Source: Halomicrobium mukohataei DSM 12286 (GTDB taxonomy: Archaea > Halobacteriota > Halobacteria > Halobacteriales > Haloarculaceae). Taken from it: 32,000 nucleotides of DNA. The notes under the pieces were generated by a model. It did not search any database, was not told where the DNA came from, and saw only the letters and a program-made list of their open reading frames with translations. Of the stretch, positions 1 to 32,000 are shown one piece after another (positions within the stretch are counted from its first letter, which is position 1; each line of letters opens with the position of its first letter). The stretch is from positions 189,863 to 221,862 of the forward strand of contig NC_013201.1 of assembly GCF_000023965.1 (NCBI RefSeq), in the 5' to 3' direction. The position numbers and the translations under genes are program-made.

Positions 1-111
1 GTACTGCAACATTCCACACAGTCGAATATAGACGATAATGTCCTCAAAGTGCCTTTAGAGGATTTTAGAGATCTCCTCCTCTCTTACCCAGACCACTGTA
101 TTGTGTAGTTA

Positions 112-135
112 GTGAAATTCTTTGCAAACCCTTTT
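112..135 (+). promoter_or_regulatory. Candidate promoter/operator: GTGAAATTC-N10-CTTTT, ending 33 nt before ATG 168
   Basis: AT-rich block in a GC-rich context. The same bipartite motif, with the same 33-nt distance to the ATG, recurs at 4317-4340 upstream of the regulator gene. Confidence 0.45.
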
Positions 136-167
136 CTGCATCGACCCAGTAGCTGGGGGTGTACGAC

Positions 168-1454
168 ATGAACGCCGAAGACTTCCCGACTCCCGACGCC
201 GACGTTGCGAGCGTCGCGCCGGAGACGCTGAAGGATCGAATCGACGACGGAGAGAGCGTGACGCTGCTCGACGCGCGGATGAGCACGGAGTACGAGAAGT
301 GGCACGTCGACGGCGAGAACGTCACGTCGATCAACGTCCCCTACTTCGAGTTCCTCGACGACGAGATCGACGAGAGCGTGCTCGACCGGATCCCCGACGA
401 CCGCGAAGTGACAGTCCTCTGTGCGAAGGGCGGTGCCAGCGAGTACGTCGCGGGCACGCTCGTCGAGCAGGGCTACGACGTGGACCACCTCGAAGACGGG
501 ATGAACGGCTGGGCGAGCATCTACGAGGCCGTCGAGGTCCAGCGCTACGACGGGGCGGGAACGCTACTCCAGTACCAGCGACCCTCCACGGGCTGTCTGG
601 GCTATCTGCTCTACGACGACGGGGAGGCGGCGGTCATCGACCCGCTGCGGGCGTTCACCGACCGCTATCTCGCGGACGCCGCAGAACTCCGTTCCGCGAG
701 CCCTGCCTCGCAGGCTCGGCAGGACGAGGACTTCGGCGTCGACCTGCAGTACGCGCTGGACACCCACGTCCACGCCGACCACATCTCGGGCGTGCGCGCC
801 CTCGACGACGAGGGTGTCGAGGGCGTCATTCCCGAGGCGGCCGTCGACCGCGGCGTCACGTACGCCGCGGACGGAAGTTCCGCGAGCCCTGCCTCGCAGG
901 CTCGGCAGGACGCAGACGCCCTCACCACGGCCGCGGACGGCGACACCTTCCAGGTCGGCGACGCCACCATCGAGGCCGTCCACACGCCCGGCCACACGAC
1001 CGGGATGACCTCGTATCTGATCGACGACAGCCTGCTCGCGACCGGCGACGGACTGTTCATCGAGAGCGTCGCCCGCCCCGACCTCGAAGAGGGCGACGAC
1101 GGCGCGCCCGACGCCGCGCGCACGCTCTACGAGTCGCTACAGGAGCGCGTGCTGACGCTGCCCGACGACACGCTGATCGGCGGAGCCCACTTCAGCGACG
1201 CCGCCGAACCCGCCGACGACGGCACCTACACCGCCCCAATCGGCGAGCTCGTCGCGGAGATGGACGCGCTCACGATGGACGAAGAGGCGTTCGTCGACCT
1301 GATCCTCTCGGACATGCCGCCGCGGCCGGCCAACTACGAGGAGATCATCGCGACGAACCTCGGCCAGAACGCCGTCGACGACGAGAAGGCGTTCACGCTC
1401 GAACTCGGCCCGAACAACTGCGCCGCGAGCCAGGGCTCGCTGGCGGATGACTGA
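168..1454 (+). CDS. Rhodanese domain / metallo-beta-lactamase fold fusion protein (persulfide- or sulfur-dioxygenase-like hydrolase)
   Basis: ORF 159..1454. N-terminal rhodanese-like segment with the active-site-type loop VLCAKGGAS. MBL signature THVHADHISG (HxHxDH) and downstream HTPGHTTG. Acidic composition. ATG 168 is preferred over GTG 159 because of promoter spacing. The gene contains two in-frame 36-bp repeat copies. Confidence 0.9.
   Translation: MNAEDFPTPDADVASVAPETLKDRIDDGESVTLLDARMSTEYEKWHVDGENVTSINVPYFEFLDDEIDESVLDRIPDDREVTVLCAKGGASEYVAGTLVEQGYDVDHLEDGMNGWASIYEAVEVQRYDGAGTLLQYQRPSTGCLGYLLYDDGEAAVIDPLRAFTDRYLADAAELRSASPASQARQDEDFGVDLQYALDTHVHADHISGVRALDDEGVEGVIPEAAVDRGVTYAADGSSASPASQARQDADALTTAADGDTFQVGDATIEAVHTPGHTTGMTSYLIDDSLLATGDGLFIESVARPDLEEGDDGAPDAARTLYESLQERVLTLPDDTLIGGAHFSDAAEPADDGTYTAPIGELVAEMDALTMDEEAFVDLILSDMPPRPANYEEIIATNLGQNAVDDEKAFTLELGPNNCAASQGSLADD
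691..726. repeat. Copy 1 of the 36-bp hairpin-forming element GTTCCGCGAGCCCTGCCTCGCAGGCTCGGCAGGACG, in frame inside the CDS
   Basis: Exact 36/36 identity with 877-912. The core CGAGCC(C)TGC-CTC-GCAGGCTCG is an imperfect palindrome. It encodes SASPASQARQD. Confidence 0.9.
877..912. repeat. Copy 2 of the 36-bp hairpin-forming element, in frame inside the CDS
   Basis: Identical to 691-726. The offset is 186 bp (62 codons), so the reading frame and the encoded peptide are the same. Confidence 0.9.
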
Positions 1455-1462
1455 GGAGGGCG

Positions 1463-2020
1463 ATGATGACTGATCCACTCGCGCTTCAGGTGACCGCCGA
1501 GCTGTTTCCAAACGGGATCGGCCGCTACGCCGTCGGTGGACTGCTCGTCGGCCTCGGCGCGGTCGTGATCTACGTCGGGACCGGCATTCCGGCCGGGGCG
1601 AGTACGTTCTTGGAGTCGACGCTGTCGTACGTCTCCGACCAGTCGCGGTTCCAGCAGTACGTGGGCTCGCGGGACTGGCGCGTGGTGTTCACGCTCGGGA
1701 TCGTCCTAGGCGGACTGGCGTTCGCCGCGACCGTCCAGTCCGGTCTGGTGTCGACGGCGCTCTACCAGACGGGGACGACCGGGCAGCTGTACGAAGTCGG
1801 CGGCGTGACGCTCTGGACGACGAACGTCCAGCCGTGGCGGCTGTTCGTCGGCGGCGTCCTCGTCGGCATCGGCACCCGCGTCGGCAAGGGATGTACCTCG
1901 GGCCACGGCGTCTGTGGCGTCGGGTCGGCGTCGAAGACCTCGCTCGTCGGCGTCGCCACCTTCCTGACGGTGGCGATCGGGACGGCACAGGTCGTCGCCG
2001 CGCTGGGGGTGAGCCCGTGA
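1463..2020 (+). CDS. YeeE/YedE-family (DUF395) sulfur-compound transporter, first half-protein
   Basis: Multi-pass hydrophobic protein with the family hallmark GKGCTSGHGVCG. GAGGAGGG lies 3-10 nt upstream of the ATG. It starts 8 nt after the stop of the upstream gene. Confidence 0.85.
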   Translation: MMTDPLALQVTAELFPNGIGRYAVGGLLVGLGAVVIYVGTGIPAGASTFLESTLSYVSDQSRFQQYVGSRDWRVVFTLGIVLGGLAFAATVQSGLVSTALYQTGTTGQLYEVGGVTLWTTNVQPWRLFVGGVLVGIGTRVGKGCTSGHGVCGVGSASKTSLVGVATFLTVAIGTAQVVAALGVSP

Positions 2021-2046
2021 TGTGCGAGACGCGAGCGCAGCGAGGC

Positions 2047-2483
2047 GCGACCGGAGGGAGCGACACGTGGGCAGCGAGGCCGACCAGCGAGAGGCCTCGA
2101 CGGACGCGAACGGGAGCGAACGGAGGGAGCGACACGTGGGCAGCGAGGCCGACCAGCGAGAGGCCTCGACGGACGCGAACGGGAGCGAACGGAGGGAGCG
2201 ACACGTGGGCAGCGAGGCCGACCAGCGAGAGGCCTCGACGGACGCGAACGGGAGCGAACGGAGGGAGCGACACGTGGGCAGCGAGGCCGACCAGCGAGAG
2301 GCCTCGACGGACGCGAACGGGAGCGAACGGAGGGAGCGACACGTGGGCAGCGAGGCCGACCAGCGAGAGGCCTCGACAGACGCGAACGGGAGCGAACGGA
2401 GGGAGCGACACGTGGGCAGCGAGGCCGACCAGCGAGAGGCCTCGACAGACGCGAACGGGAGCGAACGGAGGGAGCGACACGTG
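2047..2483. repeat. Tandem array, 69-bp unit x about 6.3
   Basis: GTG codons at 2067, 2136, 2205, 2274, 2343, 2412 and 2481 (period 69), each with GGAGGG 8 nt upstream. Units are identical except G>A at 2378 and 2447. Each unit contains the hairpin CGAGGCC-N11-GGCCTCG (first copy 2075-2099). The array is open in several frames on both strands. Confidence 0.97.
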
Positions 2484-2939
2484 AGCGACGACCGACATCC
2501 GCTGTTCGAGCCGCTGATCTTCGTCGGCGGCCTGATCTTCGGGTTCGGACTCGGGTTCAGTCAGATGGCGCGTCCGGAAGTGGTGCTGAACTTCCTCCAG
2601 TTCGAGGACTTCGGACTGCTGTTCGTCATGTTCGGCGCGGCCGTCGTCTCCGGGATCGCGTTCGCAGTGATGCCCCGGATTCGGAACGTGGCACCCCTGA
2701 CGGGCGACCGCTACGAGCGTCGGCTGAAGCCGTTCGACCGGAACGTCCTCGTCGGCGGAGCCATCTTCGGCGTCGGCTGGGGACTCTCGGGCATCTGTCC
2801 GGGTGCCGCGTACGCGAGCCTCGGCGTCGGCAACGTCACGATCCTCTGGGCGCTGGCCGGGATGTTCCTGGGCGCGTACGCTCAGGGGTACTGGCGGAGT
2901 CAGAATCGAGCGCGTGACACCGCCACCGGCGCGGACTAG
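2481..2939 (+). CDS. YeeE/YedE-related membrane protein, second half-transporter (DUF6691-like). The N-terminus could be extended by 1-6 repeat units.
   Basis: Hydrophobic core SDDRHPLFEPLIFVGGLIFGFGLGFSQM...GWGLSGICPGAAY. The minimal start is GTG 2481 with GGAGGG upstream. The ORF stays open in frame back to 2022 through the repeat array. Confidence 0.8.
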   Translation: MSDDRHPLFEPLIFVGGLIFGFGLGFSQMARPEVVLNFLQFEDFGLLFVMFGAAVVSGIAFAVMPRIRNVAPLTGDRYERRLKPFDRNVLVGGAIFGVGWGLSGICPGAAYASLGVGNVTILWALAGMFLGAYAQGYWRSQNRARDTATGAD

Positions 2940-2947
2940 CCAGTTCT

Positions 2948-4123
2948 ATGGACCCCGCACTCATCGCTCTCTTCGTCGGTGCAGCAGTCGCCAGCCTGTT
3001 CATGGCGTGGGTCATCGGCGCTGGATCGAGCGGCGCGACTCCCTTCGCACCAGCCGTCGGCGCGAACGCCATCGGGACGATGCGGGCCGCCTTTCTGGTC
3101 GGCATCTTCGGATTCGCAGGGGCGGTCACACAGGGCGGGAGCGTCTCGAAGGCGGTCGGGAGCGGTCTCGTGGGCGGCATCAGTCTGCCCGTCGGCGGGG
3201 TCATCCTCGTGCTCGTGCTGGGAGCGGGGCTGATGGCGGTCGGGATCGCGACGGGCTATCCGATCGCGACCGCGTTCACCGTGACGGGTGCCGTCGTCGG
3301 CGTCGGCCTCGCACTGGGCGGGACGCCGGTCTGGCCGAAGTACCAGCAGATCGCCGCCGTCTGGGTGTTGACGCCCGTCGTCGGCGGCGGCATCGCGTTC
3401 GTCATCGCCAGCCTCCTGCCCCGTCCCGACGTCCCCGAACGGTTCAGCATCCCCCTCCTTGCCGGCCTCGTCGGGGCCGTCCTCGTGAACGTCGACTTCA
3501 GCTTCCTCGGCGAGGGGACCGCGTCGGGGACCGTCCGCGGGCTCGGGCAACGCGTATTGGCAGTGGACGGTCTCGCGTCGGGGCTCGTCGTGACCGGCGT
3601 CGTCGCGCTGGCCGTCGCCGCCGTCGTCCGATGGGACGTTCGCCGTGACGAACGCGGCGGCCTGCGGCGCGTCCTGCTCGCGCTCGGCTCGCTCGTCGCC
3701 TTCTCCGCGGGCGGGAGTCAGGTCGGCCTCGCCGTCGGGCCGTTGCTGCCCCTGCTCGACGAGATCGGGATGGTGTCGACGATGACCGTGCTCGTCGGCG
3801 GCGGGCTGGGAATGCTCGCCGGGTCGTGGACGGGCGCGCCCCGGATGATCAAGTCGCTGGCACGGGACTACTCCTCGCTGGGACCGCGGCGCTCCATTTC
3901 GGCACTCGTGCCGTCGTTCCTGATCGCACAACTGGCCGTGCTGCTGGGCGTTCCGGTGTCGTTCAACGAGATCGTCGTCAGTGCCATCATCGGGAGCGGT
4001 GCCGCAGTCGGCGGACGCGACGCGGTGGACGCACGGAAGATACTCGTGACCGTGGGAGCGTGGGCAGGGTCGTTCGGCCTGTCGTTCGTGCTCGCGTACG
4101 TCGCCGCGTCCCTGCTACTGTAG
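2948..4123 (+). CDS. PiT-family inorganic anion (phosphate/sulfate-type) permease
   Basis: 391 aa, Gly/Ala-rich multi-pass membrane protein with a PiT-like N-terminus (FMAWVIGAGSSGATPFAPAVGANAIG) and an internal duplicated half. It starts 8 nt after the upstream stop, so it is probably in the same operon. Confidence 0.8.
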   Translation: MDPALIALFVGAAVASLFMAWVIGAGSSGATPFAPAVGANAIGTMRAAFLVGIFGFAGAVTQGGSVSKAVGSGLVGGISLPVGGVILVLVLGAGLMAVGIATGYPIATAFTVTGAVVGVGLALGGTPVWPKYQQIAAVWVLTPVVGGGIAFVIASLLPRPDVPERFSIPLLAGLVGAVLVNVDFSFLGEGTASGTVRGLGQRVLAVDGLASGLVVTGVVALAVAAVVRWDVRRDERGGLRRVLLALGSLVAFSAGGSQVGLAVGPLLPLLDEIGMVSTMTVLVGGGLGMLAGSWTGAPRMIKSLARDYSSLGPRRSISALVPSFLIAQLAVLLGVPVSFNEIVVSAIIGSGAAVGGRDAVDARKILVTVGAWAGSFGLSFVLAYVAASLLL

Positions 4124-4316
4124 GCACCAGCGGAGACACCGCGCGGTCACACGTCGAGACGGCAGCCGATCGATCTGCGTCGGAAAGCGAACGGCGTCCC
4201 GGGCGTCTGCACGAGACAGTATTTTCCAGAAGAAACAAGACCGGTAGCCGGCAGAGAGTCTGCGTTCACCGCCGGCACCGTGTCGTCGCCAGTCTGGTGA
4301 GTGTTCGTGCGGCATT

Positions 4317-4340
4317 GTGAAATTCGCACACAAGTCTTTT
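4317..4340 (+). promoter_or_regulatory. Candidate promoter/operator: GTGAAATTC-N10-CTTTT(AA), ending 33 nt before ATG 4373
   Basis: Same motif and same spacing as 112-135. TCTTTTAA is TATA-like. Confidence 0.45.
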
Positions 4341-4372
4341 AACGAGGAGGACCGTACGTTCACCCGATACCG

Positions 4373-4777
4373 ATGCCAGATTCGATGTCCGAACAGCTTC
4401 AGCGGGACATGGAGTGTGAGGGGCTTCTGGAGTGTTTCCACGGACTCAAACAGCTCGATCGAGAGGTCTTTCAGGCGCTCGTCGACACCGAGGACGCGCT
4501 CACCGTCGACGAGATCGCAGACGCCGTCGACCGTGAGCGCTCGACCGCATATAGGGCCGTACAGCGGCTCCTCCAGGCCGGATTCATCCAGAAAGAACAG
4601 GTCAACTACGACCAGGGAGGGTACTACCACGTCTACAGACCGACCGACCCCGCGAACATCGCGGACGACATGCAGCGGCTCCTCAACGACTGGTACGCGA
4701 AGATGGGCCAGCTCATTCAGGAGTTCGAGACGAAGTACGAAGACCGCGACGCGACAGCGCCGTCGGTCGAGGGCTGA
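4373..4777 (+). CDS. Winged helix-turn-helix transcriptional regulator (TrmB/MarR-like)
   Basis: 134 aa, acidic. The wHTH segment is LTVDEIADAVDRERSTAYRAVQRLLQAGFIQKEQV. An alternative ATG lies at 4385. Confidence 0.75.
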   Translation: MPDSMSEQLQRDMECEGLLECFHGLKQLDREVFQALVDTEDALTVDEIADAVDRERSTAYRAVQRLLQAGFIQKEQVNYDQGGYYHVYRPTDPANIADDMQRLLNDWYAKMGQLIQEFETKYEDRDATAPSVEG

Positions 4778-4801
4778 GCCCCCAGTTCGACGGACCACTG
4801 C

Positions 4802-4881
4802 TACGGATTACTGTCGATCGTTCCCGGAGCAGCCCCACGCCGTCGTGTGGTCGGCCGGGCAAGCGGCGACAATAATCCGTA
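4802..4881. repeat. 80-nt element bounded by 15-bp inverted repeats (TACGGATTACTGTCG / CGACAATAATCCGTA, 1 mismatch) around a 50-nt GC-rich spacer
   Basis: Read directly. The arms are 4802-4816 and 4867-4881. The element begins 25 nt after the regulator stop codon. Confidence 0.7.
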
Positions 4882-5065
4882 CGAGGTCCCCACGCGACAC
4901 CCCTCCCGCTGGGACTGCCCGCTGTGGATTTTCACCGTCTTCGCGATCCGAGGTCGCAGCTGCTGTAGGTAGTGCGACAGCCCGTCGTCGGCCGGCTCGT
5001 GCTGGGGACAGTATTGTTTAGTACGTCCAAAACCCTTAACTACGAGAGTCGCCTACGGTGAACTG

Positions 5066-5425
5066 ATGACAACAGATATCGAAGCCGAAGCCGGAGCAGG
5101 TACGCCCACGGAGCCAGTCCACGTCGACGGCCAGTCCGAGCTGGACGGCGCGGTCGCCGACTACGAGGTCGTTCTGGCGGACTTCTACGCCGACTGGTGT
5201 GGCCCCTGCCAGATGCTCGAACCGGTCGTCGAGACGCTGGCGGCCGAGACGGACGCCGCCGTGGCGAAAGTCGACGTCGACGAGAACCAGCAGCTCGCGA
5301 CGGCCTACGGCGTCCGTGGCGTGCCCACGCTCGTCCTCTTTGCCGACGGCGAGCAGGTCGAGGAGATCGTCGGCGTCCAGGGCGAAGACGAGCTGCGGTC
5401 GCTCGTCGAACAGTACACGGCGTGA
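5066..5425 (+). CDS. trxA: Thioredoxin
   Basis: 119 aa with the WCGPC active site and the GVRGVPTL motif. The length is typical. Confidence 0.95.
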   Translation: MTTDIEAEAGAGTPTEPVHVDGQSELDGAVADYEVVLADFYADWCGPCQMLEPVVETLAAETDAAVAKVDVDENQQLATAYGVRGVPTLVLFADGEQVEEIVGVQGEDELRSLVEQYTA

Positions 5426-5516
5426 GGCCAGGTAGCGTGTGGTCGAGCGGGCAGCGTCGCGCTGCTCGGATGAAGCCGTAGTTGGTATGTACCTCAGTCT
5501 CCCCTGTGGAGATAGG

Positions 5517-6293
5517 ATGACACACGTGAGCGTTATCGGCTGTGGCAACATGGGTGGGGCCTTCGTGAAGGGGCTCGCCCAGACCGGAGCCTACGAAGTG
5601 ACAGCGATCGACCTCGATCCCGAAGCGCTGGCGTCAGTCGCCGACGACGCCGACGAGACGACCGACGACATCGACGCGGCCCGGGAGGCAGAGATCGTCG
5701 TGTTGGCAGTCAAACCGAAGGCGGTCTCGGCAGTCCTCGCTGATCTCGATCTCCGACCAGACCAGTCGCTTCTCACCATCGCGGCGGGCGTCCCGCGGTC
5801 GTTCGTCGCCGGGGAGACCGACGCGACCGTCGTCCGGATCATGCCGAATCTGGCGGCCGAGACCGGCGACATGGCCGCCGCGGCCACCCGCGACGGGATC
5901 GACGACAACGTGCGGGAACTGCTGGACGCGGTCGGCGAGTTCGTCGAGATCGACGAGGAGCTGATGGACGTGTCGACGGCGGTCAACGGCAGCGGCCCGG
6001 CCTTCGCCTTCTACCTCATCGACGCGATGAAGGAGGCCGGCATCGACGGCGGTCTCGACCCCGAGCAGGCCGAGACGCTGGCGGCCCAGACGTTCAAGGG
6101 CGCGGCCGAGACGGTCCTCCGGGACGACCGAAGCGTCTCCGAGCTCATCGACGCCGTCTGCTCGCCCAACGGGACCACCATCGAGGGCATGGAGGTCCTG
6201 TGGGACAGCGACGCCGACGCGGCGGTTATCGAGGCCGTCGAAGCCGCCGAGCAGCGGTCCCGAGAACTCGCCGAGGAGTTCGACGATGAGTGA
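5517..6293 (+). CDS. proC: Pyrroline-5-carboxylate reductase
   Basis: Rossmann start [16 protein letters not shown] and the C-terminal SPNGTTIEG motif. ATG 5517 is preferred over the ORF start at 5439. The gene overlaps proB by 8 nt. Confidence 0.9.
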
Positions 6294-7134
6294 GCAGTCG
6301 GCGATCGAGAGCGTCGGCGAGGCGACCGTCGAGCAGGCGCGCGAGCAGGCCGCCGACGCCCAGCGCGTGATCGTCAAGGCGGGGACGAACTCGCTGACCG
6401 ACGAGGACTCCCAGCTCGATCGCGTGAAACTCGACAAGCTTGTCAGCGACATCATGGACCTCCGGAAGCGGGGGAAGGACGTGCTGCTGGTCTCGTCTGG
6501 CGCGGTCGGTGCGGGCAAGGGGCTGATCGACGAGGAGACCGAGACCGTCGAGGAGAGCCAGGCCCTCTCGACGGTCGGACAGAGCCACCTGATGCGCCAC
6601 TACACCCAGAGCTTCGACCGCTACGACCAGACGGTCGCACAGATCCTGCTGACCGAGCACGATCTGGCCAACCCCGAGCGCTTTACGAACGTCCGCAACA
6701 CCATCGAGACGCTGTTCGACTGGGGGATCGTGCCGATCATCAACGAGAACGACGCGATCGCGACCGAGGAGATCCAGATCGGCGACAACGACATGCTCTC
6801 GGCGTCGGTCGCCATCGGCGTCAACGCCGACCTGCTGGTGACCCTGACCGACGTTGGCGGCGTCTACACGGGCAACCCGAAAGACGACGACGACGCGGCG
6901 CTGATCGAGGCAGTCGGCGCGAACTACGACGCCGTCCAGTCGCTCGTCGACGACAGCACGACCGCCGAGTTCGGCGGCATCCAGACGAAAGTCGAGGGCG
7001 CGCGCGACGTGAGCGAACACGGCACACCGGCGATCATCGCCGGCTCGGCGGACCGCGACGTACTGGAACGGATCGCTACTGCCAAATCGGTGGGCACGCT
7101 ATTCGTCCCGATAAACGGAGCCACAGATGACTGA
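6286..7134 (+). CDS. proB: Glutamate 5-kinase (short form without PUA domain)
   Basis: Amino-acid-kinase fold motifs [32 protein letters not shown] and GDNDMLSA. Confidence 0.92.
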
Positions 7135-8458
7135 GTACGACACCGAATCCCAGGTGACCGATGCACAGCACGCCGCACTGCGGCTGGCGAACGTCGACGA
7201 GGAGACACGCGACGCGGCGCTTGAGTCGATCGCCGACGCCATTCGCGACCACGAGGCCGAGGTCCGCGAGGCCAACGCGACCGACGTGGAGGCCGCGGAA
7301 GCCATGCTCGAACGCGGCGAGTACACCCAGGCGCTCGTCGACCGACTGAAGCTCGACGACGCGAAACTCGACAGCATCGCCGAGATGGTCGAGAGCGTCG
7401 CCGAACGGGAAGATCCCCTCGGTGAGACGCTTGCGGCCCGGGAGCTGGACGAGGACCTCGAACTGTACAAGGTCGCCGTGCCGATCGGCGTCGTCGGCAC
7501 GATCTTCGAGTCGCGGCCGGACGCGCTGGTCCAGATCGCCGCCCTCGCGCTCAAGTCCGGCAACGCCGTCATCCTCAAGGGCGGCAGCGAGGCCAGCGAG
7601 TCCAACCGCGTCCTCTACGAACTCATCCGCGAGGCGACCGCCGAGCTGCCCGACGGCTGGGTCCAGCTCATCGAAGCCCACGAGGAGGTCGACGCGCTGC
7701 TGGAGATGGACGACAAGGTGGACCTGCTGATGCCCCGTGGCTCCTCGGAGTTCGTCTCCTACATCCAGAACAACACCCAGATCCCCGTGCTGGGGCACAC
7801 GGAAGGGGTCTGTCACGTCTACGTCGACGAGGCCGCCGACCTCGAACAGGCCGAGGAGATCGCCTTCGACGCCAAGGTCCAGTACCCGGCGGTCTGTAAC
7901 GCCGTCGAGACGCTGCTGGTCGACGACAGCGTCGCAGAGACGTTCCTGCCGGCCATCGTCGAGCGCTACGAGGCGGCCGGCGTCGAACTCCGCGGTGACG
8001 AGGCGACCCGCGAGATCGTCGACGTGGGCGAGGCGACCGACGACGACTGGGACAGCGAGTACGGCGACCTCGAACTGTCGATCAAGGTCGTCTCGGACGT
8101 GTACGAGGCCGTCGAGCACGTCAACGCTCACGGCTCGAAACACACCGAGTCGATCGTCACGGAGAACGCCGACACCGCCGAGCTGTTCATGACCGGCATC
8201 GACGCCGCGAGCGTCTTCCACAACGCCTCGACGCGCTTTGCCGACGGCTACCGCTACGGCCTCGGCGCGGAGGTCGGCATCTCGACGGGGAAGATTCACG
8301 CTCGCGGCCCGGTCGGCCTGGCCGGGCTGACGACCTACAAGTACTACCTCGAAGGCGACGGCCAGCTCGTGGCCACCTACGCGGGCGACGACGCCAGAGC
8401 CTTCACCCACGAAGCGTTCGACGGCGAGTGGACGCCCGGCCGTCTCGCCGACGAGTAG
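7127..8458 (+). CDS. proA: Glutamate-5-semialdehyde dehydrogenase (gamma-glutamyl phosphate reductase)
   Basis: 443 aa aldehyde-dehydrogenase-type protein with [30 protein letters not shown] and NASTRFADG. Confidence 0.95.
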
Positions 8459-8572
8459 CGGGACAGTCGCTCTGACAGCGGGGCCCCCTCGGTCGGCCCA
8501 GCGGTCCGGCGTCTATATAGCCCTCACGCCCGGTCGGTACCACGACGTACCGTCCCCACCCGATGATCGCGG

Positions 8573-8603
8573 TATAGAGATATAATATAAAGCACCTTTA
8601 TCG
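8573..8603 (+). promoter_or_regulatory. AT-rich TATA-like promoter block upstream of the ABC operon
   Basis: TATAGAGATATAATATAAAGCACCTTTAT lies 21-51 nt upstream of GTG 8624 in otherwise GC-rich DNA. Confidence 0.45.
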
Positions 8604-8623
8604 GGATTGCCGGACCACCGCGT

Positions 8624-9769
8624 GTGACAGATCACACACGACGCGGGTTCCTGACCGTGGCGGGCTCGGCGACGGCCGCCACGGTCGCAGGGTGTAGCGG
8701 CACCGAAGCCATCGGCGGCGGTGGCGGCGAGACCTACGAGGTCGGCCACGGGGACTACCAGACGACCGTCAGCGAGAGCGACTTCCCCTCGGACAGACTC
8801 TACATCTACGCCGTCCAGACGGGGTGGTCGAACTGGGGTGCCGTCATGGACGCCTTCGACGAGCGGTACGGCGTCGAGCTGAACGACGACCAGCGTACCT
8901 CCGGCGAGGCGCTCACACACATCCGATCGAACGCCGAGAACCCCACCCACTCGGCGTACAACGGCGGCTACTCGTTCGGTATCACCGCCATGGAGGAGGG
9001 GTTCACCACGGACTACAAGCCGGCCAACTGGGACGCCGTTCCGCCGGATCTGAAGACGGACAACGGCCACCTCACCGCGACCCGGCAGATGACGACGGCG
9101 GTCACCTACCGCAAGGACATCTACGAGGAGCGCGGGCTGGGCGAGCCCGAGAGCTGGGAGGACTTCAAACACCCCGACGCCGCCAAGGACTTCTGTGTGA
9201 CCCCGCCCCACTCGGCCAACGGGCTGGCGACGGCGCTGTCGATCAACAACGCCTACGGCGGGACGATGGACGATCTGGGACCGGTCGTCGAGTACTACGA
9301 CGACATCGCCCAGAAGGGGGCAGACGTGCGTCGCAACATCACCGGCGACTTCACCAGCGGCGAGGTCTCGGCGGTCGCTCAGTACGACTACACCGCCCTG
9401 GAGATGAAGTACAACCACGAGGAGGTGCCCGCGGAGAACGTCGGCGTCGCGATCCTGCCCGGCCCCGAGGGCGACGCCGGAGCGATGAACATCCCGTACG
9501 GCTACGGCATGCTCGACGGCGCACCGAATCCGGAGACGGCGAAGTTGTTCATGGACTTCGTTCTCTCACTGGAGGGCCAGCGGCTGTTCTTCGACGCGTT
9601 CGTCCGCCCGATCCGGGCCGGCGAGCTGGAGATGCCAGACGAGTTCCCCGACCAGACGACCTACGAGGCGGCGGAGTTCACCGTCGACCAACTGGATCTC
9701 GTCGAGCGACAGGAGTCCATCATCGATCAGGTGACCTCGGAGTCGGACATTCCCGGCATCCAGGGGTAA
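8624..9769 (+). CDS. ABC transporter substrate-binding lipoprotein (PotD/iron/thiamine-type solute-binding family)
   Basis: Twin-arginine signal with a lipobox (TRRGFLTVAGSATAATVAGCSG), followed by a family-1-like solute-binding body. GTG start. Substrate not assignable from the sequence. Confidence 0.85.
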   Translation: MTDHTRRGFLTVAGSATAATVAGCSGTEAIGGGGGETYEVGHGDYQTTVSESDFPSDRLYIYAVQTGWSNWGAVMDAFDERYGVELNDDQRTSGEALTHIRSNAENPTHSAYNGGYSFGITAMEEGFTTDYKPANWDAVPPDLKTDNGHLTATRQMTTAVTYRKDIYEERGLGEPESWEDFKHPDAAKDFCVTPPHSANGLATALSINNAYGGTMDDLGPVVEYYDDIAQKGADVRRNITGDFTSGEVSAVAQYDYTALEMKYNHEEVPAENVGVAILPGPEGDAGAMNIPYGYGMLDGAPNPETAKLFMDFVLSLEGQRLFFDAFVRPIRAGELEMPDEFPDQTTYEAAEFTVDQLDLVERQESIIDQVTSESDIPGIQG

Positions 9770-9782
9770 CTCGGGGGCAGCT

Positions 9783-10685
9783 ATGAGCACCACCACCTGG
9801 TTCGAACTGTCTGCCGCCAGAGACACCCTCACACCCGAGACCGAGCGCGACCGGCGACGGCGGCGCATCCTCGTCCTGTGTGCGCCCTTCCTCGTCCTGG
9901 CCGCGGTGGCCGCGTTCGTCCCGCTGGCGACGATGATCCGGATGAGCGTCTCCGCGGACCGGTTCGCGAACGTCGGGTTCTCGGTGTCGGCCTGGCGGAC
10001 GCTGGCGACGGACCCGCTGTATCGACGGGTCGCCGTGAACACGCTCTGGTTCGCCGCGGCGACGAGCGCCGTCAGCGTCGCGCTGGGCGTCGCGGTGTCA
10101 CACGCGTTCGCGAAGTACTCGCTACCCTTCGAACGCGTGCTCGTCTCGGTGGTCTCGTTCCCCATCGCGCTCCCCGGAATCGTCGTCGCGTTCATGGTCG
10201 TCGCCCTGCTGGGCCGACAGGGACTTGTGACGAACGCGGTCGCGTTCTTCAGCGGTCAGGGGCCGATCGACCTGGCGACCGCGACGACCGTGACGGGGCT
10301 GTTCGTGGGGTACGTCTACTCGCTGCTCCCGCGGGCGACGATGGTCCTGCGCGGGACTTACGCCGAGGTCAACACCGACGCCGAGCAGGCGGCCAGAGCG
10401 CTCGGTGCCGATCCGCTTCGGACGTTCTACTACGTCACGCTGCCCGAGATCCGTCCCGGGATCGTCGCCGCGTTGTTGCTCACGTTCCGGACGGCACTGG
10501 CGATCTTCGGCACGGTCCTGGTCTTGCAGGGGTTGAACGTCGCGACGCTCCAGCTCAGTCAGGTGATCTCGGTCGGCTACGAGAGCCAGATCGCCGCCAG
10601 CATCGGGCTGGTGTACTTCGCGTTCATCCTCGCGGTCACGTTCGTCGGCCTGCGCTACACCGAAGCGGACGTGATCCGGCGATGA
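9783..10685 (+). CDS. ABC transporter permease
   Basis: 300 aa, about 6 TM segments. Binding-protein-dependent permease EAA-type loop (AEQAARALGADPLRTFYYVTLPEIRPG). Confidence 0.88.
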   Translation: MSTTTWFELSAARDTLTPETERDRRRRRILVLCAPFLVLAAVAAFVPLATMIRMSVSADRFANVGFSVSAWRTLATDPLYRRVAVNTLWFAAATSAVSVALGVAVSHAFAKYSLPFERVLVSVVSFPIALPGIVVAFMVVALLGRQGLVTNAVAFFSGQGPIDLATATTVTGLFVGYVYSLLPRATMVLRGTYAEVNTDAEQAARALGADPLRTFYYVTLPEIRPGIVAALLLTFRTALAIFGTVLVLQGLNVATLQLSQVISVGYESQIAASIGLVYFAFILAVTFVGLRYTEADVIRR

Positions 10686-11500
10686 CGACGCTCCGGACGC
10701 CCCAGTCGCTCGGGAAGGCCGCGGTCACGCTGGTGACGGGACTCGTCCTCGCGGTACTCGTGGTCCCGATCGCGGTGACGTTCGTCTCCTCGTTCGCACA
10801 GTCGGCCACCGGTGTCGTTCCCACCGGCTTCGTCACCGCCGAACACTGGCGGACGGCGCTCGGCCTGACCGACGTGGGCGCGCGCAGAGGGATCGGCTCC
10901 GGCCTGTGGTTCAGCGTCCTCCTGGCGACCGGCGGGATGGTCGTCAACCTCGTCGTCGGCGTGCCGATCGCCTACGCGCTGACCCGCTACGAGTTCCGGG
11001 GCCGAGAGTGGCTGAACACGCTCGCGGTCCTGCCGCTCGTGCCGGGGATCATCCTCGGAATCGCGTTCCTGCGAACCTATCCCGACAACGCCGGGACGGC
11101 CTTCGGACTCGTCGTCGGCTACGCGCTGCTGAAGTCGCCGTACATGGTGTTGACCGTCCAGAGCGCGTTCCAGTCGATGGATCTCCGCCAACTCGAAGAG
11201 AGCGCCCGCTCGCTCGGAGCGTCGTGGCCCCGAACGTTCGTCACCGTCATCGTCCCCAACGCCAGGGGCGGGATCCTCGCGGGCTCGATCATCACGTGGA
11301 CGCTGGCCGCTGCGGAGTTCAACTTCACCTACATGGTGTACACCCGCGGCCCACGGCCCTTCTCGCTGTTTCTCTACGAGAACATCAGTCGCGCTCCGTT
11401 CCTGCAGTCGGCGGCGGCCATCTCGATGTACTTCTGTCTCGTCGTCGCCGCCATCCTCGTGCTACAGACCGTCGGCCGACACGGATTCACTACGACATGA
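10682..11500 (+). CDS. ABC transporter permease (second subunit)
   Basis: It starts at the ATGA overlap with the upstream stop. EAA-type loop LEESARSLGASWPRTFVTVIVPNARGG. The 540-aa ORF 9878..11500 is real only from residue 269. Confidence 0.85.
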   Translation: MTTLRTPQSLGKAAVTLVTGLVLAVLVVPIAVTFVSSFAQSATGVVPTGFVTAEHWRTALGLTDVGARRGIGSGLWFSVLLATGGMVVNLVVGVPIAYALTRYEFRGREWLNTLAVLPLVPGIILGIAFLRTYPDNAGTAFGLVVGYALLKSPYMVLTVQSAFQSMDLRQLEESARSLGASWPRTFVTVIVPNARGGILAGSIITWTLAAAEFNFTYMVYTRGPRPFSLFLYENISRAPFLQSAAAISMYFCLVVAAILVLQTVGRHGFTTT

Positions 11501-11533
11501 ACGCTCGAACACACACTCACGGGAGGCAGACGC

Positions 11534-12559
11534 ATGGTCGCCGTTGAACTCGACGGCGTGGGCAAGACCTACGGCGACGAGGTCGCGGTCGAGGGGCTCG
11601 ACCTGACCGTCGCCGACGGCGAGATCCTCGGCGTCGTCGGCCCCTCGGGCTGTGGCAAGACGACGACGCTGCGGACGATCGCCGGCTTCGAGACGCCGAC
11701 GGCCGGTCGGGTCCGGTTCGCCGACGAGGACGTGACCCACGTCCCACCAGAGCGGCGAAACGTCGGGCTCGTGTTCCAGTCGTACGCGCTGTTCGACAAC
11801 ATGAGCGTCCTCGCGAACGTGGCGTTCGGCCCGAAGATGCAAGGCGTCGAGAAGACCGAGCGACGGGACCGCGCCATGGAGCTGCTGGAGCTGCTCGACA
11901 TCGCCGAACTCGCCGACAGAGCGCCCGAAACCCTCTCCGGCGGACAACAGCAGCGGGTCGGGCTGGCGCGTGCGCTCGCGATCGAGCCGAACATCCTCCT
12001 GCTGGACGAGCCCATGACGGGGCTGGACGCCAAGCTCAAGGATCGGCTCCGGCGCGAGATCGGGAGCCTGCTCGACGAACTGGGCGTCACCGCGCTGTAC
12101 GTGACCCACGACCAGGAGGAGGCGATGGCGATGTGTGACCGGATCGCGGTGCTGAACGACGGCCGCCTGGAACAGGTCGGAACGCCTCGCGAGATCTACG
12201 AGTCGCCCGCAAACGAGTTCGTCGCCGGATTCGTCGGCTCGGCGAACCTACTCGACGCACAGCTCGACGACGGCACGGTCGATCTGGGGTTTACGCGGCT
12301 GCACGCGGTCACGGACGACACGAGCGGGAACGCGACGGTCGTGGTCCGACCCGACGACATCGCGGTCGGCAGCGGTTCGATCCCGGTGACGATCCGGGAG
12401 TACCAGTACCTCGGTGAGACGACCAGCGCCGTCGGCGAGTTGCCCGACGGACAGCAGTTGCGCTTGCGCCTGAACGGCACCGCCGAGGAGACGACCGTCG
12501 GGACCACGGTTTCGGTCGCGATCGACCCCGACGGCGTCGCCGTCGTCGACACCGCCTGA
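11534..12559 (+). CDS. ABC transporter ATP-binding protein (PotA/FbpC-like with a C-terminal TOBE-type domain)
   Basis: Walker A GPSGCGKTT, signature LSGGQQQRV, Walker B LLLDEP and H-loop VTHDQ. Confidence 0.95.
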   Translation: MVAVELDGVGKTYGDEVAVEGLDLTVADGEILGVVGPSGCGKTTTLRTIAGFETPTAGRVRFADEDVTHVPPERRNVGLVFQSYALFDNMSVLANVAFGPKMQGVEKTERRDRAMELLELLDIAELADRAPETLSGGQQQRVGLARALAIEPNILLLDEPMTGLDAKLKDRLRREIGSLLDELGVTALYVTHDQEEAMAMCDRIAVLNDGRLEQVGTPREIYESPANEFVAGFVGSANLLDAQLDDGTVDLGFTRLHAVTDDTSGNATVVVRPDDIAVGSGSIPVTIREYQYLGETTSAVGELPDGQQLRLRLNGTAEETTVGTTVSVAIDPDGVAVVDTA

Positions 12560-12578
12560 TACGGAAAGTCGTCGTTGC

Positions 12579-12619
12579 GTACCGGTGAGCGTCTCTCCCG
12601 TGGCGACGTTCACCGGTAC
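12579..12619 (+). terminator. Strong hairpin 20 nt after the ABC ATPase stop: 15-bp stem (one G-U pair) with an 11-nt loop
   Basis: GTACCGGTGAGCGTC-tctcccgtggc-GACGTTCACCGGTAC, paired by hand. There is no T-tract after it, so a terminator role is uncertain. Confidence 0.5.
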
Positions 12620-12826
12620 ATTGCTACAACCGTCCGTATGACTGCGCGCGGACAGGCGCGTCAGGGCAGGTCGGTCGCGAGGAAGTTCACGAGACGGTCC
12701 AGACACTCGATTGTTCCGTCTTCGGTCTCGGAGCCTTCCTCGTCTCGTGTCACGGGCCGAGCTACGCCGGCCCGAGGTATACGTTGTGCTGTCGTGAGGC
12801 CGGAAGTCAGCGGAGCGTTACAAATC

Positions 12827-12848
12827 AGCTTAGCTTAGTAGCTAAGCT
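12827..12848. repeat. AT-rich perfect 9-bp inverted repeat AGCTTAGCT-tagt-AGCTAAGCT followed by ATATTTTAT
   Basis: Read directly. It lies at the 3' boundary of the SDR remnant. Confidence 0.8.
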
Positions 12849-12857
12849 ATATTTTAT

Positions 12858-12998
12858 CGGACCGTCGGCCGGGAGGGCGTGGCCGGTAACGAACGACGCC
12901 TCGTCGGAGCACAGCCAGACGATGGTCTGGTTCACGTCGAGGACACGCTCGCACTCGTCTTCGTCGATCTCCGGGAGCGTCGCCGACTCCCACCCCGG
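12858..12998 (-). pseudogene. Remnant of a short-chain dehydrogenase/reductase (SDR), 5'-truncated and internally deleted
   Basis: Minus-strand translation gives PGWESATLPEIDEDECERVLDVNQT|IVWLCSDEASFVTGHALPADG. The first part resembles the post-NNAG region of SDRs. It joins directly to the SDR C-terminal LxSDxASxxTGxxxxxDGG region, so the catalytic core is missing. There is no start codon and an in-frame stop lies at 12999-13001. Confidence 0.55.
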
Positions 12999-13037
12999 TC
13001 AGTACGCTTATGAGCCACTGTCCGTAACTCCCCGGCG

Positions 13038-14492
13038 ATGCCCTCCACGAGCAGTGAGCACCTGCCGACAGCGGCGGGGTTCGTTCCGGTCGCCCTCGCG
13101 AATCTGGTCCCGCTGGTCGGTGTCGTCCGACTGGGCTGGGAGCCAGAAACGCTGGTGATCGTCTACACGCTGGAAGTGCTGTTCGCGTTCCCGCTGGCGG
13201 GCGTGAAGGCGTTGTTCGCACAGCAACCGCCGCGGACCGACCACGAGGGGTCGACCGTGATCAGCGTTTCGGACGAGCTGACCCGAAAGCGCGGGAGCGT
13301 CACGGTGGTCCCGTGGCTGCCGCCGGTCTACCCGCGGAACGTGCCCTTCGCCCTCGCCGTCGGCGGTGTCGCCGCGTGGTTCGGGATCGCCATCGGCGTC
13401 GTGGTCAACGAGACGATCCCGATCACCGCGGTCGTCAGCCGCCCCGAGGTCCTGTTGAGTGTCGGCACACTGGTCGTCGGCCAGACCGTCGAGACCTGGC
13501 GGGACTTGCGGAACGGACACCACGAGACGACCACGCCGTACGCGGTGATCGAGACGCCGGCCCGGCAGGCGTTTTTCCTGGCGTTCGTCCTGTTCGTCGT
13601 CCCGGTGACGGCCGTGGCCGGCACGGGTGCGACGCTTGGCGTGTTCGTCGTCGTCAAGATCCTCGTGGAGTGGTCGGGCTATCGAGCGAGCCACGGCGAC
13701 GGCGGGCGACTTACCGGGTGGCTCTCCGGACCCGACGAGTCGGGCCGTGAGCGAGAGGTCGACGGCGTGCCCAAGGGTGAGCCCGACGCGCGCGTTCGGA
13801 CGGACGACCGCGCGGTGCTGTACACCGGCGCACTCCGGGCGCTGAGTGAGCGAGCCCCCGTCTACGCGACGTCCTTCGTCATCGTCTGGCTCTTCTCGCT
13901 CGTGATCCTCGGCGGGGAGGAGCCGTCCCGAGAAGTCGCGCTCGGCTCCGGTCTCGTCCTGGTCTGTCTGTTCGTCGCGCTCCTGGCGTTGCGTGTCGGG
14001 ACGTTCTACCTCAGGTACGGGCCGCTCGAATACCGTCGGTACGACGACCGAATCGTGGCGTACGACAGCCTGCTCGACGAGCCCCAGTGGTGGGCCTCGA
14101 TCGGGTCGCTGCGCGACGCCGAGGTCGCGTCCGATCGGCTCCCAGACCGGCTGCTGGGGACGCGCACGGTCTCGCTGGCGGCGGGCTGGGGCGACGATCC
14201 GCGGCGCTCGCTCGGACCCGTCGCCGACGCCGAGGCCCTCGTGACGGCGTTCGACCTGCCCGTCAGGACGACGGCACTCGCGCCCATCGATCGGCGGGTA
14301 GCCGCCGTCGTCGCGGGCTGTGTCGGCGTGATCGTCCTCGCTCCAGTGGCCGTCGTGCTCGTGCCGGCACTGTCCTCGTCGACGGCGCTGCTGTACGGGG
14401 TGTTCGTGCTGCCGTTCGCCACCCTCACGCTGCGGGGACTCTGGAAACGAGCGTATCCAGAGTCGAGCACAGCGGCCGGGAGCGACGTGTAG
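13038..14492 (+). CDS. Multi-pass membrane protein with a C-terminal bacterial-PH (YdbS/YdbT-like) segment; function unknown
   Basis: 484 aa with many TM helices. The segment FYLRYGPLEYRRYDDRIVAYD...LLGTRTVSL resembles membrane-flanked bPH domains. Codon usage matches the neighbouring genes. Confidence 0.7.
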   Translation: MPSTSSEHLPTAAGFVPVALANLVPLVGVVRLGWEPETLVIVYTLEVLFAFPLAGVKALFAQQPPRTDHEGSTVISVSDELTRKRGSVTVVPWLPPVYPRNVPFALAVGGVAAWFGIAIGVVVNETIPITAVVSRPEVLLSVGTLVVGQTVETWRDLRNGHHETTTPYAVIETPARQAFFLAFVLFVVPVTAVAGTGATLGVFVVVKILVEWSGYRASHGDGGRLTGWLSGPDESGREREVDGVPKGEPDARVRTDDRAVLYTGALRALSERAPVYATSFVIVWLFSLVILGGEEPSREVALGSGLVLVCLFVALLALRVGTFYLRYGPLEYRRYDDRIVAYDSLLDEPQWWASIGSLRDAEVASDRLPDRLLGTRTVSLAAGWGDDPRRSLGPVADAEALVTAFDLPVRTTALAPIDRRVAAVVAGCVGVIVLAPVAVVLVPALSSSTALLYGVFVLPFATLTLRGLWKRAYPESSTAAGSDV

Positions 14493-14599
14493 CGACAGCG
14501 GTGTGACTCGACCGGCTCGCCACGTCGTGGCGTCGACCGAGCGGACGGCCCACGGAGCGGCGGTACGTTCATACTCCAGACGGGCGAATCGGGAACACT

Positions 14600-15466
14600 G
14601 TGTTCGACGACATCCTCGTTCCGACGGACGGCAGTACCTGTGCAGCGGTCGCGCTCAGCGCCGCCGAAGAGGTAGCGAAGCGATACGGAGCGACGATTCA
14701 TCTCCTGTCCGTGGCCGATTCACGGATCGAGGACCACACCGTCGGCGACGAGAGTCAGCACGCGGCACACGAGACGATCGTTCGCGACGCCAGCGAGGAT
14801 CTCTCGGCAGAGATCGGCGTCGTAGAAGCAGTCGAGCGGGGACTGCCACACGAGGTGATCGTAGAGTACGCCGACGAGGCGTCGGTCGACCTCGTGGTCA
14901 TGGGCACGCACGGGCGGACCGGCGTCCAGCGATACGTGCTGGGCAGCGTCACCGAGAAGGTGCTCCGGCTGGCCGAGACGCCCGTGCTCACGGTCCGGGA
15001 AGCGGACGCCGACGAGCGCCCGACGCCCTTCGAAGACGTGCTGATCCCGACCGACGGCAGCGACGCCGCGAACGCGGCGATCGGTCCGGCCCTCGACATC
15101 GCCGGTGCGTACGACGCCAGCGTCCACGCGCTCTCGGCGATAGAGCCGCTGTCGATGGGCGTCGATGTTCGGTCACACGTCATCGTGGAGGCACTCGAAG
15201 AACGGGCCCAGTCGGCCGTCGACGACGTGGCCGAGCGAGCCGCGAACGCGTCGCTCGGACCGATCGAAACCGCCGTCGAGTTCGGCGATCCGTACCGACA
15301 GATCAGGACCTACGTCGAGGAGAACGACATCGATCTGGTCGTCATGGGCACCCACGGCCGAAGCGGCGTCGAGCGGTTCCTGCTGGGCAGTGTCACCGAA
15401 AAGCTCGTCCGAACGTCGTCGGCTCCCGTGATGACCGTGAGACGGCCAGAGAACAGCGGGAGTTAG
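14600..15466 (+). CDS. Universal stress protein, tandem UspA domains
   Basis: Two repeats of the pattern ILVPTDGS ... [14 protein letters not shown] ... LGSVTEKV ... PVLTV/PVMTV. GTG start. Confidence 0.9.
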   Translation: MFDDILVPTDGSTCAAVALSAAEEVAKRYGATIHLLSVADSRIEDHTVGDESQHAAHETIVRDASEDLSAEIGVVEAVERGLPHEVIVEYADEASVDLVVMGTHGRTGVQRYVLGSVTEKVLRLAETPVLTVREADADERPTPFEDVLIPTDGSDAANAAIGPALDIAGAYDASVHALSAIEPLSMGVDVRSHVIVEALEERAQSAVDDVAERAANASLGPIETAVEFGDPYRQIRTYVEENDIDLVVMGTHGRSGVERFLLGSVTEKLVRTSSAPVMTVRRPENSGS

Positions 15467-15580
15467 CGACAGTTTCGCCGCTTTTACACTCATTTTAGAC
15501 AGATCAGACACATAAATAGATGTCTGTGACCAATTAGACGTATTCTTACTTGGTACTCGTCTTCTGAAGCCGTATCGCCG

Positions 15581-16015
15581 TTAGACTTCTGTCCGCCCGG
15601 TCAGTTCGTCGGGAACGAGCCGGTAGAACTCGAACGACACTTCTCGGAGTGGTCGCTCGAAGATGTCCACCAGCGGGATGTCGACGTGTTCGAGTCCTTC
15701 CAGCGTCTCGGTCTCGATACCCTCGCGCTCGACGTCTTCGAGTCTGCCGCGGGCGACCACGCTCTGCCAGTCCCCGGACTCCTCCCGATACGTGACGAAC
15801 GACGCCGGCCGGTCGTCGAGATCGCCTTTCGTGGTGTCGACGCCCACGGCCAGTCGGAAGTAGAACGTACTGGCCGCCGCGTCGTACCCGTACGACACCG
15901 GGATCGAGTACGGTGGCTCGTCCCCGGAAGCGAGCGAGAGGACGCCCGTCCCGCCGCTGTCGAGGATCTCGTCGCGCTCCGCGGCCGACATACTGACCGG
16001 AGTGTCTTTCGCCAT
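15581..16015 (-). CDS. Pyridoxamine 5'-phosphate oxidase-like (split-barrel FMN/F420-binding) family protein
   Basis: 144 aa counted from MAKDTPVSMSAAERDEILDSGGTGVLSLASGDEPPYSIPVSYGYD, the typical N-terminal pattern of the PNPOx-like family. The internal ATG 16015 is preferred over the ORF start 16102 because a TATA-like CACTTATTG lies about 25-33 nt upstream. Confidence 0.75.
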   Translation of the reverse strand: MAKDTPVSMSAAERDEILDSGGTGVLSLASGDEPPYSIPVSYGYDAAASTFYFRLAVGVDTTKGDLDDRPASFVTYREESGDWQSVVARGRLEDVEREGIETETLEGLEHVDIPLVDIFERPLREVSFEFYRLVPDELTGRTEV

Positions 16016-16229
16016 GATTGACAGGACGGCGGGGAACACAATAAGTGCACTGTCGGTGGGGTCGCTGTCGCACGCGAGGAGCGCCGAGCAATGGGTCGCC
16101 ACAGCGGGATCGGACCAGAGTTACTACCGCCGGCTGTACATCTGCGAACGCTTTCCCCACCCCTGGGTGGTGAGTATCGTCACGAAGTGACAGCCAACAG
16201 TATAAGCCCCAGCGGAGCGAATAGTCGGT

Positions 16230-17135
16230 ATGAGCCCAGCGATCGATTCGATACTCGTGCCGACCGACGGGAGCGAGGGAGCCACAGTCGGCGCACAGCG
16301 CGGGATCGACCTGGCGGCGACGGCCGACGCGGACGTACACGTGCTGTCGGTGGTCGACACCCGCGAGATCGAGCCGCCGCTGTCGCGGTTCGGTGGCAAG
16401 GACCGTTCAGACAGAGAACAGCTGTTCGAGGACGAGGCCAAGCGGGCAGTCGATAGCGTCGCCGGGCTCGCACGGACACACCTCTCAGGTCGAGTCACCG
16501 GAACAGTCGAGCGAGGCGTGCCGTTCCAGGCGATCAACGAGTACGTCGAGGCACACGACATCGACGTGGTCGCGATGGGGACCCACGGACGGACCGGCCT
16601 CCAGCGACTCCTGCTGGGCAGCGTCGCCGAGAAGGTCCTTCGGACTGCGAGTGTCCCGGTCGTTGCAGTCCCGTCGACCGCCGACGAGATCGAGCCCGGC
16701 GAGGGAAGCTACGAGAACATCTTGCTGCCGACGGACAACAGCGATGGCGCGTCGGTCGCGATCGACTGGGGGATGACGCTGGCGACGCTGTACGGTGCGA
16801 TGGTATACACCATCTACTCGGTCGATACGAGCCTGTTGTCCGGGTCCGAGAGAGCGAGCGAGATCCACGGAGCGCTGGAACGGGTCGGCCGAGACGCGCT
16901 CGATGCGGTCCGACGGCGTGCTCGGGCGGCCGACATCAGTGTCGCGGGCAACATTGGGAGCGGACCGGCCGCGCGCGTGATCCTCGCCGAGAGCGGCGAC
17001 CACGACATCGATCTGATCGTGATGGGGACCCACGGCCGTTCCGGTATCGACCGGTACCTCATCGGCAGCGTGACCGAGACAGTCGTTCGCAACGCCGACG
17101 TGCCGGTCTGCTGTGTCCCGATGACGGAGCTGTGA
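16230..17135 (+). CDS. Universal stress protein, tandem UspA domains
   Basis: [11 protein letters not shown] ... [12 protein letters not shown] ... LGSVAEKV ... and [11 protein letters not shown] ... [12 protein letters not shown] ... [12 protein letters not shown]-like AGTATAAG lies 24-31 nt upstream. Confidence 0.9.
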
Positions 17136-17184
17136 GTCCACCGCCGAGAACTATTTAGCGTTCCGACGGCTACGAGCGGTCACG

Positions 17185-17793
17185 ATGATGGCGACGACCC
17201 ACGCGCTCTGGGGGATGGCGGTCGCGTTGCCGGTCCTGGCGAGCGAGCCGACACTCGCGCCGGTAGCCTTCGGAGCGGGACTCGCGGGTGGTCTGCTCCC
17301 CGACCTCGATCTCTACGCCGGCCACCGGAAGACGCTGCACTATCCGGTGTATGCGCCGCTGGCCGCTGTCCCGGCGGTCACACTCGCGATCGCCACGCCC
17401 TCGACGGTGACGGTCGGGATCGCCGTGGGCCTCACCGCGATGGCGCTCCACGCCGTCACCGACGCTGCGGGCGGTGGCCTCGAACTCCGACCGTGGCTCG
17501 CCGACTCTGATCGGGCCGTCTACAGCCACTATCACGGCCGCTGGATCCGTCCCCGGCGGTGGGTCCGCTACGACGGTGCTCCCGAGGATCTCGCCGTCGC
17601 CGGCATCGCGACCGTGTCACTCGCCGCCGTCGCCGGCAGTGCCGTCACCGCGGTCGCCGTCGCGTTGCTGGCTGTCTCGGCCGTGTACGTCCTGGTGCGC
17701 AAGTCGCTGGCGACGCTGGCCGAGCACCTCGTCGGCCTGCTCCCGACACCCGTCCTGTCCTACGTCCCCGAGCGCTACCGCGAGAGTCAGTAG
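17185..17793 (+). CDS. Membrane-bound metal-dependent hydrolase family protein (YdjM/DUF457-like)
   Basis: 202 aa, hydrophobic, with HALWG ... LLPDLD ... GHRKTLH. This is the conserved His/Asp pattern of DUF457. Confidence 0.65.
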   Translation: MMATTHALWGMAVALPVLASEPTLAPVAFGAGLAGGLLPDLDLYAGHRKTLHYPVYAPLAAVPAVTLAIATPSTVTVGIAVGLTAMALHAVTDAAGGGLELRPWLADSDRAVYSHYHGRWIRPRRWVRYDGAPEDLAVAGIATVSLAAVAGSAVTAVAVALLAVSAVYVLVRKSLATLAEHLVGLLPTPVLSYVPERYRESQ

Positions 17794-17852
17794 TCTCTGC
17801 GGTCGGGAGCGATGCCACCGATTTATCTGACTGCTGGGCGAACATCGCGGTG

Positions 17853-18305
17853 ATGTACGACCGAATCCTCCTCCCGACGGACATGAGCCCCGGTGTCGAC
17901 CGGGCGATCGAGCACGCGATCGACGCCGCCGAGCGATACGACGCCGCCCTCCACGTGCTGTACGTCGTCGACGCCGACGCCTACAGCTCCTACCCCGGCG
18001 ACGAGTACGTCCACGAGTTCGAAGGACTGGAACACGCGCTCGAAGAAGCCGGCCGCGACGCGGTCGAAGCGATCACCGCCAGGGCGGCCGACGCGGGGAT
18101 CGACACGGTGAGCGAGATCCGCCACGGTGTCCCACACGAGGAGATCCTCGCGTACGGCGACGAAGCCGACATCGACCTGACTGTCGTCGGGTCGAAAAAC
18201 CGGGCCGGAGAGTACCGTCGGCTGCTCGGCAGCGTCGCAGAGCGGGTTGCTCGACTGTCGGAACGGCCCGTAACGGTCGTGAAGACGCCGGTCGAATCGT
18301 CCTGA
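17853..18305 (+). CDS. Universal stress protein, single UspA domain
   Basis: MYDRILLPTDMSPG ... DLTVVGSKNRAG ... LGSVAERV ... PVTVV. ATG 17853 sits 25-35 nt after the TATA-like CGATTTATCTG. Confidence 0.88.
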   Translation: MYDRILLPTDMSPGVDRAIEHAIDAAERYDAALHVLYVVDADAYSSYPGDEYVHEFEGLEHALEEAGRDAVEAITARAADAGIDTVSEIRHGVPHEEILAYGDEADIDLTVVGSKNRAGEYRRLLGSVAERVARLSERPVTVVKTPVESS

Positions 18306-18384
18306 TACTGCCGGCTGTAACTGTGTCAAGAGGGTCGCGACCACGGGGTCGCAACAGTCTGTACAGACGTACGGCCGGCAGTAT
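18305..18384 (+). other. 80-nt structured element. The outer stem is 15 bp (ATACTGCCGGCTGTA / TACGGCCGGCAGTAT, one G-U pair) and encloses the 12-bp perfect palindrome GTCTGTACAGAC.
   Basis: Paired by hand. It begins at the last base of the USP stop codon. Two GGGTCGC direct repeats lie inside it. Confidence 0.65.
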
Positions 18385-18455
18385 GAGCACGTCGACGACC
18401 GCGCGGCGGTGGCACGCGACACCGCTATGTGTGTCGACCGAGCAGTACGATCACG

Positions 18456-19013
18456 ATGCCACCGGACGAACGAGAGATCGAGCGGACCATCAGATACGGG
18501 TTAGTAGCGGTCTTCGTCCTGGGGCTCCGTCGTCGCGACCCTGGGACGGTGGTAAACGCCGCCGTCGGCGTGATCGGCACCTACCTGACCGAGTTCGTCG
18601 AGCGAACGTGTGGCGTGAAACTGCAACCGTGGCACCACCTGTACGTCGATACCGCGATGATCACCCACGCCGTGGGAATGCTGGGGCCCTACGACGACAT
18701 CCAGTGGTGGGACCACGTCACCCACATCCACTCGGCGACGATTCTCGGCGGGGCCGTCTTCGCGATCTGTCGGCGGACGGGCCGCGATCCCGGTCCGAGA
18801 GTCGTCGCCGCCGTCGCCTGTGGCGGCCTGCTGTGGGAGCTCGTCGAGTACGCCATCCACGTCGGAGCCGATCAAATCGGCGTCGAGCCGGTCCTCGTGA
18901 ACTACGGCAAGCGCGATACGCTGCTCGATCTGCTGTTCGACCTCGTCGGCGCAGTGCTCGTCCTCGCGCTCGGTGATCGCGTCCTCGGAGATCTGGCGAC
19001 GGCAGATACCTGA
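18456..19013 (+). CDS. Hypothetical membrane protein
   Basis: 185 aa counted from MPPDEREIERTIRYGLVAVFVLG, with 4-5 predicted TM helices. Alternative start at 18429. I recognise no family. Confidence 0.55.
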   Translation: MPPDEREIERTIRYGLVAVFVLGLRRRDPGTVVNAAVGVIGTYLTEFVERTCGVKLQPWHHLYVDTAMITHAVGMLGPYDDIQWWDHVTHIHSATILGGAVFAICRRTGRDPGPRVVAAVACGGLLWELVEYAIHVGADQIGVEPVLVNYGKRDTLLDLLFDLVGAVLVLALGDRVLGDLATADT

Positions 19014-19859
19014 CGAGCCAGCAGAGGGTGAGCGGAAGTGGCGATCCGGCGAGAGAGAGTGGCCAGACGTGACTGTCGAGTGACGTTTAGTCGGCGGGTT
19101 TCCCGAAAGCGACACCGGACGGCGCGTATTGGAGAATCTATCACATCGAATGACAGTATCGGGACCTCTTACAGCATCAGTGGCAGTCATCGAGCCATAC
19201 AAGACAGAACTCGTGCAAAGACGAACGACATCCTGCACTGGGGAAGCGAACGAGCGACCGTCGAGCATCGCTCGACGAACAGTGATCGATACCGGACGAC
19301 AGTACGCTAGTCCAACGATGCTGGATCGCAGTGGGAAAAGAACGAACATCGGACCCGACGGGATAGCGGAGCGGCGTCCCCCGCTGCTCGTCACCGGCCG
19401 ACGGCCTGCTTTACACGCTTAGTTCTGTAAAGCTTGGTGGCAACTAGCTGCTAGCACGGGCGAGCGAGGACACTGGTCAGAGTGTGATCCCGTCGAGAGC
19501 GTCCTACAATGGTCGACTCGACGACGGTAGCTAACTGGATGGGATTTGTATATGACGAATATCGTGTTACCATACAGACTTTTGTTCTCTTTTAGATAAT
19601 ATTGGTCGTGTTTTACTGTACAGTATTTACCAACACAGACCGTACGCGGAGTTCGTCGAGACGTAGCGGCGGTAGCGTGACCGCTCTCCCGCATACAGGC
19701 AGTTTCGAGCGATATTGGACGATCGTATGGCATAAGTGGATGTTCTCCGTGGGACGACTTCGGCTTCGCCGTGCGTCGACGCGCGTGGACGGTCGACCGT
19801 ACCGTCGGACAGCAGCGTTCCAGTTGGTGCGGCAAGGCCCTGGACTACCCGGTGTCGGA

Positions 19860-20627
19860 CTACGTGTACGTGATGTTGAGTTCGATGACGTTGGCGACGC
19901 TCTTGAGCTTCGCAGGGAGTTCCGAACGGAAGCGATCTCCCTGGAGTCGGCTCGTCGGTCCGGAGACGCTGATCGCGCCCTCGACGACGTCGTCGTTGTT
20001 CACGATCGGGACGGCGACACACCGCAGGCCCTTGACGCGGGCTTCGTCGTCGAAGGCGACGCCCTCGGTTCGAACGCGTTTCAGGCGCTCGAACAGTTCG
20101 TCGCGTTCGGTGATCGTGTTCTCGGTCATCCCCGGGAGGCCGTGTTGCTCGATGATCTCGTCGACGCGTTCCTCGGGGAGGTGTGCGAGGATCGCGTTAC
20201 CCAGCGCCGTGCTGTGGAGGTTGACCCGCTGGCCGACGTAGGAGTCGGTCTTGACGGCGTCGGCTCCGTGATCCCGGTGGATGTAGATCCCCTTGCCGTT
20301 CTCCTCGACGAGGAGGTTCGCCATCTCGCCGGTCTCCTCGGCCAGGTCGGTCACTTCGTCACGGGCGATGTCGTATATCTGCTCTCTGTGTCGGGCCTTG
20401 CCCCCGAGCGCGAGGTGTTTGAGACTGAGCCGGTACGTGCTGCCGTCCTTGACGACGTAGCCGTCCCCTTCGAGCGTGCTCAGGTAGTTGTGGATGCTGC
20501 TCTTCGACAGCGAGAAGGCGTCGGTCAGCTCCATCAGACTCGCCTCGTTGCGGCGGCGCAACTCTTCGAGGATCTGGAAGGCCGTTTGCACTGACTGTAT
20601 CTCGCCGGAGTTGTTCCGTTGGGGCAT
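19860..20627 (-). CDS. IclR-family transcriptional regulator
   Basis: 255 aa counted from MPQRNNSGEIQSVQTAFQILEEL (N-terminal wHTH) plus a C-terminal IclR effector-domain pattern (AVPIVNNDDVVEGAISVSGP). TATA-like CTTTATTATC lies about 25-35 nt upstream on the minus strand. Confidence 0.9.
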   Translation of the reverse strand: MPQRNNSGEIQSVQTAFQILEELRRRNEASLMELTDAFSLSKSSIHNYLSTLEGDGYVVKDGSTYRLSLKHLALGGKARHREQIYDIARDEVTDLAEETGEMANLLVEENGKGIYIHRDHGADAVKTDSYVGQRVNLHSTALGNAILAHLPEERVDEIIEQHGLPGMTENTITERDELFERLKRVRTEGVAFDDEARVKGLRCVAVPIVNNDDVVEGAISVSGPTSRLQGDRFRSELPAKLKSVANVIELNITYT

Positions 20628-20802
20628 CGGTGTCGTCTTTCCCGTGTGTGATAATAAAGCTACTCCACCAATACTGAACGGCGGTCGCCGATGTCCGAAC
20701 GGGCGGTGGTCCGTGTCCCACGAAAAATCGGCTGCTAGGGGCTGGACACCGGCGGTCGAGGCTTCCAAAGAGGCTAAATGAGTGGGGCCTAATCGACCAG
20801 AT

Positions 20803-21606
20803 ATGCGTCAGATGCCAGCGATTGGACTCGGTACGTGGCAAAACACCGACCCGGACACCTGTCGAGAGAGCGTCCGTCTCGCACTCGAAGCGGGCTACCG
20901 CCACGTCGACACCGCACAGTACTACGACAACGAACGGCTCGTCGGAGAGGGCATCGCCGAGGCCGACGTGCCCCGAGAGGAAGTGTTCGTCGCGACGAAA
21001 GTCCACGCCGAGAAGTTCGGACTCGCCCACGAGGAAGTGATCGAGGGACTGGAAGCCAGCCTCGACCGCCTCGGACTCGACTCGCTTGACCTGCTGTACG
21101 TCCACTGGCCGGTGGGCAACTACGATCCCGCGGAGACGATGCCGGCGTTCGACGAACTCCGAGAGCGGGGCCTGATCGACCACGTCGGCCTGAGCAACTT
21201 CTCGGCCGAACTCCTCGACGAGGCGCTTGCTGAGCTCTCCGCCCCGCTGTTTGCCCACCAGGTCGAGATGCATCCGCTGCTCCAGCAGGACGAACTGCTG
21301 GCTCACGCACGCGAACACGACTACAACCTCGTGGCCTACTCGCCGCTGGCACGCGGGAACGTCTTCGAGCTGCCCGAACTCCAGTCGATCGCGGAGAAAC
21401 ACGGCGTCAGTGAGGCACAGGTCAGTCTCGCCTGGCTCCAGTCCAAAGGCGTGGTGACGCCGATCCCGAAGGCGTCGAGCGAAGAACACATCCGCGACAA
21501 CCTCGCGTCGCGCGAACTCGAACTCGACGAGGAGGACGTCGAGGCGATCGAGGCGATCGACCGGACCGAGCGGTTCGTCGAGCGCGACGGCGCGCCGTGG
21601 CTCTGA
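20803..21606 (+). CDS. Aldo/keto reductase, 2,5-diketo-D-gluconate-reductase-like subfamily
   Basis: AIGLGTWQ start. The catalytic tetrad context is HVDTA (D), QYYDNE (Y), VATK (K) and YVHWP (H). The C-terminal part has IPKAS..EHIRDN. Alternative ATG at 20812. Confidence 0.92.
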   Translation: MRQMPAIGLGTWQNTDPDTCRESVRLALEAGYRHVDTAQYYDNERLVGEGIAEADVPREEVFVATKVHAEKFGLAHEEVIEGLEASLDRLGLDSLDLLYVHWPVGNYDPAETMPAFDELRERGLIDHVGLSNFSAELLDEALAELSAPLFAHQVEMHPLLQQDELLAHAREHDYNLVAYSPLARGNVFELPELQSIAEKHGVSEAQVSLAWLQSKGVVTPIPKASSEEHIRDNLASRELELDEEDVEAIEAIDRTERFVERDGAPWL

Positions 21607-21665
21607 AACCGGCGATCGTCCAGTAATTCGCGACCGCGATCGAGAAGCAGTGACGGCCGACAGTG

Positions 21666-22763
21666 TCACCAGGACGTGATCGTCACGTCACGCAGCGGTC
21701 GGTCGAGGGGAACGTCGACGACGCCGCCGGTGTAGTGTGAGACGTAGAAGCCGACGATCATCTCCAGGGATCGCACGGCCTCCTCGCCGGGCGAGTAGTT
21801 CTCCGATTCACCCGCGAGGAGGTCCTGGACGTGGGCGGCGGCGTTGGCGAAGGAGTTCTTGTAGTCGTCGTCCCAGGTCCACTCGCCGTCGATGCTGTCC
21901 AGTGGCGTCTCGACGTGTTCGCCGTCTTCGAGCCGCCAGTAGCGCCACTCGCCGTCGTCGTTGTTGAGATAGAGTTTCCCCTCGGTGCCGACGAAGTTCA
22001 GCGTCATCGAAGAGATATCGCGGGGAATCGTACAGTCGACCGTCACGAAGGTCCCGTCCTCCATGACCACGTAGCCGCCGCCACCGGCGTCGTCGACCGT
22101 CTCGTCGACGTCGAGCGAGTCGACGGCCTCGTTTTCGCCGGTGATGTAGCCGTTGACCTCCCGTGGCACCGTATCGAGCAGGAAGACGAGCGTGTCGAGG
22201 ACGTGTGTCGAGTTGCGCATCAGCTCCATGCGGTACTGGGTGCTGACCGACCGCACGTCGCCCAGAATGTTCTCGTGCTGGATGAGATAGCGGAGCCGCT
22301 GGAGCTTCTCGGTGAACCGAAACGAGTGGTTGACGACCAGTTCCGTCCCCGTCTCCGCGCAGGTGTCGACCATCTCCTGTGCCCGGGACACGTCCGAGGC
22401 GATCGGCTTCTCACACCAGATCACGTCCGGATCGGCGGGCGACTGTGCGGCGTCGATCGCGTGGCCGTCGTGGAGATACGACGGCGTACAGATCGAGACC
22501 ACGTCGAGGTCTTCGCTCGCGAGCATCGTCTCGTGGTCCAGATAGCGGCCACTGTCGGGGATGTCCCACGCGTCGCCGAACGTGTCGAGCTTGTCCTCGT
22601 CTACGTCCGCGACGGCGACGAGTTCGATCTCCGACGTGCTGGCGTAGCCGCCAGCGTGACTGGCGTCGATCTTTTCGTTTCCGATGGCGTCCTCGTCGTG
22701 CATCCCGAGGATGCCCATGCCGGCGATACCGCCCGTTCCGATGATCGCTGCGTTGTAGCTCAT
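21666..22763 (-). CDS. Gfo/Idh/MocA-family NAD(P)-dependent oxidoreductase
   Basis: N-terminal AIIGTGGIAG Rossmann motif and the CEKPIA family motif. 365 aa. Confidence 0.9.
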   Translation of the reverse strand: MSYNAAIIGTGGIAGMGILGMHDEDAIGNEKIDASHAGGYASTSEIELVAVADVDEDKLDTFGDAWDIPDSGRYLDHETMLASEDLDVVSICTPSYLHDGHAIDAAQSPADPDVIWCEKPIASDVSRAQEMVDTCAETGTELVVNHSFRFTEKLQRLRYLIQHENILGDVRSVSTQYRMELMRNSTHVLDTLVFLLDTVPREVNGYITGENEAVDSLDVDETVDDAGGGGYVVMEDGTFVTVDCTIPRDISSMTLNFVGTEGKLYLNNDDGEWRYWRLEDGEHVETPLDSIDGEWTWDDDYKNSFANAAAHVQDLLAGESENYSPGEEAVRSLEMIVGFYVSHYTGGVVDVPLDRPLRDVTITSW

Positions 22764-22838
22764 AGTGGTCTGTGGTTCTGCGTCGTCGAGTCAAGCCGGA
22801 TGGCTGGAGCCACTGCTCGACTGACCCATGCGAAGCTC

Positions 22839-22879
22839 TTTCGACACCGCTATTTATAAATCCTTGAGTTTCCGCACCG
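22839..22879. promoter_or_regulatory. TATA box TATTTATAAA flanked by two direct repeats, TTTCGACACCG and TTTCCGCACCG
   Basis: The repeats are at 22839-22849 and 22869-22879, and the TATA box at 22851-22860. The block lies in the divergent intergenic region between the oxidoreductase and DUF2264 genes. Confidence 0.4.
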
Positions 22880-22978
22880 AACGAGAGCATGCTGTCGGCC
22901 ACATCGGCGGTCGGAGGGCCGGCCGCGCGTCGAGGGCAGAGCCACAACATACATTGTCCACAGCGCGGTTGGGGTGGT

Positions 22979-24814
22979 ATGGGAAATCCAGTCACGGAGA
23001 ACCCACTGGAGACGCGGTCGGACGTACAGCGAGCGGTGCGACAGCTCGTCGCACCCCTGGAAGCACACCACAGTCCGGGCGGGGCACTCGTTCGCGTCGG
23101 CGCGGCCGGCGCGTCGTTCCCGAACCACGAAGCGGGGATCGAGGGGTACGCTCGCTCGCTGTGGGGCCTCGCCACACTCGCGGCCGGCGGCGGCGAGTTC
23201 GACGGGTGGGAACGGTATCGGGCGGGACTGGTCAACGGAACGGACCCGGATCACCCTGAGTACTGGGGCACGATCGCCGACGGGCGACAGAAGGTCGTCG
23301 AGGGCTCCTGTCTGGGAATGGCGCTCGGGCTCGTCCCCGAGCGGCTCTGGGAGCCACTCGACGAGGCGGAACGCGAGCGAGTACAGACCTGGCTGACGGC
23401 GGCCAACGGCGAGTGGATCCCGGACAACAACTGGCGCTTTTTCCGGGTGCTGGCCAACGTCGGGCTGTCGTCGGTCGGTGCCTCGTTCGACCGCCAGCAG
23501 GTCGCGACCGACCTGGACCGTCTGGAAACGTTCGCGCTGGAGAACGGCTGGTACGCCGACGGTCCGGACGCCCCGGTCGACTACTACTGTGCGTGGACGA
23601 TGCACGTCGAGGGGCTCCTCTACGCCTGGCTGGCCGAGGACGATGCCGAGCGAGCGGCCCGGTTCAGGCGGCGGGCGGTCGAGTTCGCAAGCGAGTACCG
23701 CCACCTGTTCGAGCCCAGCGGGCGCGCGGTCCCCTACGGCCGGAGTCTCACCTACCGGTTCGCCCAGGCCGCGTTCTGGGGCGCGCTCGCGCTCGTCGGT
23801 CGAGACGCCGACCTCCCGTGGGGCGAGATCAGGGGGCTGTGGCTCCGGAATCTCCGGTGGTGGTTCGACCAGCCGATCTTCGCCGCCGACGGGACGCTGA
23901 CCGTCGGCTACCGCTACCCCTCACAGAAGATGACCGAGCGGTACAACTCCCCGTCCTCGCCGTACTGGGCGTTTCGGGCGTTCCTGCCCCTGATCGCCGA
24001 CGCGGACCACCCCTTCTGGACGGCCGAGGAACGGCCGCTGCCCGAACTCGACCGCCAGCGGCCGATCGAGGCGGCGGACCTGCTCGTCCGGCGCGGGCCG
24101 GACCACGTCGTCGCGTTCACCGGCGACACCGCCACGCCCCGCTACCGGAACAAGTACGACAAGTTCGCCTACTCCAGTCACTTCGGGTTCGGCGTCGACG
24201 ACGGGATCGCCGGACTCGACGCCTGTGGAATCGACAGCACGCTCGTGGTCAGTACGGACGGCGAGCACTTCCGCGGACGGACGGCGGACCTCGACGGCAG
24301 CGTCGACGACGGCGTCGCGGCGTCGACGTGGGACCCCTTCGACGACGTGACAGTCAGGACGAAGGTGCTCCCGGTCGGACCGTGGCACGTCCGCATCCAC
24401 CAGCTCGAAGCCGCGCGAGCGATCGAGACCGCGGAGGGCGGCTTCGCGCTGCCGACGACCGAGGAACGGTACGCCGACGACGTACGAGAGACGACCGAGG
24501 GACAGATGGCGGCGGTGTCGTTCGAGGACTTCAGCGGTCTCCGGGCCGTCGGCGGCGGGAACCGCTGTGAGCCAGCGGTGACCACACCGGTCCCGAACAC
24601 GAACGTCCAGCATCCCCGTACCGCGGTCCCGGTCCTCTCTCGCTCCTTCGAGCCCGGCAGTTACCGGTTCGCGTCGGCCGTCCTCGGCGTGCCGGGGACA
24701 GCCAGCCCGACGGCCTGGACCGAACCGCCGACCGTCGAGTGGACCTGGTCGGGGGTCACCGTCGGCGACGGCGAGGGAGAGACGGTACAGACAGTCAGTC
24801 TCGAACAGAAGTAG
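22979..24814 (+). CDS. DUF2264-domain protein (alpha/alpha-toroid, lyase/hydrolase-like; function unknown)
   Basis: Matches my recollection of the DUF2264 pattern: GIEGYARSLWGLA ... GTDPDHPEYWG ... NNWRFFRVL ... ENGWYADG. No signal peptide. ATG 22889 is an alternative start and would make the transcript leaderless relative to the TATA box at 22851-22860. Confidence 0.78.
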   Translation: MGNPVTENPLETRSDVQRAVRQLVAPLEAHHSPGGALVRVGAAGASFPNHEAGIEGYARSLWGLATLAAGGGEFDGWERYRAGLVNGTDPDHPEYWGTIADGRQKVVEGSCLGMALGLVPERLWEPLDEAERERVQTWLTAANGEWIPDNNWRFFRVLANVGLSSVGASFDRQQVATDLDRLETFALENGWYADGPDAPVDYYCAWTMHVEGLLYAWLAEDDAERAARFRRRAVEFASEYRHLFEPSGRAVPYGRSLTYRFAQAAFWGALALVGRDADLPWGEIRGLWLRNLRWWFDQPIFAADGTLTVGYRYPSQKMTERYNSPSSPYWAFRAFLPLIADADHPFWTAEERPLPELDRQRPIEAADLLVRRGPDHVVAFTGDTATPRYRNKYDKFAYSSHFGFGVDDGIAGLDACGIDSTLVVSTDGEHFRGRTADLDGSVDDGVAASTWDPFDDVTVRTKVLPVGPWHVRIHQLEAARAIETAEGGFALPTTEERYADDVRETTEGQMAAVSFEDFSGLRAVGGGNRCEPAVTTPVPNTNVQHPRTAVPVLSRSFEPGSYRFASAVLGVPGTASPTAWTEPPTVEWTWSGVTVGDGEGETVQTVSLEQK

Positions 24815-24823
24815 CAGCGACCG

Positions 24824-26161
24824 TCAGTCCGCCAGCGAGGCGCTGAACGCGCCGTCGTCGAACTCGATCGGCGTCGCTTCCTCGACGACCCGGAGGTCCT
24901 CGCGCTGGCGTGCGTCCTCGATCAGGGCCTCGGAGGCGAAGAAGCGAGCGAGGTGCATGGTGTCACGCGCCCGGACCACGCGAACGGTCTCGGGATCGAC
25001 GACGCCGATGGTCGAGAGCGCCGCGACGAGACCGGCCCTGTCGCTCTCGACGACCGGCGGCAGACGGACGCCGCGGACGGTGCTGGCGGTGAGCGCGTTG
25101 ATCAGGGTCGTCTCGGCGTCCAGCTCGGCGACCACGTCCTCGTGGATCAGGTCCGCCGAGCCGACGCCCATCGCGTTGCCGTGGGTCGCCGCCGTCAGCC
25201 CGCGGGTGTAGATGCGCTTGATCGTCGGCTCGTCGGGTGCCGGCTCGTTGATCGCGAAGGCCCGACGGCCGATGACGTTCGTGTCGAGCCCCTGGCCGCT
25301 GATGTCCTTGCCCTGTCTGTCGAACACGACCACGTCGAGCTCCGAGAAGGGCAGCGTCGGCATGACATCGTAGGCCCGTTCGAGCAGTTCCCGCTCGCGG
25401 TCGAGGAAGCCACCCGGTGGGACGCCCTCGATCAGCGTCGTCTCGTCGTGCTGATCTTCCAGCAGGGCGATCCCGCCCACGACCGGCAACGCGTCGAGCA
25501 GCTGCCCGGCGATCTCCGGGATCATGTTCCGGAACGACCAGTCGACGGCCCACTCGTGGGCGATCTTCGCGCCCCGTTGCTTGCCCATCCCGATGACGAG
25601 CATCTTCGAGAGCCCGCTCTCGACGGCCCCGTCGAAGTCGGTGTGGGGCTTGACGCGGTTGATCGGGACGATGGCGTCGGCCCCGGCGGCGTGGGCGTCG
25701 GCGACGACCGGCACGTCCCGCTCGGGCGTTCGGCCCACCTCGACCACGTCCATGCTGGACCGGATCTCACAGCCGATCGACGACTCCGTGACGCCCAGTT
25801 CCGCGAGCATCTCGGCCTGTCCCTCGCCGGTCGCGCCGCCGTGGCTCCCCATCGCCGGGAAGACGAACGGATCGTACCCCCTGTCTTCGAGCGTCGAGAC
25901 GGCCGCTGCGACGATCTCGGAGACGTTGTCGATTCCCCGGCTGCCGACGCCCAGCGCGATCTCGCCGCCCGCGGGCACGTCGTCGAGTTCGAGAGCATCG
26001 ACGGCGCTCTCGACGTGGGCGTCGATGGCCGCGGCCGGGATCGGATCGGTCTCCCAGACCTGTTCGACGACACCGAGTTTCGGGAGGTCGAGATCGCCAC
26101 ACGCGTCGACGATCGTCGCCTCCGGAACCGAGAGTTCGCTGGCGCTTTGGTTTCGCTCCAT
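24824..26161 (-). CDS. Conserved protein of unknown function, possibly the LarA-N-terminal-like (DUF2088-type) family
   Basis: 445 aa counted from MERNQSASE. Conserved-looking blocks are GVGSRGI, FPAMGSHGGATGEGQ and NRVKPHTDF. The gene is clearly real (acidic, good codon bias), but the family label is from memory and uncertain. Confidence 0.55.
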   Translation of the reverse strand: MERNQSASELSVPEATIVDACGDLDLPKLGVVEQVWETDPIPAAAIDAHVESAVDALELDDVPAGGEIALGVGSRGIDNVSEIVAAAVSTLEDRGYDPFVFPAMGSHGGATGEGQAEMLAELGVTESSIGCEIRSSMDVVEVGRTPERDVPVVADAHAAGADAIVPINRVKPHTDFDGAVESGLSKMLVIGMGKQRGAKIAHEWAVDWSFRNMIPEIAGQLLDALPVVGGIALLEDQHDETTLIEGVPPGGFLDRERELLERAYDVMPTLPFSELDVVVFDRQGKDISGQGLDTNVIGRRAFAINEPAPDEPTIKRIYTRGLTAATHGNAMGVGSADLIHEDVVAELDAETTLINALTASTVRGVRLPPVVESDRAGLVAALSTIGVVDPETVRVVRARDTMHLARFFASEALIEDARQREDLRVVEEATPIEFDDGAFSASLAD

Positions 26162-26266
26162 GCGCCCACTGTGTGGCGAGAGCGTCATAAACGTGGCTGA
26201 TACCGCCGGTCGGCGGGTGTCGACGGATCTCAAGATTTAAGGGTCGAACTGCCGCCTATCGAACTG

Positions 26267-27118
26267 ATGCGCTTCGTTCGATACACCGACGGAACGACCC
26301 CAGCGTGGGGTCTGGAACGCGAACAGACGATTCACGCACTGTCCGATCTCCCGTGGGGAGAGCCGTCACTGAACGACCTCGCGAACCCCAGCTACCGATC
26401 ACACGTCGCAGCCCGCATCGAGAACGGGGCGTCGACGCAGATCGATCCCACCGCTGTGTCGCTGCTCGCACCGGTGCCACAGCCGGGCAAGATCGTCTGC
26501 TGTGGCCTCAACTACCACGATCACGCCCAGGAGCAAGACGAGACGGTGCCGGACAGCCCGATGCTGTTCGGGAAGGCCCCGACCGCCGTCACCAACCCGG
26601 CAGATCCGATCGTCCACCCCGATCCCGAGGGGCCGCCCCAGGTCGACTACGAGGTCGAACTGGCCGTCGTCGTCGGCGACACGATCTCCTCGGTCGACGA
26701 GGCCGACGCCTACGACCACATCGCCGGCTACACCGTGCTCAACGACGTGAGCGAGCGAACGGCCCAGAACGAAGACGGGCAGTTCTTCCGGGGCAAGAGC
26801 TACGACACGTTCGCCCCGATGGGGCCGCGACTGGTCACCGGCGACGACATCGATCCGAACGCCCTCGACGTGGAGTTGCGCGTCGACGGCGAGACGAAGC
26901 AGTCCTCGAACACCGAGCAGTTCATCTTCGACGTGGGCGAGCTCGTCGCCTACATCAGCGATGCCATGACGCTGCGGCCCGGCGACGTGATCTCGACGGG
27001 GACGCCCGGCGGCGTCGGCATCTTCCGCGATCCGGTCGAGGTGCTGGAACCGGGCCAGACGGTCGAGGCAGAGATCGAAGGTATCGGAACGCTTCGGAAT
27101 CCGGTCGTCGGCCGATAG
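26267..27118 (+). CDS. Fumarylacetoacetate hydrolase (FAH)-family protein (beta-diketone hydrolase/decarboxylase/hydratase superfamily)
   Basis: GLNYHDHA, EVELAVVVG, GKSYDTFAPMGP and GTPGGVG are all typical FAH-family blocks. Confidence 0.9.
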   Translation: MRFVRYTDGTTPAWGLEREQTIHALSDLPWGEPSLNDLANPSYRSHVAARIENGASTQIDPTAVSLLAPVPQPGKIVCCGLNYHDHAQEQDETVPDSPMLFGKAPTAVTNPADPIVHPDPEGPPQVDYEVELAVVVGDTISSVDEADAYDHIAGYTVLNDVSERTAQNEDGQFFRGKSYDTFAPMGPRLVTGDDIDPNALDVELRVDGETKQSSNTEQFIFDVGELVAYISDAMTLRPGDVISTGTPGGVGIFRDPVEVLEPGQTVEAEIEGIGTLRNPVVGR

Positions 27119-27225
27119 GGGCGACGAGCGCGGCCGGCGGAGTCGGTCGTACTGTCGGCCGTCCATCTGTCCGCGATTTCGATATCCCGACAGCGAATCC
27201 CGTTACGAAGTGACAGCCGACGGTA

Positions 27226-28557
27226 TCAGGCGCGATCGGGAACCACGAGGACCACGATGTCGTTGACGTTCGTTCCCGTGGGGCCGGTCCGAATCGTCGC
27301 GTCCGTCTCGCTCAGGAACCGGCCCGCGTCGTTGGCGGCGAGCGCCTCTCGGGCGGCCGCCCGATCCGTGACCGTCTCGCCGTCGACGAGCGCGCCAGCG
27401 ACCGCCGAACTCCCGTCCTCGCCGTCGCTGTCGACGGCGGCGACGATCGTCTCGCCGGTCAGTTCGATCCCGGCCGACAGCGCGAGTTCCTGGTTGGGAC
27501 CGCCGGTCCCGCCCTCGCCGGTGATCGAGACGGTACACTCCCCGCCGGCCAGCACGACTGCCGGCGGTTCGATCGGGTCGCCGGTGGCGGCGATCTCCTC
27601 GGCGACGGCCAGCAAGGTCGTGCCGGCCTCGCGGGCCTCGCCACGCAGGCGCGAAGTCACCACGAGCGGCGTGTACCCCGCCTCGCGTGCGACATCGCGG
27701 GCCGCGTCGAGCGCCAGCGCGTTGTCCCCGACCAGGTGCGTCCGGACGCGCTCGGCCGACAGCGCAGCGGTGGTCGGCGTTTCCGACCGCCGACCCGCGT
27801 CCCCGGCCGCGAGGTGCGAGGCGACGGCGTCCGGCGGCGTAACGTCGTACCATTCGAGCACGGCCAGGGCGTCGCCGTAGGTCGTCTCGTCCGGGACCGT
27901 CGGCCCACTGCCGATGGCCGACAGGTCGTTGCCGACGACATCCGAGAGAACGAGCGTTGCGACCGTGGCCGGCGCGGCCGCCCGTGCGAGGCGGCCCCCC
28001 TTGACCTCCGAGAGGTGTTTGCGGACCGCGTTGATTTCGTGGATGGGCGCGCCGCTGTCGAGCAGCAGCGCCGTCGTCTCGCGGAGTTCCGTCAGCGAGA
28101 GGTCGCCGGCCGGAGCCGTCAGGAGTGCGCTCGTCCCGCCGGTGACGACCGGGAGCACGAGCGTCTCGGCGTCGGCGGCCGCCACCAGTTCCAGCAGGTC
28201 GGTCGTGGCCCGGACGTTGCGCTCGGACGGAAGCGGATGGTCGCCGGTGACACACCGGACGCGGTCGCCGTCGGTCGGGTGTTTGGTCACGACCAGTCCG
28301 TCGGTAACGTGGTCGCCGAGGATCGATTCCAGCGCGGCGACGACGCCGCTGGCGGCTTTCCCGCCGCCGACGACGAACACGTCGCGGTACGCGGTGAGGT
28401 CGTACTCGGTGTCGGCGATCGACAGCGTTTCATCCGTGACAGAGACGGCCGACCGGATCGCCGCTTCGGGTGCCGCGGCGGCGATCGCGCGTTCGAGACA
28501 GTCGAGTGCGAGAGCGTGGTCCGGACTGCGCTCCAGTGTCGCTCGGTTCTCGATCAT
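27226..28557 (-). CDS. Glycerate 2-kinase (DUF4147 + MOFRL domains)
   Basis: VVGGGKAASG, LAGGECTVSITGEGGTGGPNQELAL, DSDGEDG and the C-terminal TGPTGTNVNDI. Confidence 0.9.
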   Translation of the reverse strand: MIENRATLERSPDHALALDCLERAIAAAAPEAAIRSAVSVTDETLSIADTEYDLTAYRDVFVVGGGKAASGVVAALESILGDHVTDGLVVTKHPTDGDRVRCVTGDHPLPSERNVRATTDLLELVAAADAETLVLPVVTGGTSALLTAPAGDLSLTELRETTALLLDSGAPIHEINAVRKHLSEVKGGRLARAAAPATVATLVLSDVVGNDLSAIGSGPTVPDETTYGDALAVLEWYDVTPPDAVASHLAAGDAGRRSETPTTAALSAERVRTHLVGDNALALDAARDVAREAGYTPLVVTSRLRGEAREAGTTLLAVAEEIAATGDPIEPPAVVLAGGECTVSITGEGGTGGPNQELALSAGIELTGETIVAAVDSDGEDGSSAVAGALVDGETVTDRAAAREALAANDAGRFLSETDATIRTGPTGTNVNDIVVLVVPDRA

Positions 28558-28652
28558 GGCTCACCGTGCGTGCTCCGACCCAAAAGAGTGTGTGTTCGAG
28601 AGCGGGCAAAGTGGCAGTGGATTTAATACCATCCGATTAATTCGCCAACAGT

Positions 28653-29528
28653 ATGCAGATCGAACACCCCTACACCGGCGACGGGCGTTGGCTGCGAGGG
28701 AACCTCCACACGCACACGACGGAGACCGACGGCGCGGACACCGTCGAGGAAGTACTCGACGCCTACGAGTCGATCGGACACGACTTCCTCGCAATCTCTG
28801 ACCACGACCTGCTTGTCGATCCCGACCGGTATCGGGCGGACACGTCGCTGACGCTGTTGCCGGCCGTCGAAGTGACGGCGAACGGCACCCACGTGGTACA
28901 CGTCGGGGCGACGGCGGTCGTCGAGCCGCGGGCGGACCGCCAGGCCGTCGTCGACGACATCCGAGAACAGGGGGCGATGGCGATCCCCGCACACCCAAAC
29001 TGGGAGGCCGACTTCGACCACTGGCCACAGCGCCGGCTATCGGAGCTGACCGGCTATCACGGCATCGAGATCTACAACGGCAACATCGAGCGGTGCCCGG
29101 GCACGCCGCTGGCGACCGATCGGTGGGACCAGCTCCTGTCGGCCGGGCGGCGCGTCTGGGGCTTCGGAACGGACGACACCCACGACGCGGTCGATATCGG
29201 GAACGCCTGGACGGTCGTACAGGTGGCCGAGCGAACGCCCGCGGCGGTGCTCGAAGCCCTGACTGCCGGACAGACGTACGTCTCGACCGGCGTCGATATC
29301 GAGCGAATCGCGGTCGAGGACGGGAGCATCGAACTCGACGCGAGCGAGCGCGTGACGGCCCGTCTGGTGAGCGACTGGGGGCGGGTCCAGCGAACGAGAG
29401 CGGGCGAGACGGTCCGATTCCACCTGCCGGACGATCTGGTCTACGGACGGGAGCACAGCTACGTTCGAGTGGAATGTCGTGGCCGGGGCGACGACGCGGC
29501 CTGGACCCAGCCGTTCTACCTGGCATAG
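28653..29528 (+). CDS. PHP-domain / CehA-McbA-type metallohydrolase
   Basis: GNLHTHTTETDG (HxH) with SDHD and further His/Asp metal ligands. 291 aa. Confidence 0.72.
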   Translation: MQIEHPYTGDGRWLRGNLHTHTTETDGADTVEEVLDAYESIGHDFLAISDHDLLVDPDRYRADTSLTLLPAVEVTANGTHVVHVGATAVVEPRADRQAVVDDIREQGAMAIPAHPNWEADFDHWPQRRLSELTGYHGIEIYNGNIERCPGTPLATDRWDQLLSAGRRVWGFGTDDTHDAVDIGNAWTVVQVAERTPAAVLEALTAGQTYVSTGVDIERIAVEDGSIELDASERVTARLVSDWGRVQRTRAGETVRFHLPDDLVYGREHSYVRVECRGRGDDAAWTQPFYLA

Positions 29529-30701
29529 ATGGAGCGGGGCTATCGACACGTCGTCCTCGCGAGTTGCGTGCTCGCCTTCTTCGGGAGCCGCGTCGGCCAA
29601 CTCGTCATCAGTCCGCTCGTCCCAGAGATCACCGGGGCGTTCGAGGTGTCGAAGGGGTCGATCGGTGCGGCGCTGACGGGCATGTGGGCCGCGTACGCGC
29701 TCGTGCAGTACCCCGCCGGTGTCTTCGGTGACCGGTTCGGCGAGCGCCCGGTCGTGCTGGTCTCGCTCGCGACGGCGGCCGTCGGAAGCGTCCTGCTCGC
29801 CGTCGTGGCGACCTTCCCGCTGTTCGTCCTCGTCGTCGTCGCCCTGGGCGCGGGCGTCGGACTGTACTACAACGCCGGGACGACGCTCCTCGCTCGGGAG
29901 TTCGACGGCGTCGGTCGAGCGATCGGCGTCCATCGGATCGGCGGACAGGCGGCGGGCCTGCTGGCCCCGATTTCGGTCGCGGCCGTGAGCGTCCGGTTCG
30001 GCTGGCGGGCCGGGTTACTGGTCGGGGTCGTCGCCGCGCCGATACTGCTCCTGTTCTGGGCGGCCGTCCGGCCCACGCCGCCGCGTCGGCCGGACGTGAG
30101 CGTCCGTCGACAGTTCGACGCGGGCTTGCTCCGGGACATCCTCTCTCGGCCGGTGCTGGCCTACGGGACGGCGGTGGCCGTGCTCGCGGAGTTCGTCGGG
30201 ATGGCGGCCACGTCGTTTCTCCCGACCTTTCTGGTGGCGGCACAGGGGTTGTCCCTCCAGCGAGCGAGCCTGCTGTTCTCGCTTTACTTCGTCGTCCTGG
30301 CGGTCGCCCAGCCGGCGACCGGCTGGCTGTCGGACGCCGTCGGTCGCGCCCGAGCGACGATGCTTGCCCTGGCGAGTGGCGTCGCCGGGTACGCCCTGCT
30401 GGTCGGTGCCACGGGCCTGGTGCCGGTCGTCGCCGGGGTCACGCTGGCCGGGTACGCGATGAGCTGGAGCACGCCGATCCAGGCGCTCTTTCTCGATCAG
30501 CTCGGCCGAGCGGAGCGGGGCACCGGCTTCGGACTCGTGCGGACCGTGTACGTCTTGCTCGGGTCGCTCGGGAGCGTCGTCACGGGCGGCGTCGCGGATC
30601 GGCTGGGCTGGACGGTCGCGTTCGGCATGCTGGGTCTCGTGCTCCTGTCGGCGGCGGGGCTCGTCGGCGCGGCACAGCTCGCGAACGTCGAAGCGTCGTG
30701 A
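29529..30701 (+). CDS. MFS transporter
   Basis: 390 aa, about 12 TM segments, with the MFS loop motif GVFGDRFGERP. The ATG directly abuts the upstream TAG. Confidence 0.88.
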   Translation: MERGYRHVVLASCVLAFFGSRVGQLVISPLVPEITGAFEVSKGSIGAALTGMWAAYALVQYPAGVFGDRFGERPVVLVSLATAAVGSVLLAVVATFPLFVLVVVALGAGVGLYYNAGTTLLAREFDGVGRAIGVHRIGGQAAGLLAPISVAAVSVRFGWRAGLLVGVVAAPILLLFWAAVRPTPPRRPDVSVRRQFDAGLLRDILSRPVLAYGTAVAVLAEFVGMAATSFLPTFLVAAQGLSLQRASLLFSLYFVVLAVAQPATGWLSDAVGRARATMLALASGVAGYALLVGATGLVPVVAGVTLAGYAMSWSTPIQALFLDQLGRAERGTGFGLVRTVYVLLGSLGSVVTGGVADRLGWTVAFGMLGLVLLSAAGLVGAAQLANVEAS

Positions 30702-30702
30702 T

Positions 30703-30725
30703 GGTGGCCGCTCGCCGCGGCCACC
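30703..30725. terminator. Hairpin between convergent genes (GGTGGCCGC-tcgcc-GCGGCCACC)
   Basis: 9-bp perfect stem starting 2 nt after the MFS stop and ending 23 nt before the GH88 stop. Confidence 0.5.
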
Positions 30726-30747
30726 GCACCGAGAGGTCGGTCGGCGG

Positions 30748-31950
30748 TTACCAGAACCGGTCGTAGTGTCGGGTCGCCCGGACGAGCGCCTCGACGTAGA
30801 AGTAGTCGCCCCAGATGCAACACTCGCCGTAGTCGCCGTCCGACGGGTGGTACGCACCGTCGGTCAGGAGTCCGTTCGAGTCCGCGCCCGCGGTGTAGTG
30901 CTCGGTGAGACTGGCCAGCGTCGCCAGCGAGGCGTTGCGGTAGGCCGGGACGCGCTCGTCGCCGCTTGGCAGCTGTCGGGAGAGTTCGTCCAGCCCGCAG
31001 GCGGCGACGGCGGCGGCCGAGCTGTCTCGGATCGCCGGGTCAGTCGGGGCGTCGAAGTCCCACAGCGGGACGTGGTCGTCCTCGACGTGCGAGAGGTAGT
31101 AGTTCGCGACCTTGGCCGAGAGCCCCGCGTAGGCAGCGGTGTCGAGGTAGTCGGCGGCGACCGCGTAGCCGTAGATCGCCCACGTCTGCCCGCGCGACCA
31201 GCAGGAGTCGTCGTCGTACCCCTGGGCCGTCTCACCACCCAGTGGCGTCCCGTCATCGACGGTACACCGGAACGTGTGAAACGTCGAGGCGTCCGGGCGG
31301 ACGATGTGGGCGGCGTTCGTGCGGGCGTGGGAGGCCGCGATAGCTCGGTACCGCGGCTCTTCCGTGACCTCGCTGGCCCACAACAGCAGCGGGAGGTTCA
31401 TCATCGTGTCGACGATCATCCGCCCGCGGTTCTCGTCGTCTTCGTCGTCCATGCTCCCCCAGGCCTGGAGGAGCCCGGGAGCCTGCCAGTAGCGGTCGGT
31501 GAGCAGATCGGCCCCGCGGAGCGCGATCGATCGATACCGCTCCTCGTCGGTGAGCCGGTAGCCGGCGACCGCCGACAGCGTGTACAGAAAGCCCAGATCG
31601 TGCGTCTCGACGAGGCCGTCGTCGAGGCGGTGCGCGAACGTCTCCAGTTGTGCCTCGGCGGCGTCTCTGAACCGCCGCTGGCCGGTCACGTCGTAGGCGA
31701 GCCAGCACAGTCCGGTCCAGAAGGCGGTCGTCCACCCGTCGGTGTTGTCGGTCGACCCGTAGACGAGGTCGTCGCTCGAAGCCGTCGGGAACCGGTCGTA
31801 GTACCGGTCGAGGTTCTCGCCGATCCGCTCGATCGCGTCCGTCAACGCCCGTTCTAACTGTTCCTGGCTTCGCTCGGGCCGCTCGAAGTATCGGTCGGGA
31901 AGCGCCGGTTCGGTCACTGCGGCCGCGAGCGCCTGAGGACTTCGGCTCAT
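30748..31950 (-). CDS. Glycoside hydrolase family 88 (unsaturated glucuronyl/uronyl hydrolase)
   Basis: DGWTTAFWTGLCWLAY, THDLGFLY (catalytic Asp context), SCWSRGQTWAIYGYA and DSSAAAVAACGLDEL. No signal peptide. Alternative ATG at 31965. Confidence 0.88.
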   Translation of the reverse strand: MSRSPQALAAAVTEPALPDRYFERPERSQEQLERALTDAIERIGENLDRYYDRFPTASSDDLVYGSTDNTDGWTTAFWTGLCWLAYDVTGQRRFRDAAEAQLETFAHRLDDGLVETHDLGFLYTLSAVAGYRLTDEERYRSIALRGADLLTDRYWQAPGLLQAWGSMDDEDDENRGRMIVDTMMNLPLLLWASEVTEEPRYRAIAASHARTNAAHIVRPDASTFHTFRCTVDDGTPLGGETAQGYDDDSCWSRGQTWAIYGYAVAADYLDTAAYAGLSAKVANYYLSHVEDDHVPLWDFDAPTDPAIRDSSAAAVAACGLDELSRQLPSGDERVPAYRNASLATLASLTEHYTAGADSNGLLTDGAYHPSDGDYGECCIWGDYFYVEALVRATRHYDRFW

Positions 31951-31973
31951 TCGCTTCGAACTCACTCCAGACG

Positions 31974-31991
31974 GACAATAAACCTATTGTC
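31974..31991. promoter_or_regulatory. Palindrome GACAATA-aacc-TATTGTC in the AT-rich region just upstream of the GH88 gene
   Basis: 7-bp perfect inverted repeat, 24-41 nt upstream of ATG 31950. Confidence 0.4.
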
Positions 31992-32000
31992 GGAAACTGT

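What the first reader, a model, noticed from the sequence alone, without database searches (positions are those of the whole stretch)
688..915. Identical 36-bp hairpin-forming element present twice, in frame, inside a rhodanese-MBL enzyme gene
Seen in the sequence:
- GTTCCGCGAGCCCTGCCTCGCAGGCTCGGCAGGACG occurs at 691-726 and 877-912 with 36/36 identity, 186 bp apart and in the same frame.
- Both copies encode SASPASQARQD within about 15-residue low-complexity segments that flank the HxHxDH metal-binding motif.
- The core is an imperfect palindrome: stem CGAGCC(C)TGC / GCAGGCTCG with loop CTC.
- The surrounding protein is not a repeat protein, and the flanking DNA is unrelated.

Inference:
- From my memory of orthologous haloarchaeal rhodanese-MBL proteins (about 400 aa versus 428 here), both segments look like insertions of about 45 bp.
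- That resembles the in-frame palindromic elements known from Rickettsia (RPEs) and REP/MITE-like elements. I am not aware of this having been described for haloarchaea.
- The neighbouring gene junction also carries a hairpin-containing repeat (2047-2483). The operon may therefore be a hotspot for this kind of event.
Basis: partly seen in the sequence, partly recalled or inferred. Interest (0 to 1): 0.72.

Follow-up and report, generated by a model that had tools for sequence, protein, structure and literature searches.

The report
In-frame double-hairpin mini-insertions in haloarchaea
The two identical 36-base stretches are copies of a 48-base, hairpin-forming DNA unit inserted in frame at two places in a sulfur-enzyme gene, and similar units turn up in sensor-kinase and housekeeping genes of many salt-loving archaea, apparently an undescribed family of tiny gene-invading repeats.

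Summary
The 36-mer occurs exactly twice, at 691-726 and 877-912, with none expected by chance. Each copy is the core of a 48-bp (16-codon) unit, at 678-725 and 864-911, inside a rhodanese–MBL gene of a Halomicrobium mukohataei plasmid.

Among 120 orthologues, 76 have no unit, 33 have it only at site 2, 7 only at site 1, and 4 at both. All four states occur among Halomicrobium alleles that are 92-96% identical.

The same unit, in the same reading frame (..STSP[ADG]SQARQD), also lies behind the N-box of haloarchaeal histidine kinases, singly or in mixed tandem arrays. It also occurs in ArgRS, LeuRS, PheRS-beta, phosphoglucosamine mutase, Usp and other genes.

Each unit is two hairpins. Their stems vary but stay complementary (94% paired against 84% in shuffles; 96 doubly changed cells against 32).

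Non-kinase insertion sites read GAC|unit|GCCGnnG, which resembles a junction between two units.

I found no Rfam, Pfam or NCBIfam model and no paper describing this. How the unit spreads is unresolved. I favour hairpin-promoted template switching through the GACGCCG microhomology. A hairpin-recognising single-strand recombinase is the main rival.

The parts
168..1454 (+). Host gene: rhodanese + metallo-beta-lactamase-fold protein (persulfide-dioxygenase-like), 428 aa. It is 100% identical to a Halomicrobium mukohataei plasmid protein.
678..725 (+). Unit 1 (site 1): 48-bp in-frame insertion GCC GCA GAA CTC CGT TCC GCG AGC CCT GCC TCG CAG GCT CGG CAG GAC, encoding AAELRSASPASQARQD. It is absent from orthologues such as LC1Hm (L005).
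680..698 (+). Hairpin A of unit 1: CGCAGAAC (680-687), loop TCC, GTTCCGCG (691-698), with one A.C mismatch at 683/695.
   Evidence: relatives have the perfect GCGGAAC/GTTCCGC
702..723 (+). Second stem of unit 1: CCTGCC (702-707), loop TCGCAGGCTC (708-717), GGCAGG (718-723).
726..737 (+). Right-hand copy of the target (GAG GAC TTC GGC). It is degraded here by a 3-bp deletion and substitutions. In KBTZ05 it reads GCC GCG GAA CTC and repeats the unit's first 12 bases (15 with the GAC before them).
765..782 (+). HVHADH metal-binding motif, lying between the two insertions.
864..911 (+). Unit 2 (site 2): 48-bp in-frame insertion GCC GCG GAC GGA AGT TCC GCG AGC CCT GCC TCG CAG GCT CGG CAG GAC, encoding AADGSSASPASQARQD. 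It is absent from H. katesii, Halobacterium and LC1Hm alleles.
866..884 (+). Hairpin A of unit 2: CGCGGA (866-871), 7-nt loop, TCCGCG (879-884). It looks like a decayed form of GCGGAAC-GAA-GTTCCGC, which is seen in Halorussus and Halosimplex.
888..909 (+). Second stem of unit 2: CCTGCC (888-893), loop TCGCAGGCTC (894-903), GGCAGG (904-909).
2047..2483 (+). Neighbouring 69-bp tandem repeat, 6.3 copies.

Best explanation
The two 36-mers are the cores of two copies of a 48-bp, translation-compatible double-hairpin insertion unit. The unit belongs to a family found across Halobacteria. Its main home is the loop just after the N-box (..NAVEHG) of histidine kinases, where 0 to at least 5 unlike units sit in tandem. 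It occasionally lands in other genes.

Shown:
- The unit is an insertion relative to orthologues.
- It consists of an 8-bp stem with a 3-nt loop, the linker GAGC, then a 6-bp stem with the loop TCGCAGGCTC.
- The stems covary.
- It is read in one frame as a 16-residue Ser/Pro/Gln/Asp-rich peptide.
- Non-kinase sites look like GAC|GCCGnnG, the same sequence as a junction between two units.

Inferred mechanism (my estimate about 45%): the unit is copied in without a dedicated transposase.
- Hairpins stall a polymerase.
- The nascent strand switches to a donor unit through the GACGCCG(..G) microhomology that brackets every unit, then switches back one period (48 bp) later. This adds exactly 16 codons next to a sequence that resembles the unit's own start.
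- Unequal exchange among kinase paralogues builds and shuffles the arrays.
- Template switching within a strand (quasipalindrome correction), or selection for stalling, keeps the arms complementary.
- Loss is by deletion between the flanking direct repeats or by allelic recombination.
- Only frame and orientation combinations that give a harmless acidic, disordered loop survive.

In this gene there were probably just two founding insertions, one per site. Their present patchwork reflects loss and recombination between alleles.
For: Insertion polymorphism:
- Alignments A1/A2 show exact 16-aa / 48-bp indels at two sites.
- 76/33/7/4 of 120 orthologues carry none / site 2 / site 1 / both.
- KBTZ05 (both sites) and LC1Hm (neither) are 96.2% identical at the DNA level.

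Family:
- The core 22-mer is found in 12 loci of 185,579 species genomes. These include kinase arrays and a distant rhodanese–MBL homologue at about the same position.
- 60 metagenome loci match.
- The mutase of the Halobacterium zhouii plasmid carries two units ahead of its native DAVER, which its closest orthologues have singly.
- Other hosts are ArgRS, LeuRS, PheRS-beta, a PALP enzyme, SAM_HAT, DUF58 and Usp.

Structure:
- 94.2% of cells paired against 84.5% in shuffles; 96 doubly changed cells against 32; 0 of 500 shuffles reached these values; slid controls gave 23-38%.
- 12 distinct perfectly complementary arm pairs.
- Neighbouring units in arrays have different stems but the same loops.

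Target:
- Consensus GAC|GCCGnnG over 15 independent events.

For template switching or recombination specifically:
- All 83 canonical copies are sense and in frame.
- Units occur in tandem arrays.
- Some hairpins look like hybrids of common subtypes, for example GTCGAAC with GTTCCAC (a C.C mismatch) and GTTGAAC with GCTCGAC.
- At both sites of this gene, Thr-type 3' arms (mismatched) coexist with Ala-type arms (perfect) opposite a GCG 5' arm.
- G.T mismatches (16) do not exceed A.C (23), so nothing points to selection on RNA.
- Template switching is documented to create and maintain hairpin complementarity (abstracts of PMC8794818 and PMC8604942).
- There were 0 hits in viral contigs, and only 2 copies on the 222-kb plasmid.
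Against: - No step of the proposed copying has been observed.
- Microhomology of 7-8 nt is short for exchange between distant loci.
- A unit's own first 12 nt match the bases after it no better than another unit's do (6.8 against 6.4). Only the family-wide bases are shared, which a site-specific enzyme would explain equally well.
- Loop and linker sequences are conserved while stems vary even at non-synonymous positions. That pattern is typical of elements recognised by a protein as folded single strands.
- Unit-like double hairpins also occur antisense inside a Usp gene (L074) and in DNA without a long ORF (L020).
- Some insertions (L039, L076) show almost no similarity between the unit's start and the downstream flank.
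- The loci were found by a sequence pattern, so the census is biased towards one subfamily.
Confidence: 0.45

Rival explanations
1. The unit is a non-autonomous micro-transposon moved in trans by an enzyme that recognises folded single-stranded DNA. Candidates are an IS200/IS605-type Y1 transposase, a RAYT-like enzyme, or a tyrosine recombinase acting as integron or Xer enzymes do on hairpins. The two hairpins are the enzyme's handles. The unit leaves and enters as a 48-nt single strand or circle whose joined ends recreate GGAC|GCCG. It then recombines with the same core in a target. This gives precise insertion and precise excision.
For: - Structure is conserved while stems vary, and loops and linker stay fixed.
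- The unit has the same phase in every event, and the target consensus equals the unit-unit junction.
- Presence and absence are exact to the base at both sites.
- All four states occur among 92-96% identical alleles.
- Relatives occur antisense and in non-coding DNA.
- The family is present in many genera and unrelated genes.
- A TnpB (IS200/IS605-family) gene is present on the same plasmid, which is weak and circumstantial.
Against: - No candidate enzyme was linked to the units.
- Copy number is very low: 2 on 222 kb, and one core match per locus (no contig shown twice) among the 12 loci of the genome scan.
- All canonical copies lie inside genes, in one frame and orientation, so strong post-insertion selection would have to be assumed.
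- The distances from hairpin to unit end are much shorter than in IS608-type ends (from memory, not tested).
- Hybrid-looking hairpins suggest exchange inside the unit.
Confidence: 0.3
2. There is no ongoing mobility. The two segments are old features of this gene, from one insertion or duplication at each site long ago. They are kept similar by intragenic gene conversion. The patchy distribution among orthologues comes only from homologous recombination between alleles and from deletions. The kinase repeats are an ordinary low-complexity tandem repeat that shares ancestry.
For: - Site-1 units (AAEL[RSG]SASP) and site-2 units (AAE[RQ]SS[AT]SP, AADGSSASP) each look monophyletic.
- DNA divergence of the unit between genera (3 of 36) is similar to that of the flanking gene (about 85%).
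- The NJ tree behind the 9 and 13 inferred changes is poorly resolved, and haloarchaea recombine freely.
- There are no further copies on the plasmid.
- The window's site-2 copy differs from its closest relatives' site-2 copies at one base, where it matches site 1. This is compatible with conversion.
Against: - The same 28-nt core sits in at least 13 unrelated genes, including aminoacyl-tRNA synthetases and a mutase whose close orthologues lack it.
- The units share a common target consensus.
- Other double-hairpin insertions occur at other positions of this same gene.
- Covariation in the stems is not expected of a drifting low-complexity repeat.
Confidence: 0.15
3. The hairpins work in the mRNA, for example as a protein-binding or stability element or a translational pause site. 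They are kept by selection on RNA structure, and the in-frame peptide is a by-product.
For: - The units lie on the sense strand in all canonical copies.
- Covariation exists.
- The 36-mer alone folds end to end as RNA with z = -2.0.
Against: - G.U-type mismatches (16) are not favoured over A.C (23).
- No Rfam family matches.
- Orthologues do without the units.
- The hosts have nothing in common functionally.
- A unit-like copy lies antisense in L074.
Confidence: 0.07
4. The repeat is a chance match or an assembly artefact.
For: None beyond the general GC-richness of the DNA.
Against: - 0 matches in 100 shuffles.
- The same gene with both units is present in independent assemblies: P0001 on 3 contigs, strain JP60 plasmid NZ_CP039376.1, and KBTZ05.
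Confidence: 0.01

Closest known systems
Rickettsia palindromic elements (RPEs)
   Same: Both are palindromic repeats inserted in frame into many unrelated, often essential genes. Both add a peptide segment without destroying the host protein. No transposase is known for either (review PMC10969869).
   Different: RPEs are about 100-150 bp, bacterial and unrelated in sequence. The units here are 48 bp (45-54), archaeal and made of two separate tight hairpins. They have a preferred home in one domain of one protein family, form tandem arrays, and have a recognisable target (GAC|GCCG).
REP / REPIN elements and their RAYT transposases
   Same: Both are short (20-40 nt) imperfect palindromes whose structure is conserved more than their sequence. 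Both would be recognised as folded single strands.
   Different: REPs are extragenic and high-copy, carry a GTAG or CGTC head (PMC3733652, abstract only) and come with a RAYT gene. The units here are intragenic, translated and low-copy. Only some have CGTC, by virtue of a GTC valine codon, and no RAYT was linked.
IS200/IS605-derived miniature elements (PATEs) and MITEs of haloarchaea
   Same: Both are non-autonomous and found in haloarchaea. Both have a hairpin near each end. Insertion next to a short specific motif and precise excision would fit.
   Different: Known PATEs and MITEs are hundreds of bp long, mostly intergenic or disruptive (for example MITEHsal2 in bop, PMC7002104), and traceable to a parent IS. 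No parent IS, terminal inverted repeats or classical target duplication were found here.
PARCEL palindromic amphipathic repeat coding elements
   Same: Both are palindromic coding repeats in tandem arrays that spread between genes and taxa.
   Different: PARCELs are bacterial or eukaryotic and were reported absent from archaeal genomes (PMC2996958). They encode amphipathic surface-protein repeats, and their sequence and size are unrelated.
Quasipalindrome / short-range template-switch mutagenesis
   Same: It produces and maintains perfect short inverted repeats through multi-base, apparently compensatory changes, including in coding DNA (abstracts of PMC8794818, PMC8604942 and PMC7202029).
   Different: It is a local mutational process. 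It has not been described as spreading one conserved 48-bp module to many genes and genera.

Membership tests
Rickettsia palindromic elements (RPE) | In-frame insertion into unrelated protein-coding genes | tested here: met
   All 83 canonical copies are in one frame. Hosts include kinases, rhodanese–MBL, mutase, ArgRS, LeuRS, PheRS-beta, Usp and others.
Rickettsia palindromic elements (RPE) | Length about 100-150 bp and sequence membership in one of the RPE families of Rickettsia | tested here: not met
   The unit is 48 bp and found in Halobacteria only. RPE sizes are taken from PMC10969869.
REP / REPIN | Extragenic location and high copy number | tested here: not met
   The units are intragenic. 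There are 2 copies on a 221.9-kb plasmid and one core match per locus (no contig shown twice) among the 12 loci of the species-genome scan.
REP / REPIN | Conserved GTAG or CGTC head next to the palindrome | tested here: not met
   The head is GACGCC. CGTC appears only where valine is GTC.
REP / REPIN | Cognate RAYT (TnpA_REP) gene in the genome | not testable with these tools
   No whole-genome gene content was available. None is annotated on the plasmid.
MITE | Terminal inverted repeats related to a parent IS | tested here: not met
   The two hairpins are separate and internal, and the unit's ends (GCCG.. / ..GGAC) are not inverted repeats of each other. No parent IS was found.
MITE | Target-site duplication of fixed length | tested here: inconclusive
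   KBTZ05 site 1 has a perfect 15-bp direct repeat. At site 2 and in the mutase, however, the left copy differs from the native sequence and looks unit-borne. Only GAC..GCCG is common to all events.
IS200/IS605-derived element (PATE-like) | Subterminal hairpins at both ends, insertion 3' of a short specific motif, no duplication, precise excision | tested here: inconclusive
   A hairpin lies near each end, and the unit follows xAC in 15 of 15 events. Presence and absence are exact. Excision itself has not been observed.
IS200/IS605-derived element (PATE-like) | Dependence on a TnpA(Y1) supplied in trans | not testable with these tools
   Only a TnpB gene is annotated on the plasmid.
CRISPR array | Several regularly spaced repeats, non-coding, with a leader and often cas genes | tested here: not met
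   There are two copies only, 186 bp apart, inside an ORF and translated in frame.
Archaeal bulge-helix-bulge intron | Two 3-nt bulges separated by a 4-bp helix formed by the intron-exon boundaries | tested here: not met
   By inspection, the bases flanking the unit (..GGAC / GCCG..) cannot pair. All copies are stop-free and a multiple of 3 long, as expected if they are translated.
Known RNA or protein family covering the unit | Match to a curated Rfam, Pfam or NCBIfam model | tested here: not met
   Rfam gave 0 matches at E<=1. In a kinase the Pfam HATPase_c match starts only after the array, and no Pfam or NCBIfam model covers the units.
Simple tandem repeat (slippage VNTR) | Head-to-tail near-identical copies | tested here: not met
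   In the window the copies are dispersed, 186 bp apart. In kinase arrays, neighbouring units have different stems.

The most novel reading that the evidence does not exclude
The units are the smallest known autonomous-looking mobile DNA: 48-nt, translation-compatible double-hairpin micro-transposons. An as yet unidentified archaeal enzyme would excise and integrate them precisely as folded single strands, recognising the two hairpins and recombining the unit's joined ends (GGAC|GCCG) with the same core in genes. They would continually remodel surface loops of haloarchaeal proteins, above all the ATP-binding domain of sensor kinases.
Probability: 0.3. Interest if true: 0.9.

Novelty: new variant of a known kind. 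Interest (0 to 1): 0.75.

Why it matters
If confirmed, this would be an archaeal counterpart of the Rickettsia in-frame palindromic elements, but three times smaller and with a clearer anatomy. It has two hairpins with covarying stems, a defined 48-bp phase, a recognisable target, and a reservoir in histidine-kinase genes.

It would show that short structured DNA modules can spread through essential genes (tRNA synthetases, metabolic enzymes) by adding harmless 16-residue loops. That makes a long-standing question directly testable in genetically tractable haloarchaea: how do such in-frame elements move, by enzyme or by replication template switching?

There are practical consequences too:
- The units split the HATPase_c domain match of kinases.
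- Many unit-bearing kinase fragments in the protein search came from 1-3 kb contigs, so the units may break metagenome assemblies.
- They create length polymorphisms that can be mistaken for alignment errors.

Tried and rejected
- **AlphaFold model.** The 24-sequence alignment gave mean pLDDT 37. It is too poor to say whether the insertions lie in surface loops. Instead I used alignments to solved persulfide dioxygenases. Site 2 falls in a gapped, length-variable segment before the DGD..VG hairpin. Site 1 lies just outside the aligned region.
- **tblastn with a three-unit peptide against plasmids.** Only 2 records were found, presumably because of the low-complexity filter.
- **Protein search with concatenated units.** Only 24 hits, nearly all short kinase fragments. 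This was not useful as a host census.
- **Parsimony on an NJ tree.** It gave 9 and 13 state changes. I do not take these as independent insertions, because the tree rests on 80-95% identical proteins and recombination is likely.
- **'33-bp core plus true 15-bp target duplication'.** I considered this and set it aside. In the mutase, the leftmost copy (DAVEH) is kinase-like while the native DAVER is rightmost. At site 2, the left copy differs from the empty site in stem and loop. In filled site-1 alleles, the left copy stays DAAEL while the right one varies like empty sites.
- **CRISPR, BHB intron and transcription-factor palindrome readings.** All were rejected (see the membership table). A protein-binding palindrome would be conserved, not covarying.
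It shows no covariation and breaks at both columns that were free to vary.
- **Searches for other copies of the P0033 and P0025 insertions in 0.63 Mb of held loci.** None were found.
- **Non-coding variant L022/L085/L086.** The three regions are about 95% identical, apparently orthologous, so they say nothing about mobility.
- **Viral contigs.** No match.
Full report
**1. The observation**

The 36-mer GTTCCGCGAGCCCTGCCTCGCAGGCTCGGCAGGACG occurs at 691-726 and 877-912 on the + strand. It occurs nowhere else in the window, even with 3 mismatches allowed. None of 100 dinucleotide-preserving shuffles gave a match.

Both copies lie in the frame of the ORF 168-1454. This ORF carries a rhodanese domain and a metallo-beta-lactamase-fold domain. 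It is 100% identical to a protein of Halomicrobium mukohataei found on a 221,862-bp contig. The same gene lies on plasmid NZ_CP039376.1 of strain JP60, next to TusA, DsrE and two YeeE/YedE genes. The nearest solved relatives are persulfide dioxygenases.

The copies flank the HVHADH motif at 765-782.

**2. They are insertions, and they are polymorphic**

Orthologues come in lengths of 397, 413 and 428/429 residues. Alignment shows two clean 16-residue indels. At the DNA level each is exactly 48 bp.

| State | Orthologues (of 120) |
|---|---|
| Neither unit | 76 |
| Site 2 only | 33 |
| Site 1 only | 7 |
| Both | 4 |

Among the Halomicrobium alleles, which are 92-96% identical in DNA, all four states occur. 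The closest pair is KBTZ05 (both units) and LC1Hm (neither), at 96.2% identity.

A neighbour-joining tree needs at least 9 state changes at site 1 and 13 at site 2. I do not read these as independent insertions, for two reasons:
- The tree is weakly resolved.
- The site-1 units (AAEL[RSG]SASP..) and the site-2 units (AAE[RQ]SS[AT]SP.., AADGSSASP..) each look like one lineage.

One founding insertion per site, followed by loss and allelic recombination, is the economical reading.

**3. Boundaries**

At site 1 of KBTZ05 the sequence is GACGCCGCGGAACTC [AGTTCCACGAGCCCTGCCTCGCAGGCTCGGCAG] GACGCCGCGGAACTC. The empty allele has one GACGCCGCGGAACTC.

Taken alone, this looks like a 33-bp core with a 15-bp target duplication. 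Three other observations show that the left copy travels with the unit:
- At site 2 the left flank (TAC GCC GCG GAA CGA) differs from the empty site (TAC GCY GAC GAR CTG) in stem and loop. The right flank is native.
- In the mutase of the Halobacterium zhouii plasmid, two units precede a native DAVER that the closest orthologues have once. The unit-borne copies read DAVEH, as in kinases.
- In filled site-1 alleles the left copy stays DAAEL, while the right copy varies as empty sites do.

The moving block is therefore the 48 bp from GCC to GAC. In the window these are 678-725 and 864-911. The window's site-1 allele has also lost 3 bp from the right-hand copy, which is why it is 428 rather than 429 residues.

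**4. The family elsewhere**

- **Species genomes.** A scan of one genome per species for the core 22-mer gave only 12 loci, with one match each. Seven were this gene. One was a distant rhodanese–MBL homologue of Natrinema with a unit at about site 2. One was probably chance (a Bdellovibrionales MAG). Four (L011, L012, L017, L018) were histidine kinases, where the unit follows the N-box, for example ..NLFRNAVEHGSTSPASQARQDAVEHG.., sometimes in tandem.
- **Metagenomes.** A looser pattern found 60 loci in hypersaline metagenomes and none in viral contigs.
- **Contexts.** Of 66 distinct copy-plus-flank contexts, by my count about 36 are kinase arrays, 17 are rhodanese–MBL genes, and 13 are other genes.
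- **Other hosts.** These include arginyl-, leucyl- and phenylalanyl(beta)-tRNA synthetase genes, a PALP enzyme, a SAM hydroxide adenosyltransferase, DUF58, a Usp protein and a phosphoglucosamine mutase. Against Pyrococcus ArgRS the unit aligns with a gap.

Every one of the 83 canonical copies is in the same frame and orientation.

Weaker relatives behave differently. One lies antisense but in frame inside a Usp gene (L074). Others lie in DNA with no long ORF next to an IS remnant (L020).

On the complete 221.9-kb plasmid, only the two copies of this gene are significant. The chromosome could not be searched.

**5. Structure**

I stacked 64 distinct 51-mers without gaps (alignment A3). They show an 8-bp stem with a 3-nt loop (columns 6-13 with 17-24) and a 6-bp stem around the loop TCGCAGGCTC (columns 28-33 with 44-49).

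| Measure | Observed | Shuffles |
|---|---|---|
| Cells paired | 94.2% | 84.5% (0 of 500 reach it) |
| Cells changed on both sides | 96 | 32 (0 of 500) |
| Paired, partners slid by 1-3 columns | 23-38% | – |

The covarying pairs are:

| Pair | Combinations seen |
|---|---|
| 8-22 | UA 35, CG 11, AU 8, GC 1 |
| 9-21 | GC 31, CG 11, UA 5, AU 4 |
| 12-18 | AU 31, GC 28 |
| 32-45 | AU 25, CG 17, GC 6 |

Two of these pairs join synonymous third positions (Val GTN with Ser TCN; Glu GAR with Gly GGY). Protein-level selection therefore cannot explain them.

Twelve different arm pairs are perfectly complementary.

The first hairpin lay wholly outside my search pattern, so its covariation is not an ascertainment effect. 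In the second stem only 32-45 was fully free.

Units of other subfamilies in the same arrays show the same plan with other stems: CCTCGG/CCGAGG, CCTCCT/AGGAGG, GGAAGAGC/GCTCTTCC and GTCGGACAC/GTGTCCGAC. A covariance-model alignment gives 12 of 14 pairs with double changes, although that alignment is fitted to the model.

It breaks at both columns that were free to vary (18/64 and 39/64 unpaired).

Thermodynamically, the window's own copies are unremarkable (z = -0.6 and -1.2). Canonical kinase-type units fold into the two-hairpin shape with z = -2.3 to -2.7.

G.T mismatches (16) are not commoner than A.C (23). This argues against selection on the sense RNA.

**6. Other double hairpins in the same gene**

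Two metagenomic orthologues carry further in-frame insertions at other positions. Both are pairs of perfect hairpins:
- L083, 54 bp: GVREL|AEFSGSSRAERSD|GVRDM, with the 10-bp stem CCGAGAACTC/GAGTTCTCGG.
- L084, 51 bp: stems of 11 and 7 bp, each with a 3-nt loop.

The phenomenon is therefore wider than the one sequence family.

**7. Target**

For 15 independent non-kinase events the flanks read GAC | unit | GCCGnnG:
- Upstream, positions -3 to -1: G 13, A 12, C 15 of 15.
- Downstream, positions +1 to +4: G 13, C 11, C 11, G 14 of 15; position +7: G 14 of 15.

A unit's own first 12 nt match the following 12 nt no better than another unit's do (6.8 against 6.4). Both match far better than an upstream in-frame 12-mer does (3.5).

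The target is thus the family-wide junction sequence ..GGAC|GCCG.., as found between tandem units and at the kinase N-box (AAC|GCC GTS GAR CAC).

**8. Mechanism**

Shown: the insertion polymorphism, the unit anatomy, the covariation, the single frame, the range of hosts and the target consensus.

Inferred: how the unit is copied. Two models fit.

*(a) Template switching without an enzyme.*
- Each unit is bracketed by GACGCCG. A nascent strand stalled at a hairpin can jump to a donor through that microhomology and jump back one period later.
- This adds 48 bp beside a sequence like the unit's start.
- It accounts for the arrays, the kinase reservoir, the low copy number and the hybrid-looking hairpins. 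Examples are GTCGAAC with GTTCCAC (a C.C mismatch, which point mutation reaches only by transversion) and GTTGAAC with GCTCGAC.
- It also accounts for Thr-type (mismatched) and Ala-type (perfect) 3' arms coexisting opposite a GCG 5' arm at both sites of this gene.
- Template switching within a strand is documented to create and keep hairpin complementarity (abstracts only).

*(b) A recombinase or transposase acting on folded single strands.*
- Conserved loops and linker with free stems, a constant unit phase, a target equal to the joined unit ends, base-exact presence and absence, and the antisense and non-coding relatives are all what such an enzyme would give.
- No enzyme was linked to the units.

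I put (a) at about 45% and (b) at about 30%. An 'old feature plus recombination only' reading gets 15%, and an RNA function 7%.

**9. Comparison with known elements**

The unit works like a Rickettsia palindromic element, being in-frame, palindromic and present in many genes. It is not one, since its size, sequence and host taxon all differ.

It fails the extragenic, high-copy and GTAG/CGTC-head criteria of REPs. It has no terminal inverted repeats or parent IS, as MITEs do.

Its resemblance to an IS200/IS605-derived element (a hairpin near each end, insertion after a short motif) is untested. PARCEL coding palindromes were reported absent from archaea.

No Rfam family and no Pfam or NCBIfam model covers it.

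Eight full-text searches and four papers read in part found no description. These included the archaeal two-component census PMC5847659 and a search for the peptide string itself. The library lacks most subscription journals, so prior description cannot be excluded.

**10. Limits**

- Loci were found by a pattern taken from this window, so the census is biased to one subfamily and to hypersaline metagenomes.
- No complete genome was surveyed.
- Empty sites are known for only three non-kinase targets.
- No structural model of usable quality was obtained.
- Nothing shows that the units are translated, other than that they are always open and a multiple of three in length.

Noticed in passing
window 2047-2483: A 69-bp tandem repeat with 6.3 copies at 99% identity, lying between the two YeeE/YedE-type genes. 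Copy number varies among relatives: 2.3 in H. katesii, 1.3 in three other Halomicrobium alleles, and only its 23-nt end in Haloarcula. RefSeq treats it as intergenic, yet it is stop-free and in frame with the downstream gene (ORF 2022-2939). It contains the stem CGAGGCC-11 nt-GGCCTCG, but its folding z-score is only -0.8.
   Followed up: partly
window 848-870: A perfect 9-bp inverted repeat, CCGCGGCGT-cacgt-ACGCCGCGG. It is formed by native codons upstream of site 2 and the first bases of unit 2, so the insertion created a third hairpin.
   Followed up: no
window 19254-19280 (= L088 12673-12699); also L090 5321-5350: Lone hairpins such as CCGTCGAGC-atc-GCTCGACG. They match only the first-hairpin half of the unit model, at E about 0.1 and 0.005.
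   Followed up: no
whole window: Perfect short hairpins (stem >=7, loop 3-5) are twice as frequent as in codon-triplet shuffles: 27 against 13.5 +/- 3.0. In the 0.62 Mb of fetched loci the count is 420 against 181 for loops of 3-4 nt.
   Followed up: partly
L083 2077-2142 and L084 2482-2541: Metagenomic orthologues of the same gene carry other in-frame double-hairpin insertions of 54 and 51 bp at different positions. No other copy of either was found in the held loci.
   Followed up: partly
L074 1618-2148 (minus strand): A Usp gene holds two sense units near its N-terminus. It also holds a unit-like double hairpin in antisense orientation, read in frame as VLASASERGLDGREASVG inside the conserved G-x2-G region.
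   Followed up: partly
L020 1400-1532; L022/L085/L086 about 1474-1533: Unit-like double hairpins with 11-nt loops, which break the 48-bp frame, lie in apparently non-coding plasmid DNA. In L020 they sit between an IS-type transposase remnant and a TFB-like gene. The three Natrialbaceae copies lie in one orthologous region.
   Followed up: partly
L005 about 4290-4330: The junction between the two YeeE/YedE genes in Halomicrobium sp. LC1Hm carries GAGGTGC-tcactacgttc-GCGCCTC. This resembles the first hairpin of the non-coding L022-type variant.
   Followed up: no
window 14831-17092: Four related 140-nt stretches, also seen as 47-nt family D4 with a fifth copy at 18201. They correspond to tandem universal stress protein paralogues.
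   Followed up: no
window 12827-12848 and 18298-18391: An AT-rich perfect palindrome, AGCTTAGCT-tagt-AGCTAAGCT, and a 45-nt imperfect inverted repeat with a 4-nt spacer. Both appear to lie between annotated genes and were not examined.
   Followed up: no

Follow-up and report, generated by a model that had tools for sequence, protein, structure and literature searches.

In Haloferax volcanii and E. coli, co-directional gene pairs whose stop and start codons overlap (ATGA or TGATG) are translated by termination-reinitiation (Huber et al. 2019, 2023; PMC6728339, PMC10666635). In the accessible portions of these papers, short overlaps are enriched among the subunits of complexes (PMC6728339), an intergenic distance of ~20 nt nearly abolishes termination-reinitiation in H. 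volcanii (PMC10666635), and no relay of overlaps in series was found described (PMC6728339, PMC10666635). As far as those portions go, the junction between two YeeE/YedE half genes considered here is like such pairs in its 4-nt or 1-nt overlaps, which lie at both ends of a proposed relay ORF, in its co-directional genes for two parts of one membrane complex, and in the SD-like motif 5' of the downstream start; it is unlike them in having two overlaps in series, joined by an ORF of repeat DNA, with coupling that is predicted from sequence.

A further parallel is the bicistronic design attributed to Mutalik et al., 2013, in which a short upstream cistron reportedly holds the SD sequence of the target gene and has its stop at that gene's start codon; ribosomes translating the cistron open up local structure and pass to the downstream start. 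As in this and other leader-cistron coupling, the proposed relay ORF contains an SD-like box and ends on the start of the downstream gene, but it would be natural, archaeal, 19-154 codons long and fed by reinitiation from the upstream gene. If the relay is real, it shows how two subunit genes keep translational lock-step after a repeat element hits their overlap: the element sequence becomes a throw-away ORF that hands ribosomes on, a natural counterpart of the engineered designs, and the Haloferax termination-reinitiation rules extend to a three-ORF chain.

The window (the whole stretch of DNA analysed, 32,000 nt) carries a sulfur-transporter gene pair of the Halomicrobium mukohataei megaplasmid:

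1463-2020, + strand: YeeE/YedE half A, 185 aa, stop TGA at 2018-2020 (PF04143 match)
2481-2939, + strand: YeeE/YedE half B (DUF6691), 152 aa, N-terminus VSDDRHPLF (PF20398 and PF04143 matches; RefSeq start)

The halves are adjacent, both match PF04143 and half B also matches PF20398, as in a split YeeE/YedE (Sulf_transp) transporter; in RefSeq, half A of the JP60 plasmid, identical in sequence, is annotated as a YeeE/YedE family protein. The YeeE-half operon is present in 63 haloarchaeal plasmid records, only 2 of which cover the array region described below. In most haloarchaea the halves overlap (ATGA or TAATG), and five species without an insertion show such junctions; on this comparison, the ancestral junction is an overlap with no spacer. 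The half B N-terminus VSDDRHPLF aligns with the N-terminal MSDRHPLF or MTDDRHPLF of orthologues that lack the insertion. Translational bypass (a hop from half A to half B) was considered and rejected: the take-off and landing codons next to the stop are mismatched, and the halves are separate proteins elsewhere.

Between the two halves lies a tandem array with the following features:

2015-2072, + strand: degenerate first unit, the 5' flank of the array (covariance model R1 24.9 bits, E=1.6e-4; junction comparison)
2047-2483, + strand: tandem array, 6.3 copies of a 69-bp unit made up of hairpin, linker and tail (Tandem Repeats Finder, covariance model)
2075-2099, again at +69n (n=0..5), + strand: hairpin of unit 1, CGAGGCC-GACCAGCGAGA-GGCCTCG, 7-bp stem and N11 loop (fold -14 kcal/mol; family hairpin statistics and covariation)
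2378 and 2447, + strand: G>A variant in units 5 and 6, the sole polymorphism of the array (read from sequence)
2467-2472, + strand: Shine-Dalgarno-like GGAGGG, its end 8 nt 5' of the half B GTG (read from sequence)

Tandem Repeats Finder reports a period of 69 with 6.3 copies, 99% matches, no indels and a score of 853. The covariance model finds six full units (2075-2141, 2144-2210, 2213-2279, 2282-2348, 2351-2417 and 2420-2486; 63.6-69.7 bits), and a 32-mer of the unit is found at 6 places in the window and in none of 100 shuffles. The units abut head-to-tail with no spacers between them, which is not the layout of a CRISPR array. GTG codons read from the sequence lie at 2067+69n (n=0..6), the last being 2481, and copies of GGAGGG lie at 2053+69n, each ending 8 nt 5' of an internal GTG. 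An SD-like box of this strength might also allow ribosomes to initiate at 2481 independently. The first-pass annotation, made from the window sequence, had described the array between the YeeE halves, its seven GTGs and their boxes, the single polymorphism and the 7-bp hairpin in each unit, and all of these stand. It had also taken the flanks of the array for diverged unit segments, rightly: the first ~36 nt of the degenerate first unit are common to Halorubrum-type spacers, after which the sequence joins the tail motif. Its suggestion that the array arose by duplication of the native intergenic region does not hold, given an ancestral overlap without spacer and a unit that comes from a dispersed family.

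Sequence comparison shows that the 69-bp unit is no local invention but comes from a repeat family found dispersed in many haloarchaea. The family layout is a variable-stem hairpin with a conserved 11-nt purine loop, followed by a tail, GCGARCGGGAG-N13-CGACACGYGRGC; the GGAGGG box is part of the conserved tail GCGAACGGGAGCGAACGGAGGGAGCGACACGTG. Both H. salinisoli and H. urmianum have homologous units at unrelated loci, H. katesii alone has 10 loci with the strict family pattern, and a search of species-representative genomes with the tail pattern gave 88 stretches, 86 of them from Halobacteria and from >10 genera. The family covariance model has 146 matches in 77 loci. A perfect stem of at least 7 bp lies directly 5' of the tail in 57/107 units (53%) vs 3.3% of shuffles. 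Stems differ completely, yet the loop has 11 nt (GA-N-C-G-N-A-G-N-GA) in nearly every case, and the covariation score, for units selected for having hairpins, is 0.67 vs at most 0.12 in both controls. The 11-nt loop was rejected as a K-turn or K-loop on inspection, there being no GA at the required 5' position.

Several classes of short repeats resemble this family. The PATEs, terminal-only PATEs and small mobile repeats of Haloquadratum walsbyi are 52-110 bp, transposase-free, palindromic and dispersed (Dyall-Smith et al. 2011, PMC3119063). The family shares with them the short dispersed palindrome, many copies at unrelated loci having a hairpin-forming core, and just as some H. walsbyi elements insert in the palindromes of others, Halorubrum spacers have extra hairpin modules nested in the loop of an outer hairpin; compared by description only, the family is unlike them in having stems that vary within a genome, a conserved loop, head-to-tail arrays and a distribution over many genera. 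The REP/BIME elements of bacteria are dispersed hairpin repeats found mostly just 3' of genes, and REP stems are conserved within a genome. Our family likewise consists of dispersed hairpins mostly downstream of genes, but in an archaeal host and with a conserved loop and free stem: stems vary in H. katesii, even within one array, unlike those of REPs. Rickettsia palindromic elements include copies carried in frame within protein-coding genes, which stay intact, and family copies are similarly in frame inside UxaA, a DExH helicase and half B.

No annotated transposase was found under or beside family matches on plasmids. A BLAST search of plasmids with the canonical 4-unit array returned only 4 records, also without transposase context; BLAST recovers few family copies because the stems vary. 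Rfam gave no gathering-score match in the window or in 15 family loci, and none relevant at E<=1-10 (array included). The family was not found described in the open-access literature searched by literal loop or tail sequence and by the topics of haloarchaeal REPs, MITEs and dispersed hairpins. A paper on G-quadruplex repeats mentions a different repeat, (GGGCGA)n, in another H. mukohataei strain. Whatever its function, a hairpin-repeat family with conserved loop and free stems that has spread across haloarchaea, is frequent beside stop codons and is tolerated inside proteins deserves a census of its own.

The distribution of the family bears on whether the unit acts at the RNA or DNA level. 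By crude gene calls, 75/87 non-YeeE copies are intergenic, and 50 are co-oriented with the upstream gene vs 21 opposite, many starting 0-5 nt past its stop; arrays of 2-6 diverged units are common. Together with an 11-nt loop conserved on varying but complementary stems, and with the nested Halorubrum hairpins, this is consistent with a protein-binding, processing or stabilising element between cistrons, or a recombination or mobility site, whose function the array multiplies. However, the orientation bias is only moderate, no Rfam family matches, and folding of the whole array hardly beats shuffles (z -1.3 and -2.0); such an element would also leave the conservation of reading phase at the YeeE junction (below) unexplained. 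We consider this account possible though clearly less probable than the one we favor, with which it is compatible since it allows a relay ORF. One large structured RNA across the array was dropped as a candidate given these modest z-scores; of the structured 460-nt spacer RNA that had been offered as an alternative for this array, the consistently predicted hairpins of individual units are what survives.

A broader and tentative proposal is that the family is a previously undescribed class of archaeal elements, with a purine-rich, SD-like 11-nt loop, a free stem and a conserved tail, that may be mobile or engage the ribosome or a dedicated protein and would colonise stop/start neighbourhoods across Halobacteria. 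At coupled junctions it might survive in only two forms, a relay ORF or a hydrophilic linker in frame, a pattern seen at YeeE and UxaA, and the largest expansion of such a domesticated relay would be the array of H. mukohataei. At both insertion sites, YeeE and UxaA, there is a duplication of RTGAGC or GAGCC, a motif that is also the element's own end. In H. salinisoli UxaA in-frame family units follow the ATGA start.

The family element is present at the YeeE-half junction in at least five genera, including Halorubrum, Haloarcula (H. argentinensis), Halosimplex, Halovenus and Halomicrobium, whereas the first-pass annotation knew of no described equivalent in archaeal YeeE operons. We compared 21 distinct spacers in ten length classes (55, 58, 67, 82, 121, 127, 130, 184, 199 and 460 nt). 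Every length is 1 mod 3; in all 21 the +1 frame relative to half B is stop-free until a TGA that overlaps the half B GTG, and a start codon overlaps the half A stop in every one, in two different arrangements (TAATG at all four loci whose half A stop is TAA). Frame 0 has stops in 10/21 spacers and frame +2 in 11/21, so the conserved frame is not the one of the array GTGs on which the first-pass annotation had built. In the window the conserved frame corresponds to:

2017-2484, + strand: proposed relay ORF, +1 frame, 154 aa; start GTG 2017 (GTGA) or ATG 2020 (TGATG) overlapping the half A stop, end TGA 2482-2484 overlapping GTG 2481 (same layout in 21/21 spacers)

Co-directional ORFs thus meet in a 4-nt or 1-nt stop/start overlap at both ends (GTGA/TGATG at 2017-2022, GTGA at 2481-2484) in 21/21 junctions. 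The internal units of the array read GTGGGC (TGG in the relay frame) vs GTGAGC (TGA) in the last unit. T makes up only 2 of the 69 nt on the + strand of the unit, and the array is stop-free in both other + frames and all three minus-strand frames, so open frames at the array itself are no evidence; the phase argument depends on some 7-8 independent indels among the spacers, counted by eye. One minus-strand frame is also open in 21/21 spacers. An antisense ORF at 1689-2498 was rejected: though open, it extends over the end of half A, scores poorly for codon usage and lacks exact stop/start overlaps.

The explanation that we favor, with somewhat better than even confidence, is that a family unit inserted in the ancestral YeeE overlap and was tandemly amplified, that a relay ORF keeps the halves translationally coupled, and that copy number is near-neutral. 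The element would have landed in an ancestral ATGA-type overlap between the half genes. Comparison of the junctions shows that the insertion duplicated the RTGAGC start motif and that its tail supplied half B with a new SD-like GGAGGG and a new GTG start. The old start codon, still overlapping the half A stop, would now open a short ORF that crosses the insert in the +1 frame and ends at the TGA inside the GTGA of the new half B start. Ribosomes ending half A would reinitiate on the relay ORF, unwind the hairpins, terminate at the half B start and reinitiate there; by this serial reinitiation the halves would stay coupled despite an insert of 55-460 nt. In-frame insertions at the half B N-terminus in other lineages (below), and the in-frame units of UxaA, would be a parallel solution to the same problem.

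The main competing view of the phase pattern is that the spacer is untranslated and half B initiates independently from its SD-like box and GTG, the pattern being a by-product of a T-poor, partly 3-periodic family sequence and shared ancestry, and copy number neutral junk. Consistent with this view, GGAGGG lies at a suitable distance from GTG 2481, frame +1 is open in 25-85% of trials with shuffled spacers, the 21 spacers stem from one or a few insertion events, and unit spacing in intergenic family arrays, measured from covariance-model matches, is a multiple of 3 in 20/42 (48%), above one third. Yet all ten length classes are in one phase, against the 20/42 of the intergenic arrays taken as a control, and at least 7 independent indels that are all multiples of 3 have a likelihood of ~0.5^7 even with the family bias. 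The start overlapping the half A stop is kept in 21/21 junctions and in two arrangements, the two frames that a relay does not need carry stops in about half of the spacers, and overlap-dependent coupling is, in the accessible portions of the Haloferax studies, the rule for such haloarchaeal subunit pairs (PMC10666635, PMC6728339). We regard independent initiation across an untranslated spacer as rather unlikely.

Could the relay ORF instead encode a functional small protein, a third subunit or a regulator of the transporter? It is kept in 21/21 junctions, and its product always ends in ...TGA(T/N)GG(S/R)DT. These C-terminal residues, however, coincide with the conserved nucleotide tail of the repeat, the product ranges from 19 to 154 aa, and the ORF is absent from most YeeE operons. 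Variable sites by relay codon position 1, 2 and 3 are 15/36, 18/37 and 17/37, with no excess of third-position changes; this lack of codon periodicity suggests that the relay frame is kept and not the peptide. A domain search with the relay ORF gave no match. The peptide is basic and Arg/Thr/Gly-rich, an atypical composition for a halophile. A functional product is thus highly improbable, and the relay peptide is probably a by-product.

The first-pass annotation had proposed that copy number tunes either coupling or the N-terminal length of half B. The array does appear to bear on the coupling of the halves; the second part would have half B initiate at GTG 2022 or at one or other of the seven array GTGs in its frame, and gain 0-6 charged 23-aa peptides, with copy number setting the length of the tail. 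Frame 0 is open over 2022-2939 with GGAGGG 8 nt 5' of each GTG, and it is the most gene-like of the three frames by codon usage of the 69-nt unit (score +1.4, GC3 0.87, vs -11.1 and 0.74 for the relay frame). Five family copies that lie in frame within coding sequence were read by eye (in UxaA, in the Natronorubrum DExH helicase, L025 and L094), and in all of them the hairpin is in the frame-0 equivalent. Half B extensions are known in other lineages as in-frame N-terminal insertions that start exactly on the 4-nt overlap (L110 family-like; L111, L113 and L114 low-complexity). A C>T change in H. mukohataei and H. katesii creates the frame-0 GTG 2022, 1 nt past the half A stop, so a 305-aa extended half B is possible in the H. 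mukohataei strain. The start of half B is not the same in all public annotations: that of NCBI for a metagenome-assembled genome (P0001) begins one unit upstream, and the repeat family therefore matters for gene-start annotation.

Against such extensions, a frame-0 stop lies 50-80 nt 5' of the GTG in 10/21 spacers, that of the closest relative LC1Hm included, and in five short single-copy spacers where frame 0 is open, reading by hand found no start codon in that frame besides the half B GTG. For these two reasons N-terminal extension is not the conserved feature. The peptide is not conserved among H. mukohataei, LC1Hm and L037, VSDDRHPLF matches the true N-terminus of insertion-free orthologues, and the difference between TGG in internal units and TGA in the terminal one, which would not matter to an extension, keeps the +1 frame running. 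Kramer et al. are said to have reported in 2014 that initiation on Haloferax 5' leaders does not proceed by the SD mechanism, which also counts against initiation at the array GTGs. We find extension of half B improbable, more so than an untranslated spacer.

Comparison of this junction among relatives brought out a difference in copy number: H. mukohataei has 6.3 units, H. katesii 2.3, Halomicrobium sp. LC1Hm 1.3 and a metagenome contig (L104) 0.3, all apart by exact multiples of 69 nt. High-identity head-to-tail copies (6.3, 99%) whose number varies among related genomes make this a tandem repeat of the VNTR type. It resembles minisatellite loci in its perfect repeat and whole-unit differences between close relatives, and is unlike them in that its unit comes from a structured family with dispersed copies and sits in a putatively translated junction.

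Collapse of the array to one unit, which the first-pass annotation had named as a way to refute its reading, is unlikely, as two different records agree on 6.3 copies. The window is identical to the strain JP60 plasmid CP039376.1 (100% identity over 6.4 kb, array included) and spans the origin of CP039376.1, and so is from a different record. That the array is an assembly artefact of a true one-unit locus might be suspected from short-read Logan contigs, which end inside the array and are thus uninformative on copy number. Besides the agreement of the two records, the relatives with 2.3, 1.3 and 0.3 copies in clean 69-nt steps argue against it, as does a variant in two adjacent units, which is not expected from collapsed or expanded reads; we give the artefact almost no credence.

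Since 69 nt is 23 codons, the array cannot switch reading frame and is no classical contingency locus, although it had been suggested that it may be of that type; all observed copy-number variants keep phase and the same half B start, which is not phase-variable behavior. Copy number would shift by slippage or unequal recombination between units, and a unit of 23 codons, together with TGG in internal and TGA in terminal units of the relay frame, would make such changes tolerable. We take copy number to be near-neutral, tolerated variation and not a switch. Both H. katesii units carry the A form of the variant at 2378 and 2447.

The two genes that flank the array, here half A (1463-2020) and half B (2481-2939, DUF6691, start codon GTG 2481), are YeeE/YedE-type transporter halves, as the first-pass annotation had held; PF04143 is matched, with PF20398 on half B. 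TusA and DsrE are encoded upstream in the same sulfur operon, which also encodes a rhodanese-MBL protein, a PiT/CysP-like permease, a TrmB-type regulator and a thioredoxin. Tandem Repeats Finder places the array at 2047-2483 (period 69, 6.3 copies, 99% matches, score 853), and a 32-mer from the unit occurs six times in the window versus never in 100 shuffles. The seven GTG codons reported at 2067 + 69n, the GGAGGG boxes that each end 8 nt upstream of them, the two G>A changes (2378, 2447) and a 7-bp hairpin per unit can all be read from the sequence, and the array observation as a whole is confirmed. All six frames are free of stop codons across the array; since the unit is T-poor (2 T per 69 nt), these open frames carry no evidential weight. 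The window is haloarchaeal megaplasmid DNA with 100% identity across 6.4 kb to the Halomicrobium mukohataei JP60 plasmid CP039376.1, and because it crosses the origin of that record, it represents a separate record of the same plasmid.

On sequence comparison, the ancestral half A/half B junction has no spacer. It is an ATGA or a TAATG overlap in five cases (Halomicrobium salinisoli, H. urmianum, Salinirubellus, Haloarcula litorea, Halobacterium salinarum), where half B begins MSDRHPLF, MTDDRHPLF or MADRHPLF. Of the haloarchaeal plasmid records carrying the operon, only 2/63 cover the array region. Insert-bearing junctions have the old RTGAGC on one side of the insert and a new GTGAGC on the other. 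An origin of the array from the native intergenic region, as first proposed, is not borne out, the unit belonging to a dispersed haloarchaeal repeat family (hairpin, linker and conserved tail). Nor is the array without equivalent in archaeal YeeE operons: a family insert occupies the same junction in seven Halorubrum species, Halobacterium rubrum, Haloarcula argentinensis, Halosimplex carlsbadense, Halovenus, one MAG and eight metagenome contigs. The suggested copy-number variation is found among relatives, in whole-unit steps. H. katesii DSM 19301 has 2.3 units in a 184-nt spacer (460 - 4 x 69), Halomicrobium sp. LC1Hm has 1.3 units preceded by older diverged modules (spacer 199 nt), and the 130-nt spacer of a metagenome contig equals that of LC1Hm with exactly one unit fewer. 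The units of LC1Hm and H. mukohataei are ~2 nt apart (~97% identity by eye), versus 89.6% identity over the whole queried region with flanking genes, and the LC1Hm half B protein is closer to those of Salinirubellus and Haloarcula litorea than to that of H. mukohataei; this contrast between insert and surroundings hints at exchange of, or strong constraint on, the insert.

Ten length classes (55-460 nt) are represented among 21 distinct spacers, and what these YeeE junctions keep is the phase, not the peptide. Counted from the half A stop, the half B start lies at a distance of 1 mod 3 in 21/21 (at least seven independent indels, counted by eye, in a family with some intrinsic 3-nt bias). The half A stop is always overlapped by a start codon (ATGA, GTGA, TGATG or TAATG, the last at 4/4 loci where half A ends in TAA), and the first stop in the +1 frame is in every case the TGA contained in half B's GTGA. 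Unit spacing is a multiple of 3 in 20/42 cases in intergenic family arrays versus 9/10 in arrays inside ORFs. Variable sites in the 121-135-nt ORFs are spread evenly over the codon positions (15/36, 18/37, 17/37), and a domain search with both junction peptides gave no credible match. Internal units of the Halomicrobium arrays and that of locus L037 read GTGGGC (TGG in +1) and the last unit GTGAGC (TGA), so that the +1 frame continues through each added unit. Frame 0, that of half B, in which the array had first been read, is the wrong one: it contains stops in 10/21 spacers (frame +2 in 11/21), and in five short single-copy spacers read by hand the open frame 0 has no start codon except that of half B. 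A 305-aa extended half B is nevertheless possible in H. mukohataei and H. katesii, starting from GTG 2022, which lies in frame 0, 1 nt past the half A stop. The coding score of the 69-nt unit speaks for frame 0 and against a relay through +1 (frame 0, +1.4, GC3 0.87; frame +1, -11.1, GC3 0.74), and by eye five in-frame copies (UxaA, the Natronorubrum helicase, L025, L094) read the hairpin in the frame-0 equivalent.

Two studies of Haloferax volcanii (PMC10666635, PMC6728339) describe strict coupling of overlapping gene pairs via termination-reinitiation, its near abolition by a ~20-nt spacer, and an enrichment of overlaps among complex subunits. An insert of at least 55 nt should thus uncouple the transporter halves unless ribosomes are carried across. 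The insert forms an ORF linking two canonical overlaps, a layout that fits what a ribosome relay needs, and ribosomes may be carried over it from half A to half B. Half B could also be initiated independently at 2481 from an SD-like box; the tail of junction copies is CGACACGTGAGC, the source of the half B GGAGGG box and GTG, where intergenic copies read CGACACGCGAGC. Judged from the compared junctions, the view that fits the array best is of an expansion tolerated within a putative conserved relay ORF, itself made from a dispersed hairpin-repeat element. The earlier interpretation holds in that copy number varies and the array bears on coupling, and fails on frame, origin and uniqueness. The array falls under kinds already known, dispersed palindromic repeats and termination-reinitiation coupling.

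Other lineages show a second solution. In four of them half B homologues are longer by 15-40 residues at the N-terminus and have their start precisely at the 4-nt half A overlap; the DNA of one (L110) is family-like. The ATGA start of UxaA likewise leads in frame into its arrays. Together with the proposed YeeE relay ORF, these extensions suggest that insertions at coupled junctions seem to persist in the two phases that keep translation continuous. The L110 extension (901-1010) has family-like GAGCGA motifs and scores 13.9 bits with the covariance model of the family; those at the L111, L113 and L114 gene starts are low-complexity. The half B start differs among public annotations, database protein P0001 starting one repeat unit upstream.

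A perfect stem of at least 7 bp lies directly upstream of the tail in 57/107 distinct units versus 3.3% of shuffles. Loop length is almost always 11 nt (GAGCGAAGCGA, GACCGCAGGGA or GAACGGAGTGA), and the stems have no sequence in common. In 44 aligned units, preselected for the hairpin (57/107 being the unbiased figure), 94.8% of cells pair, 101 cells show two-sided changes, and the covariation score is 0.67 versus ≤0.12 in shuffled and slid controls. The canonical intergenic unit runs TAG, hairpin 1, TTGATT, hairpin 2, the last in the form GCGA-ACGGN-loop-N'CCGT-GAGC. Whole hairpins differ between two strains of a single species, and family modules are nested inside loops, which points to recombination or mobility and not to gradual compensatory change. 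Among the junction spacers of L018, L027, L030, L085, L089, L101, L105 and L109, those of 121-130 nt hold two further hairpin modules within the loop of an outer hairpin, CGAGACGC...GCGTCTCG, while in 55-58-nt spacers the loop of the same hairpin is just 2-4 nt; loops thus seem to be the sites where new modules insert as the family grows.

With the array as query, a sensitive search of plasmids recovered homologous 69-75-nt units at unrelated sites in H. salinisoli and H. urmianum, part of them in intergenic DNA 3' of an SDR gene. The tail pattern GCGARCGGGAG-N(11-16)-CGACACGYGRGC matched 88 stretches in one-genome-per-species contigs, 86 from Halobacteria (Halomicrobium, Halarchaeum, Halospeciosus, Halorarius, Halorubrum, Natronorubrum, Natronomonas, Salinarchaeum, Haloarcula, Halosimplex, Halovenus and MAGs) and two bacterial, which we take as chance. 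Within the window, the covariance model, built from the 44 hairpin-bearing units, recovers the array alone (64-70 bits for six units, 25 bits for a degenerate first one); 14436-14499 and 29339-29401 are marginal matches (14.9 and 13.5 bits, E = 0.03-0.05). Elsewhere it gives 146 matches at 77 other loci, often arrays of 2-6 diverged units. By a crude gene caller, 75/87 non-YeeE copies are intergenic (50 in the orientation of the upstream gene, 21 opposite), many hairpins start 0-5 nt past the upstream stop, and copies within ORFs are all sense (12/12). At many loci, L099 (3660-3945, minus strand) among them, intergenic arrays directly follow the stop codon of a co-oriented gene. The linkers of each unit carry TAG and TGA, at positions replaced in copies at gene junctions or inside ORFs; several apparent TAG stops at L021 and L025 are ATGACTAGC gene starts. 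Rfam gave no match, and literal-sequence and keyword searches of open-access papers found no description of the family, the nearest described classes being PATEs and the small mobile repeats of Haloquadratum (PMC3119063).

In the UxaA large subunit of H. salinisoli, family units follow the ATGA start immediately and in frame; neither their number nor their stem sequences are the same in the two strains.

UxaA insertions in two H. salinisoli strains, lengths relative to H. urmianum
L012, 3745-4007, minus strand: +79 aa
L013, 2522-2662: +38 aa

One unit is translated in frame in a DExH-box helicase of four Natronorubrum genomes (L015, L032, L034, L088; e.g., L088 5851-5917, minus strand), between LVLWNPPP and an acidic linker. 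Database protein P0022 (313 aa, 648-kb contig) joins half A-like and half B-like parts by an Arg/Gly-rich linker; either a gene fusion or a frameshift overlooked in annotation may account for it. A further 35-nt hairpin-forming element, TTCCGCGAGCCCTGCCTCGCAGGCTCGGCAGGACG, has identical copies at 692-726 and 878-912 of the window, in frame in the rhodanese-MBL gene (+15 and +16 aa, ..SASPASQARQD..); the LC1Hm orthologue has neither. MBL genes on plasmids of Halolamina, Natrinema and Haloarcula contain this ~33-nt element too, as do a phosphopentomutase gene of Halobacterium zhouii and unannotated stretches of other haloarchaeal plasmids; it is a second dispersed mini-hairpin family tolerated within ORFs.

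Follow-up and report, generated by a model that had tools for sequence, protein, structure and literature searches.

A GH88 locus of Halomicrobium mukohataei and a proposed diketo-hydrolase route from unsaturated uronates to pyruvate and glycerate, with a candidate nickel-pincer racemase

How does Halomicrobium mukohataei process the unsaturated uronates released by a GH88 hydrolase, when the genes of the KduI/KduD route are missing from the locus? The question is raised by a 32,000-nucleotide stretch of its megaplasmid, hereafter the window. A preliminary description had placed ten contiguous genes in the locus, and Pfam, NCBIfam and RefSeq locate all ten where it had them (Table 1; RefSeq start codons were taken wherever the longest ORF differs). 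Their coding potential is clear, with GC3 values of 0.81-0.90 and acidic products, and the intergenic gaps do not exceed 215 bp, so that no extra gene is concealed there. Genes for KduI, KduD, KdgK and KdgA were found neither in the window nor in 28 kb beyond it or 19.8 kb before. In agreement with the preliminary description, Pfam domains of the cupin, SDR, KDG kinase and aldolase kinds are absent from the 12 kb, and a search with E. coli KduI gave no match, whether against the window or against the related loci.

Table 1. Genes of the GH88 locus, with positions counted from the first nucleotide of the window.
Product	Position	Strand	Supporting match
IclR regulator	19860-20627	-	Pfam IclR_C, E 2.8e-43, and HTH_IclR; RefSeq CDS of 255 aa
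Aldo-keto reductase (AKR)	20803-21606	+	Pfam Aldo_ket_red, 4.8e-66; closest NCBIfam model DkgB
Gfo/Idh/MocA NAD(P) oxidoreductase (Gfo)	21666-22763	-	Pfam GFO_IDH_MocA, 2.7e-18, and C-terminal domain
DUF2264 + DUF2264_C protein (GH154-type)	22979-24814	+	Pfam DUF2264, 1.6e-125
LarA-like protein	24824-26161	-	NCBIfam NF052515, 489 bits (cut-off 400)
FAH-family hydrolase (FAH)	26267-27118	+	Pfam FAA_hydrolase, 1.8e-68
MOFRL-type glycerate 2-kinase	27226-28557	-	Pfam DUF4147, 1.7e-76, and MOFRL, 4.5e-27
CehA/McbA PHP metallohydrolase	28653-29528	+	NCBIfam NF038032, 105 bits (cut-off 80); Pfam PHP matches weak
MFS transporter	29529-30701	+	Pfam MFS_1, 2.7e-48
GH88 hydrolase	30748-31950	-	Pfam weak; E 5e-84 to Bacillus sp. 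GL1 unsaturated glucuronyl hydrolase (1vd5)

Past position 32000, the locus continues with genes for an ABC importer, a GH2 enzyme of LacZ type and a PL8 lyase that is secreted, and is closed by an rRNA operon. A polysaccharide lyase, for which this region had been suggested as the place to look, is thus present; the sulfatase genes suggested with it are not, and neither sulfatase nor hexosamine genes occur in the H. mukohataei locus. The PL8 lyase is nearest to xanthan lyase and bears a CBM96. It has a Tat-type signal, as does the solute-binding protein, whereas inspection of the GH88 and DUF2264 N-termini revealed neither a twin-arginine motif nor a hydrophobic signal, as the preliminary description had stated. 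The GH88 protein matches the Bacillus sp. GL1 enzyme (PDB 1vd5 and 2ahf) over residues 38-405, and an identical 400-aa protein is encoded on H. mukohataei CP039376.1.

The DUF2264 protein had been left without a role in the pathway, which has to be revised. Work of 2025 identified GH154 (DUF2264) as a β-D-glucuronate 4,5-dehydratase that readies saturated chain ends for GH88 (PMC12269599). The H. mukohataei protein matches glucuronate dehydratase structures (PDB 9o4u and 9nwf, E 3e-26), and of the ten active-site residues that were mutated in the GH154 dehydratase, the alignment shows eight to be kept, namely the equivalents of BcGDH N176, N177, W178, F181, Y229, R285, Y289 and Y354. It is thus a predicted GH154-type uronate 4,5-dehydratase that would feed GH88, the function being carried over from the characterized enzyme.

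Haloarchaeal loci of the PL8, GH88 and GH154 type for acidic polysaccharides were published in 2026, with that of the sister strain Halomicrobium LC1Hm as a comparator (PMC13260240), so that the idea of an uncommon archaeal locus has lost its novelty. Of the glycosaminoglycan-, ulvan- or gellan-type substrates suggested earlier, a glycosaminoglycan is doubtful, because neither hyaluronate nor chondroitin supported growth of LC1Hm (PMC13260240) and the PL8 lyase is nearest to xanthan lyase. We propose that the secreted, Tat-dependent, xanthan-lyase-like PL8 enzyme would cut an acidic polysaccharide and that the ABC importer would take up the oligosaccharides. In the cytoplasm, the GH154-type enzyme would turn saturated glucuronate termini into 4,5-unsaturated ones, to be cleaved next by GH88, and the LacZ-type GH2 would handle the leftover galactoside. 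Of a megaplasmid locus that resembles those for polysaccharide utilisation, the window would then contain the cytoplasmic half, a reading that we hold jointly with the pathway proposed below, at roughly even chances.

The locus genes recur together in Halomicrobium katesii, Halomicrobium sp. LC1Hm, Haloarcula sp. GH36, Haloarcula sp. JP-L23 and Halocatena salina, and the arrangement is therefore not due to chance. Haloarcula sp. GH36 has the full set of AKR, Gfo, LarA-like, FAH and kinase genes with GH88 and DUF2264, and Haloarcula sp. JP-L23 has the same five genes with a GH105/YteR-like hydrolase and an L-rhamnose mutarotase. Partial sets lie by GH88 or GH105 genes in Halocatena salina, Halorhabdus tiamatea, five other Haloarcula species, H. 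urmianum and Haloferax volcanii. [quoted passage not shown]

The preliminary description had the AKR reduce DHU to KDG, in a pathway ending in pyruvate and glycerate. The idea is supported in part, in that FAH, kinase, AKR and Gfo genes each recur beside those for unsaturated-uronyl hydrolases in other haloarchaea, but the stereochemistry requires correction, and the LarA-like protein had been given no function. By carbohydrate nomenclature, L-threo DHU gives 3-deoxy-L-threo-hexulosonate, in which C5 has the configuration found in L-fuconate and L-rhamnonate, which give L-lactate. The AKR product would thus be 2-keto-3-deoxy-L-galactonate, not KDG, and diketo cleavage would give L-glycerate, which would account for a 2-hydroxy-acid racemase beside the FAH and the kinase.

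In the route that we propose, the AKR would reduce the C1 aldehyde of DHU to 2-keto-3-deoxy-L-galactonate, and the Gfo would oxidise C4, yielding a 2,4-diketo acid that differs from the L-rhamnose/L-fucose pathway intermediate by its 6-hydroxy group. The RhcF-like FAH would cleave this compound, (5S)-5,6-dihydroxy-2,4-dioxohexanoate, into pyruvate and L-glycerate, the LarA-like nickel-pincer enzyme would convert L-glycerate to D-glycerate, and the MOFRL kinase would make 2-phosphoglycerate. While the identities of the genes, their families and their synteny are observations, all these catalytic steps, and the division of the redox chemistry between AKR and Gfo, are our inference. As a whole, including the nickel-pincer racemase, the explanation is in our judgement evenly poised between right and wrong. 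If true, DHU ends as pyruvate and 2-phosphoglycerate without passing through KDG or KDPG. No published description of such a uronate diketo-hydrolase route was found in the literature, as the preliminary description had supposed.

The LarA-like protein belongs to NCBIfam ‘nickel pincer cofactor-dependent isomerase, group 22’ (RefSeq label ‘DUF362’), a group for which no characterized member was found in the literature. It had been described as a conserved unknown, perhaps resembling the LarA N-terminal part; the kinship is upheld, but the similarity extends over the full-length LarA fold. In a Foldseek search with its AlphaFold model (pLDDT 89), the 18 best matches were without exception structures of the LarA family (E 6e-11 to 5e-8). 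H116, H182, K195 and H211 are invariant across 34 archaeal and bacterial homologues, with the spacing of LarA H108, H174, K184 and H200. From sequence and model, we take it to be a full-length LarA-fold nickel-pincer enzyme. By position, it has the two catalytic histidines, the tether lysine and the nickel-binding histidine of the LarA family; it differs in being too divergent for a Pfam match of the haloarchaeal protein or for a PDB sequence match. Glycerate racemisation is known among LarA homologues (PMC11770544), and the cofactor could be supplied by the larB, larC and larE homologues that haloarchaea have without a recognised LarA (PMC8305020). We propose the protein as a candidate L-/D-glycerate racemase. 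In many genomes, its gene adjoins one for FAH, for glycerate kinase, for the L-lactate dehydrogenase LudBC or for a D-2-hydroxyacid dehydrogenase; other neighbours encode an FAD-linked oxidase, or a four-carbon acid-sugar kinase along with PdxA and a NicO-like protein. The neighbours in these other loci all act on small 2-hydroxy or aldonic acids. Many of the contexts in which the gene is also found are unrelated to uronates, which weighs against the proposed pathway.

The expectation of a diketo-hydrolase-type FAH is supported by 60.9% identity to Haloferax volcanii RhcF, a characterized 2,4-diketo-3-deoxy-L-rhamnonate hydrolase, across 281 of 283 residues, and the FAH also matches LRA6 (PDB 8gsr, E 2.7e-52). 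Scoring 214 against a cut-off of 500 on the NCBIfam RhcF equivalog, it is not RhcF itself but a close paralogue and candidate β-diketone hydrolase. At least six genera keep the divergent arrangement of its gene with the LarA-like gene. The glycerate kinase, which scores 247 and 165 bits on the NCBIfam archaeal glycerate 2-kinase models (both under cut-off), immediately adjoins the LarA-like gene in 8 of 46 species loci. GH105, kinase and LarA-like genes form runs in Haloarcula, H. urmianum has the trio in another order, and in Halorussus halophilus kinase, LarA-like and FAH genes stand together alone. Against the proposed pathway, FAH is absent within 10 kb from five Haloarcula GH105 loci and from Halocatena salina, and the kinase too is absent from some related loci, where these steps would need supply from elsewhere.

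The AKR, in which the canonical D/Y/K/H tetrad motifs are readable, would act as the reductase of the pathway; its DkgB score of 219 bits is under the cut-off of 327. Orthologues are found divergent to GH88 in Halorhabdus tiamatea (62% identity) and within the Haloarcula and Halocatena modules (70-75%). The Gfo gene is the commonest LarA-like neighbour (10 of 46 species loci), and its product is 74% identical to that of a Haloferax volcanii pHV3 gene immediately downstream of a GH105-like gene. It is our candidate C4 dehydrogenase, and its PDB matches span the Rossmann domain only. The absence of homology to known diketo-route 4-dehydrogenases, of which RhcE is a zinc alcohol dehydrogenase, counts against the pathway. 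The IclR protein, 45% identical to an IclR protein encoded within the Haloferax rhc cluster and with orthologues (66-76%) flanking the same module in Haloarcula and Halocatena, is probably the local regulator of the gene set. Also against the explanation, no operator motif common to the six divergent promoters was found. The PHP metallohydrolase is a Halomicrobium-only accessory, found among related loci only in H. katesii. The MFS gene is translationally coupled to the PHP gene, its start codon (ATG) immediately following the PHP stop codon; among related loci, MFS orthologues are confined to Halomicrobium.

Alternatively, unrelated enzymes could convert DHU in a Kdu-like manner to KDG, for the chromosomal semiphosphorylative Entner-Doudoroff pathway (KDG kinase, KDPG aldolase). 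The LarA-like protein would act in the manner of KduI and shift a hydride from C2 to C1, with the DkgB-like AKR reducing the 5-keto group as KduD does; or the AKR would reduce DHU and the Gfo oxidise C5, a second reduction following. AKR, Gfo and LarA-like genes are indeed the commonest parts beside GH88/GH105, with FAH often missing, and the AKR is nearest to 2,5-diketogluconate reductases. KduD-like SDR genes (~42% to E. coli KduD) lie beside bacterial LarA-like genes in several loci, and the KDG route is assumed in the 2026 haloarchaeal glycosaminoglycan paper (PMC13260240). However, in both versions FAH and kinase would serve another substrate and have no role here, although both adjoin the LarA-like gene in several genera and form the lone trio in Halorussus. 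Moreover, LarA enzymes characterized to date use 2-hydroxy acids, not 2-hydroxy aldehydes, and the LarA-like protein retains both catalytic histidines, as racemases do. We consider this alternative unlikely.

An oxidative entry, in which the Gfo would oxidise the DHU aldehyde to 5-keto-4-deoxy-D-glucarate, appears less probable again. That product is exactly the glucarate/galactarate pathway intermediate, by established chemistry. It could yield α-ketoglutarate via KdgD and 2,5-dioxovalerate dehydrogenase encoded elsewhere, or undergo an aldol-type split to pyruvate and tartronate semialdehyde, from which the AKR would make glycerate for the kinase; glycerate kinase is the last step of the E. 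coli pathway. In Haloferax volcanii, the 74%-identical Gfo gene lies ~3-8 kb from genes for a KdgD-like DHDPS-family protein and 2,5-dioxovalerate dehydrogenase (815 bits, cut-off 750), with enolase-superfamily and short NAD-dependent oxidoreductase genes in the same neighbourhood, a setting that also fits this conversion. Nevertheless, the H. mukohataei locus has no gene for KdgD, an aldehyde dehydrogenase or a class II aldolase, and FAH and LarA-like enzyme would be left without a role. A diketo-hydrolase acting on the dicarboxylate would yield tartronate, with no path to glycerate, and open-chain aldehydes are not the usual substrates of the Gfo family, whose members generally oxidise ring hemiacetals or secondary alcohols.

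Finally, we give only a slim chance to the possibility that the five-gene module degrades a leftover sugar or an unrelated acid sugar, tied to GH88 by shared regulation only: the LarA-like gene has many other contexts, and FAH/LarA-like pairs occur without GH88/GH105 in Haladaptatus (beside acid-sugar dehydratases and a four-carbon acid-sugar kinase) and Halocatena marina (adjoining mannonate dehydratase), but the module accompanies two hydrolase families with differing remnants (β-galactosidases in GH88 loci, rhamnose mutarotase in GH105 loci), rhamnose is already served by its own rhc genes, and the locus lacks a starting sugar dehydrogenase, lactonase or acid-sugar dehydratase.

The lyase, GH88 and GH154 part of the locus resembles the Bacteroides caccae chondroitin locus (PL35, GH88 and the GH154 enzyme BcGDH), where lyase, GH88 and GH154 dehydratase act together (PMC12269599), and the PL8/GH88/GH154 loci of Natronoarchaeum and Haloarcula H-hyl, which are likewise plasmid-borne with an ABC importer and GH2 (PMC13260240). 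In contrast to these published loci, the H. mukohataei PL8 is xanthan-lyase-like with CBM96, and sulfatase and hexosamine genes are missing. Kdu enzymes are assumed in the published work, which leaves the downstream genes undiscussed.

The bacterial route through KduI/KduD (DhuI/DhuD) and KdgK/KdgA has the same purpose and the same starting compound, DHU from GH88/GH105; it differs in that none of the haloarchaeal loci examined has a KduI homologue and that SDR, KDG kinase and aldolase are absent from the H. mukohataei locus. Alginate catabolism, with its abalone and bacterial DEH reductases, offers a precedent for the direct reduction of a 4-deoxy-5-hexosulose uronate by an aldo-keto reductase; DEH from alginate, however, has the erythro configuration and is converted to KDG. 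The fungal D-galacturonate pathway passes through 2-keto-3-deoxy-L-galactonate, which an aldolase cleaves to L-glyceraldehyde. The proposed route would resemble the non-phosphorylative Haloferax volcanii RhcB-F L-rhamnose and bacterial LRA5/LRA6 L-fucose/L-rhamnose routes, sharing C4 oxidation of a 2-keto-3-deoxy acid and FAH cleavage to pyruvate and an L-2-hydroxy acid; this locus and rhc further have in common a regulator of the IclR family and ABC transporter genes of CUT1 type. Entry would be from DHU via a reductase, instead of from an aldose via dehydrogenase, lactonase and dehydratase, and the candidate 4-dehydrogenase is a Gfo/Idh/MocA protein in place of RhcE. Where L-lactate is passed to LudBC in the known routes, L-glycerate would here be passed to a racemase and a kinase.

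All ten genes named in the preliminary description, from the IclR-family regulator to the GH88 hydrolase, were found in their places with strong family matches, in a window with a G+C content of 67% and acidic encoded proteins. The intergenic gaps in the 12-kb locus are at most 215 bp, and therefore no further gene is hidden in this stretch. Beyond the window we used the plasmid record of H. mukohataei JP60 (NZ_CP039376.1, 221,861 bp), which is 100% identical over the 12-kb stretch (window position = plasmid position + 6581) and encodes the exact GH88 protein, with its start five codons downstream of that of the longest ORF. There, GH88 is followed by genes for an ABC importer, a GH2 enzyme and a PL8 lyase, in this order, after which the locus is bounded on the right by a complete rRNA operon. 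Because it carries such an operon, the 222-kb ‘plasmid’ behaves like a small chromosome. The 19.8 kb of the window upstream of the locus are unrelated (sulfur and phosphate transport, proline biosynthesis, another ABC transporter, stress proteins), and the region of lowered G+C preceding the regulator gene may represent the left border of an acquired island. A search for operators with 10- and 12-mers, in which mismatches were allowed and both strands were read, covered the six divergent intergenic regions; it yielded nothing above shuffled controls, and thus gives no support for co-regulation.

Positions of the genes and regions discussed in the text
Feature	Sequence	Position	Remarks
proC, proB, proA	window	5439-8458	on the megaplasmid; adjoin genes for a thioredoxin and a TrmB-type regulator
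Low-G+C region	window	18000-19860	G+C falls to about 0.60
Two ORFs	window	18501-19394, 19419-19835	no family match
Stretch of about 850 bp	window	19013-19860	without a gene in the PLSDB gene table, an incomplete source
IclR regulator	window	19860-20627	
AKR	window	20803-21606	
Gfo/Idh/MocA dehydrogenase (Gfo)	window	21666-22763	
DUF2264 protein	window	22979-24814	
LarA-like protein	window	24824-26161	
FAH-family hydrolase (FAH)	window	26267-27118	
MOFRL kinase	window	27226-28557	
CehA/McbA PHP metallohydrolase and MFS transporter	window	28653-30701	translationally coupled; among the locus versions only in Halomicrobium
GH88	window	30748-31950	
ABC importer	beyond window		CUT1-type; binding protein with Tat lipoprotein signal
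GH2	beyond window		1033 aa, LacZ-type beta-galactosidase
PL8 lyase	beyond window		1131 aa, Tat signal, CBM96
Complete rRNA operon (16S, 23S, 5S)	L005 (fetched locus)	26933-31924	NZ_CP039376.1 about 37.9-42.9 kb; directly after PL8, just past the window
Conserved protein	Haloarcula japonica, L017	18692-20743	~690 aa, no Pfam match
Operon with LarA-like gene	Bacillota MAG, L062	2313-12113	
Locus beside rhamnose cluster	Haloferax volcanii pHV3, L093	96-119 kb	

The GH88 protein is predicted to be an unsaturated glucuronyl hydrolase (UGL), by homology over the whole (alpha/alpha)6 catalytic domain. The Pfam match is weak; residues 38-405 align with the UGL of Bacillus sp. GL1 (1vd5) at E 5e-84, and the streptococcal UGLs follow at E 9e-75. 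The DUF2264 family (GH154) was re-assigned in 2025 to beta-D-glucuronate 4,5-dehydratase activity, which converts a saturated non-reducing-end glucuronate into a GH88 substrate (PMC12269599). The window protein (Pfam DUF2264, 1.6e-125) matches two dehydratase structures, including PDB 9o4u, at E about 1e-26 to 3e-26. Mutation of ten active-site residues of BcGDH abolished dehydratase activity (PMC12269599); the alignment shows eight of them conserved in the window protein (N176, N177, W178, F181, Y229, R285, Y289 and Y354), the other two, E74 and R78, lying outside the aligned stretch. The protein thereby belongs to GH154 and is predicted to be a uronate 4,5-dehydratase of the BcGDH type. Past the window end, where lyases or sulfatases had been considered possible, there is a secreted-type PL8 lyase, and the locus contains no sulfatase gene. 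Structurally the lyase is closest to the xanthan lyases from Bacillus GL1 and Paenibacillus (E 2e-156), with chondroitin AC and hyaluronate lyases ranking behind. The xanthan-lyase-like PL8, together with the beta-galactosidase, argues against a classical glycosaminoglycan substrate.

In a scan of species-representative genomes anchored on the LarA-like protein, supplemented by inspection of annotated plasmids, every gene of the five-gene module (AKR, Gfo, LarA-like, FAH and kinase) was found to adjoin an unsaturated-uronyl hydrolase gene in several genera. GH88 and GH105 enzymes act on different glycoside substrates, and their loci contain different enzymes for the remaining sugar. Since the module accompanies both despite these differences, it likely acts on DHU, the unsaturated-uronate product common to the two families; this is the main argument for the assignment.

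Module genes and their neighbors in other haloarchaea
Genome	Genes
Haloarcula sp. GH36	GH88, DUF2264, AKR, Gfo, LarA-like, FAH, kinase (7/7)
Haloarcula sp. JP-L23	AKR, Gfo, LarA-like, FAH, kinase, GH105/YteR-like hydrolase, L-rhamnose mutarotase
Five other Haloarcula species	GH105, LarA-like, Gfo, AKR and ABC importer in 5/5; kinase in 4/5; FAH absent within 10 kb
Halocatena salina	Gfo, LarA-like, AKR, DUF2264, GH88, ABC importer, GH2
Halorhabdus tiamatea	DUF2264 and GH88, divergent to AKR
Haloarcula sp. CBA1115 and H. urmianum	GH105, kinase, LarA-like
Halorussus halophilus	kinase, LarA-like and FAH only; no hydrolase gene within 10 kb

Two further observations were made in GH105 loci. The conserved Haloarcula japonica protein adjoins the binding-protein gene and has orthologues in three other fetched loci (L011, L016 and L031; 500 aa as called in L031), so that it occurs in four Haloarcula species; it could be an unrecognized lyase or hydrolase for the imported oligosaccharide. 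The Haloferax volcanii pHV3 locus, with genes for GH28, sulfatase-like, enolase-superfamily, short NAD-dependent oxidoreductase and KdgD-like proteins, a GDSL esterase, 2,5-dioxovalerate dehydrogenase and GH105 with Gfo, resembles a rhamnogalacturonan locus in which uronate takes an oxidative branch.

The preliminary description had allowed for Kdu genes adjacent to the window, and these were not found there: KduI, KduD, KDG kinase and KDPG aldolase are all missing from the annotation within 28 kb (plasmid record), and no SDR gene is present in the locus. With E. coli KduI as a query, no match was obtained in the window or in roughly 95 fetched loci, and among the 40 plasmid records listed as KduI hits, a sample that runs from the top hit down to the lowest of 441, none is haloarchaeal. 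A literature search retrieved no description of a GH88/FAH/glycerate-kinase route or of a route from 2-keto-3-deoxy-L-galactonate to L-glycerate.

FAH (Pfam 1.8e-68) shares 60.9% identity over its full length with Haloferax volcanii RhcF, the 2,4-diketo-3-deoxy-L-rhamnonate hydrolase, and matches LRA6 (8gsr) at E 2.7e-52. Its score against the RhcF equivalog NF053535 is 214 bits, below the cut-off of 500, the locus contains no rhc genes, and the closer orthologues (65-76% identity) are encoded divergently from a LarA-like gene and not among rhamnose genes. FAH is therefore a paralogue or sister enzyme of RhcF, probably with a different but related substrate. The kinase (DUF4147 1.7e-76, MOFRL 4.5e-27) also scores below the cut-offs of the archaeal glycerate 2-kinase equivalogs (247 vs 550 and 165 vs 670 bits), models that were built on the Thermoproteus and Thermoplasma enzymes. 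The gene for a 74%-identical Haloferax volcanii orthologue of Gfo lies at the margin of the rhamnose cluster, directly after a gene for a GH105-like hydrolase. Nickel-pincer AKRs have newly been described (PMC13524815); this assignment was set aside for the AKR of the locus, whose sequence is that of a canonical DkgB-like AKR, the usual catalytic tetrad included.

The LarA-like protein, previously a ‘conserved unknown’, has no Pfam match and scores 489 bits against NF052515 (‘nickel pincer cofactor-dependent isomerase, group 22’; cut-off 400); in the records examined, RefSeq labels it DUF362. Sequence searches of the PDB, with the single sequence and with a 23-sequence profile, gave no match. 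An AlphaFold model based on a 40-sequence alignment that included Bacillaceae homologues reached a pLDDT of 89 (54 in an earlier run with 23 close homologues). The best 18 PDB matches of this model in Foldseek are all LarA-family proteins (E 6e-11 to 5e-8, the next match being at 9e-4; TM 0.43-0.58 over about 320-450 columns), among them malate racemase, lactate racemases and LarA-like nickel-pincer enzymes, and the predicted fold is the two-domain fold of LarA. Across 34 homologues, which come from haloarchaea and numerous bacterial phyla, residues H116, H182, K195 and H211 do not vary. The distances between them, 66 and 16 residues, match H108-H174 and K184-H200 in Lactiplantibacillus LarA, and by position they are candidates for the two catalytic histidines, the cofactor-tether lysine and the nickel-binding histidine. 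The Bacillaceae homologues carry Pfam Lar_N.

The genes found next to the LarA-like gene encode L-lactate dehydrogenase LudBC, D-2-hydroxyacid dehydrogenases and glycerate kinase in haloarchaea, and FAD-linked D-hydroxyacid oxidases, zinc alcohol dehydrogenases and SDRs in bacteria, all of which handle small 2-hydroxy or aldonic acids. The Bacillota MAG operon combines a sigma-54 PrpR-type activator, a DUF1537 four-carbon acid-sugar kinase, a TRAP transporter, PdxA, the LarA-like protein and a NicO-like membrane protein, and suggests that the group-22 enzymes of bacteria epimerize tetronates at C2 and have a nickel supply of their own. Other contexts are uninformative, with housekeeping neighbors in Haloplanus, Salinibaculum and others. 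In Haloferax gibbonsii pHGLR1 (L009) and Haloferax massiliensis (L019) the gene lies between GH28 and pectate lyase genes, close to an IclR gene and two further Gfo/Idh/MocA paralogues, a placement that links the enzyme to pectin breakdown as well. Glycerate racemization is known among LarA homologues (PMC11770544). Haloferax volcanii is reported to have homologues of larB, larC and larE (HVO_0197, HVO_2381 and HVO_0190) and no recognized LarA, which has been listed as an open annotation issue (PMC8305020). The group-22 ‘DUF362’ protein, with 72-80% identity across many genera and >5500 database homologues at E <= 1e-5, is an obvious candidate user of the haloarchaeal larBCE cofactor. A role as L-gulonate/L-idonate 2-epimerase, acting between AKR and a dehydrogenase on saturated glucuronate, was rejected for this locus because no free glucuronate remains once GH88 and the dehydratase have acted; it is possible for bacterial homologues that adjoin genes for a zinc alcohol dehydrogenase and a KduD/IdnO-like SDR.

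In standard nomenclature, DHU retains C2 and C3 of glucuronate or galacturonate, and reduction of C1 with renumbering gives 3-deoxy-L-threo-hex-2-ulosonate, that is 2-keto-3-deoxy-L-galactonate, the 6-hydroxy analogue of 2-keto-3-deoxy-L-fuconate. The pathway of the preliminary description is supported in part: the lack of Kdu genes at the locus and the closeness of FAH to RhcF agree with it, whereas stereochemistry gives 2-keto-3-deoxy-L-galactonate as the reduction product in place of KDG. We hypothesize that AKR reduces DHU to this compound and that Gfo oxidizes C4, which would produce a compound that is analogous to the RhcF substrate but hydroxylated at C6, and that shares its C5 configuration, the split of roles between AKR and Gfo being tentative. 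FAH would then cleave the 2,4-diketo acid into pyruvate and L-glycerate, the LarA-like enzyme would racemize L-glycerate, and the kinase would phosphorylate glycerate. The known MOFRL kinases use D-glycerate, and since hydrolysis would yield the L-form a racemase would be needed; in the proposed chain the LarA-type enzyme stands between FAH and the kinase.

FAH is absent from several loci, and the AKR, Gfo and LarA-like enzymes may there do no more than supply KDG to the ordinary Entner-Doudoroff pathway. Oxidation of DHU to 5-keto-4-deoxyglucarate by Gfo fits the Haloferax orthologue, which is encoded near KdgD-like and 2,5-dioxovalerate dehydrogenase genes. The diketo-hydrolase route would employ all five module enzymes in a single chain. 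Among its weaknesses, the LarA-like gene also occurs in many unrelated contexts, and no common operator was found. Judged from the sequences, we give the full pathway an even chance of being correct. That haloarchaea degrade DHU from any lyase- or dehydratase-processed acidic polysaccharide in this way, by a complete non-phosphorylative diketo-hydrolase route that needs a nickel-pincer glycerate racemase to supply a D-specific kinase, is a more tentative proposition, which we rate as possible rather than probable.

If true, the route would join KduI/KduD and DhuI/DhuD as a third way of catabolizing DHU, and would provide the first physiological role for the orphan haloarchaeal larBCE genes and for LarA ‘group 22’. 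With the proposed route, diketo-hydrolase chemistry would reach beyond 6-deoxy sugars and pentoses to uronates. The route predicts that L-glycerate is formed, which poses a stereochemical problem, and also which enzyme overcomes it. It would also offer a testable function for a widespread, uncharacterized branch of the LarA superfamily, many members of which are ‘DUF362’ in RefSeq, and address the published question why larB, larC and larE persist in haloarchaea that lack a recognizable LarA. The module beside GH88, GH105 or GH154 could mark uronate-using haloarchaea in genomes and metagenomes.

The archaeal fate of the unsaturated uronate released by GH88 or GH105 is a gap in the literature: the breakdown of acidic polysaccharides by haloarchaea has been treated in a single paper, which takes the bacterial Kdu enzymes for granted, with passage through isomerase, reductase, kinase and aldolase, and does not discuss the downstream genes (PMC13260240). 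That work, from 2026, describes haloarchaea growing on hyaluronate and chondroitin by means of plasmid-borne PL8, GH88, GH154, GH2 and ABC loci (PMC13260240), so that a locus of this kind, earlier called unusual for an archaeon, is no longer new. The proposed DHU route would be a variant of a known diketo-hydrolase pathway type, in which a role for a racemase is plausible. The locus of Halomicrobium sp. LC1Hm, 95% identical to the window locus, was displayed there as a comparator, and this sister strain grew on neither hyaluronate nor chondroitin (PMC13260240). In contrast to the glycosaminoglycan utilizers, the window locus is without a sulfatase and its sister strain does not grow on either polymer; like their loci, it is plasmid-borne and combines PL8, GH88 and GH154 with an ABC importer (PMC13260240).
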